In this document: piece after piece, positions 1 through 64,000 of the stretch
How positions within the stretch are numbered: position 1 is the stretch's first letter
Layout: each line of letters starts with the position of its first letter
Assembly: GCA_035310145.1 (NCBI GenBank)
Contig: DATGEL010000030.1
Coordinates: 3,419-67,418 of the forward strand
Source: Dehalococcoidia bacterium
GTDB lineage: Bacteria > Chloroflexota > Dehalococcoidia > CAUJGQ01
Length of the DNA: 64,000 nt
Reading direction: 5' to 3'
Notes under the pieces: model-generated
Seen by the model: the letters and a program-made list of their open reading frames with translations, nothing else
Databases searched by the model: none
What the model was told of the DNA's origin: nothing
Program-made: the position numbers and the translations under genes

Positions 1-152
1 CGCCCGCGCATGTACGGATCGACGGACATGAACAGGTTTTGCACCAGCAGCTCGCCTTCGGCGGGCTGCGCCTCGGGCAGCTCGACCAGCTCGAAGTCCG
101 ACGGTTTCGGCAACCCGACCGGGCGGGCGGCCAGGCGAATCTCGCGCGGCAT
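1..152 (-). CDS. NADP-dependent oxidoreductase (zinc-binding dehydrogenase, YncB/CurA-like), N-terminal part; gene continues beyond window start
   Basis: The reverse strand translates MPREIRLAARPVGLPKPSDFELVELPEAQPAEGELLVQNLFMSVDPYMRGR, the characteristic N-terminus of this family. ATG is at 152..150 with AGGAG 7 nt upstream. Confidence 0.7.
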   Translation of the reverse strand, partial: MPREIRLAARPVGLPKPSDFELVELPEAQPAEGELLVQNLFMSVDPYMRG

Positions 153-317
153 GATCCGGCTCCTTCCGGCCGCGGCGAACAGATGGGTGGCGCGGCCCCG
201 ATCGAGCGTACGTGCCCGCTGCCGCCAGCGGAAGCGCCCGTTCCTTTCCCTGGGACACCATCGCGTCTCGTCGCGGCTGATCGGGGCCGTCGATGCGGTA
301 CGCTGGGGCAGCGGGCG

Positions 318-1301
318 ATGCGCTGCCGGACAGCAGCAAGCGGGGCGTGGGGCGTGACGGGACGGCGGTTGAGCGGGCGCTGCGGCCTGGTGCTGTTGGC
401 GTTGGTCTGCGCGGCGTGCAGCAGCGGCCGTCGCCCGGTCACGGCCTCCCTGCCCGCCACGGCAGCGCCGCGCCAGGAGCTGCACTTCTCCAACATCGTG
501 CTGATCATGCTGGAGAACCACGAAGAGCCGGACCTGATCGGCAGCGACGGCGCACCGTACCTCACACAGCTCGCGCGCGATCACACGCTGCTCAGCCACG
601 CCTACGCCGTGGGCCACACCAGCCTGCCCAACTACCTCGCGCTGATCAGCGGCCAGACCTTCGGCCTTAGGCGCGACTGCAACACCTGCTTTCAGGACGC
701 GCCCACGCTTGCCGATCAGTTGGAGGCCGCGGGGCACTCGTGGACGGCGTACTTCGAAGACATGCCGCAGACCTGCGCCCTCGGCGACGACGGCGCGTAC
801 GTCCAGCGCCACAACCCCTTCGTCTACTTCGGCGCCATCCGCGAGGACGCCGCCCGCTGCCAGGCGCACATCGTGCCGTTCGCGCGGTTCGACCAGGACC
901 TGGCGGCCGGCGCCCTGCCCGATTTCGCCTGGATCTCGCCCAACCTCTGCCACGATCTGCACAGCTGCGATCTTTCCGAAGGCGATGCCTGGCTGAGGCA
1001 GCTCGTGCCCCAACTGCTGGCCACGCCGGCGTTTCAGCCGGGTGGCGCCGGCCTGCTGATCGTGACCACGGACGAGGGCACAACCGATGACGGCTGCTGC
1101 GGCGATGCCGCCGGCGGCCACATCGCTACCATCCTGGTCTCGCCCTTGCTGCCGCCGGCGACCGTGATCGACACGCCGGTCAGCCATTACGGCGTGCTGC
1201 GACTGATCGAAGACAACTGGGGGCTGCCGCCGCTGGGCGACGCGGCCCGCGCCGTCTCAGGAGCCGATCTGCTCGGCACGCAGCATGCCGCTGGGCCGTG
1301 A
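318..1301 (+). CDS. phosphoesterase family protein (acid phosphatase/phospholipase C-like), predicted lipoprotein
   Basis: An internal ATG at 318 is followed by a signal peptide with lipobox (LVLLALVCAACSS). Motifs NIVLIMLENHEE and HTSLPNYLALISGQTFG match the PF04185-type phosphoesterase family. The longer ORF from 39 is probably an upstream extension. Confidence 0.75.
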   Translation: MRCRTAASGAWGVTGRRLSGRCGLVLLALVCAACSSGRRPVTASLPATAAPRQELHFSNIVLIMLENHEEPDLIGSDGAPYLTQLARDHTLLSHAYAVGHTSLPNYLALISGQTFGLRRDCNTCFQDAPTLADQLEAAGHSWTAYFEDMPQTCALGDDGAYVQRHNPFVYFGAIREDAARCQAHIVPFARFDQDLAAGALPDFAWISPNLCHDLHSCDLSEGDAWLRQLVPQLLATPAFQPGGAGLLIVTTDEGTTDDGCCGDAAGGHIATILVSPLLPPATVIDTPVSHYGVLRLIEDNWGLPPLGDAARAVSGADLLGTQHAAGP

Positions 1302-2033
1302 GCCGTGCTCGTTGCCCCGCACACCGGCCGGCAGGCCGGCGGTGCGCAACCGCCAGCGCTCCAGCAGGTCGCCGGCCGGCAGCGGGCGCCGCAGGCGGAT
1401 CAGCTTCGTCGCATACGGGCGCAGATGCGCGGTGGTGGCGGCGCGGCTGTACACCCGGCCGGCGTCCTCCACGTCCAGCGGCGTCCATTCCTTGCCCCGG
1501 CTGTACGAGTACCACCAGCCGAGCAGGCGCAGGCCGCGCCGCGCCGCCGGCAGGCGCAGCGCCAGGCTGCCGCCCACCGGCGAGAGGGCGACGAACAGCC
1601 CCCGCGCGATGCTCCGGAGCTGCCAGCGGCGCACGGACGGCGGCAACGGATCGGTGCGCACCGCGTGCAGATAGCGCCGCAACACGCGCCGGAACGCCAG
1701 GTGCCAGGGCACGTCCAGCCAGATCACCAGGTCGGAAGCCGCGAGCAGCGGATCGGTCCAGCGCGCGGGGAAGCCCTCGCTGATCCAGCCCGGCTGGCCG
1801 CTGATCGCCTCGACGGCCGCGATGCAGTCGGCGAGCGGGCGGCGCTGGCCGAGGCCGTGGCTGGCGTGGAAATCGACGAAGGCGATCGCATCCAGTTCGT
1901 GCACCGGCAGCCGCAGCCGCCGGCCGAGCTGCCGGGCAAGCGTGCTCTTGCCACTGCCCGGACCGCCGAGAATGTAGATGCGCCGCGGATCGGAGGCGGC
2001 GCGCGCGGATCTCTCCTCTGCCTGCATACCCAT
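1257..2033 (-). CDS. P-loop NTPase, adenylate-kinase-related/topology-modulation (FlaR-like) family
   Basis: Walker A motif RIYILGGPGSGKSTLARQLG is followed by LPVHELDAIAF. Start is taken at MGMQAEE; the longer ORF to 2261 is low-complexity. The 3' end overlaps the convergent phosphoesterase gene by 45 nt. Confidence 0.7.
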   Translation of the reverse strand: MGMQAEERSARAASDPRRIYILGGPGSGKSTLARQLGRRLRLPVHELDAIAFVDFHASHGLGQRRPLADCIAAVEAISGQPGWISEGFPARWTDPLLAASDLVIWLDVPWHLAFRRVLRRYLHAVRTDPLPPSVRRWQLRSIARGLFVALSPVGGSLALRLPAARRGLRLLGWWYSYSRGKEWTPLDVEDAGRVYSRAATTAHLRPYATKLIRLRRPLPAGDLLERWRLRTAGLPAGVRGNEHGSRPSGMLRAEQIGS

Positions 2034-2121
2034 TGAACGACACAGTAGCACCGACGGATTCGCCGGATAGCTGGCTTGCGGGAGTAGCTCTTGCCGCAGG
2101 GGCGGCCGGCCGTGCAGCGGT

Positions 2122-2379
2122 TCAGGGGATCGCGTCGCGTGATGGCGGCGGCAGGCCGGCGGCGCGGTGCGCGGCCACCACCGCCCGCCGCCGATCGGCG
2201 GCCTCCACGATGACCCAGTGCGGCCGCAGCGCCCGGCCGGCCACCGCGGCCGCCGCCGCATCGCGGTTGGCGAACGGCCCGCCCACTACCCGCCAGGTAA
2301 GCGCGGGCAGCGGCCTGCCGCGCCCGCCGGCCCGCGGCAGGCCGTCGACGATCCAGAAGCCGGGAGTGACACGCGTCAT
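2122..2379 (-). CDS. hypothetical small protein (85 aa)
   Basis: ATG at 2379..2377. GC3 in this frame is very high, more than 90% of third positions G/C. There is no recognisable family, and the protein is Arg/Ala-rich. Confidence 0.35.
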   Translation of the reverse strand: MTRVTPGFWIVDGLPRAGGRGRPLPALTWRVVGGPFANRDAAAAAVAGRALRPHWVIVEAADRRRAVVAAHRAAGLPPPSRDAIP

Positions 2380-2556
2380 GATCGGCGGAGTCGGTCGCGG
2401 GATGCCCGGCCATCGTGACACGAGGAGCAGCGTTGCGCACCTTCGCTTATGACGACTCGCCCGTGCTGCAAGGTGACAGAATATTGCAACGGCTGAGCGG
2501 TAACTGCCCGCGCCTGAGCCACCGTTTCTTCTTGTAGAACCCTGCGGGAGTTGGCG

Positions 2557-2805
2557 GTGGCGCGGCTGTACTACGACGCGGCGATCGACGCCTACCTGAG
2601 TCCGCATGTCCTGATCGCCGGCAGTGTCTTCGCCGCCACCCTGGCGGCGTGCGTGCGCGCCGGCGCCCCGGCCGCGGATGCCTTCAATGCGCTGCTGGAC
2701 GAAGCGGTCTGGCTGGAGGGTCGCCCGCGCGCGGCGGCGGCCCTGGATGTCGACGCCGTGCTGCACGAAGCGCGGCGGCTGCTCGGCCTGGAGTCGACGG
2801 CCTGA
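2557..2805 (+). CDS. hypothetical small protein (~82 aa)
   Basis: GTG at 2557 lies 6 nt after GGGAG; the caller's TTG at 2551 abuts the SD. GC3 is high. An AT-richer promoter-like stretch (2440-2545) lies upstream. Confidence 0.4.
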   Translation: MARLYYDAAIDAYLSPHVLIAGSVFAATLAACVRAGAPAADAFNALLDEAVWLEGRPRAAAALDVDAVLHEARRLLGLESTA

Positions 2806-2824
2806 GCAGGTTGCGGGCCGGCCG

Positions 2825-3544
2825 TCAGTACGAGCGCAGGTCGCCTTCCGGCGTCTCCAGGTGGTGGAGATCGTTGAGCGCGTGCAGGGCGCGGCGATCC
2901 TCGGCCGCGGCCACCACGCTGACGGACGTGTGCGCCGGACGGAAGAACATATCGTACTTCGAGCCGATCACGTGGCCGATGTAGGCGTTGATCACGCCGC
3001 CGTGGCAGACCACGGCCACGCGCTCGCCGGGGTGGCGGGCGATCACCGCCTCGACCGCGTTGATCGCGCGGCGGCGGAACACCAGGCTCGGCTCGGACGC
3101 CGGATAGACGTCCCAGGACTTTTCGACCATCATCCGCCGGCGCATACCGGCCAGCAGATCGCGCCCGAAGTAGTCGACGCTGCTCTGGTCCTGCGGGATG
3201 TCGCGGAAGATCTCGACCTCGCGCAGATCCTCGACCACGACGATCGTGTCGGGGCCGCGGCCCTGCCCCTGCGCCACGGCGCAGGCGGTCTGGAAGGCGC
3301 GACGCAACTGGCTGGAGTAGATCGCGGCGATCGGCCGGGTCGAGAGCCACTGGCCCAGCGCCGCCGCCTGCATCAGGCCGCGCTCGCTGAGCGGCGGATC
3401 GACCGACTCCCCGATCGGGCCGGCGACGTTGAACGACTGCTGGCCGTGGCGAATCAGCAGCAGCTCGCTGACCTGCTCCAGCCCGGTGAGAAAGGCCAGA
3501 TCGAACGCCTGCGGCGGGCGGGCGTTGGGGCTCGCTTCGCTCAT
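2825..3544 (-). CDS. histidine phosphatase family protein (phosphoglycerate mutase-like)
   Basis: The catalytic LLLIRHGQ motif is near the N-terminus, with CHGGVI later. Start is taken at MSEAS (ATG 3544..3542); the upstream ORF extension is Arg-rich noise. Confidence 0.8.
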   Translation of the reverse strand: MSEASPNARPPQAFDLAFLTGLEQVSELLLIRHGQQSFNVAGPIGESVDPPLSERGLMQAAALGQWLSTRPIAAIYSSQLRRAFQTACAVAQGQGRGPDTIVVVEDLREVEIFRDIPQDQSSVDYFGRDLLAGMRRRMMVEKSWDVYPASEPSLVFRRRAINAVEAVIARHPGERVAVVCHGGVINAYIGHVIGSKYDMFFRPAHTSVSVVAAAEDRRALHALNDLHHLETPEGDLRSY

Positions 3545-3646
3545 ACAACGCTCCTCGAACAGCCGGCGCCGGCCGCGGTTCTGCATGGTCAGCGTACGCC
3601 AGCGGCAGCGCCTCGCGCTCGCGCGGCCATCCATCGGTGCGCGGCG

Positions 3647-3696
3647 CGCGTATCATCACGCGTATCATCACGCGTATCATCACACGCGTATCATCA
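3647..3696. repeat. tandem repeat CGCGTATCATCA x4 (12-mer; 2-nt insertion before last copy) in divergent intergenic region
   Basis: Direct reading shows copies at 3647-3658, 3659-3670, 3671-3682 and 3685-3696. The repeat lies 26 nt upstream of the ATG at 3723. Confidence 0.9.
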
Positions 3697-3722
3697 AATG
3701 AACGCGGCGGCAGGAGCGGGCG

Positions 3723-4286
3723 ATGGCAGCACAGGCACTGCGGCCCGGCGATGCGGCGCCGGATCTGGAGGTCGATCGCGCGGACGGCACGCCGCTTGCG
3801 CTCTCCGCGCTGTGGCGCGAGCGGCCGGCGCTGCTGGTCTTCCTGCGCCACTACGGCTGACCGTTCTGCCGCGAGCTGGCCGCGCAGGTGCGTGGCGAGA
3901 TCGGCGAGCGCGACGATGTCGGCGTCGCGCTGATCACGATGGGCAAGCCGGCGCAGGCCGCGGAGTTCTGCCGCGAGCAGCGGCTCTCCTACACCTGTCT
4001 CTCGGACCCGGCGCGGAACAGCTACCGCGCCTTCGGTCTGCGCCGCGGCTCGACGGCCGATGTCATGGGGCCGGGGCCGATGCTGGCCGGGCTGCGCGCG
4101 GCGAGCAAGGGGCACTTCGTCGGCCGGCCCGTGGACGACGTCTACCAGCTCGGCGGCAGCTTCCTGGTCGATACCGCGGGCCGCATCGCCTACGCGCACT
4201 ACCCGCGCCACGCGGGCGACCAACCGGCGGCGGGCGACCTGAAGCGGGCGGTCAGCCGGCTGCTCGACCGCGGCGGAGCGTCCTAA
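3723..4286 (+). CDS. peroxiredoxin-like (AhpC/TSA/redoxin, PRX_like2-type) thiol:disulfide oxidoreductase with in-frame TGA at 3858-3860 (candidate selenocysteine, U-P-F-C motif)
   Basis: ATG 3723 has AGGAG 6 nt upstream. The translation is MAAQALRPGDAAPDLEVDRADGTPLALSALWRERPALLVFLRHYG-[TGA]-PFCRELAAQVRGEIGERDDVGVALITMGKPAQAAEFCREQRLSYTCLSDP...GSFLVDTAGRIAYAHY. The TGA sits exactly where this family has the first Cys of CPxC. GC3 is high on both sides of the TGA. A stem-loop (CUGC-C-GCG [AGCUGGC] CGC-GCAG) lies 6 nt downstream of the TGA. Confidence 0.6.
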
Positions 4287-4290
4287 CCGC

Positions 4291-4887
4291 TCAGCCGCCG
4301 AAGCCCTCTTCGCTGTCGGTCAGGCCGGTGATGTCGTAGGCCATCACCAGCATGTCGCGCGTGCGGCCGCCGCGGTCCATCACGAAGTCCTGCAGCAGCG
4401 CCTCCATCTGGAAGCCGAGCTTCTCGAAAGTGGCGCGGGCGCCCTGCTGGTCCGGCGTCATGCGCGCGGTGATCTTCTGCAGGCCCAGGGCGCGGGCGAT
4501 GTCGAACACGGCCGCGGCCAGCGCCCGGCCCAGCCCCTTGCCGCGCATCGTGGCTGCGGCCTGGATGCGGATCTCGCCCAGGTGGCGCGTCCAGTTCGCC
4601 TCGTTGTAGTGCAGGCTGCCGTAACCGAGGATGCCATCGCCCTTCTGCCCCTCGGCCAGCACGGTGACCGTGTGCTTGCCGAGGTTGCTCACCCACTCGT
4701 CCACCACCGCCGGGTCGGTGATGTCGGTGCGCAAAAAGAGCAGGTCGTCGGCCGGCAGCGAACGAGCGAAGCGCAGCACCGCGTCGCGGTCGGCCTTCGT
4801 CATCAGCCGCAGCGTGATCTCGGCGCCGTCGTTGAGGCGGACGCTGCGGGGATAGGCGGCGGTGTAGGCGGGCTTCTCGGCGGTTTT
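4291..4887 (-). CDS. GNAT family N-acetyltransferase
   Basis: GTG at 4887 is preceded by AGGAGG. The GNAT acetyl-CoA binding region is RGKGLGRALAAAVFDIARALGLQKITARM. The 786-aa ORF 4291..6651 containing it is antisense to fhs and is rejected. Confidence 0.8.
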   Translation of the reverse strand, partial: KTAEKPAYTAAYPRSVRLNDGAEITLRLMTKADRDAVLRFARSLPADDLLFLRTDITDPAVVDEWVSNLGKHTVTVLAEGQKGDGILGYGSLHYNEANWTRHLGEIRIQAAATMRGKGLGRALAAAVFDIARALGLQKITARMTPDQQGARATFEKLGFQMEALLQDFVMDRGGRTRDMLVMAYDITGLTDSEEGFGG

Positions 4888-5094
4888 TTCTGCCACGGCT
4901 GAACCTCCTGCGAACGGGGCGCACCCGAGCAAGCCGCACCGTGTCGCGCGCAACGATGAAGCATCCGGCCAGACGCGCCGGCCGCTGTGCGCGCCAGTGT
5001 AGCGAGCGCATGGCGTGGGCGCCAGCCGATCGCGCATACTGCAAGCGCGCGGGCGGCTGCATGCGCGGGCCGCACCGCTGCTGGAGGTGCTGCC

Positions 5095-6837
5095 GTGCCC
5101 CCGGAGCCGGCGCAGAATGCTGCAGGCGCAACCACCACTCGCTTCCCTTCCGACCTCGAAATCGCCCAGGCCGCAAGCCTCCGACCGATCGCCGACGTGG
5201 CCGCCGATCTTGGCCTGCTGCCCGATGAGGTCGAGCTGTACGGCAAATACAAGGCCAAGATCGACCTCAGCGCCCTCGGCCGGCTGGCGAGCAAGCCGCC
5301 CGGCAAATACGTCGTAATCACCGCGATCACGCCGACGCCGCTGGGCGAGGGCAAATCCACCACCACCGTGGGGCTGGCGCAGGGGCTGGCGAAGATCGGC
5401 AAGCGCGCGATCGCCGCCATCCGCCAGCCCTCGCTGGGGCCGGTGTTCGGCATCAAGGGCGGCGCGGCCGGCGGCGGCTATGCGCAGATCGTGCCGATGG
5501 AGGACTTCAACCTGCACCTCACCGGCGACAACCACGCCGTCGGCGCGGCGCACAACCTGCTCGCCGCCTTTCTCGACAACCATCTCTACCACGGCAACGC
5601 GCTGGGCATCGACCTGAACCGCATCGAGCTGCGCCGTGTGGTGGACATCTCCGACCGCGCCCTGCGCGAGATCGTGATCGGCCTCGGCGGGCGCGAAAAC
5701 GGCGTGCCGCGCGAGGGCGGCTTCGATATCACCGTCGCCTCCGAGTGCATGGCGATCCTGGCGCTCGCCACGAGCCTGCCCGATCTGCGGGCGCGGCTCG
5801 GCCGCATGGTCGCGGCCTACACGAAGGACAATCAGCCCGTCACCGCCGAAGACCTCAAGTGCGCCGGCGCGATGACGGTGCTGATGAAGGACGCGATCAA
5901 GCCGAACCTGCTGCAAACACTCGAGGGCACGCCGGCGATGGTGCATGCCGGTCCCTTCGGCAACATCGCCCACGGCAACAGCAGCATCGTCGCCGACCAG
6001 ATCGGCCTGCGGCTCGCCGACTTCGTCGTCACCGAGGCGGGCTTCGGCGCTGACCTGGGCTTCGAAAAGTTCTGCGACATCAAGTGCCGCCAGAGCGGCC
6101 TGCGCCCGGACGCCGCCGTGCTGGTGGCGACGGTGCGGGCGCTGAAGGCGCACTCGGGCCGCTTCCGCGTGGTTGCCGGCCGGCCGCTGCCGGAGGGGCT
6201 GGTCAAAGAGGACCTGGACGCGCTGGCCGCGGGCATGGGCAACCTGGAGAAGCAGATCGAGAACGTGCGCGCCTTCGGTGTGCCGGTGGTGGTGGCGATC
6301 AACCGCTTCCCCAGCGACAGCGCGGCGGAGATGGCGGCGATCCACGACGCCGCGCTGGCCGCCGGGGCGCGCGACGCCGTGATCGCCGAGCACTTCGTGC
6401 ATGGCGGCGAAGGCGCGCGGGCGCTGGCCGAGGCGGTGGTGCAGGCCGCCGACGAGCCGTCGGAGTTCCGTTTCATCTACGACGCCGCGGCGCCGGCCGA
6501 CGAGAAGATCCGGGCGATCGCCACCGTGATCTACGGCGCCGGGGGCATTTCGCTGGCGGCCGAAGCGCGGCGCAAGCTGCGCCAGTTCGAGCGGCTTGGC
6601 TACGGGAATCTGCCGGTCTGCATGGCGAAGACACACCTCTCGCTCTCGCACGACGCGGCGCTGCTGGGCCGGCCCTCCGGCTTCACCATCCCCGTGCAGG
6701 ATGTGCGCCTCTCCGCCGGCGCCGGTTTTCTCTACGCGCTCTGCGGCGACATCCGCACGATGCCGGGTCTGCCCTCGAAACCCGGCGGCGAGGCCGTGGA
6801 CATCGACGAGCAGGGCCGGATCGTGGGGCTGTTCTGA
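5095..6837 (+). CDS. fhs: formate--tetrahydrofolate ligase
   Basis: Near full-length match: SDLEIAQ, PTPLGEGKSTTTVGLAQ, FDITVASE, MAKTHLSLS. GTG at 5095 is preceded by GGAGG with a 7-nt spacer. The protein is 580 aa. Confidence 0.9.
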   Translation: MPPEPAQNAAGATTTRFPSDLEIAQAASLRPIADVAADLGLLPDEVELYGKYKAKIDLSALGRLASKPPGKYVVITAITPTPLGEGKSTTTVGLAQGLAKIGKRAIAAIRQPSLGPVFGIKGGAAGGGYAQIVPMEDFNLHLTGDNHAVGAAHNLLAAFLDNHLYHGNALGIDLNRIELRRVVDISDRALREIVIGLGGRENGVPREGGFDITVASECMAILALATSLPDLRARLGRMVAAYTKDNQPVTAEDLKCAGAMTVLMKDAIKPNLLQTLEGTPAMVHAGPFGNIAHGNSSIVADQIGLRLADFVVTEAGFGADLGFEKFCDIKCRQSGLRPDAAVLVATVRALKAHSGRFRVVAGRPLPEGLVKEDLDALAAGMGNLEKQIENVRAFGVPVVVAINRFPSDSAAEMAAIHDAALAAGARDAVIAEHFVHGGEGARALAEAVVQAADEPSEFRFIYDAAAPADEKIRAIATVIYGAGGISLAAEARRKLRQFERLGYGNLPVCMAKTHLSLSHDAALLGRPSGFTIPVQDVRLSAGAGFLYALCGDIRTMPGLPSKPGGEAVDIDEQGRIVGLF

Positions 6838-6870
6838 GGGCCGGGCGAGGGGCGGCTCGGCCTTCAGCGG

Positions 6871-7398
6871 TTACGTGGACTCCCGCTCATCGCCGTGTAC
6901 GGCGACGGTGCCGGCGCCGGCCTGCTCCAGCGCGGCCTTCGCCGTGGCCACCTCGGCGGCTTGGCCGTGCACGATCACCAGCACCTGGCCGGCGCGCAGC
7001 GCCGTCTCATAGATGCGGCGGTGGGCCGCGGGGATGCCGGCGCCGGCCAGCGCTGCGCCCACCGGTCCGAGTTCGCCGGCGATGCGCTCGCCTTCGACTT
7101 CGCCGGCCACCCAGCCGACCACCGGACCGGCCACGAAGATCGGCCCCGTGCCCGGAATGAAAAACGTGCCCGTGTCCAGCAGCAGGTTGGAGAGCGCCGT
7201 CCACAGGCCGCCGTGGCCGCCGTGGTGCCGCACCGCCCCGCCGCTGGTGTAATGACCGGACGTGGCCTCGTCGCCCGCGCCGCGGCCCGCCACGGAGACG
7301 TGCGCCATCGCCACCCCGGCCGTTGCCAGCGCCTTCACCGCGGTCTCCGCCTGCCGGTTGCTCGCGTAGATCGCCACGACCGCCTGCTCGTTTTTCAT
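6871..7398 (-). CDS. DUF1269/general-stress-protein-17M-like membrane protein (glycine-zipper)
   Basis: MKNEQAVVAIYASNRQAETAVKALATAGV is followed by a Gly-rich segment and a C-terminal repeat of the same alpha/beta module. ATG is at 7398 with GGAG upstream. Confidence 0.65.
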   Translation of the reverse strand: MKNEQAVVAIYASNRQAETAVKALATAGVAMAHVSVAGRGAGDEATSGHYTSGGAVRHHGGHGGLWTALSNLLLDTGTFFIPGTGPIFVAGPVVGWVAGEVEGERIAGELGPVGAALAGAGIPAAHRRIYETALRAGQVLVIVHGQAAEVATAKAALEQAGAGTVAVHGDEREST

Positions 7399-7640
7399 CG
7401 CCGCTCCGGCGTTCCACCGATCAGTCGCTGCTCTGTCTCTCACCGCCCCTCACGTGCAGGAACAGGGTACAGGATGGCGTCTGCATGCGGCGCTCCCGCG
7501 GCCGGCTGCCGTTCTGCCGCGGCGCACTAAAGGCCGCTGGCCGGTGGGGCGATACTTGCTTACAGAGGATGTCCGCTTGTTGGGCCGTGCCGGCGTGCAG
7601 CGCCGCGTGGCTGTTCTCGGCCCCGCCCCGGAGGCACTTC

Positions 7641-9275
7641 ATGGCCGATCTGACCGCTCCCGACCACGACCAGGCGCTGCCGGCGGTGATCGAGCCGCCG
7701 CTGGCCGGCGTCACGCGCCAGGAGCGCTTCGACCGCATCGCACGTCTCGCCTGCCGCCTGTTCGACGTGCCCATCGCCCTGCTCACCGGCGCCGACGCGG
7801 ACGGGCGCCACTACCTCGCCGCCGTCGGCCTGCTGGCGGGCGAATTGCCGCATGCGGTGGCGCTCTGCGCCGAGGCGGTGCTGGGCGAGCAGCCGCTGCT
7901 CGTGGAGGACGCGGGTCTCGACTCCCGCTTCGGCGAGGAGCCGCTCGTCTCCGGCTCGCCGTACATCCGCTCATTCGCCGCGCAGCCGCTGCTTGGTCCG
8001 GATGGTCACGGCATCGGCGTGATCTGCATTCTCGATCGGCGCCGGCGCGAGTACCAGGCGGCGGATCTCGCTGCGCTCGCCGACCTGGCGGCGCTGGCCG
8101 CGAACGAGCTCAACGTCGCCGGGCTGGAGCAGGCGCTGGCGCAGGAACGCGGCGCCATGCTGCAGGCCCGGGCGGTGCTGGGCGCCGTCTCCGAAGGGGT
8201 GCTCACCTGCGACGCCAACGGTACGATTCAGTCCTGTAATCTCGCGGGCGAGCGTATCTTCGGCTACGCCGCAACGGAATTGCTCGGCCGTGACCTCGAT
8301 TTCCTCGTGCCCGGCGTCTTCCAGCAGACGGAGAGCGCCACGGCGGCGAGCGGCACGATCAGCGAACGCGTGCTGAGCGACGGTGAACGCGAGACGGTGG
8401 GGCGCCGCCGCTCCGGCGAGCCGTTGCCGCTACTGCTGGCCGTCGGCGCTCTGCCCCAGGAGACCGGCGCCAGCCGCCTGGTGCTGGTGCGGGACCTTTC
8501 CGGCGAGCGGCGCAGCGAGCCGCGCCGGCGCAAGCTCCTGCCGACCGATCTGCGCAGCCTGCCCGATCGCGCCTTCTTCCGCAGCCGCCTGGACCAGGCG
8601 ATGGCCGCCGAGGCGCAGGGCGCCGGCGGCGTGGCGGTGCTGTTGCTGGAGCTGGACAACTGGGAGCGGGTGAACGAGCGCATGGGCGAAAGCGTGGCCG
8701 AGGCGCTGCTGCTGGAGGTGTACCGCCGGCTGCGCGCCTCCCTGCGGCCGGACGATACCGCGGCCTACATGGGCGGCAGCGGCTTCGCCGTGCTCTTCGA
8801 GAACATGAACGCCGCGCGCGATGCCCAGCGCCCGGCCGACCGCATCCTCGGCCAGTTACGCACGCCGCTGACGCACGCGCGGCGTGAGCTGATCGCCGCC
8901 CCGAACATCGGCATTGCGCTCAGCACCTTCTGCCTCGCCGCCGACCGCCAGCCGGACCTGATGTACGAAGCCGGCCAGGCGCTGCGCCAGGCGCGCGCCG
9001 CCGGCCGCTGGCGTAGCCATATCCTGGAGCCGCACGAGCACCCGCTGCTGGGCCTCGGCCTGCCGGACGACGCGCTGATCAGCGTGACGTCCGGCGACCT
9101 GCTTGCCGATCCGGCCGCATCGCAGGCGGGCGAACCGCCGGCCGAGGCCGATTCAGCCCTTGCCCTGCCGCTGACGTGCGCTGCGCCGGACGCCATGCCG
9201 CTGCCGTCCGGCGAGCAGGCCGCCCCTGACCCGGAAGACGGTGCGGGCGAGCGGCGCAGCGCCTCCGCTGCCTGA
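7641..9275 (+). CDS. GAF-PAS-GGDEF-like signalling protein with degenerate GGDEF motif (GGSGF)
   Basis: ATG 7641 lies 6 nt after GGAGG. A GAF region is followed by a PAS segment (SEGVLTCDANGTIQSCNLAGERIFGY). The GGDEF-like domain has LPDRAFFRSRL...LLLELDNWERVNERMGE...AYMGGSGFAVLFE. Confidence 0.8.
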   Translation: MADLTAPDHDQALPAVIEPPLAGVTRQERFDRIARLACRLFDVPIALLTGADADGRHYLAAVGLLAGELPHAVALCAEAVLGEQPLLVEDAGLDSRFGEEPLVSGSPYIRSFAAQPLLGPDGHGIGVICILDRRRREYQAADLAALADLAALAANELNVAGLEQALAQERGAMLQARAVLGAVSEGVLTCDANGTIQSCNLAGERIFGYAATELLGRDLDFLVPGVFQQTESATAASGTISERVLSDGERETVGRRRSGEPLPLLLAVGALPQETGASRLVLVRDLSGERRSEPRRRKLLPTDLRSLPDRAFFRSRLDQAMAAEAQGAGGVAVLLLELDNWERVNERMGESVAEALLLEVYRRLRASLRPDDTAAYMGGSGFAVLFENMNAARDAQRPADRILGQLRTPLTHARRELIAAPNIGIALSTFCLAADRQPDLMYEAGQALRQARAAGRWRSHILEPHEHPLLGLGLPDDALISVTSGDLLADPAASQAGEPPAEADSALALPLTCAAPDAMPLPSGEQAAPDPEDGAGERRSASAA

Positions 9276-9296
9276 ACGCGGACCCTGCCGCACGGT

Positions 9297-12053
9297 TTAC
9301 CGCTGGGTGACGACCAGGTTGCGGAAGCGCGCCTCGGCCGTGAGGTTGTCGCCGCCGGTGGCGATGTAGATCTTGCCCGTGCTGAAGCCGTTGTCGCGCG
9401 CCTGGCCCACCTGCGTGCCGTTGATCGTTACCGTGATCGTGTTGCCCACGCAGCTCAACGTCAGCCGGTTCACCTCGCCGTTGCGCTTGATCGCCGACGA
9501 TGGCGTATCGTCGATCAGGCGCGACGGCGTCTCCTGGCCGGGACCGTCCTTCAGCAGACGGAACGTGCCGCTGGCGGGGATGACCGAGAGGTGATAGCCG
9601 CCGGCGTCTGAGTCGCGGCAGCCGATGTTGACGTAGCGATCGGTGAACGTTCCCACCAGGCGCGCATCCACCGTGGTGCTCGTGTCCGCGTATTGGCCGG
9701 GCAGGAACTTGCCATCCAGTCCGCCGCTGGCCTGCTGCTTCTGGATCACGAACTCGCCGTTGGCGTAGCTATACTTTGTCTGGTCCGATCCGGTGGTGTC
9801 GGTGTTGAACAGGCCGGTGCCAGGGTCGCTGAGCGGATCGGCCAGCAGTACCGGGACGCTGTTGGGCGGCGTCTTCGTCACCACCAGGTTGTCGAAGTGC
9901 GTCTCGATCGTCTGCGGGTGGTCCGTGTAGGTGCTGGCGCCGATCAGGAACTGGCCAGTGCTGTACTCCGCTTTGGCGTCCTTCACCGAGGCCACGTTTG
10001 TGCCATTGATGCTGACGGCGATCGTGCTGCCGGAGCAGGTGAGCGCCACGCGGTTCGTGGCCGTGCCCTTGAGAATCGCCGGCGATGCCTGCTCGTTGCG
10101 CAGGTACCGCAGGTCGGCGTTGCTCTCCACGGCGAACAGGCGGTAGGTGCCGGCGCCGAAGTCGACCCAGACGCGGTAGCCCGTGTTGGTGTCGCCGTAG
10201 CGGCAGCCGAGCACGACGAAGCGGTTGTCGGCGCTGTCGATCATGCGCACGTCCACCGCCAGCGTCGCATCGTCGTAGCTGTTGGGGATGAACTCCTCCG
10301 GGATCGTCGAGTAGTTTGGATCGGTGAGCTTCACCACGTACTCGCCGCCTGAGTAGCCGAGCTGGTAGTGCGAATCGCCGGCGGAGTTCTCCAGAATGCC
10401 CGTCTTCGGGTCAGAGAAGCCGTCCTGGGCGAGGATCGTCGCCGGCAGCGCACCGGCGGCCGGCGGCGGCGCGACGGTCGGCGGCGCCGTGGTCGGCGCG
10501 GTTGTCGGCGGCGCCGTCGGGACGGCCGTGCGTTGCGGTGTGGTGGAGGCGGGCGCTGCGGCCGAGGCCGACGGCGCGACCGTGGGCACGGCGCTGGCCG
10601 TGCTGGTGACGGCCGGCGTCGGGTTGAGATTGCCCGGCTTCAGCGTGCCGGCGCCGCCCGAAGTCGGGGCGATGGGCACGGGCGACGGCGTCGGTTTCGG
10701 CTGCGGGCCGCCGCAGTTGGCCGCGGCCAGCGCGATCGCGCCGGCGATCGCGGCGAGCACCAGCACCGCGCCGCCGATCAGCAGCGGCGTGCGCGACTTC
10801 TTGCCCGTGCCGCCGGGCGCGGCTCCTCCACCGGCCGGCGGCGTCCACAGCGGCTGCGGCGCGGCCTGCCAGGTGCCGCCCGCCTGCTGTTGCCAGCCCG
10901 GCGGCATCGGCGGCGCCGCGGCCGGCCGCGGGGTCTGCGGCCGCGCGCCGATGCCCGGCAGCGAGACGACCGTCGGCGCTTCGTCCTCCGGCACGGGGCG
11001 CTCGCTGCCGGGCGGTGTGGCAGGCGGCGCCTGGCCCGCGCTGCCGGCCACTACCGTTGGTTCACTCGGCGTCCGCGTCGCGGGGCGCAGGTACATGCCC
11101 GAGCCTTCGATCGGGCTGCCGGCCATGCTGCCGCCGCTGGCGATGCTGCCGCGCTCGGAAGGCTGCCACGGGCGCGTCTGCGCCAGCGCCTCCGGGATGC
11201 CGCGGCCGCTGCTTTCGGTCGCGGCCTGTGCCAGCGCCTGGACGAACGCGCCGCACGTGGCGAAACGCTCGTCCGGCTCGCGCGCGAGCGCCTGCTCCAC
11301 CACGGCCGCCAGCGCGGCGCCGAGCTGCGGATTGCGGCTCTGCAGCGAGGGCGGCGATTCGTACAGGTGCTTGGCCATCACCGCTTCCGGCGTGGCCGCG
11401 GCGAAGGGCACGCTGCCGGTCAGCATCTCGTAGGCGACGATGCCCAGCGCATATTCGTCGGCCCGCCCGTCCAGCGGCTCGCCGCGGATCTGTTCCGGCG
11501 CCATGTAGGCCGGTGTGCCCAGCCCGGTGCCGATCTGGGTCAGCGGCTCGCCCGTGCGGCTCTCGTTCGTCTCCGTCTCCAGGATGCGGGCGAGGCCGAA
11601 GTCGGCCACAATCGGCGTCTCGTCCTCGGTGAGCAGGATGTTGCTGGGCTTGATGTCGCGGTGAATCACGCCGCGGGCGTGGGCGAAATCGAGCGCCGCG
11701 GCAACCGGCGCGAGCAGGCGCGCGACGCTGGCCGGGGGCAGCGGCTGGCCCAGGCGGTGCCAGAGCGTGCCGCCGGGGATGTAGCGGTAGACGATGTAGG
11801 CCTGGCCGTCCGCTTCGCCGTAGTCGAACACGGGCAGGATGTTGGGGTGTTCGAGGCGGGCCAGCACCTCCGCCTCGCGGCGGAAGCGGGCGAGAAAGGC
11901 GGGCTGGCCGGCGAGCTGGGCGCCGATGACTTTGACCGCCACGTCGCGGCGCAGGCTGGGCTGAAAGGCGCGGTAGACGCTCGCCATGCCGCCTTCGCCC
12001 AGCGGCTCGCGCACCACGTACTGCCCGAACGTCGTCCCGGCCGGCAGGGTCAC
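9297..12053 (-). CDS. serine/threonine protein kinase (Hanks-type) with TM segment and two tandem C-terminal concanavalin-like (DUF1080-type) extracellular domains
   Basis: GTG 12053 has GAGGGA upstream. Kinase motifs are GEGGMASVYRA, HRDIKPSNILL, DFGLA and APE. A Pro-rich linker and a TM helix (LLIGGAVLVLAAIAGAIALAAA) follow. The ~190-aa module occurs twice, ending in ...HFDNLVVTK and ...ARFRNLVVTQR. Confidence 0.9.
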   Translation of the reverse strand: MTLPAGTTFGQYVVREPLGEGGMASVYRAFQPSLRRDVAVKVIGAQLAGQPAFLARFRREAEVLARLEHPNILPVFDYGEADGQAYIVYRYIPGGTLWHRLGQPLPPASVARLLAPVAAALDFAHARGVIHRDIKPSNILLTEDETPIVADFGLARILETETNESRTGEPLTQIGTGLGTPAYMAPEQIRGEPLDGRADEYALGIVAYEMLTGSVPFAAATPEAVMAKHLYESPPSLQSRNPQLGAALAAVVEQALAREPDERFATCGAFVQALAQAATESSGRGIPEALAQTRPWQPSERGSIASGGSMAGSPIEGSGMYLRPATRTPSEPTVVAGSAGQAPPATPPGSERPVPEDEAPTVVSLPGIGARPQTPRPAAAPPMPPGWQQQAGGTWQAAPQPLWTPPAGGGAAPGGTGKKSRTPLLIGGAVLVLAAIAGAIALAAANCGGPQPKPTPSPVPIAPTSGGAGTLKPGNLNPTPAVTSTASAVPTVAPSASAAAPASTTPQRTAVPTAPPTTAPTTAPPTVAPPPAAGALPATILAQDGFSDPKTGILENSAGDSHYQLGYSGGEYVVKLTDPNYSTIPEEFIPNSYDDATLAVDVRMIDSADNRFVVLGCRYGDTNTGYRVWVDFGAGTYRLFAVESNADLRYLRNEQASPAILKGTATNRVALTCSGSTIAVSINGTNVASVKDAKAEYSTGQFLIGASTYTDHPQTIETHFDNLVVTKTPPNSVPVLLADPLSDPGTGLFNTDTTGSDQTKYSYANGEFVIQKQQASGGLDGKFLPGQYADTSTTVDARLVGTFTDRYVNIGCRDSDAGGYHLSVIPASGTFRLLKDGPGQETPSRLIDDTPSSAIKRNGEVNRLTLSCVGNTITVTINGTQVGQARDNGFSTGKIYIATGGDNLTAEARFRNLVVTQR

Positions 12054-12229
12054 CGGAATCCCTCGTGCGTGCGGCTGAAGGCGTGCTGCAAGTAAACAGC
12101 AACATCATACACGCCGCCGCGCCGCCTGGATCGCCGCCGTTGTCTTCACCAACAGGAAACAGGGAGCGAGGAACGAGGAGCGAGGAAAGAGGAAAGAGAG
12201 CACAGGGGTTAGGGATGGGAGCCTAACCT

Positions 12230-12700
12230 CTACCGCGTGGCCCGCGCCACCCAGCCGGACGAGGTTCCGCCGTGCTGCCCGATCAGTAACTGCAACTGCG
12301 CGGCGTGCTCCTGCACGTGGCGCATGGTGTAGAGCAGCAGCTCCCCAAAGCTCAGCTCGGCGCGGGAGACGCGCTGCCGCCGCCGCGCTTGTTCATCGGT
12401 CAGCCCGGCGATCGTCGCCTCGCACTTCGCGCGGGTGTGGGCGGCGTAGCCCCGCAGCTCCTCCCTGGTGTACGCCCGTTCGGGCAGCTTCCCCGCGGGG
12501 TCCAGCTCGTCCAGGGTGAACGGCGCCGGCGGGGCGAAGCCAGCGGGCGAACCCGACAGATACAGGTCGAGCCAGAAGAGCGCATGGAAGGCGACGTTCC
12601 AGAACGCCGCGAGCGGATCGTCCCAGAGCCGCGCCTGCGCGAGCATCTCGATCGCGGCGCCGAACTGCTGCCGGAGGCTTTCGCGCCAGTCCGCGTCCAT
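12230..12700 (-). CDS. DinB/YfiT-like (DinB_2 superfamily) protein
   Basis: Start at MDADWRESL (ATG 12700..12698). Conserved His motifs are FHALFW and MRHVQEHAAQ. The longer upstream ORF extension is rejected. Confidence 0.65.
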   Translation of the reverse strand: MDADWRESLRQQFGAAIEMLAQARLWDDPLAAFWNVAFHALFWLDLYLSGSPAGFAPPAPFTLDELDPAGKLPERAYTREELRGYAAHTRAKCEATIAGLTDEQARRRQRVSRAELSFGELLLYTMRHVQEHAAQLQLLIGQHGGTSSGWVARATR

Positions 12701-12925
12701 CGTGTCTCCGCGGCCGCTCGGCCCCGCTGTGCGTCCAACGGCACCGGCTGCCCTCCGCCATCGTACTGCGCCGGCAGCCATGTCGGCGGCCCTGGCGTGC
12801 TGGCATCTGGCCTCGGAATCCGGCAGGCGTGATACGGTTTGACACCCCGGCGCGCCCTTGTAACGATGACCGTGGAGGCGGGCAAACGGCCGCTGCCATC
12901 CCAGCACGAACAAGACAGGCCAGCG

Positions 12926-12958
12926 CCTGACGCCAGTTCCTGACGCCAGTTCCTGACG
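12926..12958. repeat. tandem repeat CCTGACGCCAGTT x2.5 (13-mer) upstream of ACAD gene
   Basis: Direct reading shows copies at 12926-12938 and 12939-12951, with a partial copy 12952-12958. The repeat ends 14 nt before the ATG at 12973. Confidence 0.85.
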
Positions 12959-12972
12959 AAGGTGGCCGGAGC

Positions 12973-14148
12973 ATGGACTTCCGCTTCTCCGCGGCCGAAG
13001 AGGCGTTTCGCGCCGAGCTGCTCGGCTTTCTGCGCGAGGTCGCGCCGCCCGGCTGGGAGCGGCGCTTCGCCGGCGATGCGGCCGCGCTCTGGGGCTTCGA
13101 GCGCGAGTTTCAGCGCAAGCTGGCCGAGCGGCGCTGGCTGGCGCTGCCCTGGCCGCACGAGCTGGGCGGTTTCGGCGCCAGCTATATGCAGCAACTGATC
13201 TTCAACGAGACGATGGCCTACAACCGCGCGCCCTCGTTCGTGAACATGGGCGTCGCCTGGGTCGGGCCCTCGATCATGACCTACGGCACGGACGAGCAGA
13301 AGCGCCGCTACGTGCGCCGCATCGCCGAGGGCGAGGATATCTGGTGCACGCTCTACTCCGAGCCGGGCGCCGGCTCCGACCTCGCCAGCCTGCAAACCCG
13401 CGCCGAACGTGACGGCGACGAGTACGTGATCAACGGCCAGAAGATCTGGACGACCTACGCACACCTCTCCGATTACGGCTGGCTCGCCGCCCGCACCGAC
13501 CCCGCCGCGCCCAAGCATAAGGGCATCAGCACCTTCGTCGTGCCCATGAAAGCGCCGGGTGTGCAGGTGCGGCCGCTGGTGAACATGGCGGACGGGCACG
13601 AGTTCAACGAGGTCTTTTTCGAGAACGTGCGCGTGCCGAAGGAGAACCTGGTCGGCGAGGAGAACCGCGGCTGGTACCAGGTCGCCACCGGCCTCGACAT
13701 CGAGCGCACGGCGATCGGCAGCCCGGCCACGGCGCGCCGCACGCTGGAAGACCTGGTGCAGTTCTGCAAGACGGCGCGGAGAGGCGGCCGGGCGCTGATC
13801 GACGATCCGATCGCGCGGCACACGCTGGCCGACCTCGCGGTCAGCATCGACATGGCGAAGATGCTGTCGTACCGCATTGCCTCGATGCAGACGGCGGGCC
13901 GGGCGCCGGGCTATGAGGCATCGAGCGCCAAGATGTTCGGCACGGAGCTGAACCAGCGGCTGGCGAACGCGGCAGTGGGCCTCCTCGGCCTCGCCGGCCA
14001 GCTCGACGGCGTCGACGCCCGCGCCCCGCTGCACGGCCGGCTCAAGTATCTCTACCTGCGCATGGTGGCGAACACGATCGAGGGCGGCACCAGCGAGATC
14101 CAGCGCACCGTGATCGCCACCCGCGGCCTCGGTCTGCCGCGGGGCTGA
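12973..14148 (+). CDS. acyl-CoA dehydrogenase
   Basis: Full-length ACAD: YSEPGAGSDLASLQTRAERDGDEYVINGQKIWTT, and the C-terminus EGGTSEIQRTVIATRGLGLPRG. SD GAAGGTGG is upstream of the ATG. Confidence 0.9.
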   Translation: MDFRFSAAEEAFRAELLGFLREVAPPGWERRFAGDAAALWGFEREFQRKLAERRWLALPWPHELGGFGASYMQQLIFNETMAYNRAPSFVNMGVAWVGPSIMTYGTDEQKRRYVRRIAEGEDIWCTLYSEPGAGSDLASLQTRAERDGDEYVINGQKIWTTYAHLSDYGWLAARTDPAAPKHKGISTFVVPMKAPGVQVRPLVNMADGHEFNEVFFENVRVPKENLVGEENRGWYQVATGLDIERTAIGSPATARRTLEDLVQFCKTARRGGRALIDDPIARHTLADLAVSIDMAKMLSYRIASMQTAGRAPGYEASSAKMFGTELNQRLANAAVGLLGLAGQLDGVDARAPLHGRLKYLYLRMVANTIEGGTSEIQRTVIATRGLGLPRG

Positions 14149-14412
14149 GGGGCGCGCGGGAAGCTCATCGAGTCCGCGGAGTGGAGTCCCAAATGTTCTC
14201 ATTTACGGGACATTCCTGAATCATGCAAAGTTTGGTGCAGATTATTTCCGCTTATGAATCATTCTTAGGCAAGCCAAGGTTATGAACGCGGCGCAGCTCG
14301 TTCGCAGACAGCAAGAGTGTCGTGGTGCCCCGTCGCATCCGTGGAGTGGCTGCCATCGACGATGCCGACCGGTGGGATAGACTGCGGCTGAGCGCGTGGA
14401 CAGGAGCGGACC

Positions 14413-16051
14413 ATGACTACGGCCGACTGGATCGCCCACGGCCGGTCATCCTTCAGCCAGCGCGCGTGGGCAGCGGCGTTCACTCAGCTCTCCACCGCGG
14501 ACCGCGAGGCGTCGCTGGAGCCCAGCGACGTGGAGCGGCTCGCGGTGGCCGCCTACCTCATTGGCAATGATGATGCCTGCGCCGACGCGTGGGGCCGCGC
14601 CCATCACGCATGGCTGTGCCTGGGCGATGTGGCGCGCGCCGTCCGGTGTGCGTACTGGCTTGCTGTCGGGCACTTCAATCGGGGCGAACTCGCCCGTGGC
14701 AGCGGCTGGCTCACCCGCGCCCAGCGGCTGCTGGACGAGGACGGGCACGACTGTGTCGAGCAGGGGTATTTGCTGCTACCGGTAGCGCGACAGCAACTGG
14801 CGGTTGGCGACTATGCGGCCGCGTACACGACGGCCGGTCAGGCCGCCACGATCGCTGAGCGCTTCGGCGATGCTGATCTCCTCACGCTCAGTCGACTCGC
14901 GCGGCCGCACGCTCCTATCCCTCGGCGAGATCGCGGCGGGCGTCGCATTGCTGGATGAGGCGATGGTCGCCGTGTTGGCTGGGGAGGTTTCGCCCATCCC
15001 TGCCGGCATTGTCTACTGCAGTGTCATCGACGCCTGCCAGGGGCTATGCGACCTACGCCGGGCCCAGGAGTGGACGGAGGCGCTCAAGCAGTGGTGTGCC
15101 TCGCAGCCGGAGCTGGTGCCATTCCGCGGCGAGTGCCTCGTATATCGCGCCGAAATCATGCAACTGCATGGCGCGTGGACGGCCGCCGTTGACGAAGCAC
15201 AACGGGCATGCGACTGGCTCGCCCAGCCGCCCGGCCAGCCGGCGCGCGGGTCGGCATTTTACCTCCAAGGCGAACTGCACCGCCTGCGTGGTGAGTTCGG
15301 CCGAGCTGAGGCAGCGTATCGGCAGGCCAGTCAGTTCGGCCGGGAACCCCAGCCCGGCCTGGCGCTCCTGCGGCTCTCCCAGGGGCAGCGAGAGGCGGCA
15401 GCCGCGGCCATTCGTCGCGTGGTGGCTGAGGCGCAGGACCGCGTGAGCCGGGCCAAGGTGCTTGCCGCGCACGTCGAGGTTATGCTCGCGGTGGGCGATG
15501 TCCCAGCGGCAGGCGCTGCGGCGGATGAGTTGGCAGACATCGCGGCCGAGCTGGACGCCGTTCTCCTGCAGGCATACGCCGCGCACGCGCAGGGGGCGGT
15601 CCTCCTCACCCGGGGCGATGCCGACGCCGCCGTGCCGGCCCTGCGGCGGGCTTGGGCGGCGTGGCAGGAGGTAGCGGTGCCGTACGAGGCAGCGCGCGTC
15701 CGCATCCTGCTGGCACTGGCCTATCAAGTCCTGGCAGACCATGATACCGCGGCGATGGAGCTGGACGCGGCGCGCTGGGTATTCCGTCAGCTCGGCGCCA
15801 TTCCCGATCTCCTGCGCTTGGAGGTGCTCACGCACTCGCCTCGGGCGAAGGCAGCGGGAGGGCTCACCACGCGGGAACTGGAAGTGCTCCGCCTGGTGGC
15901 TGCGGGGAAGAGCAACCGCGCGATCGCCACTGGCCTCGTCCTCAGCGAGAAGACCGTGGATCGCCATGTGAGCAATATTCTTACCAAGCTGGGTGTCGCC
16001 TCGCGTGCCGCGGCCACCGCCTACGCGTACGAGCATGACCTGCTCACGTGA
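14413..16051 (+). pseudogene. LuxR-family transcriptional regulator (TPR-like N-terminal region + C-terminal LuxR HTH) interrupted by a -1 frameshift near 14895-14910
   Basis: Frame 1 ORF 14413..14958 (start ATG after AGGAG) and frame 2 ORF 14804..16051 together give one protein, ...[12 protein letters not shown]|[24 protein letters not shown].... The junction lies in the run GCGCGGCCGC. The C-terminus [42 protein letters not shown] is a LuxR HTH. Confidence 0.7.
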
Positions 16052-16211
16052 CCCTCCAGAGAACTACCCACGGCACGCAGCCGTAGTGATTTGGGTAGTT
16101 CTCCCGACGATGGCCTGCCTGCCTGCGGCTACGATCGGGCTCAACAGCGCTGGTCGGGCGACCGGTCACCGGTCCAGACGCTGGCAGCCAACTAAGCGAA
16201 GGAGTGACCAG

Positions 16212-16532
16212 ATGACTATGGCAGCCGGCATCGTCGAGTACAGCATCAGCCCGGAGCACGCCGAAACCCTCCGCGATCGCGTGCAGACCTACCTCCTGCC
16301 CGCGGCGCGCGCGGCGCAGGGCTATCGTGGCTTCCTCGTCGTGGACTGCGGGGCGGGCAAGCGCATCGGCATTGTGCTGTTCGACTCGGCAGCGAACGCG
16401 CAGACCGCGCAGGGGACACTTGGCCCGCTGGGCATGAAGCATACCGGTGCCCTGATGCAGGGGGCGATTGAGCGCTCCGTGGGCACGGTCGTCATCAATG
16501 ACGGGCTGTTCGCCGACGCCGTCGTGCGCTAG
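16212..16532 (+). CDS. antibiotic-biosynthesis-monooxygenase (ABM)/Dabb-like small protein
   Basis: AAGGAG lies 7 nt upstream of ATG 16212. The 106-aa protein MTMAAGIVEYSISPEHAETLRDRVQTYLL...GIVLFDSAANAQ has a ferredoxin-like ABM-fold signature. It is immediately downstream of the LuxR pseudogene. Confidence 0.65.
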   Translation: MTMAAGIVEYSISPEHAETLRDRVQTYLLPAARAAQGYRGFLVVDCGAGKRIGIVLFDSAANAQTAQGTLGPLGMKHTGALMQGAIERSVGTVVINDGLFADAVVR

Positions 16533-16629
16533 CGTCAGCCATCACGACCTGCGCCTAATCGGGGACAGCGGAGCGATGCGGCGAGCCGATGCCTCCTCCA
16601 CAACGACGCAGCACGCCCCGACGCACACC

Positions 16630-16657
16630 AACCGGGCGGCGATAGCGCCGCCCGGTT
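16630..16657 (+). terminator. perfect 12-bp stem/4-nt loop hairpin (AACCGGGCGGCG-ATAG-CGCCGCCCGGTT), putative intrinsic terminator after the ABM gene
   Basis: The inverted repeat is read directly. It is followed by CTGTTCCTCC, with no strong U-tract. It sits ~100 nt downstream of the stop at 16532 in a 430-bp intergenic region. Confidence 0.45.
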
Positions 16658-16962
16658 CTGTTCCTCCGCGAGGTCGTCTGCTGGGCTATGCCACAGACGG
16701 CCGCTTTGCAGATGCTGATCGGTCGCCGCACACCGCTTGCCGAGCCGTGGTCGCTCGACCGCGTCAAAACCTGAGTCTGAATCAACGTCTCATGATCGGC
16801 CCTGCCCAACGGACATTGTCCTGATCGAACTGATCGCTCGCGTCGGGCAGGGCGAGATCGGCGCGCGGCCTCGGCCTTCCCGCGGCAAGGGTGTAGGGTA
16901 AGGCGTGTAACGGCACCCGGAACGCCGCGCGCCGGCGAAACGACCGCGAACAGAGGAGAGGC

Positions 16963-18126
16963 ATGGCACGCTTCAGCCTGCACACGAAGATCTGCGACCT
17001 CCTCGGCATCGAATATCCGGTGATCCTCGCCGGCATGGGGCCGACGGCGGGGCGAGCCGGTGGCGCCGCGGCCACGGCGCCGCTCGTGGCGGCCGTCTCC
17101 AACGCCGGCGGCCTCGGCGTGCTGGGCGGCGCCGGCTCCACGCCCGAGCAGTTGCGCGAGGAGATCCGCAAGGTCCGCGGTCTCACGAGCAAGCCGTTCG
17201 GCGTCGATCTGCTGCTGCCCTCCAACGTCGTGCGCCAGCCGGGCGGCAGCAACGGCGGCGCTACGGACTGGCGGGCACAGATCCCGCATCCCTACTGGGA
17301 GGCGATCGCCGGGCTGAAGGCGCAGTTCGGTATTCCCGACGTACAGCGCGAAGGTTCAGCGCCGGGGGTGGGCGCCTGGCGCATCGAGGACCAGGTGCAG
17401 GTGCTGTTCGACGAGCGGGTGCCCGTCTTCGCCTCCGGCCTGGGCAACCCCGCGCCCTACGTGCCGCGCTGCCGCGAACTGGGGATCAAGGTCACCGCCC
17501 TCGTCGGCAATGTGAAGAACGCGCGGCGCGTGGCCGACGCCGGCGTCGACATCGTCGTGGCGCAGGGGCACGAGGCCGGCGGCCATACGGGACGCATCGG
17601 CACACTGGCGCTGGTGCCGCAGGTGGTCGACGCGGTTGCGCCGGTGCCGGTGGTGGCCGCGGGCGGCATCGGCGACGGGCGCGGGCTGGCGGCGGCGCTC
17701 GCGCTCGGCGCGCACGGCGTCTGGTGCGGCACGGCGTTCCTGGCGACGGAAGAGGCGAATATTGCGTCGCTGCAGAAGCAGAAGATCGTGGAGGCGAACG
17801 AAGAGGACACGCGCGTGACGCGGCTCTACAGCGGCAAGACGATGCGGAACATCACCAACCCGCTGATCGAGGCGTGGGACGCACTCAATATCAAGGCGCT
17901 GCCGATGGGTCTGCAAGGGTTGCTGATCGCGGATCTGCTCGCCGGCATCCGTGCCTCCGACAAAGAAGAGCTGCTGATGAACGCCGCCGGCCAGATCTCC
18001 GGCCTGATCGGCGGCCTGCGCCCCGCGCGAGCCGTGCTCGACGAGATCGTGGACGGCGCCGCCGAGATCCTGACGCGCGAGCTGCCCGCGCGGGCGCAGG
18101 TCGCGGAAGGAAGCACGGTACGCTGA
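16963..18126 (+). CDS. nitronate monooxygenase (NMO/2-nitropropane dioxygenase family, FMN-dependent)
   Basis: Family signatures are VILAGMGP, GGLGVLG and GVDIVVAQGHEAGGHTG. AGAGGAGAGG lies upstream of the ATG. Confidence 0.9.
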   Translation: MARFSLHTKICDLLGIEYPVILAGMGPTAGRAGGAAATAPLVAAVSNAGGLGVLGGAGSTPEQLREEIRKVRGLTSKPFGVDLLLPSNVVRQPGGSNGGATDWRAQIPHPYWEAIAGLKAQFGIPDVQREGSAPGVGAWRIEDQVQVLFDERVPVFASGLGNPAPYVPRCRELGIKVTALVGNVKNARRVADAGVDIVVAQGHEAGGHTGRIGTLALVPQVVDAVAPVPVVAAGGIGDGRGLAAALALGAHGVWCGTAFLATEEANIASLQKQKIVEANEEDTRVTRLYSGKTMRNITNPLIEAWDALNIKALPMGLQGLLIADLLAGIRASDKEELLMNAAGQISGLIGGLRPARAVLDEIVDGAAEILTRELPARAQVAEGSTVR

Positions 18127-18290
18127 ACTGTGCCGGCGAGCGAAGAGCGCAACGATGGAGGGATGAGTTCGAGCGTCGTGTGGCGAGCGGGACACCGAAC
18201 CCCGACGCGGGTAGACGTAAGAGCTGGGCGCCCCAGCAGCCCGACTCGATCATGCGAGCGGAGCACGCCGCCAGGAGGAGCGCCCCACCA

Positions 18291-19598
18291 ATGGTCTCAC
18301 CATCATCGGCCGCCATTGAAAGCAATGCCCGTCCCGGCCCACTGACCGGCGTGCGCGTGCTCGATTTGGGCGATCCGCTCACGATCTACGCCGGCAAGCT
18401 GCTCGCCGACCTCGGCGCCGATGTGATCCTGGTCGAGCCGCCCGGCGGCGTGCCCGCCCGCAACCTGCCGCCCTTCTTCCACGAGCAGTCCGGCCCCGCG
18501 ACCTCGCTCACCTTCTGGTTCTTCAACACCTCCAAACGCTCCGTCACCTGCGACCTGCATACGGCCGACGGGCGTGCCCTCTTCGCACGGCTCGTGCCCA
18601 CGGCGCAGATCGTGCTCGAAGGCGGGCCGCCGGGCGGGCTGGACGAGCTGGGCATTGGCTTCCAGCGCTTCCACGCCGAGCTGCCGGCGCTGATCTGGGC
18701 CGGCATCAGCGGCTTCGGCAGCACAGGGCCGCGCGCCGGCTGGCTGGCCGACGACCTGGTCGGCATCGCCATGTCCGGCATCCTCACGCTCTCCGGCTAC
18801 CCCGATCGGCCGCCCGTGCAACTGCCGGGCAACCAGGGCTGGTACGCCGCCGGCATCCAGGCGGCGCAGGGGCTGCTGCTAGCGCTGCGCGTGGCCGAGC
18901 AGCACGGCGCCGGCCAGTTCGTCGACGTCTCGATGCAGGAGGCGCTCTCGCTGGCGCAGGAGACGGCGATGCAGACCTGGGATATGCGCCGCGAGGTACG
19001 CAAGCGCCAGGGCGAGGCGCGGCTGATGCCCGGCGTCGGTACCTACGAGTGCGCCGACGGCCATCTCTACTCGATGGTCGGCATCCCCGGCTTCGGCGCC
19101 AACTGGCAGGTGCTCGCCGGTTGGATGGCCGAGCAAGGCATGGCCGAAGACCTGGGCAACGAGCACTGGCAGAACATCTTGAACAGCATGAATATCCGCG
19201 AACTGACGCAGCTCTGGTCCAACCCCGAGAAGTTGGCCGACCTGCAGGCGCAGTACGCGCACGTCAACGACGTGTTGGAGCGCTTCTACAAACGGTTCAG
19301 TAAGCAGTATCTCTATGAAGAAGGCCAGCGTCGCCGCCTGCTGATCGGCCCAGCCAACACCGCACGGGATCTGCTCAACGACGCGCAACTCGCGGCGCGC
19401 GGCTGGTTCCAGCAGGTCGAGCACCCGGAGCTGCAGCAGACGGTGACCTACCCTGGTCCCCCCTACCGGCTAGCCAGATCGCCCTGGCAGATCGCCCGCC
19501 GCCCGCCGCTCCCCGGCGAGCACAACATTGAGGTCTTCGGCACGCTGGGCCTCAGCCCGGCCGACCTCGCCACGCTAACCGCCGCCCACGCAATCTAA
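18291..19598 (+). CDS. CoA transferase family III (CaiB/BaiF) protein
   Basis: PLTGVRVLDLGD...AGK..ADLGADVI. ATG 18291; alternative ATG 18252 in frame, start uncertain. Confidence 0.85.
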   Translation: MVSPSSAAIESNARPGPLTGVRVLDLGDPLTIYAGKLLADLGADVILVEPPGGVPARNLPPFFHEQSGPATSLTFWFFNTSKRSVTCDLHTADGRALFARLVPTAQIVLEGGPPGGLDELGIGFQRFHAELPALIWAGISGFGSTGPRAGWLADDLVGIAMSGILTLSGYPDRPPVQLPGNQGWYAAGIQAAQGLLLALRVAEQHGAGQFVDVSMQEALSLAQETAMQTWDMRREVRKRQGEARLMPGVGTYECADGHLYSMVGIPGFGANWQVLAGWMAEQGMAEDLGNEHWQNILNSMNIRELTQLWSNPEKLADLQAQYAHVNDVLERFYKRFSKQYLYEEGQRRRLLIGPANTARDLLNDAQLAARGWFQQVEHPELQQTVTYPGPPYRLARSPWQIARRPPLPGEHNIEVFGTLGLSPADLATLTAAHAI

Positions 19599-19615
19599 AC
19601 CCATTCCGCAGCCTC

Positions 19616-19642
19616 CCCCTCTCCATGAAATGGAGAGGGGGC
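19616..19642. repeat. palindromic element A: CCCCCTCTCCAT-GAA-ATGGAGAGGGGG, member of dispersed CTCTCC/GGAGAG repeat family
   Basis: 12-bp perfect stem between two CoA-transferase genes. Followed by GGCCGGGGGGTGAGGCCACG-ATG (start of the next gene), nearly identical to the sequence before the ATG at 56255. Confidence 0.7.
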
Positions 19643-19659
19643 CGGGGGGTGAGGCCACG

Positions 19660-20919
19660 ATGACCGCTGATCTGCCCTTGCCGCTCGCCGGCATTCGCGT
19701 GGCGGACTTCTCCTGGTTCGCCGCTGGCCCCGTGGCCGGCGCGGTGCTGGCGCAGTTCGGCGCCGAAGTTATTCGCGTCGAGTCCGAGTCGCACCTCGAC
19801 GGCCTGCGCACCACCATGCCCGTGCCGCCGGGCAGCGAAGGCAGCGTCAACGTCTCCGGCTACTACAACAACTTTAACGCGAACAAGCGCTGCTTCACGC
19901 TCAACATGAGCCGGCCCGAGGCCCGCGCCGTCGCGCTGGAGCTGCTTGCAACCTGCGACGTGATGCTGGAGAACTACACGCCGCGCATCGTGGAGAAGTG
20001 GGGGCTGACCTACGCCGACGTCGCCGCGGTGCGGCCGGACATCATCTACGTCAACATCCCCATGCAGGGCAATTGGGGGCCGCACCGCGACTTTTTGGGC
20101 TTCGGCGGTGTGCTGGCCCCGGTCAGCGGCTACAGCTACCTCGCCGGCTGGCCCGACCGCGCCCCGATCGGCGTCGGCACCAACTATCCCGACTACGTGA
20201 TCAACCCCGGCCACGCCACGATCGCCATCCTCGCCGCGCTGCGCCACCGCGACCGCACGGGGGAAGGGCAGCAGATCGAGCTCTCGCAGCTCGAATCGAC
20301 GCTCAACGGCCTCGGCCCGGCGCTGATGGAGGCAGCCGCTAACGGCACCGTGCCCCAACGCCAGGGTAACCGCTGCGCCTACGCCGCGCCGCATGCCGCC
20401 TTCCGCTGCCAGGACCGGCCGGCCACGGGCACGGGCGCGCCCGAAGACCGCTGGTGCGTGATCTCGGTCTACACCGACGCCCAGTGGCAGGCGCTGAAGG
20501 CGGAGATGGGCGAGCCGGACTGGGCCGCGGAGACGCGCTTCGGCACGCTGCTCGGCCGCAAGCAGCACGAGGACGAGCTGGAGCGCTGCACCGAGGCGTG
20601 GACGCGCACGCTCAGCGCCGAGGCGGTGGCGGAGCGGCTGCAGGACCGCGGTGTGCCGGCCGGCATCGTGCAAAGCGCCGAGGACGTGCTCGACCACGAC
20701 CCGCAGCTGCAGGCGCGCGGTCTCTACGTCTATCTCGACCACCCGGAGGCGGGCCGCACCGCCTACGACGGCCCGCACTTCGTGCTGAGCGCCACGCCGG
20801 GCGTGCTGCATACGCCGGCGCCGCTGCTGGGCGAGGCGAACGACTACATCGTGAACGAGCTGCTGGGCGTGGACGGCGAGCGCGCCGCCGACCTGCTGGT
20901 CAACCAGATCGTATATTAG
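19660..20919 (+). CDS. CoA transferase family III (CaiB/BaiF) protein
   Basis: Start at MTADLPLPLAGIRVADFS, with ATG 19660 preceded by GGTGAGG. The family is conserved throughout. Confidence 0.85.
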   Translation: MTADLPLPLAGIRVADFSWFAAGPVAGAVLAQFGAEVIRVESESHLDGLRTTMPVPPGSEGSVNVSGYYNNFNANKRCFTLNMSRPEARAVALELLATCDVMLENYTPRIVEKWGLTYADVAAVRPDIIYVNIPMQGNWGPHRDFLGFGGVLAPVSGYSYLAGWPDRAPIGVGTNYPDYVINPGHATIAILAALRHRDRTGEGQQIELSQLESTLNGLGPALMEAAANGTVPQRQGNRCAYAAPHAAFRCQDRPATGTGAPEDRWCVISVYTDAQWQALKAEMGEPDWAAETRFGTLLGRKQHEDELERCTEAWTRTLSAEAVAERLQDRGVPAGIVQSAEDVLDHDPQLQARGLYVYLDHPEAGRTAYDGPHFVLSATPGVLHTPAPLLGEANDYIVNELLGVDGERAADLLVNQIVY

Positions 20920-20987
20920 GCAGGGCGAGCGCGGACCGGCGCCGGGCCGGCCGCGACGAGCATGCGAAGCGGGAGCGAACGATTGCG

Positions 20988-22175
20988 ATGGCAGAACAGG
21001 TGAGCATGAAGGGCAGGGCCGCGATCTGCGGCCTCGGCATTACCGACATGGGCCGCATCTACGGCCACGACGCCAACTGGTTCGCCGGCGAGGCGGTACG
21101 GTTGGCGGTGGAAGACGCTGGCCTGAGTAAAGACGAGATCGACGGCCTGCTGATCAACGCGGGCATCCAGGGCATCACCGGCGGCGGCCTCGGCCTGGCG
21201 CTGCAGAACTACCTGGGCTTCAACAACCTGCGCATGCTGAACCACATGAACGCCGCCGGCTCGACCGCGGCGCAGATGGTGCAGTACGCGTCGTTTGCCG
21301 TGGCGGGCGGCCTGGCCAACTACGTCGCCTGTGTCTTCGCCGACGCGCCGCTGCAGGCGAACAAGAGCGCTGGCGCGGCCTACGGCAGCACCCGCCGCCC
21401 CGCCGGCATGATCAGCCTCGCCAGCGCCTACGGGATGTACGGCGCCAACTCCAGCTACGCGCTGGCAGCACGGCGGCACATGGCCGAGTACGGCACCACG
21501 CAGGACCAGCTCGGCCAGATCGCCGTCTCCACCCGCCTCTGGGCGACGATGAACCCGAAGGCGCAGATGCGCGAGGCGATCTCGCTCGAGGACTACCACA
21601 ACTCGCGTTGGATCATGGAGCCGCTGCACCTGCTCGATTGCTGCCTCGTCTCCAACGGCGGCGTCTGCGTGATCGTGACCACGGCCGAGCGGGCGCGCGA
21701 TCTGCGGCAGCCGCCGGCCTACGTCTGGGGCATGGGCCAGGGCCATCACGGCAACCCGATGCGCCGCGGCTTCGAGCCGGAGACGCACTCCGCCGCGACG
21801 ATCGCCAAAGCCTCGGCCTTCCGCATGGCCGGCATCACCACCGACGACGTGGACGTCTGCGAGCTGTACGACTGCTACACCTACACCACGCTGGTGACGC
21901 TGGAAGACTACGGCTTCTGCAAGAAGGGCGAGGGCGGCGCCTTCGTCGAGGACGGCAAGCTCGGCCCCGGCGGCAGCCTGCCCACCAACACCGGCGGCGG
22001 CCAGCTCTCCGGCTACTACATGTGGGGCATGACGCCCGTTTCAGAGGCGGTCATTCAAACGCGCGGCCAGGGCGGCGAGCGGCAGGCGCCGAAGCACGAT
22101 GTGGTGCTCGTCTCCGGCAACGGCGGCGTGCTCAACTACCATGGCTGCCTCGTGCTCAGCCCCAATCCGGCATAG
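20988..22175 (+). CDS. thiolase-like protein (SCP2/lipid-transfer-protein type, nonspecific thiolase)
   Basis: MAEQVSMKGRAAICGLGIT is the N-terminus. The C-terminal motifs are NTGGGQLS and GNGG. Confidence 0.85.
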   Translation: MAEQVSMKGRAAICGLGITDMGRIYGHDANWFAGEAVRLAVEDAGLSKDEIDGLLINAGIQGITGGGLGLALQNYLGFNNLRMLNHMNAAGSTAAQMVQYASFAVAGGLANYVACVFADAPLQANKSAGAAYGSTRRPAGMISLASAYGMYGANSSYALAARRHMAEYGTTQDQLGQIAVSTRLWATMNPKAQMREAISLEDYHNSRWIMEPLHLLDCCLVSNGGVCVIVTTAERARDLRQPPAYVWGMGQGHHGNPMRRGFEPETHSAATIAKASAFRMAGITTDDVDVCELYDCYTYTTLVTLEDYGFCKKGEGGAFVEDGKLGPGGSLPTNTGGGQLSGYYMWGMTPVSEAVIQTRGQGGERQAPKHDVVLVSGNGGVLNYHGCLVLSPNPA

Positions 22176-22194
22176 CGAGAAGACGATGACGAGT

Positions 22195-22599
22195 GACTAC
22201 GCCAAGCCCATGCCCGCCGCCGACGAGGACTCCGCGCCGTTCTTTGCGGGCGCCCGCGAGGGCAGGCTGATGCTGATGCGCTGCAACAACTGCGGCGCCT
22301 ACCGCTACCCCTCGCGCGACCGCTGCGACGTCTGCTGGAGCACGGACACCGCGTGGGTGCAGGCGAGCGGCAAGGGCGCCGTCTACACCTTCGGCATCAT
22401 GCACCAGCTCTACCATCCGGGCTTCAAGGACGAGATCCCCTACAACGTGGCCGTGATCGAGCTTGCGGAAGGGCCGCGTATGTACTCCAACCTCGTCGGC
22501 GTGGCGAACGACCAGATCCGCGTGGGTATGCCGGTCGAAGTCACCTTCGAGCGCATCAGCGATGAGATCAGCCTGCCGAAGTTCCGGCCGGCGGCGTAG
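22195..22599 (+). CDS. DUF35 OB-fold/Zn-ribbon protein (thiolase-associated)
   Basis: FFAGAREGRLMLMRCNNCGAYRYPSRDRCDVCWS is the Zn-ribbon, followed by an OB fold. Start at MTSDY. Confidence 0.85.
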   Translation, partial: DYAKPMPAADEDSAPFFAGAREGRLMLMRCNNCGAYRYPSRDRCDVCWSTDTAWVQASGKGAVYTFGIMHQLYHPGFKDEIPYNVAVIELAEGPRMYSNLVGVANDQIRVGMPVEVTFERISDEISLPKFRPAA

Positions 22600-22717
22600 G
22601 GCGGCGCTGCGATGCAGCCGCGCGTAGCCGCAGGGGCACAGGCACGACACCGGCGGGGCCGAGGGTGCATTGGCGGGCAATCGAGCGCGCTTGCGCCTGA
22701 TCCCGTGCCTTGTCAGC

Positions 22718-23152
22718 TCAGAGATATTTGCGCTCGATTTCAGTAAAGAACGCCTGGGACAGCAGCGCGAAGTCCGCCTCGCTCAGCTTGATTTCATCTC
22801 CGTCCTGGTATTTCAGCACGGACTTCGCCGGGGACCACTTGATCGACTTGTCCAGGGTCATGACGCCGGCATGCTCCATCAGCGAGGCGCAGAGCATGCG
22901 CACCTCGTTCAGCGCGTTGCCGTCCTTGCCTTCAATGACGCGCAGCCTGTGCACGAAGAGGCTGTCCAGCACGATGACCATGTTGTTGAAGAAGACTGCT
23001 TCGAAGGCATCAAACACGGAGTGGCGCGGCGTTTCGTTGACCGAGCTGCTGCCCCGTGCCGCGACCATACCCCTGTAGGCGGCGAGATCTGCTTCCAGGT
23101 TCGACCGGCAACCATCGATGTACTCGTGGCTGTAGGTCTTCATCCCGAGCAT
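22718..23152 (-). CDS. hypothetical protein in low-GC island (~144 aa)
   Basis: ATG 23152 has GGAGGAG 7 nt upstream. Local GC is about 58% against about 72% around it, with A/T-rich codons such as KYQDGDEIKLSEADFALLSQAFFTEIERKYL. No family is recognised. Confidence 0.55.
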   Translation of the reverse strand: MLGMKTYSHEYIDGCRSNLEADLAAYRGMVAARGSSSVNETPRHSVFDAFEAVFFNNMVIVLDSLFVHRLRVIEGKDGNALNEVRMLCASLMEHAGVMTLDKSIKWSPAKSVLKYQDGDEIKLSEADFALLSQAFFTEIERKYL

Positions 23153-23478
23153 GCCCTGACTCCTCCCCTGCTTCTGCGGAAGCCGGCCGCGCCGGTGTTC
23201 GCGCCTGCGCGGTGGAGTGCTCCCGTCACTACTATGACGGAGCGCGGCCGGAGACTGTGACCGGCTGCCGACATAACGGGTGAGATGCGTCTTTCGCGAC
23301 GACCGGGGCCGCGCGCGGCGATCACGCCGGGGCCGCGGCGAGCATTTGTCTCCATCCCCGTTGTGCGGGGCCGGCCGAGAGACGTTGCGCCCTACGGCCG
23401 TGCGCGTGCTCGCACTCCCGGGAACGGGCTGGCAGACTGGGCGCAGCACGCACCGCTCAGCGAGGCCGAATCCCTGCC

Positions 23479-24519
23479 ATGCCTGACCGTCCTGCGCTGC
23501 CCGAAGACGCCATCGTCGCGGCCATCCAGCGGCACTACGGCCTTCCCGTGACGGCGCTGACCGCCCTCACGCTGGGGCAGGATGTCGCGGCGTGGACCTA
23601 TCGCGCCGCCACTGCCGCGGGCGCCGCCTACTTTCTCAAGCTCCGCCATGGCCGCATACCCGCGGCCACGTTGCGCGTCCCCCGCTTCCTGGCCGACCAC
23701 GGCGCGACGGCCGTCGTCGCGCCACTGCCGACCCGCAGCGGCCAGCTATGGGCCGATCTCGACCCGTTCACCCTCACCGTGTACCCGTTCATCGACGGCA
23801 CGGCCGGTATGGCGTACGGGCTCCAGCAGCGCCACTGGCTCGCCTTCGGCGCGGCGCTCCGGCAGGTGCACGACACGCTGCTTTCCCCCGACCTCGCGCG
23901 GATCGTGCCCCGCGAGGCATTCACGTTCGCCCAGCTCTTTCAGCGGCAGCGCCAGTCCCCGTGGAACGAGGTCGTCGCCGGCCTGGAGGCGCTCGGCGCG
24001 GCAGCCGACGCGGAATCACCGGAACTCCAGGCCCTGGCGGGTTGGTGGCAGACGCAGCGCCCCGTGGTGCTGGCGCTCGCCGGACGCTTCACGGCCCTCG
24101 GGGCGCAGCTGCGCCGCTCACCGCCGCCGCTGGTGCTCTGCCATGCCGACATCCATCCCAACAACCTGCTGATCGACCACGACGACCGGCTGTGGATGGT
24201 CGACTGGGACGAGGTGCTCTATGCGCCGAAGGAGTGCGATCTGATGATGGGCGTCGGCGGCCTGGGCGTCTATCCCGCCGGCGCGCGTGAGGCACGCTGG
24301 TTCCTTGCGGGCTACGGCAGTCCCGCGGTCGATGGAGTGGCGTTGGCCTTTTACCGCCACGTGCGTGCCCTGAGCGATATCGGCGCCTACGCGGAGCAGG
24401 TGCTGCACAAGACCAGCAGCGCGGCGGCCAGGCGAGATGCCCTGCGCCGGCTGGCGCGCCTCAGCGCTCCCGGCGCCATCGTCACCCTGGCGCAGCAGGC
24501 GGACCGCGGTCTGGCCTGA
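23479..24519 (+). CDS. aminoglycoside/antibiotic phosphotransferase (APH)-like kinase family protein
   Basis: Catalytic loop LVLCHADIHPNNLLID and the DWDE motif are present. The N-terminal ATP-binding region (YFLKL) is also there. Confidence 0.8.
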   Translation: MPDRPALPEDAIVAAIQRHYGLPVTALTALTLGQDVAAWTYRAATAAGAAYFLKLRHGRIPAATLRVPRFLADHGATAVVAPLPTRSGQLWADLDPFTLTVYPFIDGTAGMAYGLQQRHWLAFGAALRQVHDTLLSPDLARIVPREAFTFAQLFQRQRQSPWNEVVAGLEALGAAADAESPELQALAGWWQTQRPVVLALAGRFTALGAQLRRSPPPLVLCHADIHPNNLLIDHDDRLWMVDWDEVLYAPKECDLMMGVGGLGVYPAGAREARWFLAGYGSPAVDGVALAFYRHVRALSDIGAYAEQVLHKTSSAAARRDALRRLARLSAPGAIVTLAQQADRGLA

Positions 24520-24739
24520 CGGGGGCGGCAGCACCCCCAGCCGCCGCCGGCATCCTGCTCGCCAGCCAGTTCGACCGGCTGCGCCTGGGTACAGGTTGGG
24601 AGCGCTGTGACGACGAAGGGCGCTGGCGGCCCATGTCGCCACGTGTTCCCGCGTAACGCTACGCAAAACGCTCCGCCTCCAGCCTGGGATCGACGAGCGT
24701 TCGCGCCTACCCGGCCTTCTACTCCCTGTTCTCTCTCCC

Positions 24740-24826
24740 CTAACCCCTGGGCAAGCCCAGTCCCCGCGTGGCGATCACGTTGCGCTGGATCTCGCTGGTG
24801 CCCGCGGCGATCGTGGCGGCATTGTG
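24740..24826 (-). pseudogene. remnant of acyl-CoA dehydrogenase 3' end (last ~27 codons), part of a chimeric decayed ORF
   Basis: 24748-24817 is nearly identical (1 mismatch in ~70 nt) to the 3' end of the ACAD gene at 32336-32405. It encodes ...TIAAGTSEIQRNVIATRGLGLPRG*. The upstream in-frame sequence switches to an SDR-like N-terminus (RVALITGGRDIGR). Confidence 0.6.
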
Positions 24827-25285
24827 CGCTGCTATGGCGATCTCCGCGCCCATCCCGCCGACGATGAGGGCGTGCACTCGGCCGATGTCACGGCCGCCGG
24901 TAATGAGCGCGACGCGTCCGCTGCGCTCAGACGCCAGGCACGCCACAGTCTCCGGGCACGAAGCGTGCGCTCCAGCAAACGGAGCCTGTGAATCCACGAT
25001 CGCTGAGTACTGTCGGACAGAGCGGTCGGCCATTCGCCGCTGGCAGTCATACATGCATGGATTCGGCTCGAACGGCGGACAACAGGCGGACGGTACCCAG
25101 CGCCGCGGGCCTGGTCCTGTCCGCCTTGTCACGCTCGGGCGGACGAAGCGGACAGCCTTCTCACCGATGCCCTGGAAACGTATGCTGCGATGCGACCGTG
25201 GGTTGTTCCCTGACAGCGGTTCCGAGCAACGCCGGGCTTCCCTGGCACGCGGCAGGGTCGCCAGCATACGTGGTCGCCGACATCG

Positions 25286-26833
25286 CTATCCAGCGCCGCT
25301 GAGATAGGCCTGCGCACGGTCCCACACCTGCGCCCCCACCAGCCGCCCGATCGCCCGGCCCACCAGATCGCCCTGCTCGAAGTGGATGCCCCCGTAGCGC
25401 CGCGACAGCCCTGCCTGATCCGCCGCCGCCGAGAACGTCTCCCAGTCGAGGGTGACGTCTTGTGCCGGCACCAGCCCCGGCTCGAAGCGGGAGTGCCCCG
25501 CCGGCACCGTCACGGACGCGCCAAAGGCATCGCTCCCCATAGAGCGCTGGAGTACCTCGTCGGCCGCGGCGCTGAAGGTGCTGTGACCGGAGATAAACTC
25601 TGGGAACGGCGGGGTCACGACTGTCGCCGCCTGGTAGGGCTGCCATACCCCGCCATCAATCGTCTGCGTCCCCTGACCGGGACCACCCCAGGCGCGCACC
25701 GCCTGCCCGCTATACAGGTAACGAATCGCCGTCACCGGCCGGACAGAGTCATAGGCGCGCTTGGCGTCCCAGGCGGCGATGCCGGCGTCGAACACGGCGT
25801 TGGCGAGGGCGAAGAACAGCTGCACGTCCGCATCGAGGTCGTGCCCAACGCGGCGCGAGACGAACTGGCCGAACAGGCACCAGTGGCCGGGCGGCAACTC
25901 AGATGAGGGACCATCCGCCCAGTACTCGGCGATGACCTTCTGCTCGTCGGTCAGGTTGGCGCTGTACGCCAGCATCTGGTCCACCTGGTCCCGGTAGCGC
26001 GCCGTGCCGTAGGTCGCTGGACCCTCCACGGGGCGGAACTGCGCCCCACTCGTCAGGGCGAAGGGTGTCACCAACCCCCACTGCGGGCCGATGTACTGCT
26101 GCACGCTGAACCCGCCCTGCCCATCGGGCACGCGCAGCGGCTGCCAGCGGTTCGGGTCGCTGACGATATCTGGGGTGTTGACCGGCATGTAGCCGGTGTA
26201 GTCGGCGTAGCCGCCGGCACGGAGGCTGCCGGTCTGGTTGGCGCCATCGCCGTGGCGGAAGTCGAGCACCGCCTGAGCACAGAGCGTGCCGAGGCCGCTG
26301 GGGCGCTCGATCGAGGGGACCACCGCCGCCGGATCGTAACCCAGGTTTGTCAGCAGATCGTCGAAGCGTGACGCTTCAGACGGGAATAGATCGCTCAGGG
26401 CGTGGCGGGCGGCGTAGCTCAGCGCCTCGGCCTTCTGCGTGAGAGTGCGGTCGGCCGCCGGGCGGCGCATCTCGGCACCGAAGCGCGTACCGACCGCGAC
26501 GGGGTCGTAGAGGGCCCAGGCGTCGTAGATGCAAGTGTGGAGGATCGCCAGGGCCCGCGCGACCATCGGCGGGCCGGGCTTCGTGGCACGAATGGCCTGA
26601 AGGGCCGCGTTGTTCCACTGCACTACGATCGTGTCGGCGCTGGCCAGCGGCCGGCGGGGCGTGCGCTCGTGGGACCGGGCCAGCGCGGGATCGTCGGAAC
26701 CCCCACGGAGCACGCCGGCGGTGGCGAGGGCCAGCGCCCCGCTCAGCAGGTGCCGCCGACTGAGCTGTGTGGCGGCCCAGGAGCGACCGTTCGCCCCGTT
26801 CCGCCGGCCCCTGCTGCTCGTCCGCGCGCGCAT
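25286..26833 (-). CDS. PAP2-superfamily vanadium-dependent haloperoxidase-like protein, Tat-exported
   Basis: PAP2 motifs are DAKRAYDSVRP, ISGHSTF and SRRYGGIHFEQGD. The twin-arginine signal is LSRRHLLSGALALATAG. Start at MRART (ATG 26833). Confidence 0.75.
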   Translation of the reverse strand: MRARTSSRGRRNGANGRSWAATQLSRRHLLSGALALATAGVLRGGSDDPALARSHERTPRRPLASADTIVVQWNNAALQAIRATKPGPPMVARALAILHTCIYDAWALYDPVAVGTRFGAEMRRPAADRTLTQKAEALSYAARHALSDLFPSEASRFDDLLTNLGYDPAAVVPSIERPSGLGTLCAQAVLDFRHGDGANQTGSLRAGGYADYTGYMPVNTPDIVSDPNRWQPLRVPDGQGGFSVQQYIGPQWGLVTPFALTSGAQFRPVEGPATYGTARYRDQVDQMLAYSANLTDEQKVIAEYWADGPSSELPPGHWCLFGQFVSRRVGHDLDADVQLFFALANAVFDAGIAAWDAKRAYDSVRPVTAIRYLYSGQAVRAWGGPGQGTQTIDGGVWQPYQAATVVTPPFPEFISGHSTFSAAADEVLQRSMGSDAFGASVTVPAGHSRFEPGLVPAQDVTLDWETFSAAADQAGLSRRYGGIHFEQGDLVGRAIGRLVGAQVWDRAQAYLSGAG

Positions 26834-26969
26834 TGTTTGCCCCTTTGCGTGGTGGCCCCTGTGCCGATGCGGCCAGGCGGGCCACACAGGTGGCCGCGCC
26901 AAGGCCGGCGCCTGCGCTTCTCAGCCCGACCGGAACGCCGTGCCGAGGCGGCTGGCCGAACTCGCTGCC

Positions 26970-27569
26970 TCAGGGAAGATCGAACACCACGAGCGACACC
27001 GGCGCCCCCTTGCTGCCGTCTGCGACTGCGCCACCCATCGGCGCACCCAGGGCCGGCTCCTGCGGGGTCAGCAGTTGCCGCGCCCGGAAGCGGTTGTCCG
27101 TGGTGTTCACCAGACCATGGCCGAACATCACCAACTGGACCTCGGAGTGCTTGCTGAGCTGCAGGTCGCGGATGGTGCCCGTGAACAGCGTTTGTCCAGA
27201 GGCGTCCGCCACGGCGCCGTCCATGCGACCGAAGACGACGGCCGGATTGTCGCCACCGGCATCGTTGTCACCGCACGGGAGGCTCTTACAGGTGGCCGGA
27301 TTATCCCAGTAGGCGAACCAGATCGTGTAGGCCGAGCCGGGGGTCAAGTTCCCCGCGCTGAGCGACGCCGTGACACCCTGGCTGCCCCAGCAGAGACTGC
27401 CGGTGCCCTGGATGCCAGAACTGTTGACAGCCGCCACGCTGGCTTGCAGACAGGCTGGGTCGCCGGCCGCCTGGGTCTGTGATGGCTGCGCGCGGCTGTG
27501 GCGGACGGAGCCGCCGATCACGGCAAGACCAGCGATGAGACCGAGCAGCACAAGCGAGAGGCGTTTCAC
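26970..27569 (-). CDS. secreted hypothetical protein (signal peptide)
   Basis: GTG 27569 has AAAGGA upstream. The N-terminal signal is MKRLSLVLLGLIAGLAVIGG, and the protein is Cys-containing. It is adjacent to the haloperoxidase-like gene on the same strand. Confidence 0.6.
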   Translation of the reverse strand: MKRLSLVLLGLIAGLAVIGGSVRHSRAQPSQTQAAGDPACLQASVAAVNSSGIQGTGSLCWGSQGVTASLSAGNLTPGSAYTIWFAYWDNPATCKSLPCGDNDAGGDNPAVVFGRMDGAVADASGQTLFTGTIRDLQLSKHSEVQLVMFGHGLVNTTDNRFRARQLLTPQEPALGAPMGGAVADGSKGAPVSLVVFDLP

Positions 27570-27938
27570 GGCGGTGCATCCTTTCGAGTACGTGAGGACA
27601 ATCTGGTGTTGGTGACCGAGGGCAATCAGCGATCCATGCCGCCCCCTCCTTCTGCAGGTCCGGCCCCGGCGATCGAAAGGGCTGCTGGTCCCAGCACATG
27701 CCGCCCATGAGCCCGATGGGCGACGTACACGCCTTCACCGCGACGTTCCGCGGGCGCCGGGAGTCCTGAGCGGCCGGGAGCCTGCGTGGTGCGCCCGGCG
27801 GTCCGGTCGCATCCGTCAGACCCCCGACGTCGCGCAGCGTGGCGGACGACCGTGCCGCATGCACCGGCCAGATCGCCCATCCTGGGTCAGCCCAGCGGAA
27901 AATGGGCGAGATCGCCTATGCCATCAGCGCTACCGAGT

Positions 27939-28352
27939 TCAAGGATGATGCTGCGAATCGACGGTCAAATCGTGCGTCGCCAGTCGCAAGGCGTAGGTGG
28001 CCGCGGTCACTCGCCCGCGTGCCCCGGTTTTGCGGTAGATCTTGGCCAGATGGTGGTCCACCGTGCGCACACTCACGACCAGAGTCGCCGCGATCTCGTG
28101 GTTCGACTTTCCCTCCGCGAGTAGCTGCAGTACCTCCCGTTCGCGCGGGGTTAGCCCGTTTGGCGCGGCCTGGCGCGCGCTGGCAGACCGTTCCGGCACA
28201 CGAGGTTGAGATCTTGCGACGGGGCCGAGCTGAACCGCTGCTCGAATTCCAACCCTCGAGAGCTGCCCATCGACCTGGAGCACCGCGAGCGCCGCGGCGA
28301 CTTCGGCGGCCGCAAGAACGCGTGGGGCGAGTGCGCGGATCGAGCTCCACAT
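27939..28352 (-). CDS. LuxR-family HTH protein (small)
   Basis: LTPREREVLQLLAEGKSNHEIAATLVVSVRTVDHHLAKIYRKTG is the HTH. ATG 28352 has GGAG upstream. An alternative GTG 28484 is coupled to the upstream gene's stop. Confidence 0.55.
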   Translation of the reverse strand: MWSSIRALAPRVLAAAEVAAALAVLQVDGQLSRVGIRAAVQLGPVARSQPRVPERSASARQAAPNGLTPREREVLQLLAEGKSNHEIAATLVVSVRTVDHHLAKIYRKTGARGRVTAATYALRLATHDLTVDSQHHP

Positions 28353-28485
28353 CGCGATGCTCCGCTGTGATGTTGCAGACCCTGCTGATGAGGCGAACCC
28401 TGGCAGGGCGCCCCGGGCGCGTAGCGGACTCGGGTGTCCATGCGAGTACGCTGCTACGCGAGCGCGCTCGACGGAGCGCCGCACG

Positions 28486-28980
28486 TCACTGCGGACGGGT
28501 GCGGAGGTCGATCACCTGGATCTCGGGTAGCCCGAGCATGTCGTGGACGGCGTTCAGCTCAGCGACCGCCTGCAGCAGGTTGCTGGAGGTGTCCGTGTCG
28601 ACCGGCGTGATCGCAGCGGTCAGCGGCCTCAGTCCGAAATGGATGCGGAGGACATCGGCGGCGTCGAGGTCCGCCTGGGCCTGCTGCGCCCGTTCCACCG
28701 AGCCGACCAGGATTAGCTGTGGTGCCTGAGCGGTGGGAACCACCGCGGCTGCCCCGGTCGGAGCCGCACCGCTGCCGCTGGCGGCGGACCTGGGCTCGGC
28801 CTGACGGCTGGACGGCGGTTGCCCGTGTGCCACGGTTGTGGCCCGGCCACTGGTATGCGCGTGCAGGCCAAGTCGCCAGCTCGCCACGCCGGCGACGGTT
28901 CCAATTGCCAATACTAACGCGATCGCGGCCAGCAGCTGTCGCCGCTGGACGGGCTTCCGCGTTCCGCTGTACGTCACCAT
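28486..28980 (-). CDS. membrane-anchored hypothetical protein
   Basis: ATG 28980 has GGAGGAGG upstream. An N-terminal TM helix (LLAAIALVLAIGTVAGV) is present. It is co-directional and immediately upstream of the small LuxR gene. Confidence 0.55.
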   Translation of the reverse strand: MVTYSGTRKPVQRRQLLAAIALVLAIGTVAGVASWRLGLHAHTSGRATTVAHGQPPSSRQAEPRSAASGSGAAPTGAAAVVPTAQAPQLILVGSVERAQQAQADLDAADVLRIHFGLRPLTAAITPVDTDTSSNLLQAVAELNAVHDMLGLPEIQVIDLRTRPQ

Positions 28981-29155
28981 GATCGGCCTCCTCCCGGTGC
29001 GCCACCGAGGCGCACCAGCATCCTCGCGGAGCCGGAGCGAGCCAACATCGCGTGACCCAGGGATCCTGGCGAGCGAGGGACGGAAGAGGTAGGGCAGAGC
29101 CGACTAATAGAGTTCTGTTAGTGGCGCGGGGGCGATGGTGCCGAGCAGAGCCGGC

Positions 29156-32125
29156 TCAAAGCCTGGCGAGGCCGCGGCGGTGGGCGTACGTGGCCGCTTC
29201 GACACGGTTCGCCGTGCCGGTCTTGGCCAGAATGTGGTTCACATGCCGGTCCACGGTGTAGCGGCTGAGCACCAGGGCGGCGGCGATCTCGGGATTGCTG
29301 CGCCCCGCCGCCACCAGCCGCAGCACCTGCACTTCCCGCTCCGAGAGGCCATCTGGGTAGCGTGGCCGCGACGGCCGGCGCTGCTGCAACTGCTCGGCTC
29401 GGGCCAGGTCGGCCAGTACATGCTCGCGCCAGCGGTCGGCGGCGCCGATCCGATCGTAAACGGCGAGCGCGTCGCTGAACGTCGCCAGTGCCTGCCGTGG
29501 CTGCCCGGCGGCCAGCAGAGCACGGCCCCACAGGTGGAGACCCTCCGCCTCCTCCCAGGGCAGCGTGTAGCGCTGAAAGATCTGGTGCGCCTCCGCGAAC
29601 CGCTCCGCGGCAGCAGGGTGGTCGCCGCTCGCGGCCGCGACGACCGCTTCTGCAAGCCGGACTCGACCGGCCAGCCCGCGCCAGTCCTCGCCCGCCGCCA
29701 ACACCGCCTGGCACCGCTCCACGTGCGCCTGCGCTGCCGAAAGGTCGCCTCGCTCCGCCACCAGTAGCGCCAGCTCGATCCGCGCCCGGAGTTCAAAGGG
29801 CAGATGCTGCCCGTCGAGGGCGACCGCAAGACTCTCCTCTGCCAATGCATCGGCCCGCTGATATTCCCCCTGGAGCTGGTAGAGCCGCGCCAGCCAGAGG
29901 GCGAAGTCGATCTGGGCCAGCCGGACGCCCGTTCGTCGCGCACACTCGCGCACCGCCTCCCACGCTGCGGCGGCCTCCTCCCAATGGCCACTGAAGAAGG
30001 CGAGCAGCGGTGAGGCCAGCATCTCCACGGCCTGCTCGAAGGCGGTCGGCCCCTGGTTCGCCAGCCGCCGCCTCGCCTCCGCCAACTCGCCCAGGTGCGC
30101 GTAGGCACCAGGCGTCTGCGCGAGCACCCGGCCCTGCCAGTCATGGCCCCTTCGCGGGTGACTCAGATCGCGCTCATACCAGCGCAAGGCGTCTGTGGGG
30201 TCGCCCAGCCAGACGAGAACGTTCCCCACCCAACTGGCGTTGATGCTCGCCAGCGGGTCACCGCGCCGATCGGCGGCCGCCCACATCTGCTCGCAGGCGT
30301 CCAGACCCTCCCTCAGCCGTCCGCTGGCCAGGAAGTCCAGCCCCTGGAAGTAACTGGCCAGCTCTACAAAGTCCTTACGACCAAGCTCGCCCGCGATCGC
30401 CAGCATTCGCTCCGCAGCGTGCAACCCGGCCCCTGTCTGTACGCCGCTCCAGCTCGCGCCGTGAAGCCCCGCGTACAGATCGAAGCTCGCCACCGTCGCC
30501 GGCGCATCGCCAAGGACGCCCGCGGCCGTCTGCAGATGGTGCATGGCGCGCGACAGATCCTGGGTGGCCGCATTGCCGAAGGTGAGACACCGGCCCAAGC
30601 GGCCGTGTGCGCGGCCGGCGAGAACTGACTCGCCGATCTCCTCGTACAGCCCGATCGCTTGCTCTAGACAGACGATGGCGTCCCTGTAGCGATGGAATCC
30701 GGCGGCGACGAGCAGTTGCCCCAGCCGGAGCAAGAGGTCCGCGCGTCGCTTCGGCGCCGCCCCCTGTGCCGTCAAGCGCTCCAGCGCCGCCTGCCAGGAC
30801 GAGGCGGCCTCTTCATAGGCAAACGCCCCCTGCGCCGCCTCCCCGGCGCGCAGCAGGTAATCGATCGCCGTCTCGCCATCGGCGGCGGCGCCGGCGAGAC
30901 GGTAATGGTCCGCCAGGGCCGCCAGGTGCGGAGCCAGGTTGCCCGCGGCCACCTGCTCAATCGCCTCCGCCGCGCGCAGATGCAGGAGTTGCCGCCGCGG
31001 CAAGCTCAGCTCCTCCAGCAGGGTTTGCCGGATGAGCGCGTGGGCAAAGTCGTAGATACCGGCGTGTTCCTGCAGCAACCCGGCCGCTTCGACCTCCTCC
31101 AGCGGCGCCATCAGCTCGCTCGCCGTCCCGCCACATAGCCTCAGCAGCACCTCGTAGCGCGCACCCTCGGCCAGCACCGCGGCGACCTCGAGCAGCGCAC
31201 CCGCTTCCGCGCTCAACCGCGCCAGGCGACTGCCGATCACTTCACGCAGGCCAATCGGGACGCGCCAACCGGAACCCGCCGTGGCCGCGCTGGAGAGGTC
31301 CACGCCCTCGCCCACAAGCTGACGCACCAACTCGGTCACATAAAAGGGATTGCCCGCGGTGCTGGCATAGACGCGGGCGGCAACCTGCGGTGCGGCCGCT
31401 GCACCACTGAGCTGGCCGATGATGCTGGCCACAGCGGGTTCCGGTAGCGGCGGCAGCCGCAGGCGGGTCACCGGCTGCTGGCGGCTGAGTTCGGCGAGCG
31501 TCATGTGGAGGGGATGATCGCGTGGCACCTCTACCGTGCGATAGGAAAGCACAAGTTGCAGGGGCGCTTCGGCCAGGCGGCGGCCAAGGTGCTGTAGGAG
31601 CACCAGCGACGCTGCGTCGGCCCAGTGCAGATCCTCCAGCACGAGCAACAACCCGCCGGGCGCGCTGTGTGCGGCCGCGAAGAGCAGCTCCGTGACCGCG
31701 TCGAAGAGCCGGGGCCGATCCAGTTCGGGAGACTCGGCCCGCCCGGCGGACGGATCGGGGAGGCGGTCGGCCAGCTCCGGCAGGAGCACTGCGACTCCGG
31801 CCATGCTGCTGCCCGACTGGCTCCAGAGGCGTTCGCTGTCGCCGGCGCGCACGAGACCGCGTAACGCTTCGACGAAAGGGCCATAGGGCAAGCCGGCGTC
31901 GCTGTCGTACGCGTGACCCAGCAGCACGAGCGTGCCCGCGGTGTGCGCGCGCTCGGCCAGTTCGGTCAGTAGGCGGGTCTTGCCGATGCCGGGTTCACCG
32001 AAGACAAAGCCGACCCCGCCGGCAACCTGACGGGCAACGGCGAGGTCGGCCAGGAGCGTGGCCAGTTCCTGCTCGCGCCCCACCAATGAGGGCTGCCGAC
32101 GGCGGAGTGGCACGGTCCCTCCCAC
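29156..32125 (-). CDS. large LuxR-family regulator (N-terminal AAA/NB-ARC-like ATPase, TPR-like middle, C-terminal LuxR HTH)
   Basis: The P-loop is FVFGEPGIGKTRL. The C-terminal HTH is [43 protein letters not shown]. Start is GTG 32125, or GTG 32113 which has an adjacent GGGAGGG. Confidence 0.85.
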   Translation of the reverse strand: MGGTVPLRRRQPSLVGREQELATLLADLAVARQVAGGVGFVFGEPGIGKTRLLTELAERAHTAGTLVLLGHAYDSDAGLPYGPFVEALRGLVRAGDSERLWSQSGSSMAGVAVLLPELADRLPDPSAGRAESPELDRPRLFDAVTELLFAAAHSAPGGLLLVLEDLHWADAASLVLLQHLGRRLAEAPLQLVLSYRTVEVPRDHPLHMTLAELSRQQPVTRLRLPPLPEPAVASIIGQLSGAAAAPQVAARVYASTAGNPFYVTELVRQLVGEGVDLSSAATAGSGWRVPIGLREVIGSRLARLSAEAGALLEVAAVLAEGARYEVLLRLCGGTASELMAPLEEVEAAGLLQEHAGIYDFAHALIRQTLLEELSLPRRQLLHLRAAEAIEQVAAGNLAPHLAALADHYRLAGAAADGETAIDYLLRAGEAAQGAFAYEEAASSWQAALERLTAQGAAPKRRADLLLRLGQLLVAAGFHRYRDAIVCLEQAIGLYEEIGESVLAGRAHGRLGRCLTFGNAATQDLSRAMHHLQTAAGVLGDAPATVASFDLYAGLHGASWSGVQTGAGLHAAERMLAIAGELGRKDFVELASYFQGLDFLASGRLREGLDACEQMWAAADRRGDPLASINASWVGNVLVWLGDPTDALRWYERDLSHPRRGHDWQGRVLAQTPGAYAHLGELAEARRRLANQGPTAFEQAVEMLASPLLAFFSGHWEEAAAAWEAVRECARRTGVRLAQIDFALWLARLYQLQGEYQRADALAEESLAVALDGQHLPFELRARIELALLVAERGDLSAAQAHVERCQAVLAAGEDWRGLAGRVRLAEAVVAAASGDHPAAAERFAEAHQIFQRYTLPWEEAEGLHLWGRALLAAGQPRQALATFSDALAVYDRIGAADRWREHVLADLARAEQLQQRRPSRPRYPDGLSEREVQVLRLVAAGRSNPEIAAALVLSRYTVDRHVNHILAKTGTANRVEAATYAHRRGLARL

Positions 32126-32323
32126 GAATGGGCGGCACGCGAATAGTCCAGGCTACAGTATACGCTCCCCCTCACCGGCATCATGCGCGGGCATGTGCCG
32201 GTTCACGCGCCGCCCCAAAAGTCGGTCCCACCGCATAAAGGTGCGAGGTCTGCTCGGTTGAAACACCCTGTGGCGATACCTAGATCGTGCTCGAAAGGCC
32301 GGCTGGCCGTGCTCGCGCTCTGC

Positions 32324-33511
32324 CTACCCCCGCGGCAAGCCCAGCCCCCGCGTGGCGATCACGTTGCGCTGGATCTCGCTGGTGCCCGCGGCGATCGTGG
32401 CGGAGACGCTGCTCAGGTACATGTGCGCGATGCGGCCGCGCAGCGGCGCCCACTTGCTGCCACGGTCCAGCCCGCCGTACATCCCCAGCATGCGCGTGCC
32501 CAGCCGCGCCACCCGCTGGCTCACCTCCGAGCGGTACATCTTGTTCACCGAGGCCTCGTGGTTCGGCACCTGGCCGCGCTTCTGGATGCTGATCACGCGG
32601 TAGGAGAACAGCCGCGCAATCTCCGCCTCCACCAGCTTCTCCGCCAGCTCCAACCGCAGCCCCGGCGTGAGATACAGCGGCTTGCCCGCGTCGCTCTTCG
32701 CCTCGCGCGCGTATTTGATCAGGTCGTTGACCGTGTGCTTGAGGCCGATGCTGGCGCCGATGTTCGAGCGCTCGAAGTCCAGCAGCGTGGCGCCGACATA
32801 CCAGCCGCGGTTCTCCTCGCCCACCCGGTTCTTCACCGGCACGCGCACGCTGTCGAAGAACTCCTGGTTGAAGACGTGGTCGTTCGCCATCGTCACCAGC
32901 GGCTGCACGGAGAGGCCCGGCGTCTTCATGTCGAGCAGCAGCATGGAGATGCCGCGATGCTTCGGCGCCTCCGGGTCGGTGCGGGCGAGCATGAACATCC
33001 AGTCGGCGCGGTGAGCGCCGCTGGTCCAGATCTTCTGGCCGTTCAGCACGTAGTCATCGCCGTCGCGCACGGCACGGGTTTGCAGACTGGCCAGGTCGGA
33101 GCCGGAGCCGGGCTCCGAGTAGCCCTGGCACCACTGGATCTCGCCGCTGGTGATGCGCGGCAAGTGCTCCTGCTTCTGCTCGTCCGTGCCGTAAAGGATC
33201 AGCGTGGGGCCGATCATCTGCACGCCCATACCGCCCACCTGCGGCGCCCGCGCCTCGGCCATCTCTTCGTTGAAGATGAACTGCTCGCTGACGCTCATGC
33301 CGGCGCCGCCGTACTCTTTGGGCCAGTGCGGCGCGATCCAGCGCTTCTGCCCCAGCGCCGTGCGCCACTGCTTGCGGAAGTCTTCTTCCTGGCGGCTGAG
33401 GTCGTAGCGCTCCATCTCCGGGTTGGCGAAGCGCGACGGCAGGTTCTCGTTGATGAACCCGCGCACCTCACTGCGGAAGGCGGCCTCTGCGGCGGTGTCC
33501 TGGAACTGCAT
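32324..33511 (-). CDS. acyl-CoA dehydrogenase
   Basis: ATG 33511 has GGAGG upstream. It is full-length and about 75% identical to the ACAD at 54924..56108, with long identical blocks. Confidence 0.9.
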   Translation of the reverse strand: MQFQDTAAEAAFRSEVRGFINENLPSRFANPEMERYDLSRQEEDFRKQWRTALGQKRWIAPHWPKEYGGAGMSVSEQFIFNEEMAEARAPQVGGMGVQMIGPTLILYGTDEQKQEHLPRITSGEIQWCQGYSEPGSGSDLASLQTRAVRDGDDYVLNGQKIWTSGAHRADWMFMLARTDPEAPKHRGISMLLLDMKTPGLSVQPLVTMANDHVFNQEFFDSVRVPVKNRVGEENRGWYVGATLLDFERSNIGASIGLKHTVNDLIKYAREAKSDAGKPLYLTPGLRLELAEKLVEAEIARLFSYRVISIQKRGQVPNHEASVNKMYRSEVSQRVARLGTRMLGMYGGLDRGSKWAPLRGRIAHMYLSSVSATIAAGTSEIQRNVIATRGLGLPRG

Positions 33512-33658
33512 CGTCACGCTCCTCCGTTGCCGGCCGCTGAACGGTCCGGATCGTACGCGCGGGCGCCGAATGACGTTCGATCGCCGCGCCACGTCCGATC
33601 ATGGCGCGGCGAGACGAATTTCGCAAGAGGGAAGCGCGCGGCGAAAGCTTCGGAGAGC

Positions 33659-34243
33659 TTAGCCCAGGCCGGCCGCGCTCAGCTTCGCGTCCTGTGCCTG
33701 CGCGATCGCGGCGAGCTGGGCCGGGTCCGGCTGCTGCAGGCCGCCGTCGAGCACCAGCGCGATCACGCGGCCACGCACGAAGATATCGGCCACGAAGTGC
33801 AGCGTCGGGCCGTCCTTCGGGTCCGGCAGGTCAAACGCCACCTGCTGGTCGGCGGCGCCGAGGCCGAGCGGCGCCAGCACCCGGAAGTTCTGCACGTTCA
33901 CGCCGCCGCCCGCCAGCGCCTGCACGAAGGCCGGCCCGCCGAACAGCGGCACGATCACGCCGGCCGGCAGGGCCTGGTCGGTCTCGATCAGGCCGTCGAT
34001 CACGGCGCCGCCGCTCGCGTCCGTGCTCACGAACGTGCGCACGAACATGGCCGAGATGCCGGGCACGCCGCTGGCCGGCGTGGTCTCCTGCGCCTGCGTG
34101 AAGCCCGGCAGCTCGGACGCGCTGAGCGCCACGGCGGCCAGATCGCCGGCCGCGGCGCTCTGCGCCCGCACCGGACCGGCGGCGCTGAGCGCTCCGCCCA
34201 GCACGAGCGCGACGACCAGGGCAGGCAGCAGGCGGCGGAACAT
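33659..34243 (-). CDS. secreted hypothetical protein (signal peptide, ~194 aa)
   Basis: Only the 3' 585 nt of the 812-aa shadow ORF is credible. ATG 34243 has GAGGT upstream. The signal is MFRRLLPALVVALVLGGALSAAGPVRAQS. Confidence 0.6.
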   Translation of the reverse strand: MFRRLLPALVVALVLGGALSAAGPVRAQSAAAGDLAAVALSASELPGFTQAQETTPASGVPGISAMFVRTFVSTDASGGAVIDGLIETDQALPAGVIVPLFGGPAFVQALAGGGVNVQNFRVLAPLGLGAADQQVAFDLPDPKDGPTLHFVADIFVRGRVIALVLDGGLQQPDPAQLAAIAQAQDAKLSAAGLG

Positions 34244-34423
34244 CGCTTCTACCTCGTATGGCTCAGGGCAACGTGCGGCGGCCGCTTCCGACAACGGCCC
34301 CATAGGAAGTGTCGGCAGCCGCCGCGGATCGCCTATAGGTGCGGCGCCGCATTCCTGGCGGCGTGGCGCGATCCCGCTGCCTGGAGCGGCCGCCGCGCTT
34401 GACCGCCGCTCCCGCCCGCTCCC

Positions 34424-35710
34424 ATGATCGAGGAGCGCCGCCGCGGCGGCGACGACGAGCGCGGGCTTGCCGCCATGCCGCTGATCCTCTCCGACGAAGA
34501 CCTGGCTGCCGCGCGCGCCGGCCGCTCCGCCACGATGCCGCTCGCGGGCCTGCGCGTGATCGACGCCGGCCAGATCATCGCCGGCCCCTTCGGCCCCTCG
34601 CTGCTGGCCGACTTCGGCGCCGACGTGATCTCGATCGAAAATCCGGAACTGGTCGGCCTGGAGCTGGCGCCCAGCGTGGCGCTGGGCCGCGCCGTGCTGG
34701 GGCGCAACAAGCGCTCGATCACGCTCGACCTGCGCACGCCGCGCGGGCAGGAGCTGCTGCGGCAGCTCGCCGCCGTCGCCGACGTGCTGGTGGAGAATTA
34801 CTCGCCCGGCACGATGGAACGCTGGGGCATCGGCCCCGACGACCTGGCGAAGGTCAACCCGCGCCTCGTCTATGTGCGCGTCTCCGGCTACGGCCAGACG
34901 GGGCCGTACCGGCAGAAGGGCGGCTACGACCGCGTGGCGATGGCCTTCGGCGGCCTGCTCGAAGTCACCGGCGCGCCCGACGGCGAGCCGGTGCACCCCG
35001 GCTACATGCTCGGCGACCACCTGGCCGGCACCTTCAACGCGCTCGGCGCCCTGATCGCCCTCTACTGGCGCGACGCGGCCGGCGGTGGCGCCGGGCAGGT
35101 GGTGGATGTCTCGCTCTACGAGCCGCTGTTCCGCGTCTCGCACAACATCGCCGGCGAGTACGCGCACGACGGCAAGGTGCGGCGCCGTGCCGGCAACACG
35201 CGCAATTGGACCGTTCCCGGTCAGCAGTTCCGCACGAAGGACGACCGCTGGGCGCTGATTATCGCGCCCTCCGATCGCCTCTTCATCCGCCTCTGCCAGG
35301 CGATGGGCCGGACGGAGCTGACGGTCGATCCGCGCTTCATGCCCGCGCACGTGCGCCAGCAGCACGCCGACGAGATCCACGCCGAGATCCGCCCCTGGGT
35401 GGCGCGGCACACGCTGGCCGAGGTGATCGCGATCCTGGACGCCGAGCGCGTGCCCGTGGGGCCGATCTACGCGATCGACGAGATCTTCGACGACCCGCAG
35501 TTCGAGGCGCGGGAGGACATTGTCGAGATTCCCGACGCGCATGTGGGCCGCGCGGCGATGCCGAACGTGGTGCCGAAGCTCTCGCGCACGCCCGGCGGCG
35601 TGCACAGCCCCGCGCCGCGCACCGGCGAGCACAACGAGGACGTTTATGGCGGCCTGCTCTCGCTCTCGCCGGCGGCGATCGCGGCCCTGCGCGAGGCGAA
35701 GGTGATCTGA
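34424..35710 (+). CDS. CoA transferase family III (CaiB/BaiF) protein
   Basis: MPLAGLRVIDAGQIIAGPFG is in the family N-terminal region. The start is uncertain, with ATG 34424, 34472 or 34535 in frame. Confidence 0.85.
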   Translation: MIEERRRGGDDERGLAAMPLILSDEDLAAARAGRSATMPLAGLRVIDAGQIIAGPFGPSLLADFGADVISIENPELVGLELAPSVALGRAVLGRNKRSITLDLRTPRGQELLRQLAAVADVLVENYSPGTMERWGIGPDDLAKVNPRLVYVRVSGYGQTGPYRQKGGYDRVAMAFGGLLEVTGAPDGEPVHPGYMLGDHLAGTFNALGALIALYWRDAAGGGAGQVVDVSLYEPLFRVSHNIAGEYAHDGKVRRRAGNTRNWTVPGQQFRTKDDRWALIIAPSDRLFIRLCQAMGRTELTVDPRFMPAHVRQQHADEIHAEIRPWVARHTLAEVIAILDAERVPVGPIYAIDEIFDDPQFEAREDIVEIPDAHVGRAAMPNVVPKLSRTPGGVHSPAPRTGEHNEDVYGGLLSLSPAAIAALREAKVI

Positions 35711-35772
35711 GCCGGCCCGCCTGCTCACCCGGCGCGGCGGGGCGGCAGCCGCGTGTGCTCCGAGGCTCGTGC

Positions 35773-36681
35773 CTACGTGCCGGGGTGGTAGCAGAAGAGG
35801 TACTTGTGATCCGGCTCGATACTGATATCGAGCTGGATGTCCGGTGTGCTCGGCTGCTCGAACTGGATATGCAGCGTGTAGGTACCCGGCGCCATCGAGA
35901 AGGGGAACGACGCGGCGCCATCGCAGCCGCCGGCGCCGCCGCTCGGCGCCACCGCGCCGGAAACGCCGTCGCCGTTGGTCAACGGGTCGCCGTTGGTGTC
36001 GGTTTGCCGCAGGCCCACGATCAGCGGCGCATCGCTGGCGTTCTGGAAGACCACCAGCCCCTGCCCCAGGTTGGGCGTCGGCCCGGCGTCGCAGCAACCC
36101 GGCCAGTTCACGCCGCGGAACTGATCGCCTTCATAGCCCACGGACACGGGGCCGGAATGGGTATCGTTACATACCCACGCCGCCCGGCCGATGCCGATCA
36201 GATCGGTTGGCACGTAGTCGTTCAACGTGACGGAGAACTCAAACGAGCGGTCGGCGCCGCGCACCCGCGCCGAGCCGCGTGTGCTGGGGTTGCCGACGAG
36301 CACGCACTCCCCGGCCGAGACGTTCACCCTGGTGGAGTCCTGATCGCTGATGTCGAGCAGCACGTTGAAGCGCTTGGTGACATGCAGCCAGTACCCGTAG
36401 CCGCCCTGGGCCTTGCTCGGGTCGCTGGCCTCGTAGTTGCTGTCGCCGGGGCGCCAGGTGAAGAGGGCGTTGTCCGACGACTGCTGGATCACGTTGCCGC
36501 TGTAGTCGCCGCCGCCGGCGAAGGCGACGAGGTTCCAGCCGGGAATGAAGGTCACGTAGGCGAACTGCGCCGGCGCCTGGGCGCGTGCCGGCTGCCGCCC
36601 CATGACGCCGGCCAGCGCGACCGCGGCAATCACCATTGCCAGGCCGAGCCTGATCGTGCGGCCATGCAGTCGTCCGCTCAT
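35773..36681 (-). CDS. secreted hypothetical protein (signal peptide, Cys-rich, ~302 aa)
   Basis: Start at MSGRLHGRTIRLGLAMVIAAVALAGV (ATG 36681, AGGGAGGG upstream). The Ala/Pro-rich upstream ORF extension is rejected. Confidence 0.65.
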   Translation of the reverse strand: MSGRLHGRTIRLGLAMVIAAVALAGVMGRQPARAQAPAQFAYVTFIPGWNLVAFAGGGDYSGNVIQQSSDNALFTWRPGDSNYEASDPSKAQGGYGYWLHVTKRFNVLLDISDQDSTRVNVSAGECVLVGNPSTRGSARVRGADRSFEFSVTLNDYVPTDLIGIGRAAWVCNDTHSGPVSVGYEGDQFRGVNWPGCCDAGPTPNLGQGLVVFQNASDAPLIVGLRQTDTNGDPLTNGDGVSGAVAPSGGAGGCDGAASFPFSMAPGTYTLHIQFEQPSTPDIQLDISIEPDHKYLFCYHPGT

Positions 36682-36700
36682 CGGTCGCGCACCCTCCCTT

Positions 36701-36718
36701 GTAGATGTAGATGTAGAT
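36701..36718. repeat. tandem hexamer GTAGAT x3 in promoter region of secreted-protein gene
   Basis: Read directly. It lies 20 nt upstream of the ATG at 36681 on the minus strand. Confidence 0.8.
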
Positions 36719-36847
36719 CGTTGCAGCGCTATGACTGAGGCGACAGCCCACACGATATGACAGCAGCTGCCTGCCGTCCAGCGCGACGCGGTGCATCCTT
36801 CCGCGACATGCCCGGAGGCCGGCGCCGGCGACCGAGCGATGCGAGAC

Positions 36848-39800
36848 TTAGCGGCCGGTGCTGAAGCCGCCGTTGGTGCCGCCGGTTGTGCCGCCGCCGG
36901 TGCTGAAGCCGCCGTTGGTGCCGCCGGTTGTGCTGCCGCCGGTGCTGAAGCCGCCTGTGCTGCCACCCGTGGTGCCGCCGGTGCCCGAGGTTGACGGCAC
37001 GCCGGTCGAGCCGCTGGTCCCCGTGGCGCCCGAAGTCGAGGGCACGCCGGTCGTACCGGTCGTTGCCGGCCGGCCGGTGGTGCCGCTGGTGCCGGAGGAT
37101 GAGGGCACTCCGGTCGTGCCGGTCGTCGCCGGGCGGCCCGTGGTGCTCGGCGGCGGCGCCTTGCGCGCCTTGGCGGCGGCGTCGCTCAGCGATGCGGCCG
37201 TGGGCAGCGCGTTCAGCGGATCCGCGGGGGCCAGCGTGGCTTCGTCCACGGCAAAGGTCACGTCGTCGCCCGCCTTCAGGTCGGCGAAGGCGACGTTGGC
37301 GTCGTATTTGGTGCTGCCGCCGACGGCCACGGCCGTGTAGCTGCCGTCCGCGCACTGCGCCTGCAGGGCCGAGCCGCCCAGCGCCGTGATCTTGCCGCTC
37401 GTGCAGTTGAGCGCGAGGCTGTGATGTCCTTGCTTGAAAGTCCTGGCGCCGGCGTCCCAGGTCAGGATCTCGTCGAACTTGCCGATCGGCTGGTCGTAGC
37501 CGCCGTTCACGCCGCTGTCGCCGGAGGCATAGGCATTCTCGATGATGTGCACGCCCTGCGGCTTGCCGTCGGTCAGCTCGACCGTCGCGCCCGGCGTCGT
37601 CTGCAGGTCGAAGTCGAGCGCCACCGGTTTGGCCGCGTCGTCGAAGCTGAAGGCGACCAGGCGTCGCGTGCCCTTCTCGTCGAGGATGATCGAGGCGAGG
37701 CCGTGCGGCGGGCCGTTGTCGATCAGCGGCTGCACCAGCAGCGCTTCGACGTTGGGAAAGCACTGATCGCCGCTCTTCTTCACCGCCGGCAGCAGCGCCT
37801 TCTCCGCCGAGGGTTGCTGGGTCGCGTCCCAGACCGACGCCCACTTGCCGCTCTTGTCGGGGCGGTAGACGTCGATATACGGCCGCTGGCAGCCGCTGCT
37901 GTCCGGCGCCTGGCTTTGCAGCACGAGCTGGCCGGGATCGCCGGCATTCTTGCCGGCAACGACGAAGCTCTGCAGCCTGGTTGCGTTCGGCCGCAGCAGC
38001 GTGGCGACGTCAAGCTTGTCGGCGGGCGTCACGGTGGGCGCCGGCGTCGGGCTTGCCGTGGGGCTTGGCGACGGTGAGGCGGTCGGGTTCGGCGTGCTCG
38101 ACACGGCCGCGGTTGCAGACGCGGTCACGTTCGCCGCCGTGGTCGTGGGCGTCGGCCTGGGGCTCGACTTGCCGCCGGCCACGGCGAAGCGGATGCCCAC
38201 CCCGGCCGCCACGAGCAGCACGGCGGCCAGCGCCAGCGGCCAGAGTCGCTTGATGCCGCCGCCGGTCGCGGGCTCGGGCGCCGTACGTCCGCCCACGGCG
38301 CCGCCGCGGCCGGCGGCGCCGCCCGCTCCGGCCAGTGCCGCACCGCCGCCTGCGCCGGCCGCGGCGGCGCCGTCCGCGGACCGGCGCGGCTCGTCACGCC
38401 TGGGCAGCGGCACGTACACCGTCTGCTGCTCGTGATCGTCCACCGCCGGAGGCGACACCGGCGGGCGCACGTAGCGGGCCTCTTCACTTTCGGCGATCCC
38501 TTCGATGACGCCGGCGTCGCGCGCGGCGGGCCGAATGCCCGGCGTGGCGTCCGCGGGCGCGGGCAGATCGACCACCGTGGTGTCGGCCGCGGGCGCGAAT
38601 GGACGTGATGGTGTCAGCGGCTCGGCCAGCGTCGGCTCGGGCGGAGCTGGCGTGCGCACCTCCGGCAGCGTCGGCTCGGGCGGAGGCGGTGTGCGCGGCT
38701 CATAAAGCGTGGGCTCGGGCGGGGCCGGCGTACGCGGCTCGTAGAGGGTTGGCTCGGGCGGCGCCGGCGGCGTCGCCGGGCCGGGCGTGCGCTCCTCGAC
38801 GATCGTCGCGTCGGCGGGCGGCGCGGGCGTGAGCGCTTCCGGCTCGGCCTGCGGGCGGCCGAGCGAGGCCGGCGTCAGCGGCTCGATGATCGTGGCGTCG
38901 AGCGGGGGATAGGCGGCGGCGCTGGCGGCGGACAACTCGCCCTGCTGCAAAACCTCGGCGAACTCGCGCCCGCTCTGGAAGCGATCGTCCGGGTTGCGCG
39001 CCAGACCGCGCAGCACCAGCTCGTCGAGCCAGGCGGGAATCGCGGGGTTGCGCGTACTGGGGCGGGGAATCTCGCCCTCGAAGGCGACTTCCGAGAAGAC
39101 CTGGAAGAAGCGCAGCTCCTCCAGCACGGGCGTGCTCTCCGCCCGCGACTGCGCCAGCTCGCGACACTTCTGGATGTTGACGTAGAACGTGCCGGTGAGC
39201 AGCTCGAAGAAGATCACCGCCAGCGAGTAGAGGTCGGAGCGGTGGTCGATGCGCCGCCCCGACGCCTGCTCGGGCGACATGTAGATCACGGTGCCCGGCT
39301 GGAAGCCGGTGCGCGTCATGCTCAGGTAGCCGCCGACGGCCTGGGGAATATGCGCCACGCCGAAGTCCGCGACCTTGGGCGTGCCGTCCTCCATCAGGAA
39401 GACGTTGCCGGGCTTGAGGTCGCGGTGCACAATGCCGCGCTCGTGTGCGGCCTGCAGGCCGCGGGCGATGCCGGTGGCGATCGTGATCGCCTGCTGCAGC
39501 GGCGGCCGGCCGCGCTGCAGAAACCCCTTGAGGTCGCCGCTTTCGGCCAGCTCCATCACGAGCAGATAGCCCTCTTCGTAGGGCTCGATCGCGTGGACTT
39601 CGAGGATATTGGGGTGGCGCACGCGCAGGCCGAGCCGGCCTTCGGTCAGGAAGCGGCGCAGCGCCTCTTCCTGCTGCGTTTCGAGATCGGCGGAGTCAAG
39701 GCCCAGCTCTTTGATGGCGACGAAGCGGTCGGCCAGCTCTTCGTGCGCCTTGTAGACGCTGCCGAAGGTGCCGCGCCCCAGCAGGCCGTCGCGGCGGCCT

Positions 39801-39853
39801 TCGCTGCGCAAAATGCGGTACTTGTTGAGCACCAGCTCGTCGAAGGGGAGCAT
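36848..39853 (-). CDS. serine/threonine protein kinase (Hanks-type) with Pro-rich repeats, TM segment, large extracellular domain and Gly/Thr/Ser-rich repetitive C-terminal tail
   Basis: Start at MLPFDELV (ATG 39853). Kinase motifs are GRGTFGSVYKA, HRDLKPGNVFL, DFGVA and SPE. The Pro-rich repeat is PAPPEPTLYEPRTP, repeated. The TM helix is LALAAVLLVAAGVGI. Confidence 0.9.
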   Translation of the reverse strand: MLPFDELVLNKYRILRSEGRRDGLLGRGTFGSVYKAHEELADRFVAIKELGLDSADLETQQEEALRRFLTEGRLGLRVRHPNILEVHAIEPYEEGYLLVMELAESGDLKGFLQRGRPPLQQAITIATGIARGLQAAHERGIVHRDLKPGNVFLMEDGTPKVADFGVAHIPQAVGGYLSMTRTGFQPGTVIYMSPEQASGRRIDHRSDLYSLAVIFFELLTGTFYVNIQKCRELAQSRAESTPVLEELRFFQVFSEVAFEGEIPRPSTRNPAIPAWLDELVLRGLARNPDDRFQSGREFAEVLQQGELSAASAAAYPPLDATIIEPLTPASLGRPQAEPEALTPAPPADATIVEERTPGPATPPAPPEPTLYEPRTPAPPEPTLYEPRTPPPPEPTLPEVRTPAPPEPTLAEPLTPSRPFAPAADTTVVDLPAPADATPGIRPAARDAGVIEGIAESEEARYVRPPVSPPAVDDHEQQTVYVPLPRRDEPRRSADGAAAAGAGGGAALAGAGGAAGRGGAVGGRTAPEPATGGGIKRLWPLALAAVLLVAAGVGIRFAVAGGKSSPRPTPTTTAANVTASATAAVSSTPNPTASPSPSPTASPTPAPTVTPADKLDVATLLRPNATRLQSFVVAGKNAGDPGQLVLQSQAPDSSGCQRPYIDVYRPDKSGKWASVWDATQQPSAEKALLPAVKKSGDQCFPNVEALLVQPLIDNGPPHGLASIILDEKGTRRLVAFSFDDAAKPVALDFDLQTTPGATVELTDGKPQGVHIIENAYASGDSGVNGGYDQPIGKFDEILTWDAGARTFKQGHHSLALNCTSGKITALGGSALQAQCADGSYTAVAVGGSTKYDANVAFADLKAGDDVTFAVDEATLAPADPLNALPTAASLSDAAAKARKAPPPSTTGRPATTGTTGVPSSSGTSGTTGRPATTGTTGVPSTSGATGTSGSTGVPSTSGTGGTTGGSTGGFSTGGSTTGGTNGGFSTGGGTTGGTNGGFSTGR
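36858..36980. repeat. in-frame 42-nt tandem repeat x3 encoding GGTTGGTNGGFSTG-like units at the kinase C-terminus
   Basis: Copies at 36858-36899, 36900-36941 and 36942-36980 are near-identical. Confidence 0.8.
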
Positions 39854-40103
39854 GACCGCCTCAACGATCGGAACGCCGCTACGCCCCCGCCTTCGCCTTC
39901 GCTGGGGAACACGGTTAGCGTATCGATCGTGCCAATTCCGTGTCAACGCCGTTGCCGGCGCGCACAACGGTTCCTGCCGTGCCGGCAAAGCGCGGGCGGG
40001 CGCGCCCAACGCCGCGGCGCAACCGCTCTTATAAGTATGAACGCGACCGGACCGGCGATTGTGCGCGCGGACACGGCAGCGGGTGGCAGGGGCCGAGCGC
40101 CCG

Positions 40104-40343
40104 TTAGCTGCCGCTGCTGAGGAAGCGCATCAACATGCGCCCGGCGGAGAACAGCCCCAGCGCCAGCCCCAGGCAGAGTCCAATCAGCAGGAAGAGCGGG
40201 TGCGTGCCCGCGCGGCCGTCCAGCCAGTTGCCCGCAAGCACGCCGAGGATGATGGCGATGGCGATCGTCCAGCCCATGCCGGCGAACCAGGCAGCCGTGC
40301 CCAGAATCTGGTAACCGCCCGAGCCGCCTCCGCCCTGCGCCAT
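40104..40343 (-). CDS. AtpZ/AtpI-like small membrane protein (79 aa)
   Basis: ATG 40343 has GAGGTG 6 nt upstream. GYQILGTAAWFAGMGWTIAIAIILGVLAGNWLDGRAGTHPLFLLIGLCLGL resembles the AtpZ family, with two TM helices. Confidence 0.5.
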   Translation of the reverse strand: MAQGGGGSGGYQILGTAAWFAGMGWTIAIAIILGVLAGNWLDGRAGTHPLFLLIGLCLGLALGLFSAGRMLMRFLSSGS

Positions 40344-40563
40344 CGTCTGCACCTCGCGGCAGGCGCCCCGTATCTGCCGTTGTCCGGCGGCGCCTCCTCT
40401 CTTCATATTTTGCCATCGCCGGCGGCCGGCTTGCTCGCTGCCCCGCCAAGCCGCTAGAACTGGACCAGAGCGATCTGCGGCGCCGCGCCGGCGCGGCCGC
40501 GAGCATCCTGGGAAGCGGGCGGGAATTCTGGCAAGCGGGGAACAGCCGTCTGGCGCGATCTAC

Positions 40564-40851
40564 CTGGTCTACGGCGAGAACGGCGCCCGCCTGTGCTACG
40601 CCGGCGACGACGCCGAGGCGCAGCGCGCGGTCTGTGCCGAGCTGGAGCGGCGTACCGCCGGCTACGTCTCCGGCTACCAGTTCGTCGGGCGGCAGCGCTA
40701 CGAGGTCCGCTGCTACCTCGATGCGCCGCCCGGCGAGCGCTTCCTTTCGCTGCGACGGCAGCGCGACCTGTTCGATTTCGGCTGGCACCCGCGCGGCGGC
40801 GCCGATCGCAACGGCGCCGCGGCCGCGCCGGAAGCCGCCGCGGGAGAGTAG
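40564..40851 (+). CDS. possible unannotated small protein (~95 aa) with no canonical start codon in frame
   Basis: Frame 1 from ~40553 to TAG 40849-40851 has very high GC3 (about 90%) and a protein-like sequence, AIYLVYGENGARLCYAGDDAEAQRAVCAELERRTAGYVSGYQFVGRQRYEVRCYLDAPPGERFLSL.... GC3 collapses upstream of 40550. The only start-like codon is CTG 40564. Confidence 0.3.
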   Translation: MVYGENGARLCYAGDDAEAQRAVCAELERRTAGYVSGYQFVGRQRYEVRCYLDAPPGERFLSLRRQRDLFDFGWHPRGGADRNGAAAAPEAAAGE

Positions 40852-40854
40852 ACG

Positions 40855-41784
40855 ATGGTTGAGCTCAAGATCGGCACGACGCTGGCCGGCAACCAGCTGC
40901 GCAGCGGGCCGGAGCTGGAGCAGATGGGCTACGACTCGCTCTGGGTGAGCGAGCACATCCTCTTCTACGGCCCGATCTTAGAAGCGGTGCCGCAGCTCGG
41001 CGCCCTGGCGGCGCTCACGCAGAAGGCGACGCTGGGCACGGCGATCTTCCTCCTGCCGCTGCGCCATCCCACGATCGTCGCCAAGTCGTTCAGCACACTG
41101 GACGTGATCTCGAACGGGCGCATGGTGCTGGGCATCGGCGTGGGCGGCGAGTTCCCCAAAGAGTTCGAGGCGACGGGCGTGCCGGTCAACGAGCGCGGGC
41201 CGCGCTCCAACGAGGCGATGCGCGTGATCAAGCGCCTGTGGAGCGAGGACCACGTCTCGCACGAGGGCCGCTTCTTCACGTTCTCCGACGCGACGATGGC
41301 GCCGAAGCCGGTGCAGTCCGGCGGCCCGCCGATCGTCGTCGCCGGCCGCTCCGAGGCCGCGGTCACGCGCGCGGCGCGGCTGGGCGACGGCTACATGCCG
41401 TATCTGTTCACACCCGATCGCTACCGCGCGGCGCTGGCCTCGATCGAGCAGCAGCGCACGGCGGCCGGCAAAAGCATGGACGGCTTTCAGCGGGTGCTCT
41501 ACCAGTTCACCGCCCTGGCAGACACGCACGAGCTGGCGCACCGCCGCGCCGTCGAGCGCCTCTCGCGGCAGTACAACCAGGACTTCGAGAACCTGGTGGA
41601 GCGCTACTGCGTGCTGGGTACGGCGGAGGAGTGCGCCGAGCGGCTGGCACAGTTCGTGCAGGCCGGCGCGCGGCACATCATCCTCGTGCCGATCTGCCCG
41701 GAAGGGGAGCTGATGCAGCACCTCGAAGCGTACCAACGCGACCTGCTGCCGCGGGTGCGCCAGCAGACGGCGGCGGTCGCCTGA
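40855..41784 (+). CDS. LLM-class (luciferase-like) flavin/F420-dependent oxidoreductase
   Basis: GGGAGAG lies upstream of ATG 40855. The family is conserved throughout (WVSEHI...GIGVGGEFPKEFEATGV). Confidence 0.9.
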   Translation: MVELKIGTTLAGNQLRSGPELEQMGYDSLWVSEHILFYGPILEAVPQLGALAALTQKATLGTAIFLLPLRHPTIVAKSFSTLDVISNGRMVLGIGVGGEFPKEFEATGVPVNERGPRSNEAMRVIKRLWSEDHVSHEGRFFTFSDATMAPKPVQSGGPPIVVAGRSEAAVTRAARLGDGYMPYLFTPDRYRAALASIEQQRTAAGKSMDGFQRVLYQFTALADTHELAHRRAVERLSRQYNQDFENLVERYCVLGTAEECAERLAQFVQAGARHIILVPICPEGELMQHLEAYQRDLLPRVRQQTAAVA

Positions 41785-41805
41785 GGGCGGTGCAGGAGAA
41801 CCCGC

Positions 41806-42279
41806 GTGGAAGAGCTTGCCCTGCAGATCATCGAAACGCTGCCCCTCTCGCTGCGCCGCCTGACGGCCGACCTGAGCGAGGAGCAACTGCGCCGCCGCCC
41901 GGCCGCGGGCGAGTGGTCGATCGCGGAGATCACCGGCCACCTGATCGACAAGACCGAGGTCTGGGGCGAGCGCTTCCGCCATATCGCCACGCAGGATCAG
42001 CCCTCGCTGCCCGCCTTCGATCAGGACGCCTGGGTGCGGGAGCGCGGCTACCAGGCGCAGCCGTTTCCGGCGCTGGCGGAGCGGCTGGGCGGCATGCTCA
42101 TGCAACTGGCGGCCGAGCTGCGCCAACTGCCGCCCGAGGCCTGGGAGCGAGTCGGCCTGCACGAAGAGCGCGGCCGCTTGAGCCTGGCCGAAGCCTGCCG
42201 CATCTACGCGATCTCGCTGCCGCAGCACGTGGAGCAGATCGTGAGCGCACGCGCGGCGGCGCTGGCGCGGCCCGCATAA
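41806..42279 (+). CDS. DinB-family (DinB_2) protein
   Basis: GTG 41806 lies 6 nt after AGGAGA. The conserved His motif is WSIAEITGHLID. Confidence 0.75.
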   Translation: MEELALQIIETLPLSLRRLTADLSEEQLRRRPAAGEWSIAEITGHLIDKTEVWGERFRHIATQDQPSLPAFDQDAWVRERGYQAQPFPALAERLGGMLMQLAAELRQLPPEAWERVGLHEERGRLSLAEACRIYAISLPQHVEQIVSARAAALARPA

Positions 42280-42287
42280 CCCCCGTC

Positions 42288-42356
42288 CCCCTGCTCTCCC
42301 ATATACAGATGGTTGGGAGATCTGCCGCATTTGGCGAACATATGGGAGAGCAGGGG
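42288..42356. repeat. palindromic element B: 17-bp perfect inverted repeat CCCCTGCTCTCCCATAT / ATATGGGAGAGCAGGGG separated by 35 nt containing GGTTGGGAGATCTGC
   Basis: Arms at 42288-42304 and 42340-42356. It is followed by AGGGGCGATCCGGCGTCGGG, which also occurs near 49645. Confidence 0.7.
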
Positions 42357-42477
42357 CGATCCGGCGTCGGGCGTGCCGTACGGTCTGCGGCTCACCGGTG
42401 CGCAGCCTGAACGCGCTCAGGGCGCCCAGCCGGGCCATGCTAACCCGGCCAGCCCGCGCCCAACCTCCCCACGATCG

Positions 42478-42511
42478 CCCCCTTCTCTCCCAGTATTGGG
42501 AGAGAAGGGGG
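42478..42511. repeat. palindromic element C: CCCCCTTCTCTCCCA-GTAT-TGGGAGAGAAGGGGG
   Basis: 15-bp stem with 4-nt loop, just downstream of the peptidase M23 stop at 42537. It is followed by TCGGGGGGTTATGAGGGCC, which resembles the GGGGGTGAGGCC tails of elements A and E. Confidence 0.7.
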
Positions 42512-42536
42512 TCGGGGGGTTATGAGGGCCCGCTCT

Positions 42537-43892
42537 CTACGGCCGCTGCAGATAGGTGCTCACCACCCAGCCGCGGTTGTCCAGCCGGTACCAGGTGTAG
42601 CCATCGGCCTGCACGGGGCCGTCCATGACCGTGCCCGTGGTGCCGTCCGGCACGCAGTCGACGATCGTGCCGTTGAGCGACGGCGCGTCGTGCACGTTGA
42701 GGCAGTCGTCGGCGCCTGCCGTCATGACCGTATCGCCCACGGCGTAGGCGACGCCGTTCGGCAGCTCGGGCTGCGGCGTGGCGGCCGCACCCGCACTGGC
42801 CGGCGGTGGCGCGGGCGGCGCGGCGGCCGGCGTCGCCGCCGGTGAGGGCGCCGGTGTTGGCGATGCAGCCGGTGGGGCTGCCGGCGAGGGCGACGGCGCC
42901 GGGGTGGGCGAAGCGGCCGCGGCCGGGCTGCTGGCCGCGGCCGGCGGCGAGGCGATCGAGCTGCCGCCGTTGATCGCCTGCAGGTAATCGGCCACGCTCC
43001 AGCCGAGGTCGCCCAGCTTCCACCAGGTGTAGCCTTCGGCCGTTTGCGGGCCGTCGGTGATCACCGACTGCGAGCCGTCGGGCAGGCAGTAGACCGTATT
43101 CGCGCTCGTGGTCGGGCTGCTGTGCACGCGCAGGCAGTCGCCCGTGCCGCTGACGACGACGGCCGCGCCCACACCGAGCGGACCGTTCTGCCGCGGCGAG
43201 CCGATCGTGGCCCCGCCGGTGCTGGTGGTCGCGGCGGAGGTGAGCGTCGTGCCGCTGCGGGCGGGCGTGGTAGCAGGCGCAGCGCTGGGACCGTTCTGCG
43301 AGACGACGTGGCAGCCGGGGCCGGAGCCGTTGCAGGCCCACTGGTTGTAGGTCGCGTTGCCCGCGGGCAGGCTCACGCCCTCCAGCGGCAGCCCGTCCGG
43401 CAGGGCGAAGGGCACGGGCGCACGGTCGCCGTCCACGATGCGGTAGAGCTGCAAATGAATGTGCGCGGTGCCGTTGTTGCCGACCGTGCCCGGCGCGCCG
43501 ACCGTGCCCAGCGCCTGGCCGCCGGAGACATGCTCGCCGTTGCCGTAGCTGTGATTGAGGATGATGTGGCAGAGCATCTCGTGCAGGCCGCCGCCGTCGT
43601 CGATCTGGATGCCGATGCAGCCGTTGTTGCTGCCGGGCGGATAGGCCCAAACGACGGTGCCGGCGGCCGGCGCCAATGCCGGAGAGCCGGAGGTCTTGCC
43701 GTCGTCGCGGGTGAGGTCGAGGGAGTAGCGTTCGACGCCCTGGTGTGTGCCGCCGTTGTACCCTTGCAGGATCGAAACCGCTGCGCCGGCGGGGTAGGGC
43801 AGGTGGATCGCTGCCGCACCGTGCGCCGCCCGGGTGCCAAGCCCCGCCAGTCCCAGCGCCGCCAGTGCCAGCAGCGTTCTGCGAAACCGCAA
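42537..43892 (-). CDS. secreted peptidase M23 (LytM-type) with two C-terminal SH3b-like domains
   Basis: TTG 43892 has AAAGGA upstream. The signal peptide is present. The metallopeptidase motifs are HEMLCHIILNH and TAHIHLQLY. The two SH3b modules are YTWWKLGDLGWSVADYL and YTWYRLDNRGWVVSTYL, with a Pro/Ala linker. Confidence 0.85.
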   Translation of the reverse strand: MRFRRTLLALAALGLAGLGTRAAHGAAAIHLPYPAGAAVSILQGYNGGTHQGVERYSLDLTRDDGKTSGSPALAPAAGTVVWAYPPGSNNGCIGIQIDDGGGLHEMLCHIILNHSYGNGEHVSGGQALGTVGAPGTVGNNGTAHIHLQLYRIVDGDRAPVPFALPDGLPLEGVSLPAGNATYNQWACNGSGPGCHVVSQNGPSAAPATTPARSGTTLTSAATTSTGGATIGSPRQNGPLGVGAAVVVSGTGDCLRVHSSPTTSANTVYCLPDGSQSVITDGPQTAEGYTWWKLGDLGWSVADYLQAINGGSSIASPPAAASSPAAAASPTPAPSPSPAAPPAASPTPAPSPAATPAAAPPAPPPASAGAAATPQPELPNGVAYAVGDTVMTAGADDCLNVHDAPSLNGTIVDCVPDGTTGTVMDGPVQADGYTWYRLDNRGWVVSTYLQRP

Positions 43893-44036
43893 AACGCTTT
43901 AATCCTTTCGGTATGAACGCGCTGCGGTTGTTATATCGGCGTTATCCGAAACTGTCAACTCGGCGCTGTCTCAGGTCTCCTCGTTACGTCGAGCGTCACG
44001 CTCGCGTGGCGGCGCCGCCAGGCGTTCGCCAGGCCA

Positions 44037-44816
44037 TTAGCGCCCCGTGTATGCGGGCTTGCGCTTCTCGGCGAACGCCTTCGGCCCTTCCTGCGCGTCG
44101 TCGCTCAGCAGCGCTTGGCGGAAGAGCCGCATCTCCAGGTCGAGGCCCTGATCGAGCGGCCGATCCAGCCCCTGGTAGGCGGCCTGCTTTGCCAGCCGGA
44201 TCGCCAGCGGCCCCATCTCCAGCAGCGTGTTCGCCATCTCCTCGGCGGCGGCCAGCACCTGGTCGCGCGGCGCCACGCGGTTGATCAGGCCGAGCTGCAG
44301 CGCCTCCTGCGCCGTGAGCTGTGTGCCCATCAGGATCAGTTCCAGCGCCCGTGCCAGCGGCAGGGCGCGGGGCAGGCGCTGCGTGCCGCCCGCGCCGGGG
44401 ATCAGGCCCCAGCGCACCTCGGGCTGGCCGAAGCGCGCCGTCTCGGCCGCCACGCGCAGGTCGCAGGCCAGTGCCAGCTCCAGCCCGCCGGCCAGGGCGT
44501 AGCCGTTGATCGCGCCGATGATCGGCTTCCAGCAGGCGAAGTCGCGGGTGATGCCGCCCAGGCTGAAGGTCGTGAGCTTGTCCGCCCTGGCCAGGTTGGA
44601 GAGATGGGGAATCAGCGCCTTCAGGTCGGCGCCCGAACAGAAGGCGCGATCGCCCGCGCCGGTGAGGATCGCCACCCACAGCTCCGGATCGTCGCGGAAG
44701 TCGTGGAAGGCGTGCGACAGCTCGTCGTTGGTCTCGGGGTCGATCGCGTTGAGCGCATCCGGCCGGTTGATCGTGACGTAGGCGATGCGCCCCTTCTTTT
44801 CGTAGAGGATGGCCAT
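44037..44816 (-). CDS. enoyl-CoA hydratase/isomerase
   Basis: Start at MAILYEKKGRIAYVTINRP (ATG 44816, AGGAG upstream). Crotonase motifs are LTGAGDRAFCSGADL and GGGLELALACD. Confidence 0.9.
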   Translation of the reverse strand: MAILYEKKGRIAYVTINRPDALNAIDPETNDELSHAFHDFRDDPELWVAILTGAGDRAFCSGADLKALIPHLSNLARADKLTTFSLGGITRDFACWKPIIGAINGYALAGGLELALACDLRVAAETARFGQPEVRWGLIPGAGGTQRLPRALPLARALELILMGTQLTAQEALQLGLINRVAPRDQVLAAAEEMANTLLEMGPLAIRLAKQAAYQGLDRPLDQGLDLEMRLFRQALLSDDAQEGPKAFAEKRKPAYTGR

Positions 44817-45100
44817 GCTGCACGCTCCTGCGACGCTGGCTCGCCGGCCGGCGGCCGGGGCCATGCTACCATATGCCTGATCCTGACTTCGCACGCGAAG
44901 TCTGCCCCTTCCCTTCATGTCATGCGTCAAGAGGAAGGGTGGGGTTCGAGGGCTGCCGGCGGGCCTCAGCCGCCAACGACGTAGGCCGGCCGGCCGATAG
45001 CCGTTGGCGGCGGTTCCAGGCCAACCGATCGTCCTCAGAGAAACGCCTCCCTGCGGGGGAGGGGACAGCCGAGCGTTTGGGCGAGGCAGGGGTAGCAACC

Positions 45101-45928
45101 ATGCCGCACGTGCGGCTCGCGGATTGTTCGCTGGCGTTTGCGGAGCGCGGCGCCGGCCCGCCCCTGCTGCTGCTCATGGGGTTGGGCGGCAGCCACCGCT
45201 CCTGGGGCGAGCCGTTCCTGACGGCACTGGGACGCGGTTTCACACTGTTCGCGCTGGACCACCGCGGCACCGGCGGCTCGACGCGCGGCACGGCGCCGTA
45301 CACGATCGCGCAACTCGCCGACGATGCGGCGGCCGCGCTGCAGGCGCTCGGCCTGGCGCGGGCGCATGTGCTCGGCCTCTCGATGGGCGGCATGGTGGCG
45401 CAGGAGCTGGCGCTGCGGCAGCCCGCGCGCCTGGCCGGGCTGGTGCTCGCTTCTACCACCTGCGGCGGGCCGCACGCCGTCTGGCCGGGTGCAGACGGGC
45501 GCCGGCGTTTCGCCGAGGGGCTGCGCCTGGGCGAGTCGCTGTGGCCGGCGGTGGTGGCCGACGAGTTCGCGGCGGCGAACCGCCCCTTTCTGGCCCGTAT
45601 CGCCTTCGACACGCTTGCCGCCGGCACCCCGCCGAGCGTCTTCGCCGAGCAGGCCCGCGCGATCGCCCGCTTTTCGACCTGGGAGCGCCTGCCGCTGATC
45701 ACGGCGCCGACACTGGTGCTTGCCGGCGACGGCGATCGGCTGATTCCGCCGGCCAACGCGCGCCTGATCGCCAGCCGCATCCGCGGCGCGGAAGGGGCGT
45801 TCGTGCGCGGCACGGGACACTGTTTCGTCTGGGAAGCGCCGGAGCGCGCCGCCGCCGAGATCAGCCGCTTTTTGGCGCGGCGGGGGCAATCACTGGTTGC
45901 AGCGCCAAGGGAGCCGCTTGCCCGTTGA
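45101..45928 (+). CDS. alpha/beta hydrolase fold protein
   Basis: HRGTGGS is followed by the nucleophile elbow GLSMGG. The C-terminus has GHCF. Confidence 0.85.
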   Translation: MPHVRLADCSLAFAERGAGPPLLLLMGLGGSHRSWGEPFLTALGRGFTLFALDHRGTGGSTRGTAPYTIAQLADDAAAALQALGLARAHVLGLSMGGMVAQELALRQPARLAGLVLASTTCGGPHAVWPGADGRRRFAEGLRLGESLWPAVVADEFAAANRPFLARIAFDTLAAGTPPSVFAEQARAIARFSTWERLPLITAPTLVLAGDGDRLIPPANARLIASRIRGAEGAFVRGTGHCFVWEAPERAAAEISRFLARRGQSLVAAPREPLAR

Positions 45929-46935
45929 CCGGCCGCAGCACCCGCCGCAGCCTTGCCGCGGAAGGCGAGCGCCTCGCGCTGCCCGACGGCTTCAGCGTCG
46001 ATCAGGGCGCGATCTTCCCGTGCGCGGACGCCACCGAGCGCGTGCAGGCCGAGCCGGGCCGCCTGATCGCGGCGGTGTGCATGGCCGCCGCGCACGGGCT
46101 ACACGTCGGCCGCGAAACCGCCGATCTGCTCACCGCGGGCGCGCCCGCGCTGCGCGGGCTGCCGCCGGCGCGGCGCGGTGAGCTGCTGCTCGAGCTCGTG
46201 CTCTGCCCGGTACCCGATGCCGCCGTCGATCTGGCGCAGCGCGCCGGGTTGCTTGGGCAGATCCTGCCCGATATCGATCGCCTGCGCGCCATGCCGAAGG
46301 GGCAGGGGCGCTACAAGGACGTCTACGTGCACACGCTGCGCGTGCTGGCGGCCACGCCGGCCGACCCGATCACGCGCGTCGCCGCGCTGCTGCACGACAT
46401 CGCCAAGCCGGACACGCTCGTCTCCGAGGGCGGCCTGGTGCACTTCCCCAACCATGACCTGCTGGGCGCCGATCGGTCCGAGCGGCGGTTGCACGGGCTC
46501 GGCTTCGACGCAGCGTTCAGCGCCGCCGTGGCCACGCTCGTGCGCCTGCACCTGCGCACCAACAGCTACGAGCCGAACTGGACCGACAGCGCCGTGCGCC
46601 GCCTGCACCTCGACGCGGGCGAGCACTGGCAGCGGCTGCTCGACCTCTCGGACGCCGACGTGACCAGCGCCCGGCCGGAAGTCGTCGCGCGGGCGCGCCG
46701 CCGCGTGCAGGCGCTGGCCGAGCACGCCCGGTTGCTGGATCAGCCGGTCGAGGTCTCGCCGCTGGACGGCACGGTGCTGATGCAGCGCTTCGGCCGCGGG
46801 CCGGGCCGCTGGATCGGCGAGGTCAAGCGCGAGCTGATCGCCCGCGTGCGCGAGGGCACGCTCGATCCCGCGGATCACAAGGCGGCCTGGCGCATCGCCG
46901 CGGAGGTCGTGGACGCGCTGCCGGCCGGGGAATGA
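45925..46935 (+). CDS. HD-domain protein resembling the neck/body + HD region of CCA tRNA nucleotidyltransferase, lacking the N-terminal Pol-beta head domain
   Basis: High GC3 runs from TTG 45925, which overlaps the TGA of the upstream gene as TTGA. RYKDVYVHTLRVL...LLHDIAKP is the HD motif. RLIAAVCMAAAHGLHVGRETADLL resembles the CCA-enzyme neck. No GGxVRD/DxD head is present. Confidence 0.5.
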   Translation: MTGRSTRRSLAAEGERLALPDGFSVDQGAIFPCADATERVQAEPGRLIAAVCMAAAHGLHVGRETADLLTAGAPALRGLPPARRGELLLELVLCPVPDAAVDLAQRAGLLGQILPDIDRLRAMPKGQGRYKDVYVHTLRVLAATPADPITRVAALLHDIAKPDTLVSEGGLVHFPNHDLLGADRSERRLHGLGFDAAFSAAVATLVRLHLRTNSYEPNWTDSAVRRLHLDAGEHWQRLLDLSDADVTSARPEVVARARRRVQALAEHARLLDQPVEVSPLDGTVLMQRFGRGPGRWIGEVKRELIARVREGTLDPADHKAAWRIAAEVVDALPAGE

Positions 46936-46951
46936 GGCGAAGCGTTCGGCC

Positions 46952-47227
46952 TTAGCTGGGGCTCGACGTGGCCGTGCGCCGCGACGGCCGGCGCTTGAAC
47001 TCGACCAGCCGGTCCAGGCGGTCGAGCTTGGCGGCGAAGCCGCTGCGCTCCCAGTTGTAGCGCGCGACCGTGCTGCCCGCCCAATAGTGCGCCAGCCAGG
47101 CGCTCGGTGGCAGCGCCGCGCCCAGGATCTCCTCAAGCTGGCGGAAGGTGAGCTGGATCGTTTGCTGATCTGACGAGAGGTCTTCGAGGTAGCGATTGAG
47201 CGGCAGATACTTGCGTGCTGGCGGCAT
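46952..47227 (-). CDS. hypothetical protein (91 aa)
   Basis: Start at MPPARKYLPLNRYLEDL (ATG 47227, GAGGTGGAG upstream). It is divergent from purQ. Confidence 0.55.
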   Translation of the reverse strand: MPPARKYLPLNRYLEDLSSDQQTIQLTFRQLEEILGAALPPSAWLAHYWAGSTVARYNWERSGFAAKLDRLDRLVEFKRRPSRRTATSSPS

Positions 47228-47356
47228 CGACTGTACTCCACCTCGGGACGGGACGAATGGACTCCAGGCTAATCTTTCAGAACCGACCCATACTGTCAAC
47301 CCTCAATCGCAACTCGACAGAACGTGGGCTTGCTGCCGCGCGCCGCCGTCTCCGAC

Positions 47357-47410
47357 AATGAGTCCGATGAGTCCACTGAGCCCGATGAGTCCAATGAGTC
47401 CAATGAGTCC
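47357..47410. repeat. tandem 9-mer (A/G)ATGAGTCC x6 in divergent promoter region upstream of purQ
   Basis: Units at 47357, 47366, 47375 (variant ACTGAGCCC), 47384, 47393 and 47402. The repeat lies 40 nt upstream of the purQ start. Confidence 0.9.
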
Positions 47411-47450
47411 AGAACTGAGCATAGCAACGGGTTGCGCGTGGAGGTAGCCG

Positions 47451-48149
47451 GTGCGCTTCGCCATCGTCGTCTTTCCCGGCACCTGGTCGGACCGCGACTG
47501 CTTTCACGCCGTCACCGACGTGCTCGGGCAGGAAGCCGCGTACGTCTGGCACCGCGAAGCCGACCTCACCGGCGCCGACTGCGTGGTGCTGCCCGGCGGC
47601 TTCGCCCACGGCGATTACCTGCGCACGGGGGCGATCGCCCGCTTCTCTCCCGTGATGGAGGCGGTGCGGCGCCATGCCGAGGCCGGGCGGCCGGTGTTTG
47701 GTATCTGCAACGGCTTCCAGATTCTCTGCGAGGCGGGGCTGCTGCCGGGTGCGCTGATGCGCAACGCCAGCCTGCAGTTCCGCTGCCAGGACGTCTATCT
47801 GCGCACGGAGACGCTGCGCTCGCCCTTCACCGCAGCCTGCGCACCGGGACAGGTGCTGCGTATCCCCATCTCGCACGGCGAGGGCAACTACTACGCCGAC
47901 GCGCCGACGCTCGCCCGCCTGAACGAGGAGGAGCGCGTCGCCTTCCGCTACTGCACGCCCGCGGGCACGATCACGTCCGACGCCAACCCCAACGGCTCGC
48001 TGCAGAACATTGCCGGCGTGCTCAACGAGCGGCGCAGCGTGCTGGGCATGATGCCGCACCCCGAGCGGGCGGTGGAGGCGCTGACCGGCGGCGAGGACGG
48101 CCGCCTGCTCTGGCGCTCGCTGATCGAATCCTTCGTCCTGAGCCGTTGA
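47451..48149 (+). CDS. purQ: phosphoribosylformylglycinamidine synthase subunit PurQ (glutaminase)
   Basis: GTG 47451 lies 6 nt after GGAGG. Class-I glutamine amidotransferase motifs include [17 protein letters not shown] and MMPHPER. Confidence 0.9.
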
Positions 48150-49039
48150 CCGCCGAGATCGCGGCCGAGGCGCCGATCGGGCCGCCGCTGCCGCTGCCGG
48201 CGCGCCTGGCGCCGCAGTATCCGGTAATCTACACGCTCGGCTATCCCGGGCGGCAGTCGCGCTGGAAGGCCGCGCTGCGCCTGGTGCTGCTGCTGCCCGA
48301 GCTGCTGGCGCTGGCCCTCGTCTACTCGCTGCTCTACCCGCTGGCGTTTGCGAGCTGGCTGATCATCGTCTTCTCCGGCCGGCTGGACCGCACGCTGTGG
48401 GGCTTCAGCGCCTCCATCCTGCGCTGGATCGCCGCGGTGTTGAGCTACGCCACACTGCTGCGCGACGAGTATCCGGGCCTGGGCCAGCGTTTTCCGCAGC
48501 GCTTCGCGATCGCCTTCCCGCCGCGCCGCAGCCGCGTGCGCACGCTGTTCCGCGCCGTGCTGATCCTGCCGCAGCTCGTGGTCGTAGAGCTGCTCTTCCT
48601 GCCGCTGCTGGTCGGCGCGCTGATCGCCTGGGTCGCCATCCTGATCGAGGGCCGCTATCCCGAGGGGATCTGGCGGCTGGTCGCCGGTCTGAACCGTTGG
48701 ATCCTGCGCGTGGCCGCTTACGGCCTGCTGCTGCGCGACGACTACCCGCCGTACACGCTCGGCCTCTGGGAGCCGGCTACATTGGAGGCGCTCGGCCTCG
48801 CAACGGCGCCGGCCGGGACTGCCATGGTGCCGGCCGTGCCTGCCGCGGAGCCGGCAGTTGGCGGAGCGCCGCTCGGCCGCGCGGCCGGCATCCCGATCTG
48901 GCCGGTTGCCCCCGCGCCGGGTTCGGCGGCCGAGGTTCCGCCGCCCGCGCCCGGCGAGGGCGCGCTGTACGAGCGGCCGTGGCCCCAGGCCGCGCTCCCG
49001 CCGACCAACGAGCCTGAACACGATCCCGATCAGGACTGA
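48146..49039 (+). CDS. DUF4389 membrane protein (two internal repeats) with Pro/Ala-rich C-terminal tail
   Basis: TTG 48146 overlaps the purQ stop as TTGA. The two modules are YPVIY...[10 protein letters not shown]...[10 protein letters not shown] and RFAIAFPP...LILPQLVV...[11 protein letters not shown]. Start is uncertain. Confidence 0.5.
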
Positions 49040-49569
49040 GCCGCGCGCTCGGCTGCCGCGGCGGCCTCGCGGCCGTACTTGCTGCCGGGGACGTAGTAGC
49101 GCCGCGCCCAGATGCCGGTGCGCGCCTCAGCGCCCACGGGCATGCGCCAGGTGGTGACGCGGCTCTCGGCGAGCGGCACGGCAAGCAGCGCCCGCGGCTG
49201 GTCGATCGTGTTCTGGATGTAGGCTTCCGCGCCCGTGGCCGGCACGTAGCGCAGCGCGATCGCGCGGTAGGTGTCGCGCCAGGCGTCGTCGTCGCCGGTC
49301 TCGTGCAGGATGCGGCAGACGCCCTGCACGCTGAGCTTGCGGTAGGGCAGCGCCTCCTCGTCGATCGAGAGGGCGACGCGCGGATCGCGGCGCAGGTTGT
49401 GCAGGAAGACGGACGCGGCGCGCGGCGTGAACAGGATCGCGCCGTCGCGGTGCAGGAACCAGGCCGGCGCCACGCGCGGCATGCCGTCGGCATCGATGGA
49501 GCCGATGCGTACGAGGTGCCCCGGCTCGGCGAGAAAGGCGTTCAGTTCGGACGTGCTCAGGCGTGGCAT
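49030..49569 (-). CDS. pyridoxamine 5'-phosphate oxidase (PPOX)-family FMN/F420-binding protein
   Basis: Start at MPRLSTSELNAFL (ATG 49569, GGAGG upstream). The family core is VRIGSIDADGMPRVAPAWF. Confidence 0.8.
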   Translation of the reverse strand: MPRLSTSELNAFLAEPGHLVRIGSIDADGMPRVAPAWFLHRDGAILFTPRAASVFLHNLRRDPRVALSIDEEALPYRKLSVQGVCRILHETGDDDAWRDTYRAIALRYVPATGAEAYIQNTIDQPRALLAVPLAESRVTTWRMPVGAEARTGIWARRYYVPGSKYGREAAAAAERAAQS

Positions 49570-49574
49570 ACGAG

Positions 49575-49690
49575 CCTCCATTCCCCCTTCCATGGGAGAT
49601 CTGCGATGGCGGTTCCTCCAATCCTAGGGGCAAGGGGCGATCCGGCATGGAGCGATCCAGGTGGCGTCGGGTTACGCGTATAGTACGCGG
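49575..49690. repeat. element F: related member of the palindromic repeat family (CCATGGGAGATCTGC ... AGGGGCGATCCGGC ... GGCGTCGGG)
   Basis: It shares GGGAGATCTGC and (A)GGGGCGATCCGGC...GGCGTCGGG with element B (42316-42370). It lies in the divergent intergenic region between the PPOX gene and 49796. Confidence 0.5.
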
Positions 49691-49795
49691 ACCGCGCCGG
49701 GAAGGGCGGGCGGCGCGCTTTGCTATACTTGGCTCGCATGCGGCGTTTTGCACCGGATGGGCGGCCGCGGCAAATCCTCTGAGGCGAGAGTTCAG

Positions 49796-50281
49796 ATGAA
49801 CGGCGGGATCGTCGGCGCCGTGCGCCGCAACCACGCGCTGGAGCACGGCACGGTCTCGATCCTGCTGGGTAAGCTGGGGCCGGACGTGCGCCTGGCAGGC
49901 CGCGCCGTGGCCGACGGTTTCTACATCTACGGCAAGATTCCGACCGACGCGATCACCAGCAGCGCCCGCGAGGCGCTGCTGCGGCTGAAGGCGGGCGAGG
50001 CCGGCCTGGCGGTGACGCCGCTCTGCGGCACAAACATCGCCGTGGCCGGCGTGCTGACCGGGCTGGCGAGCCTGGTGGCGCTGGGTTCCTCGAAGCGGCG
50101 CTTCGAGCGGCTGCCCACGGTGGTCACGGCGGCGATGTTCGGCGTGCTCGCCTCGCAGCCGATCGGGCGGCTGGTGCAGAAGCACATCACGACTTCACCC
50201 GATCTGGACCGCGCCGAGATCACGGGCGTTTCCAGCACGGCCCGCGGCTTCGTGCACAAGGTGCAGACCAGCTTCGAGTAG
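49796..50281 (+). CDS. hypothetical membrane-associated protein (161 aa)
   Basis: Start at MNGGIVGAVRRNHALEHGTVSIL (ATG 49796, GAGG-rich upstream). The 206-aa ORF from 49661 is an upstream extension. Confidence 0.55.
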   Translation: MNGGIVGAVRRNHALEHGTVSILLGKLGPDVRLAGRAVADGFYIYGKIPTDAITSSAREALLRLKAGEAGLAVTPLCGTNIAVAGVLTGLASLVALGSSKRRFERLPTVVTAAMFGVLASQPIGRLVQKHITTSPDLDRAEITGVSSTARGFVHKVQTSFE

Positions 50282-50309
50282 CGGCTGCCGGCCGCTTGAG
50301 GAGGGCGCC

Positions 50310-50477
50310 ATGCCGGAGGAAGAGGAGCGCACCCGCCACTCGCTGAGCGCGAGCCGGGCCAACTGGCGGCAGCCGGGACCACTGGGCTGGAAGCTGCGGC
50401 GCTTGCTGGCGAACAATGCGAGCAAGATCGTGCACCTGCGCGGCTGCTGCGGCCACCCCGGCGAGCCGGGCTGTTGA
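50310..50477 (+). CDS. small Cys-rich hypothetical protein (55 aa), not in ORF track (<60 aa)
   Basis: GAGGAGGG lies 4 nt upstream of ATG 50310, 28 nt after the previous stop. The sequence is MPEEEERTRHSLSASRANWRQPGPLGWKLRRLLANNASKIVHLRGCCGHPGEPGC, with 4 Cys in the last 11 residues. Confidence 0.45.
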   Translation: MPEEEERTRHSLSASRANWRQPGPLGWKLRRLLANNASKIVHLRGCCGHPGEPGC

Positions 50478-50701
50478 GAGCCGGCGCCGCCGCCCCAGTC
50501 TGGGGCGGAGTGAGCCGAACGACCTCAAAAGAGCCACCCGCCGGCGGCGTGCCGTTGCCGCGCGGGGCGGCGTTTCCTGCCTTCCGGGCCCGCGCGAGCA
50601 CCATCTGCTCGGGCGGCCCGCGGTTCTAAGCACGTGCTTGAAACCACGCTCGGTTGCCGCTGACGGTACGGCAAATGCCGTCGTGCGCGTCGTATATGCC
50701 G

Positions 50702-50730
50702 TTGACAGCATATACCTGTTGAGGTATACT
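50702..50730 (+). promoter_or_regulatory. sigma70-like promoter TTGACA-17-TATACT with embedded palindrome TATACC-N6-GGTATA; transcript predicted leaderless for the ArsR gene
   Basis: TTGACA is at 50702-50707 and TATACT at 50725-50730, with a 17-nt spacer. GTG 50738 lies 7-8 nt downstream of the -10. The region is locally low-GC. Confidence 0.6.
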
Positions 50731-50737
50731 CGCCGCG

Positions 50738-51088
50738 GTGAACGCCTTTGTCGTCCTCGCGGAGCCCGCGCGCCGGCGCCTCCTCGACGCCTTGCTTCAA
50801 GGCGAGCGGCCGGTGAATGAGCTGGCTGAGCAGCTCGGGATCAGTCAGCCGGCGGCCTCCAAGCATCTGCGCGTCCTCAAGGATGCGGGGATGGTGAGCG
50901 CCCGCGTCGATGCGCAGCACCGGCGCTACCGCTTGGAGCCCGCGGCCCTCGCCGAGATCGATACCTGGCTCGCGCCGTACCGGCGCCTGTGGACAGGGCG
51001 GCTGGCTGCGCTGGAGAGCTACCTGGACAGGCCGGACCGGCCGGACCGGCCGGATTGGAAGGAAGCCGATGAGCGACGGCACGATTGA
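50738..51088 (+). CDS. ArsR/SmtB-family metalloregulator-type transcriptional repressor
   Basis: RRRLLDALLQGERPVNELAEQLGISQPAASKHLRVLKDAGMV is the winged HTH. The C-terminus contains RPDRPDRPD, encoded by a (CCGGAC)n repeat. Confidence 0.85.
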   Translation: MNAFVVLAEPARRRLLDALLQGERPVNELAEQLGISQPAASKHLRVLKDAGMVSARVDAQHRRYRLEPAALAEIDTWLAPYRRLWTGRLAALESYLDRPDRPDRPDWKEADERRHD

Positions 51089-51599
51089 GCAGACCGGCGA
51101 GCGGGTAACGTTCCGCTTCGAGCGGCGGCTTTCCCATGCGATCGACACCGTCTGGAAGGCCATTACCGATCCGGCCGAGCTGGAGCGCTGGCTCGGCCAG
51201 CGGCCGGAGATCGAGCTGCGACCGGGCGGCCGCTACGTCTCGTATCACGGGTCCGGCGATCGGGTGGTCGATCGCGTGTTGCGGATCGAGCCGCCCACGC
51301 TCTTCGAGCACACGTTCTGGGAGCAAGTCAACCCGACGGCCGTGGTCACCTGGCGGCTCAGCCCGATCGCGGACGGCTGCCTGCTGGTGCTCACGCATTC
51401 GCTGGGGATGGCAGACATCCGCGGCGCGGCCGCGACGGTCGCCCGCGGCGATGACTATACGCTGATCATCTCGCGCAACGGCGCCGGCTGGCACCGCCTG
51501 CTCGATAAGCTCGAAGCCGCACTCGCCGGCCACAGCATGGAATGGTCGGAGCAGGCGCAAAAGGCCCTGCAAGAGCGCTACGCCGCCATGCTCGCCTGA
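51069..51599 (+). CDS. SRPBCC-fold protein (AHSA1/Aha1-like activator of Hsp90 ATPase homolog domain)
   Basis: It overlaps the ArsR gene by 20 nt, the typical ArsR-AHSA1 operon arrangement. WKAITDPAELERWL is a family signature. Confidence 0.85.
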   Translation: MSDGTIEQTGERVTFRFERRLSHAIDTVWKAITDPAELERWLGQRPEIELRPGGRYVSYHGSGDRVVDRVLRIEPPTLFEHTFWEQVNPTAVVTWRLSPIADGCLLVLTHSLGMADIRGAAATVARGDDYTLIISRNGAGWHRLLDKLEAALAGHSMEWSEQAQKALQERYAAMLA

Positions 51600-51811
51600 A
51601 GCGTCGGTTGCTCACCCCCAGGCGGGTTTATCAAAGGGCCGAATATCGCCGGCTTTGAGCATCGCGCGAGCGCCCGCGGCGACCGAACCAAATGCCGCGG
51701 GCTTGCGGCCGAGCTTTTCCAAGCCTCACTGTCCAGGTGAAACCGTTAGCGTGGTCTCAACCTCGATCTTGCCTACACATGGCGCATCAATACCGAGTGC
51801 AGCACAAGCCG

Positions 51812-52570
51812 TTACACGGCGTCAGCGTGCACGGAACGGTCGGGCACGCCAAGCAGGATCCACGTGCGCCGCTGCAGTATCTCCGCGGTGTGTGCTCGAT
51901 CGTGCGAGATGATCCGCCGCACCATCTTACGGACGGTCCAACTTCCCGGCGTGACCAGTCCGGGACGGACGGGGCGATAGACTCGCTCCCGCTGCGCATC
52001 GTTGAGCGAGCGCAGGAGCGCGAGCGTTGTGACCCGCTCTCCGCTCACATCGGCCACGGTCTCGAAGATGCCCCTGGCCGGGCCATCCTTCAGCCCATCG
52101 CGATAGAACACCTCAAAGCTGAGCACGTGTGCAAGGATGTCGCGGACGGTCCGCGCTCCTGGTGCCCAGACATCGAACGCCTCAACCGATGATCTGGGTG
52201 GTGCCCAGTCGAGGAGCGCATCGGGTAACGCGGAAACGAGTCCGAGCAGGTCGGCTCGGGCAAACTCTAGCCGTGCGATGCAGGTTTCGAGTTCCGCACG
52301 CGGCAGGGGCCGCCGATCGTCGGCGAAGCAGAAGTCGCCGTCGGCGTCCGACTGCGTCAGTGGGTCGATGCTCTCGACCGCCTCCCATGCAGGAGACGCG
52401 TCGACGCTTTCTCCATGCTGCTGCAGCCAGGCAACGTGCTCGGCGATCGCGAGCGGCAGCATCAGTGCGATCGCCTCGGAGTTCCGCCCGCCGGCGATAC
52501 AGCCAGGCAAGTCGAGCACCCAGGCGTGGATTCCCGTACCGTACATGACGAGTCCAACGGGATGCGTCAT
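51812..52570 (-). CDS. fusion protein: N-terminal HicB-like (type II antitoxin, RNase H-like fold) + C-terminal DinB_2-like domain
   Basis: ATG 52570. The HicB-like part is VGLVMYGTGIHAWVLDLPGCIAGGRNSEAIALMLPLAIAEHVAWLQQHGE. DinB-like His motifs are LAHVLSFEVFY and ISHDRAHTAEI. No hicA was seen nearby. Confidence 0.6.
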   Translation of the reverse strand: MTHPVGLVMYGTGIHAWVLDLPGCIAGGRNSEAIALMLPLAIAEHVAWLQQHGESVDASPAWEAVESIDPLTQSDADGDFCFADDRRPLPRAELETCIARLEFARADLLGLVSALPDALLDWAPPRSSVEAFDVWAPGARTVRDILAHVLSFEVFYRDGLKDGPARGIFETVADVSGERVTTLALLRSLNDAQRERVYRPVRPGLVTPGSWTVRKMVRRIISHDRAHTAEILQRRTWILLGVPDRSVHADAV

Positions 52571-52658
52571 GCCACGTCACCGTCTCCCGGACCGACAAAC
52601 TGCCCGCCGGCGATCGTGGCACAGGCTTCGGGAATTCGGGCGTTGTCAGTCGCCCTTT

Positions 52659-52937
52659 TCAGCGATACCTCTCAACCCGCGCCGCGGCCTGTTGATAGGC
52701 GTATTCGTGGGTGCCGACCGCGAGCACAAGAATTTGCCGGCGCTCTCCGTGGACGTAATACACCGCGCGCTGGGCTCCGGCCTTGTCATGGCTAATCTCG
52801 AGCGAACGGTACCCCTTGAGTAAGCCAGTGAGTGGGTGCCCCCAGTCAGGCCGACGGGCAAGACCTCGAATCCGGGCAAGTGCAGCTGTGCGCGTGGATT
52901 TCATCTGCTCGAGGTCTTCGAAAACCTCGAAGGCCAT
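52659..52937 (-). CDS. type II toxin, RelE/ParE family
   Basis: LTGLLKGYRSLEISHDKAGAQRAVYYVHGERRQILVLAVGTHE matches the RelE/ParE core. Start is taken at MAFEVFEDL, so that the stop TGA of the upstream antitoxin overlaps as TGATG. The ATG 36 nt further upstream is the alternative. Confidence 0.7.
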   Translation of the reverse strand: MAFEVFEDLEQMKSTRTAALARIRGLARRPDWGHPLTGLLKGYRSLEISHDKAGAQRAVYYVHGERRQILVLAVGTHEYAYQQAAARVERYR

Positions 52938-53233
52938 CACGATCTGATATGGCGCTTGCGGCGCTTGAGCCACGGCGCCCTCCGGCGTGCAGGTGCACGA
53001 AAGTGGACACCGAAGTGCGCCGCCACTTCCTCGAAGGGCACGACATTGCCGGCTTCGAGCATGGCGCGAGCGGCCGCCACCAGCGGACCGGGCTCCTCGG
53101 GCTCGGGGCTGATTGAGAGCATGCCGCCATGCTCCTGTACGTACACTCCGCGCCCGGCCCTGAGACCTAGCCGCTCACGGTACTCCTGCGGGATCGTCAT
53201 CCGCCCCTTGCGGTCAATCTTTGCGTACGCCAA
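52937..53233 (-). CDS. type II antitoxin, AbrB/MazE/SpoVT DNA-binding family
   Basis: MAYAKIDRKGRMTIPQEYRERLGLRAG is the swapped-hairpin AbrB domain. The TTG start has GAGGTGA upstream. It sits immediately upstream of the toxin gene and overlaps it. Confidence 0.65.
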   Translation of the reverse strand: MAYAKIDRKGRMTIPQEYRERLGLRAGRGVYVQEHGGMLSISPEPEEPGPLVAAARAMLEAGNVVPFEEVAAHFGVHFRAPARRRAPWLKRRKRHIRS

Positions 53234-53378
53234 CGCTCACCTCGGGTGGGCGCAAGCCCACCTCACAGAGCATTGTAGCACATGGCCCTCCGGTGCGGTG
53301 AGCCTGGGGATCACCGGCTCGCTGAACGGGCGCCCCCGATCCTCCCGACCGCCGCTGAACCCGTGCCGCTGCGGCGCC

Positions 53379-54557
<1,179 letters not shown>

Positions 54558-54590
54558 GGGTTGCCTCCGTCTGCGTCTCGGCCTTCTATC

Positions 54591-54770
54591 CCCCGTCCCC
54601 TTTCCCCCAATCTCTGACATCGCGCGGGGCGCGATTTGGGGTGAGGGAAAGGGGCGATCGGGCGGAGGAGGAATCGGACGATGCCGGGTTAACCGCATGA
54701 TCGTCGGAACGCCCGACCCCGGATCGCCCCTCTCCCAGGATTGGGAGAGGGGAAGGGGGTGAGGGCCGAC
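54591..54770. repeat. compound palindromic element D between divergent ACAD genes: CCCCCGTCCCCTTTCCCCCAA..., GGGGCGATCGGGC / GCCCGACCCCGGATCGCCCC inverted pair, and hairpin CCCCTCTCCCA-GGAT-TGGGAGAGGGG followed by AAGGGGGTGAGGGCC
   Basis: The hairpin is at 54727-54752 (11-bp stem). CCCCCGTCCCCT at 54591 matches element B at 42281. GGGGCGATC at 54651-54659 and GATCGCCCC at 54722-54730 are inverted copies of the motif seen in elements B and F. Confidence 0.6.
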
Positions 54771-54923
54771 TGTCCGGCGCCATCATAGCGCCAATGCGGT
54801 TGCGAGTAGCAACGGCCTGCGCTACCGTCGCAGCGAAGGCAGCGGAACTGAGCAGACGCTCAGGACGGGACCGCGCTCGGCGCGGCCCGTATCGCTTGTG
54901 CATGCGTAGACAGAGGGGGCAGC

Positions 54924-56108
<1,185 letters not shown>

Positions 56109-56215
56109 GGCCGCTTGCGCTCCTTGCCTCCGCTGTCCGAGAGACGGAGATCGACGACTGGATCGACTGAGGCTGAAAGCGGGGCGGTGAGGCTCCTCAG
56201 CTCCGCTCCGAAGCT

Positions 56216-56240
56216 CCCCTCTCCCTGGCATAGAGAGGGG
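56216..56240. repeat. palindromic element E: CCCCTCTC-CCTGGCATA-GAGAGGGG followed by CCGGGGGTGAGGCC-ATG
   Basis: 8-bp stem with 9-nt loop. The 3' tail GAGAGGGGCCGGGGGTGAGGCCATG matches element A's GAGAGGGGGCCGGGGGGTGAGGCCACGATG. The ATG is the thiolase start at 56255. Confidence 0.65.
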
Positions 56241-56254
56241 CCGGGGGTGAGGCC

Positions 56255-57400
56255 ATGCCGCATCCGCTCTACCGCGGCGCCGCGATCGCCGGCGTCGATG
56301 AGTCCGACCAGATCGGCAACGTGCCGAACAAGACCTCGCTGCAACTGCATGCCGAGGCGGCGATCAACGCGCTCGCCGACGCCGGCATCGACAGGTCCGA
56401 GGTCGACGGCATCGCCACGGCCGGCGTCTCGCCCATGCAGACGGCCGAGTATCTCGGCATCGTGCCGCGCTATTCCGACGGCACCTCGGTCGGCGGTTCT
56501 TCGTTCGTGATCCACGTCGGCCACGCGCTGGAGGCGATCGCCGGCGGCCGCGCCTCCGTCGTGCTGATCACGCACGGCGAGGGGCACCTGGGTGGCGGCC
56601 GGCGCGGCCCCGGCGGGCCAGACCCTTCCAACCTCGCCGGGCAGTACGAGGCGCCGTTCGGCGTGCTGGGGCCGCCCTACGCCTACTCGCTCGCCTGTAT
56701 GCGGCACATGGCGCTCTACGGCACGACCAAAGAGCAGCTCGCGCAGATCGCCGTGCAGACGCGCCAGTGGGCGAGTATGAACCCCAAGGCGCTGATGCGC
56801 GATCCGATCACCGTCGAGGACGTGCTCAACTCGCGCCTGATCTCCTACCCCTTCAACCTGCTCGACTGCTGCCTGGTCACGGACGCCGGCGGCGCCTGCG
56901 TTGTCGTCAGCCCCGAGCGGGCGCGCGATCTGAAGAAGAAGCCGGTCTGGGTGCTGGGCGCCGGCGAGGCGCACGACCACAGCATGATCAGCCAGATGCC
57001 CGACCTCACGCGCACGCCGGCGCAGTACTCCGGCCCGGCGGCGATGGGCATGGCCGGCGTCTCGCACGCTGAGATCGACCTGGCGATGCTCTACGACTCC
57101 TTCACCTACACCGTGCTGGTGACGCTGGAATCGCTGGGCTTCTGCAAGCCGGGCGAGGGCGGCGCCTTCGTGAGCAACGGCCGCCTGGGACCGGGCGGCG
57201 CCCTGCCCACGAACACCAACGGCGGCGGCCTGAGCTACACGCACTCGGGCATGTACGGGATGTTCCTGCTGCTGGAGGCCACACGCCAGTTGCGCGGCGA
57301 GTGCGGCCAGCGCCAGGTGGCGAACGGCAAGATCGCCCTGGTGAACGGCACCGGCGGCTCGCTCTCCTCCACGGGCACGCTGGTGCTCGCCGCCGATTAG
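56255..57400 (+). CDS. thiolase-like protein (SCP2/lipid-transfer-protein type)
   Basis: AIAGVDESDQIGNVPNKTSLQL is the N-terminal region, and NTNGGGLS a C-terminal motif. It is paralogous to 20988..22175. Confidence 0.85.
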   Translation: MPHPLYRGAAIAGVDESDQIGNVPNKTSLQLHAEAAINALADAGIDRSEVDGIATAGVSPMQTAEYLGIVPRYSDGTSVGGSSFVIHVGHALEAIAGGRASVVLITHGEGHLGGGRRGPGGPDPSNLAGQYEAPFGVLGPPYAYSLACMRHMALYGTTKEQLAQIAVQTRQWASMNPKALMRDPITVEDVLNSRLISYPFNLLDCCLVTDAGGACVVVSPERARDLKKKPVWVLGAGEAHDHSMISQMPDLTRTPAQYSGPAAMGMAGVSHAEIDLAMLYDSFTYTVLVTLESLGFCKPGEGGAFVSNGRLGPGGALPTNTNGGGLSYTHSGMYGMFLLLEATRQLRGECGQRQVANGKIALVNGTGGSLSSTGTLVLAAD

Positions 57401-57426
57401 CGCCGCGCTGCAAAGGACGCCGAAAG

Positions 57427-57852
57427 ATGACGACGCAACCGGCCTACGCCAAGCCGCTGCCGCTGATCACGCCGGAGAACGAGCGCTTCTGGCAGGGCTG
57501 CAAGGCGCACGAGCTCTGGCTGCGCTTCTGCAACGCCTGCGCCAAGCCCTACTACTATCCGCGCGACATCTGCCCCATGTGCGGCTCGCGCGACGTGAGC
57601 TGGCAGCAGATGAGCGGCCGGGGCACGCTGCACACCTTCGCCATTGTGCACCGCGCGCCCACCCCAGCCTTCCGCGAGGACGTGCCCTTCGTCACGGCGA
57701 TGGTCGACCTGGAAGAAGGCCCGCGCCTGCTGACCAACCTCGTGGGCATCGCGCCGGACCCGGCGCAGATCAGGGTCGGCATGCCCGTCGAAGTGACCTT
57801 CGAGGACGTCACCGAGCAGATCAGCCTGCCGAAGTTCCGGCCAGTGGGGTAA
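57427..57852 (+). CDS. DUF35 OB-fold/Zn-ribbon protein (thiolase-associated)
   Basis: Start at MTTQPAYAKP (AAAGGA upstream). WLRFCNACAKPYYYPRDICPMCGS is the Zn-ribbon. It is paralogous to 22195..22599. Confidence 0.85.
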   Translation: MTTQPAYAKPLPLITPENERFWQGCKAHELWLRFCNACAKPYYYPRDICPMCGSRDVSWQQMSGRGTLHTFAIVHRAPTPAFREDVPFVTAMVDLEEGPRLLTNLVGIAPDPAQIRVGMPVEVTFEDVTEQISLPKFRPVG

Positions 57853-58729
57853 CCCGCGCGCCCGCCGCGTTCAGCGTCCAGTCGTACGGGTCATACTGCT
57901 CGCGGCCCGCGCACAGCGCCTCATGCAGCCGGCGGCGCTCGTCGCCTTCGAGAAACGGGCCGATAACGGTCGTGAGGCCGGTGCGGCCGCCGAAGTCCTC
58001 GGCGTAGAAGGCGAAGATCGAGGAAAGGCGCACGGTTTCGCCGGCGAACGTCACGCCACCCCCCTGCACGAAGGCCCGCGTCGCCTCCTCAAGCTCTGCG
58101 TCGACGTGCGCCGCCGTGTAGACGCGCAGCGGCGGGCACGAGCGCGTGGCGCAGTGCAGGGCGAAGTGCAGGCGCGGCTCCGGCGGCCGCAGGCAGCAGG
58201 CCAGCCGCGCATCGTTCGGGGCAAAGGGCGCCGGCAGCCGCGGCAGCGCCGCACGGTTGCCGCGCAGCACGCCGTGCTCGATCTCGTGCAGCGAGAAGCG
58301 CCGCGCGCCGATGCGATAGGCGGCGCGATGGAAGAAGCCGGGCTGCTCGCGCACGGAGCCGGCGATGCCGAACTGCGCCGCCGCGTCGATCGCCAGCACG
58401 TTGTAGACGTTGATCCAGAAGGCCAGCCGTGCCGCGCGGTGGCCGAGGGCCGCTGGTTCGAACGCCGCCAGCTCGGCCGTGATGGCGCGCAGATGCGCGT
58501 AGGCCGGCAGTGCCGCCAGCCGCCCGTAGGCGATCGTGGCGCCCTCGTCAGCGCTGGCCGCGGCGTGCAGGGCGCGAGCGGCCGCCACCAGGCGCTCCGG
58601 CAGGCTGTTCCCCGGCGCCCTCGGCGAACCGTGCGCACCAGCGCCGTCCGGCGCCTCGTTGAGCACGATGGTGGCGCCGGCGGCCGCACACAGGAAGCGC
58701 AGCAGCGCCAGGTCCGGCTTCGCGCTCAC
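57821..58729 (-). CDS. DUF547 domain protein
   Basis: GTG 58729 overlaps the TlpA stop as GTGA. DUF547 signatures are FWINVYNVLAI and HFALHCATRSCPPL. Confidence 0.8.
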   Translation of the reverse strand: MSAKPDLALLRFLCAAAGATIVLNEAPDGAGAHGSPRAPGNSLPERLVAAARALHAAASADEGATIAYGRLAALPAYAHLRAITAELAAFEPAALGHRAARLAFWINVYNVLAIDAAAQFGIAGSVREQPGFFHRAAYRIGARRFSLHEIEHGVLRGNRAALPRLPAPFAPNDARLACCLRPPEPRLHFALHCATRSCPPLRVYTAAHVDAELEEATRAFVQGGGVTFAGETVRLSSIFAFYAEDFGGRTGLTTVIGPFLEGDERRRLHEALCAGREQYDPYDWTLNAAGARVTPLAGTSAG

Positions 58730-59439
58730 TTCGCGTTCAGCGTTTGGGTGATCTTGTAGCGGAAGGTGCCGGCCGAAAGCGGGCCGAGCACGACATCACG
58801 CACGATACCGTTGCGGTCGATGAACACCGTGTCGGGAATGCCGTTGAAGCGGAAGGCGTCTGCCACGGCGTTGTCGGAGTCCATCAGGATCGTGAAGCCG
58901 GCGCCAAACTGGTCGCGGAAGGCCGAGACCTTGCTCACGCTCTCCGCCTGGTCGAGCGCGAGAATCACCACGTCGTTCCCCAGCGTCTCGTTCGCCTTCT
59001 CCAGCTCGGGAAACTCCTGCTTACAGGGTCCGCACCAGGTCGCCCAGAAGTTGACCACCACGGCCTTGCCCCTGAGCGAGGCGAGCTCCACTCGCCGGCC
59101 CTCGGTGTCCAGCAGGGCGAAGTCCGGCGCCGGCTGACCGACGCTGGGCGGGTGCGGCTCCAGGGCGCCCAGCGGGCCATCGGGGTGCGGCAGCGGCGGC
59201 GCGGCCGCGTGCGGCGCCGTGGCTGCCTTGACCGAAGACGCGGCGGAATCGACGTGCAGCACCGCCGGCCGATCGCGCCGCAGCAGCACGATCGCCAGCA
59301 CGATGACGCCGGAGACCAGTGCCACCGCGCCGATCTGCGCCAGGATCAGCCAGCGCGGCAGCCGCGCCGCGGGTTGCACGGCTGGTTCCGGCGCCTGGGC
59401 CGCGGCGTCTTCTTGCGGATCGGAGGATTCATTGCTCAT
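58726..59439 (-). CDS. TlpA-like thiol:disulfide oxidoreductase (thioredoxin fold, WATWCGPC), membrane-anchored
   Basis: Start at MSNESSD (ATG 59439, AGGTG 8 nt upstream). A TM anchor is followed by a redoxin domain with the CGPC active site. It is co-transcribed with the DUF547 gene. Confidence 0.8.
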   Translation of the reverse strand: MSNESSDPQEDAAAQAPEPAVQPAARLPRWLILAQIGAVALVSGVIVLAIVLLRRDRPAVLHVDSAASSVKAATAPHAAAPPLPHPDGPLGALEPHPPSVGQPAPDFALLDTEGRRVELASLRGKAVVVNFWATWCGPCKQEFPELEKANETLGNDVVILALDQAESVSKVSAFRDQFGAGFTILMDSDNAVADAFRFNGIPDTVFIDRNGIVRDVVLGPLSAGTFRYKITQTLNAK

Positions 59440-59590
59440 CGCATTCGCACCTGCGCCGATCAAGCCGCTGCCGCGTGCGCCCTCATTGTAGGACTGGGAC
59501 CGGCGTCTGTCCCAATCCGGCCGGTCCGCCTAACCCCGCCGCGGCCGAGGCCGCATGGGCAAGGGATAGCCTCTGCCCGCGAAGTCAGGA

Positions 59591-61666
<2,076 letters not shown>

Positions 61667-61675
61667 GAACGTTCC

Positions 61676-61711
61676 TTACACGCCTACACGCCTACACGCC
61701 TACACGCCTAC
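61676..61711. repeat. tandem 8-mer TACACGCC x3 + TACACGCG + TACA immediately upstream of the prolyl oligopeptidase start
   Basis: Read directly. The repeat begins 10 nt upstream of GTG 61666 on the minus strand. Confidence 0.9.
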
Positions 61712-62021
61712 ACGCGTACAGAAGACTGCACATCCGGCCCGTCGCCCCGCCACTGAGGGTGCTCTGGCGCCAAACCTCACTGCCGAAGCCGGGGCGGTGC
61801 GGGTATGCCCGCGGCAGCGTCGCGGGGCGTGTCCTCACTATAGCGGCCGGCTGGAGCCGCCCGCGAAGGGTAAGCGTTCGGGAACGGCGCGGCGATCGTG
61901 GGCCGAATGTGCTTAAGGAATCTCCCCGCCATCCCGAAATTAGCAACAGGACACGGCGATCCTAAGCCAGTGGGGCCAGGGAAATCGTCGCGCCGAGATA
62001 TTTATGGGGAAGGGTTCTGCA

Positions 62022-62213
62022 ATGTCGTTGGTCGATCGCTTTCTCCTCCGCGCCGTCGCCGCCGCGTATCAGCCGCGTGGTGACGAAGAGGGCCAGGGCC
62101 TGGCCGAGTACGGCCTGATCCTGGCGCTGATCGCCGTTGTTTGCGTGGCGGCGCTGACCCTGCTCGGCGGCAACATCAGCAACACGCTCAACAGCATCGC
62201 CGGCAGCCTCTAA
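62022..62213 (+). CDS. flp: Flp/Fap family type IVb pilin
   Basis: MSLVDRFLLRAVAAAYQPRGDEEGQGLAEYGLILALIAVVCVAALTLLG has the canonical Flp motif. ATG 62022 lies 7 nt after GGGAAGGG. An AT-richer promoter-like region is upstream. Confidence 0.75.
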   Translation: MSLVDRFLLRAVAAAYQPRGDEEGQGLAEYGLILALIAVVCVAALTLLGGNISNTLNSIAGSL

Positions 62214-62218
62214 GGCAC

Positions 62219-62284
62219 GCAACGCCATGCACAAGGAACCGGAGGCCGCTATGCCGGCCTCCGGTTCCTTGTGCATGGCGTTGC
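62219..62284. terminator. 30-bp perfect inverted repeat with 6-nt loop between convergent flp and menA-like genes (bidirectional terminator-like hairpin)
   Basis: The left arm 62219-62248 is GCAACGCCATGCACAAGGAACCGGAGGCCG, the loop is CTATGC, and the right arm 62255-62284 is its exact reverse complement. No U-tract follows. Confidence 0.7.
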
Positions 62285-62303
62285 CCGGGAGCCGGCACGC
62301 GGC

Positions 62304-63200
62304 TCAGTGCGGCACGACGAGACCGGCAACCAGCCCCGCGGCCAGCAGGGCGCCGAAGCGCATGTGCAGCTGCGCCGTGCGAAAGAGCACGTAGTTGAGC
62401 TTGCGCGGCTCGCGCGTGCGCGCGGTGAAGCGCACGGCCCGCAGCGCCGCCGGCAACGTGAGCAGGGTGAGCAGCACCGGCCAGGGCGCCACGCGCGCCA
62501 CCACCATCACGATCAGCGAAGCGTAGGCGGCGCCGATCAGCAGGTAGTACTCCCAGTTGGCGGGGCGCCGGCCGATGATCGTCGCCAGCGTGCGCTTGCC
62601 GTGCCGGCGGTCGTCCTCGATGTCGCGCAGGTTGTTGGCGTGCAGGATCGCCGTGACCAGAAAGGCGATCGGCAGCGAGACGATGAACGGATCCCAGCTC
62701 CAGTGCGCCGTCTGCACGTAGTAGGCGCCCATCACCATCACCGGCCCCATGAACACGAACACGGTCAGCTCGCCCAGGGCGATGTAGGCGAGCGAGATCG
62801 GCGCGCCGGTGTAGAAGAAGCCGGCCGCCACGCTCGCCAGCCCAAGCCAGAGCAACGGCAGCCCAACCAGCGCAACCAGCGCCAGCCCGCACAGCGCCCC
62901 CGCCGCGAAGCAGGCGATGCCCAGCCGCAGCACCTCGCGCGGCTTGATCAAGCCGCGCCGGATCGCGTTGCTCGGGCCGAGCGAATCCGGCCCGTCCACA
63001 CCCTTGACGTGGTCGTAATAGTCGTTGACCAGGTTGGTGCCGGCCTGGATCAGCACCGAGCCGAGCAGCGCCAGCAGGAAGTAGAAGGGATTGAACGCCT
63101 TCGGCGCGGCGACGAGCGTGCCGACGACGACCGGCACGATCGCCGCCGTGAACGAGAACGGCCGGGCGGCCCCGAACCACAGCTTCACGCGCGGACTCAT
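62304..63200 (-). CDS. menA: UbiA-family prenyltransferase, 1,4-dihydroxy-2-naphthoate octaprenyltransferase (MenA)-like
   Basis: Start at MSPRVKLWFGAARPFSFTAAIVPVVVG (ATG 63200, GGGAG upstream). The Asp-rich motif is NLVNDYYDHVKGVD. Confidence 0.8.
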   Translation of the reverse strand: MSPRVKLWFGAARPFSFTAAIVPVVVGTLVAAPKAFNPFYFLLALLGSVLIQAGTNLVNDYYDHVKGVDGPDSLGPSNAIRRGLIKPREVLRLGIACFAAGALCGLALVALVGLPLLWLGLASVAAGFFYTGAPISLAYIALGELTVFVFMGPVMVMGAYYVQTAHWSWDPFIVSLPIAFLVTAILHANNLRDIEDDRRHGKRTLATIIGRRPANWEYYLLIGAAYASLIVMVVARVAPWPVLLTLLTLPAALRAVRFTARTREPRKLNYVLFRTAQLHMRFGALLAAGLVAGLVVPH

Positions 63201-63354
63201 GGCTCTCCCCTTGCCCCGGCAAGCACAGCGCCCGGTTCTCTGCCCCGGCTCGCGCGCCGGCGCCGGCCACATCGTACGCGGCCCTCGCGTTTGAAGCGAG
63301 TGTTACAACTGTGATACCTTCGGCGCGACGTAACGCCCGCAGGCGGGGGGCAGG

Positions 63355-64000
63355 GTGGCGGCTTCGGTCCGGCTCGGGCAGTTCAACATTGTCGGCGGGC
63401 AGGCGCTGCAAGACGGTCCGTTCGCCGGCGCCGTGGCCGGGCGCGGCGTCGCCGACACCACCGCCGACCTCTATATCACGCTGCAACCGAGCCGCCCCGA
63501 CACGGACCAGCTCTGCGCCGGCGTGCTGCAAACGATCGCCCGCACCTTCGGCCACGCGCAGTACTCCGTCACCGGCAACCTGCTGCTGGCGCTCGGCCAG
63601 GCGCACCACAACCTCTCGAGCTGGAACCGCTCCAGCCTGCCCGAGCACCGCATGGGCATCGGCGTCTCCGCCCTGGCGATCGCCGGCGACGAGGCGTATC
63701 TGGCGCAGGCCGGGGCCAGCGTCGCCTACTGGCTGCACAGCGGGCGGGTGGAACGGCTGGAGCCGCTGGAAGGGGATTCGCGCCGGCCGCTGGGCGAGGG
63801 TGAGGCGCTCGACCCCTGGTTCCACCGCCTGCTGCTGGCGCCGGGCGACAGCATCGCCCTGCTGAGCGCGGACCTGGCCGGGCGCATCGACGCGGCCGCC
63901 GTGGCCCGCTGCCTGCGGCTGGACCCCGACAGCGGCGTGGCCGAGCTGTTCCGGCTGGCGCAGAACGAGCGCGACTGCGGCGTGCTGCTCGTCTCGGTCG
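63355..64000 (+). CDS. hypothetical protein, 5' part (continues beyond window end)
   Basis: Frame 1 from GTG 63355 (after the stop TAA 63331 and a G-rich SD) has uniformly high GC3 to the window end. The listed ORF 63311..63865 is in a different frame, Ser/Thr/Pro/Arg-rich, and is rejected. Confidence 0.5.
   Translation, partial: MAASVRLGQFNIVGGQALQDGPFAGAVAGRGVADTTADLYITLQPSRPDTDQLCAGVLQTIARTFGHAQYSVTGNLLLALGQAHHNLSSWNRSSLPEHRMGIGVSALAIAGDEAYLAQAGASVAYWLHSGRVERLEPLEGDSRRPLGEGEALDPWFHRLLLAPGDSIALLSADLAGRIDAAAVARCLRLDPDSGVAELFRLAQNERDCGVLLVSV

Follow-up and report, generated by a model that had tools for sequence, protein, structure and literature searches.

The question raised by this locus is whether the long stretches of identical DNA that are shared by diverged acyl-CoA dehydrogenase (ACAD) paralogs reflect an exchange of sequence between the genes or follow from conserved protein and extreme codon bias. 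The stretch of 64,000 nucleotides that was analysed, called the window in the following, has a GC content of 70% and contains four full-length three-domain ACAD genes: A (32324..33511, minus strand; 395 aa), which encodes the N, M and C domains of Acyl-CoA_dh; B (54924..56108, plus strand; 394 aa), which begins with a GTG start codon; C (53379..54557, minus strand; 392 aa), which is transcribed divergently to B; and D (12973..14148, plus strand). The domains Acyl-CoA_dh_N, Acyl-CoA_dh_M and Acyl-CoA_dh_1 were detected above the Pfam thresholds, which places these genes in the acyl-CoA dehydrogenase superfamily and agrees with an earlier sequence-only reading that had called ACADs at the coordinates of A, B and C. 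For all four genes the top NCBIfam match is TIGR03204, the PimC-type large subunit of pimeloyl-CoA dehydrogenase, with 261–294 bits, a score below the equivalog cut-off of 623.85 bits, so that they are similar to this family without being members. The ACAD genes have GC3 values of 0.92–0.95. A and B are 71% identical in protein, somewhat less than the approximately 75% estimated previously, and 78% identical in DNA. D shows about 50% identity to A, B and C, is free of conversion tracts and was used as the unconverted within-genome control.

Genes neighbouring the ACADs encode family-III CoA-transferases, SCP-x-type thiolase-like proteins and ChsH2-type OB-fold proteins, and these too are present in paralog pairs. 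The two CoA-transferase III genes (19630..20919 and 34424..35710) are 34% identical in amino acid sequence, the two thiolase-like genes (about 21012..22175 and 56255..57400) 45%, and the two genes for ChsH2-type proteins with OB-fold and zinc ribbon (22099..22599 and 57301..57852) 44%, and in no pair does the longest exact run exceed 25 nt. The paralogous catabolic modules span 19630..22599 and 34424..35710 / 56255..57852. A self-comparison of the window also revealed short tandem or overlapping direct repeats (89% over 95 nt and 81% over 108 nt, at 36851..36984 and 38623..38769) in a 1053-aa ORF (36848..40009), as well as two palindromic matches, one 95 nt long (38287..38381) and the other 66 nt long with 94% identity (62219..62284). 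The nearest public loci come from uncultured Dehalococcoidia and Tepidiformaceae-like Chloroflexota.

Exact runs shared by A and B were taken from a codon alignment of the two genes, and all those listed here fall in codons 58–246. From the 5' end of the genes onwards, there is a 44-nt tract (A 33299..33342, minus strand; B 55090..55133, plus strand), a 93-nt tract (A 33197..33289, minus; B 55143..55235, plus) with the rare codon GGT94, exclusive to A and B, and a 62-nt tract (A 33075..33136, minus; B 55296..55357, plus) that includes CTG140, AGT142 and CAA144 and whose final 29 nt are identical in C as well. These are followed by tracts of 28 nt (A 32986..33013, minus; B 55419..55446, plus) and 48 nt (A 32936..32983, minus; B 55449..55496, plus), which are split by a single paralog-specific codon, encoding A176 in A and V in B, and finally by a 102-nt tract (A 32772..32873, minus; B 55559..55660, plus) that contains the rare codon TAT238. 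In total the tracts cover about 370 nt with zero differences inside. They lie in a homogenised central segment that comprises codons 57–250 of A (32762..33343, minus strand), from the end of the N-terminal domain through the middle domain to the start of the C-terminal domain, and 55089..55670 (plus strand) of B, where the homogenisation is recorded by silent triplets and by the third-position tree. When the identity of A and B was plotted in sliding windows of 45 nt, values ranged from 49% to 100%, and 9 of the 76 windows reached 100%, forming abrupt plateaus. The identity plot that had been proposed as a check is evidently not uniform, and its blocks of complete identity go beyond what codon usage explains.

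The initial observation had been made on peptides of antisense 'shadow' ORFs. The peptide said to occur verbatim opposite A and B, with more than 100 nt of identical DNA, was recovered as 36 residues (ERSKSSSV...NSWLK) at 32766..32873 (plus strand) and 55559..55666 (minus strand). A second peptide, reported for all three genes, is shared over 25 residues (LRPGQ...PEDL) by B and C, in agreement with a run of 78 identical nt in these two genes, and its full 26-aa form lies opposite C only; opposite A just the first 9 residues match because of two silent differences in A (CGT146 and GAT152). That the tracts are overlapped by long antisense ORFs might suggest that selection at the nucleotide level, acting on these ORFs or on an embedded RNA element, keeps them identical. 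However, antisense ORFs are expected at a GC content of 70% and a GC3 above 0.9, and silent sites inside the tracts differ freely in the orthologs (4–13 differences per tract), so that the DNA itself is not conserved between lineages and the probability of this explanation is practically nil.

How the tracts are to be read depends on the age of the paralogs. Orthologs of A are 91% (P0001) or 80–86% (P0002 to P0008) identical to it in protein, those of B 80–92% (P0092, 92%; P0088, 85%; P0117, 83%), and C has an ortholog group of its own with P0142 as best match (94%); the best database matches to A, B and C are thus 91–94% identical. DNA of two A, two B and two C orthologs was available for comparison, and the divergent arrangement of C and B is kept in the related loci L081 and L084. 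For the C-terminal part, A and its ortholog have a protein identity of 0.97 and B and its orthologs one of 0.92–0.97, whereas the value for A and B is 0.55. From the separate ortholog groups, from identities of 80–92% within them as opposed to 71% between A and B, and from the C-terminal identities, it follows that the duplication of A and B long predates these speciations; it is older than the split from every related lineage found. It could be argued that A and B are recent duplicates whose termini diverged fast, the central identity being divergence yet to come, and the fraction of C-terminal silent sites at which A and B use the same codon (0.80) is indeed somewhat over the baseline. Nevertheless, precisely in the terminal parts each gene is 91–97% identical to its own ortholog group, at all 12 C-terminal diagnostic positions that are fixed per ortholog group A and B each have the residue of their own group, and C-terminal trees recover orthology with 100% bootstrap support. 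With separate A and B ortholog clades a recent duplication is refuted already, and we consider this scenario hardly credible.

In genes with a GC3 of about 0.93, amino acid constraint combined with codon bias might yield identical DNA stretches without any exchange. The central region is conserved family-wide, orthologs of the A group being 84–90% identical to B there, and independent draws from the codon usage of the window predict that the same codon is used at a fraction of 0.63–0.70 of identical residues. In between-genome pairs that were matched for protein identity and GC3, this same-codon fraction was 0.64–0.71 and exact runs reached up to 44 nt. Between A and B, the fraction is 0.87 for the whole gene and 0.92 for the central region. 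By comparison, each gene shares only 0.69–0.76 of codons with its own orthologs in the central region (0.69–0.73 for A), and cross-genome pairs of A and B genes share 0.66–0.74. Within the genome, D compared with A, B and C gave 0.70–0.78 in the central region with longest runs of at most 29 nt, and three further paralog pairs of the window gave 0.64–0.72 with runs of at most 25 nt, so that the within-genome controls top out at 0.64–0.78 while matched cross-genome pairs never exceed 44 nt. With independent draws from the codon usage of the window, each of the six A–B tracts would arise with a probability of about 10^-1.3 to 10^-6.9, and these values, taken together with the controls, reject codon usage as a sufficient cause. 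Rare codons shared in the tracts are AGT and GGT, which make up 3.6% of the Ser and 8% of the Gly codons, respectively, as well as CAA, AAA, CAT and TAT. Much of the identity between A and B is due to codon bias, but not all of it.

What separates the two sources of identity is the comparison with true orthologs at silent sites. For this comparison, only codons were considered that specify the same amino acid in a gene, in its ortholog and in its paralog. In the central region, A agrees with the codon of B in 40 such triplets and with that of its ortholog in 7 (p=5e-7), and B agrees with the codon of A in 38 and with that of its ortholog in 5 (p=1e-7), whereas controls with D as the paralog or inside related genomes gave ratios of about 1:1. 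Outside the central region, this excess is gone for B (15:15) and is weaker for A (17:9), where some of it remains. Codon preference is unable to produce shared rare codons together with a 40:7 silent excess over the true ortholog, and exact DNA matches arising from codon bias without exchange, being refuted by the ortholog controls and by paralog D, are a highly improbable explanation of the tracts. The homogenisation of silent sites is specific to this genome.

The same pattern is seen in trees and in total identity. Across the central region, total nucleotide identity is 0.909 between A and B as compared to 0.893–0.897 between orthologs. A neighbour-joining tree of central third positions pairs A with B (92% bootstrap), while at central first and second positions each gene falls with its own orthologs (bootstrap 94% for A and 100% for B), and at C-terminal third positions the tree agrees with orthology. 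First and second positions of the central region still recover orthology because the diagnostic residues sit between the tracts. The mosaic signal was significant for all three genes in a 3SEQ-style test (A, p=1.5e-4; B and C, p<5e-5 each). When all sites are used, this type of test is somewhat anti-conservative, as the informative sites of conserved regions are mostly silent, and controls with relatives gave p values of about 0.01–0.02; it was redone with silent codons only. A simple permutation of silent-identical runs (A–B, p=0.014; B–C, p=0.07) has low power with only 35 silent differences, and so the ortholog-based tests were used in its place.

Shared derived states are also present inside the exact tracts. 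S221, located in the 102-nt tract, is found in A and B, whereas all 31 orthologs examined have N at this position, and E181, located in the 48-nt tract, is found in A and B, whereas 29 of the 31 have D. Two codons of a conserved middle-domain motif, CTG140 and AGT142, are common to A, B and C only, codon 140 being CTC and codon 142 being AGC, TCC or TCG in all six orthologs and in D. Independent parallel change was considered as a source of the derived states shared by A, B and C and was rejected as not credible; the states were copied between the genes. Between the tracts, small islands hold A-type or B-type residues, and their silent differences are nearly saturated: in the island of codons 106–125, 6 of the 16 codons for identical residues differ silently, and in that of codons 146–166, 4 of the 18. 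The central diagnostic residues at positions 119, 163, 197, 207 and 211 are all kept in the right gene, between the tracts. In their distances to the ortholog groups, the tracts 58–71 and 214–246 are B-like and the tract 75–105 is A-like, a weak hint that transfer between A and B may have gone both ways. Direction, like the timing of transfer, is only weakly hinted at because the orthologs compared as DNA are distant and their silent sites are nearly saturated.

The evidence for conversion comes from one sequence of this genome, and an artefact of assembly or polishing, in which reads were corrected across paralogs or the assembler switched copies at shared k-mers, has to be weighed. The contig is probably metagenome-derived, from an uncultured Dehalococcoidia-like organism, and among database entries, the best of which match at 91–94%, there was no independent copy of it. 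On the other hand, outside the tracts the copies differ too much (49–80% identity per 45-nt window) for reads to be mis-mapped, copy switching predicts chimeras whereas the diagnostic residues alternate correctly in each gene, both reading frames are intact, and the derived states shared by A and B have no template in any database sequence. Taken together, these observations make an artefact very unlikely.

Paralog C takes part in the mosaic through a 78-nt exact tract shared with B, which covers the middle-domain motif (B 55329..55406, plus strand; C 54078..54155, minus strand). This motif is highly conserved across the paralogs and orthologs compared. The probability of the tract under the codon usage of the window is about 10^-6.7, and the corresponding B and C orthologs of two related genomes have no run of at least 8 identical codons. 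At R149, Y154 and V155, which lie in this tract, C differs from its two nearest orthologs and has the state of B each time. As amino acid evidence for a transfer from B to C, these three residues were judged suggestive only, since they are present in other members of the C group too. Outside the tract, the silent triplets of C (22:7 and 23:10) are marginally higher than in the D control (17:15 and 16:14). The evidence for a role of C in conversion is concentrated in the 78-nt tract.

A further sequence related to A was detected 7.5 kb from this gene and in the same orientation. This 81-nt relic of an ACAD 3' end (24739..24819, minus strand), which ends in …TIAAGTSEIQRNVIATRGLGLPRG (also quoted as AATIAAGTSEIQRNVIATRGLGLPRG) followed by a stop, is identical to the 3' end of A at 77 of its 81 positions. 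No difference occurs in the first approximately 57 nt, and 4 differences, all of them synonymous, follow in the final 7 codons; over its final 9 codons, A has 7 silent differences from its own ortholog. GCG375, ACG387 and CGG388, silent states that are otherwise specific for A, are present in the relic, and both also have TTG392, a codon found in C_L081 and C_L084 too. A search upstream of the relic did not reveal ACAD homology. From these shared states it is probable that the relic exchanged sequence with A and was a further exchange partner. With respect to 3' ends, the B ortholog of L084 (1069..2274, minus strand; 401 aa) ends in ...GLGLPRGQGLGIRE, apparently because 7 nt have been duplicated in tandem (CCAGGGG CCAGGGG), which moves the reading frame past the usual stop. 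Without the duplication its sequence would read CCC AGG GGT TAG GG, which is the unusual ending of the relic (window 24739..24760).

Gene conversion is marked by an old duplication, by paralogs that are more similar to each other than to their orthologs, also at synonymous sites, by a mosaic along the gene and by derived states that the paralogs share, and all five were found. We consider it very probable that short-tract ectopic gene conversion occurred repeatedly between the old paralogs A and B, with an additional tract exchanged between B and C, and that paralog-specific residues were spared. The sequence-only reading had interpreted the mosaic identity as recombination between paralogs, and the comparison with orthologs lends this interpretation its support, for the central segment of about 580 nt and as a property specific to the paralogs of this genome.

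How such exchange might have operated can be inferred from the sequences themselves, and this applies to the recombination mechanism, to its seeding by codon bias and to the selective filter. Where codon bias is extreme, the DNA that encodes conserved peptide motifs would match exactly over 30–45 nt, even across unrelated genomes. Matches of 30–45 nt would be long enough to seed RecA-type strand invasion, branch migration would then halt at diverged codons, and selection would probably purge convertants in which paralog-specific residues had been overwritten. The expected outcome of such repeated, non-reciprocal homologous recombination, limited to the central approximately 580 nt where the protein is conserved family-wide, would be a patchwork of difference-free tracts of 28–102 nt between small A-type and B-type islands. 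The 78-nt tract with the middle-domain motif would have been copied between B and C, and the N- and C-terminal parts would have stayed outside the exchange and retained their orthologous identity. As a tentative proposal, which we regard as possible though rather doubtful in its entirety, codon bias may seed conversion so that ancient paralogs as diverged as these (55% identity in the C-terminal domains) keep swapping central patches of less than 100 nt, selection may guard the residues that differ, and the relic at 24739..24819 may have been a donor.

Tandem ACAD paralogs with 65% amino acid identity were also noticed in other Dehalococcoidia MAGs, in L015 (3001..4194 / 4257..5474) and in L006 (1758..2972 / 3001..4170). 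Their longest exact runs are 54 nt (L015) and 41 nt (L006), and their same-codon fractions are 0.72–0.75, which may be a sign of conversion in other lineages.

It had also been suggested that the inverted copies could mediate an inversion. A (minus strand) and B (plus strand) are inverted relative to each other and are 21.4 kb apart, and their longest exact run, 102 nt, exceeds the minimal length for efficient RecA-dependent recombination, which is about 25–30 bp in E. coli. In orientation and length they qualify as inversion repeats, and an inversion between them would be mechanistically possible. A crossover between A and B would swap their N-terminal parts, and since neither gene was chimeric when compared with the ortholog groups, the suggestion holds for the orientation, the distance and the long exact runs but finds no support in the structure of the genes. 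Synteny with relatives is too eroded to bear on an inversion: among 21 neighbour proteins from L081 and L085, the only syntenic match was DinB_2, and a luciferase-like protein gave a weak match at a non-syntenic place. The DinB_2 gene (51812..52570), on the other side of the C–B pair, is conserved with L081, and directly downstream of B (56109 onward) synteny with L081 (11313..13392) and L084 (3..962) is lost. In both L081 and L084 a GFO_IDH_MocA oxidoreductase gene is located downstream of the B ortholog (followed by DapF in L081), and in the window the thiolase-like and ChsH2-like pair occupies this place.

If the conversion reading is correct, the ACAD genes provide a clean example of conversion between enzyme paralogs that are old and differ in function, as opposed to redundant copies, with a mosaic on a fine scale, tract ends located exactly at paralog-specific residues and a high GC3 that plausibly creates exact-match seeds. 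In the expanded ACAD-type families of Chloroflexota, conversion can distort silent-site distances, trees and duplication ages, and attributing long identical stretches of GC-rich paralogs to codon bias needs an ortholog control. If the process is also general in paralog-rich genomes of Dehalococcoidia and of the SAR202 type, micro-conversion would shape the evolution of large catabolic enzyme families, and phylogenies and dS-based dating of such expansions would be biased.

By analogy, the closest characterised counterpart of the conversion proposed for A and B is the tufA/tufB pair of Salmonella enterica, whose conversion tracts extend processively, stop at stretches of sequence difference and become shorter through mismatch repair (PMC5485169). 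Both cases concern two protein-coding paralogs of about 1.2 kb in inverse orientation on a single chromosome; transfer is non-reciprocal between the tuf genes and probably so between A and B, and the short A–B tracts bounded by diverged islands fit the behaviour of the tuf genes (PMC5485169). The tuf genes, however, have 12 differences, are redundant and are converted over most of the gene (PMC5485169), whereas A and B, with 71% protein identity and distinct ortholog groups, have a mosaic only in their centre, which is known here from sequence. Whole-gene, long-lasting concerted evolution was described for 26 prokaryotic genes by Wang & Chen 2018, the text of which makes no mention of acyl-CoA dehydrogenase (PMC6053082). 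The criterion used there is the same as the one employed here, namely that paralogs within a species are more similar than orthologs, synonymous sites included, and it is similarity at synonymous sites that separates conversion from purifying selection (PMC6053082). Unlike in those genes, conversion of A and B is partial and amino acid trees still show orthology. PE/PPE and other families of Mycobacterium tuberculosis, as far as they are outlined in the available portions of two reports (PMC13061034, PMC12046097), resemble the present case in being GC-rich, large paralog families with dispersed copies and short ectopic tracts; they differ in being antigen or virulence families followed in many isolates, in contrast to catabolic enzymes seen in a single sequence. 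Homogenisation of rRNA operons, according to the available part of another source (PMC8022953), likewise involves repeated ectopic conversion between dispersed copies, but it concerns RNA genes that are identical over their full length and not, as here, the conserved cores of diverged protein genes. Ectopic conversion between bacterial paralogs is well established, and the ACAD genes represent a known process in a new place.

Follow-up and report, generated by a model that had tools for sequence, protein, structure and literature searches.

The stretch of DNA analyzed here, 64 kb long and hereafter called the window, has a G+C content of about 70%, encodes proteins with exact matches in soil-metagenome contigs, and is rich in genes for acyl-CoA dehydrogenases, CoA-transferase III, SCP-x-type thiolases, ChsH2-like proteins and enoyl-CoA hydratases. 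Several of its intergenic regions contain GC-rich sequences that can form hairpins, and the question is whether these are chance palindromes, copies of a mobile element, regulatory RNAs of the adjacent beta-oxidation-type genes, or representatives of some other class of repeat.

Seven copies of one repeat

The repeat is present in seven copies in five intergenic regions of the window, four on the plus strand (19613-19657, 42472-42530, 54710-54770 and 56214-56254, denoted A1, A2, A3 and A4, respectively) and three on the minus strand (42271-42373, 49570-49654 and 54582-54663, denoted B1, B2 and B3). All six sites named in the original prediction are present as described there, with stems of 8-17 bp; the longest stem is a perfect (100%) 17-bp inverted repeat at 42288-42304/42340-42356, in B1, and the site at 54591-54770 comprises two copies, B3 and A3. 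The earlier contention that these are not chance palindromes is borne out. Perfect 8-bp hairpins in which the left arm is all pyrimidine and the right arm all purine occur at five sites in the window, compared to a mean of 0.07 in 30 Markov-resampled windows, and at all five the pyrimidine arm comes first on the plus strand. A relaxed three-segment pattern, which allows 8-nt stems and a second loop of 2-8 nt, matches two copies (A1 and A3), against an expectation of 0.00. All seven copies are intergenic or, at most, overlap a stop codon, and their density is approximately one per 9 kb; a search with the flank motifs for further degenerate copies in the window yields none besides these seven.

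After reverse complementation, B1, B2 and B3 have the same layout as the A copies, which rules out the existence of two separate families, one with a hairpin and a tail and the other with a head and a GATCC module. In this layout, the pyrimidine arm is followed by a loop, the purine arm, 2-4 nt of linker and a G-rich tail that mirrors the purine arm, with G opposite G and either A or T opposite A. The form common to A1-A4 is CCCCTCTCC-loop-GGAGAGGGG-(2-4 nt)-GGGGGTGAGG(G)CC; the 5' flank is (CGCCCGAC-N-CC)GGATCG or CGATCG, and the tail is followed by GGCC or CCGA. Two motifs that had been recorded as separate components are thus accounted for: the CCCCCGTCCCC head at 42281 and 54591 does exist but is the G-rich 3' tail of minus-strand copies read on the opposite strand, and the GGGGCGATCCGGC/GGCGTCGGG module, equally real, is the reverse complement of the 5' flank CGCCCGAC-N-CCGGATCG that precedes the pyrimidine arm.

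Copy A1 occupies the spacer between a pair of CoA-transferase III genes, one of which stops at 19598 and the other starts with the ATG at 19660, and consists of the pyrimidine arm CCCCCTCTCC (19615-19624), the loop ATGAAAT, the purine arm GGAGAGGGGG (19632-19641), the linker CCG and the tail GGGGGTGAGG (19645-19654), with a DNA fold z of -3.05. In A3, the canonical copy, the flank CGCCCGACCCCGGATCG (54710-54726) leads into the pyrimidine arm CCCCTCTCCC (54727-54736), the loop AGGATT, the purine arm GGGAGAGGGG (54743-54752), the linker AAG and the tail GGGGTGAGGG (54756-54765), followed by CCGAC. Copy A2 has the flank CGATCG, the longer arms CCCCCTTCTCTCCC (42478-42491) and GGGAGAGAAGGGGG (42498-42511) around the loop AGTATT, the linker TCG and the tail GGGGGTTATGAGGG (42515-42528), with z = -6.36. 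The short arms of A4, CCCCTCTC (56216-56223) and, beyond the loop, GAGAGGGG (56233-56240), are followed by the linker CCG, the tail GGGGTGAGG (56244-56252), CC and the ATG of a thiolase-like gene at 56255.

On the minus strand, B1 (z = -5.98) starts with the flank CGCCCGACGCCGGATCG (42357-42373, no mismatches), followed by the pyrimidine arm CCCCTGCTCTCCCATAT (42340-42356), a 35-nt loop, the purine arm ATATGGGAGAGCAGGGG (42288-42304), the linker GACG and the tail GGGGTTATGCGGG (42271-42283). The B1 tail contains the final codons of a DinB-family gene (41806-42279) along with its TAA stop, so that the element supplies the end of this reading frame. Copy B3, the end of which is about 25 nt upstream of the start of an acyl-CoA dehydrogenase gene (53379-54557), has the flank CGATCG, the pyrimidine arm CCCCTTTCCC(TCA)CCCCAAATC, a loop, the purine arm GATTGGGGGAAAGGGG, the linker ACG and the tail GGGGATAGAAGG (54582-54593). 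Copy B2 is degenerate, with the flank CCGGATCG followed by CCCCTTGCC, a loop that contains AGGATT and GCAGATCTCCCA, and GGAAGGGG; the region of its tail is replaced by GGAGG, the Shine-Dalgarno (SD) sequence of a PNPOx-like gene (start at 49569). It folds no better than shuffled sequences (z = +1.8) and is recognized only by the shared flank and the loop insert GCAGATCTCCCA, which is found also in B1. B2 is a decayed copy that lacks a stable fold.

Four of the copies form two inverted pairs with the tails pointing outward, B1 with A2 between two convergent genes (composite 42271-42530) and B3 with A3 in a divergent promoter region (composite 54582-54770). The two composites are homologous over their length in flipped orientation, have the central motif GCTAACCCGGC in common, and are both bounded by inverted termini of about 22 nt.

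Identification as a BoxC/PIT/TMECO element

A full-text literature search for two core words of the repeat leads to the papers of Holder et al. (NAR 2015, PMC4666352) and Kaplan et al. (2016), and hence to an element of Escherichia coli and other Proteobacteria that was described by Bachellier and Hofnung in the 1990s as BoxC, by Hoyne and Maher (2000) as PIT elements, and by Holder et al. as TMECO. The TMECO copies of E. coli K-12 tabulated by the latter authors (Table 1 in PMC4666352) closely match those in the window; for example, CCCTCTCCCTGTGGGAGAGGGCCGGGGTGAGGGC, from an E. coli locus that was also read directly, is nearly identical to CCCCTCTCCCAGGATTGGGAGAGGGGAAGGGGGTGAGGGC of A3. The polypyrimidine/polypurine hairpin with a short loop that is typical of this class is present in six of the seven copies, the exception being the degenerate B2. 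The strict TMECO consensus, CCCTCNCCC N3-6 GGGNGAGGG N3 GGGNGAGGG, has no match in the window because the stems there are 8-14 nt long, with either at least one additional G-C pair or a length of 8 nt, and the second loop is 2-4 nt, but does match three loci from elsewhere (L016, L017 and L024); this pattern defines the E. coli subtype rather than the class. A blastn search of A3 against all complete E. coli genomes gives no match, probably owing to the low-complexity filter, given the short query. Taken together, these observations leave little doubt that the repeat is a BoxC/PIT/TMECO element, that is, one of a known kind. The copies in this Chloroflexota genome are distinguished by flanks specific to the lineage, by longer stems and by pairing with the tails outward. 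The original prediction correctly perceived a single dispersed intergenic family but overlooked the defining G-rich third segment, so that the known class was not recognized.

Distribution across phyla and viral contigs

As had been proposed, the core was sought beyond the window. A scan for the purine arm and tail (GAGAGGGG N2-5 GGGGGTGAGG) with one genome per species identifies the same element in at least 120 loci from many phyla. Judging by their titles, the matches listed come from Planctomycetota, Chloroflexota, Bacteroidota, Acidobacteriota, several proteobacterial classes, Cyanobacteria, Armatimonadota, Gemmatimonadota, Patescibacteria, Bipolaricaulota and Methylomirabilota. In most of the loci among these listed matches, the pyrimidine arm, which was not part of the search pattern, is found just upstream, and this cannot be due to chance. 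The element is also present in viral contigs, where the pyrimidine arm accompanies 157 of 189 matches and where, in AT-rich contigs, the element stands out as a GC island.

Some of these loci contain tandem head-to-tail arrays with periods of about 36, 41 or 72-78 nt (L012, positions 74-251; L015, 12-139; the whole of L113; and L190, 1750-2829). Locus L190, the 43.5-kb viral contig IMGVR_UViG_3300020057_000061, has at least 14 copies, which are all located on the same strand. Two AT-rich phage-like contigs, the viral L200 (39% G+C) and L142 (45% G+C), have five copies each, apparently on the strand of the neighboring genes, as far as crude ORF calls indicate; in L200, an ATG comes 0-5 nt after two of the copies.

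Co-variation of the third segment

The relationship between the purine arm and the tail follows the rules of a class II (purine motif) triplex. When the tail is aligned antiparallel to the purine arm and the triads G.G-C, A.A-T and T.A-T are scored as compatible, the window copies give 10/10 for A1 and A3, 13/14 for A2, 8/9 for A4, 10/12 for B3, 10/13 for B1 and 5/8 for B2. Departures from the common form recur in all three segments: A2 has an added TT in the pyrimidine arm, AA in the purine arm and TT in the tail, and B3 and its orthologue have TTT, AAA and ATA, respectively, so that AAA of the arm is opposite ATA of the tail. The arm/tail pairs within the lineage include GGGAGAGAAGGGGG/GGGGGTTATGAGGG, GGGGGAAAGGGG/GGGGATAGAGGG and GGGAGAAGGAGA/AGAGGATGAGGG; in the relatives, GGGAGAAGGAGA similarly goes with AGAGGATGAGGG and GGGGAAAGAGGG with GGGAGATAGGGG. 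Among the fetched loci, which were picked via the consensus pattern and provide only 21 independent variant palindromes, 9 of the 21 non-consensus polypyrimidine/polypurine palindromes have a fully (100%) triad-compatible tail within 8 nt, and for 8 of the 11 best variants, swapped tails equal the score of the native tail in no more than 5% of the trials.

Where the arms are asymmetric, the tail is a mirror repeat of the arm and not a direct repeat; to our knowledge, mirror repeats cannot arise from copying by a polymerase. According to the literature cited by Holder et al. (PMC4666352), purine-motif triplexes exclude RNA strands. Given the mirror rule and this exclusion, the structure that is maintained would most simply be a single-stranded DNA fold.

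Turnover among relatives and probable co-option of the tail

Comparison with related genomes points to turnover. Copy A4 is absent from the orthologous spacer of the relative L131/L132, the thiolase of which is 94% identical to that encoded in the window; the missing sequence, of about 36 nt, directly precedes the ATG. The entire spacer between the acyl-CoA dehydrogenase and thiolase genes is 329 nt long in L131 (3172-3500) and 147 nt in the window, and in place of A4, the L131 spacer contains other pyrimidine/purine hairpins, CCCTTCC...GGAAGGG with TTGGGGGTT, and CCCTTCCC GCTTC GGGAAGGG. In the A3 orthologue of L131, a T-A pair of the stem is replaced, through compensatory change, by G-C, and the loop AGGATT is inverted to AATCCT. 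A second such loop flip, with ATGAAAT in L128 (4076-4115) and ATTTCAT in the near-identical L129/L130, leaves the arms and the tail unchanged. The B3 orthologue in L131 is compact, whereas in the window, the loop of B3 is expanded by 27 nt, which makes the palindrome longer. Copy B2 is located at a synteny break: in the relatives, the element is absent and the upstream gene encodes a Lactamase_B protein, where the window has the PNPOx-like gene; the promoter-like TTTGCTATACT box is conserved. A promoter-like box, TTTGCTATACTTGGCTCGC (49715-49740), is conserved upstream of the DUF6391 gene in the relatives L124-L130, at 72-95% identity. Relatives at 83-84% identity contain no copies in 21 kb, and only a handful of copies are found in 512 kb of more distant loci. 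Thus, the loci are hypervariable between close relatives, in agreement with the published description of BoxC/PIT elements as patchily distributed and residing at hypervariable loci (PMC4666352).

In A4 and A1, the tail occupies the position of the SD sequence of the downstream gene. The window has GGGGGTGAGG-CC-ATG before the thiolase gene where the relatives have SD sequences of the AGGAGG type, and the ancestral GGAG has decayed in the window to GAAG, further upstream; A1 has the same arrangement, GGGGGGTGAGGCCACG-ATG. The sequence GGGGGUGA can pair, with one wobble, with the anti-SD at the 3' end of 16S rRNA. A tail that acts from the SD position would allow insertions directly upstream of start codons to be tolerated. 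The tail region of B2 is probably co-opted in the same manner. As a general role of the tail, SD function is rejected: a long ORF starts 3-10 nt after the tail in only 7 of 217 elements, and starts are no more common there than on the other side of the element.

Alternative explanations

The turnover of the copies raises the possibility that the repeat is a non-autonomous mobile element, REP/RAYT-like or MITE-like, with the hairpins or the composites moved by a transposase encoded elsewhere. The presence or absence of A4 between close relatives, the patchy, lineage-specific abundance, the many copies in viral contigs, which could provide a route between hosts and phyla, the lengthwise homology of the composites with their inverted termini, and the conservation within the lineage of the AGGATT loop and the CGATCG...CCGAC flanks, suggestive of copying from a master, are all compatible with this view. 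However, no target-site duplication is seen at A4, the sole filled/empty comparison, in which the flanks have diverged; no RAYT or transposase domain is detectable in the approximately 40 window ORFs scanned; the GTAG/CGTC head is not found in the window copies; and Holder et al. reported no association of the E. coli elements with mobile elements (PMC4666352). Recognition by a transposase alone would also leave the triplex-rule co-variation of the tail unexplained. Mobility of this type therefore appears rather unlikely. The earlier label "REP-like" can be retained only if it is taken loosely, to denote any short repeat that is structured and dispersed, as neither a RAYT gene nor the head is seen in the window. 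Of the MITE signature, the composites show the inverted termini, and the only site that bears on a target-site duplication is A4 with its diverged flanks. A G-quadruplex/hairpin/duplex switch that regulates nearby genes, as proposed by Kaplan et al. (NAR 2016, PMC5100583), would exploit the G-tracts of the purine arm and the tail, four in total. A canonical (G3+N1-7)x4 motif is present in A3, A2 and B1, and that paper reports the formation of both hairpin and G-quadruplex by the same E. coli element, as detected by circular dichroism. Such a switch is nevertheless quite improbable as the explanation for the repeat: the canonical motif occurs in only 85 of 260 elements from bacteria and viruses, and in three of the seven in the window (A1 and A4 lack it), so that the G-quadruplex, for which only about a third of the copies qualify, was rejected as the common denominator. 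Furthermore, A/T positions of the tail track A positions of the arm, which a G-quadruplex does not require, and neither the position nor the orientation of the elements with respect to genes is consistent.

Two explanations at the RNA level fare worse. The sense orientation of A1 and A4 between co-directional genes, with the tail at SD distance, the compensatory change in the A3 stem and the high stability of some hairpins would fit a cis-regulatory RNA or mRNA element, such as an attenuator, a 3' stabilizing hairpin or a translational operator, serving operons of the beta-oxidation type. The regulatory RNA envisaged in the original prediction is, however, not supported. No Rfam family is detected at the gathering score, and permissive E-values bring up only sub-threshold matches to models of generic hairpins. 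A sense-strand bias, the sign expected of RNA function, is not found among 116 informative copies: where the adjacent genes are in tandem, bacterial copies have the G-rich strand in the sense orientation in 22 cases and in the antisense orientation in 36, and the respective counts for viral contigs are 27 and 31, with genes called crudely by longest-ORF tiling and a GC3 filter and with the many elements that overlap called ORFs left out. Copies B1 and A2 are antisense to the nearest genes, starts at SD spacing are not enriched overall, and the neighboring genes are functionally unrelated. The link to beta-oxidation genes that had been noted reflects the gene content of the window; three of the seven copies adjoin unrelated genes (DinB/M23 peptidase and PNPOx/DUF6391). 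The mirror rule of the third segment, too, fits a DNA purine-motif triplex from which, according to the cited literature, RNA strands are excluded. A dedicated RNA role is accordingly very unlikely. Rho-independent or bidirectional transcription termination would suit the stable, GC-rich hairpins of B1 and A2 between convergent genes, but a terminator scan picks up none of the seven copies, the stems are not followed by T-runs, A1 and A4 directly precede start codons within operons, the location of A3, B3 and B2 is upstream of genes, and PIT elements showed no terminator activity in E. coli (PMC4666352), which makes this function extremely unlikely.

A probable DNA-level structured repeat

The comparative evidence is best compatible with a repeat that is structured at the DNA level, unstable and probably selfish, and that on occasion has been exapted as a hairpin bearing an SD sequence, and we consider this interpretation probable. 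Under the proposed mechanism, when an element of 40-60 nt becomes single-stranded, its two arms would pair as a hairpin and the third segment would fold back antiparallel into the major groove, forming G.G-C, A.A-T and T.A-T triads; the resulting class II purine-motif triplex would form in DNA but not in RNA, and this single-stranded DNA fold would be what is maintained. The element might act, or be copied or lost, while the DNA is transiently single-stranded, during replication, repair, recombination or, possibly, transfer. It would thus behave as a structured repeat, selfish or near-neutral, that destabilizes the loci where it resides, and not as a dedicated regulator of the neighboring beta-oxidation-type genes, with local co-option of the purine-rich tail in the SD position at A4, A1 and, probably, B2. 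The case for a DNA-level role is a purely comparative one because Holder et al. were unable to detect a triplex either in double-stranded DNA or in vivo; the formation of a triplex by isolated strands (CD and NMR) was demonstrated by these authors for E. coli sequences only (PMC4666352).

A stronger version of this proposal, which we regard as improbable, holds that many bacterial phyla and their phages share the element as a DNA module that is defined by its structure and is under selection for an intramolecular DNA triple helix. If so, the three-segment co-variation would amount to comparative evidence for a functional DNA triplex in vivo, and the element could be the site for a putative conserved enzyme acting on single-strand DNA, in mobilization, priming or repair; such an enzyme would account for the spread of the element as well as for its unstable loci.

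Recognition that the six sites represent one known class of repeats in two orientations, and neither a riboswitch-like RNA nor a beta-oxidation-specific regulator, averts mis-annotation. It also bears on the old question of the role of BoxC/PIT elements, the core of which is found in Chloroflexota, in at least 10 other phyla according to titles, and in viral contigs. In the literature searched, functional work on these elements does not extend beyond Holder et al. (2015) and Kaplan et al. (2016). The co-variation of the tail, the loop flips and expansions, the clean gain or loss and the SD takeover provide handles for addressing this question.

Other features of the window

Between the convergent genes for a Flp pilin (62004-62213) and a UbiA-family protein (62304-63272), positions 62219-62284 form a perfect inverted repeat of 30 nt (GCAACGCCATGCACAAGGAACCGGAGGCCG and its complement) around a 6-nt loop. 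This inverted repeat, the sequence of which bears no relation to the triplex repeats, might be a bidirectional terminator. The window further encodes four paralogous acyl-CoA dehydrogenases (12973-14148, 32324-33592, 53379-54557 and 54924-56108) and three CoA-transferase III proteins (17724-20919 and 34424-35710), along with pairs of thiolase-like and ChsH2-like proteins. This set of paralogs suggests a large repertoire for the degradation of lipids or steroid side chains.

Comparison with known systems

REP/BIME elements with their RAYT proteins are similar to the window repeat in being short intergenic palindromes, often arranged in inverted pairs, patchily distributed, and sometimes forming mRNA or SD-proximal structures. 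They differ in being species-specific and in lacking a triplex-compatible third segment, whereas the window core is common to many phyla. The HPG1 motif of Kaplan et al. seems to represent E. coli sequences of the same kind, considered from the viewpoint of the G-quadruplex, and both core motifs are found in that paper (PMC5100583); most copies in the window and elsewhere, however, do not contain four G3 tracts.

The closest relationship is with the E. coli BoxC/PIT/TMECO elements, which have the same three segments and nearly the same core, CCCTCTCCC-loop-GGGAGAGGG-linker-GGGTGAGGG. They are likewise intergenic and multi-copy, with variable loops and without a fixed gene class or orientation, are patchy among relatives with unstable loci, and include inverted pairs of two different subtypes; the linker CCG is that of the E. 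coli "type B" TMECO, and E. coli, the cross-phylum loci and two relatives (L131 and L079) frequently carry the CCCTCGCCC variant. A minus-oriented BoxC copy of E. coli K-12 (L336, 164597-164640) is preceded by CGATCGGT, which resembles the CGATCG flank of Chloroflexota, a single case that may be a coincidence. Unlike the E. coli elements, those described here belong to a Chloroflexota MAG labelled Dehalococcoidia. Their stems are 8-14 nt long, compared to 9 in the E. coli TMECO, and some copies have loops of 20-35 nt, in contrast to E. coli. The 5' flank CGCCCGAC-N-CCGGATCG, the conserved loop AGGATT and the 3' CCGAC are features of the window lineage. The window pairs have their tails outward and are separated by 50-100 nt, whereas in the hrpB-mrcB pair, the single E. 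coli pair that was read, the tails point inward at a distance of 16 nt. Finally, the density in the window, with a copy in about every 9 kb, compares with 23 copies in the 4.6 Mb of E. coli K-12.
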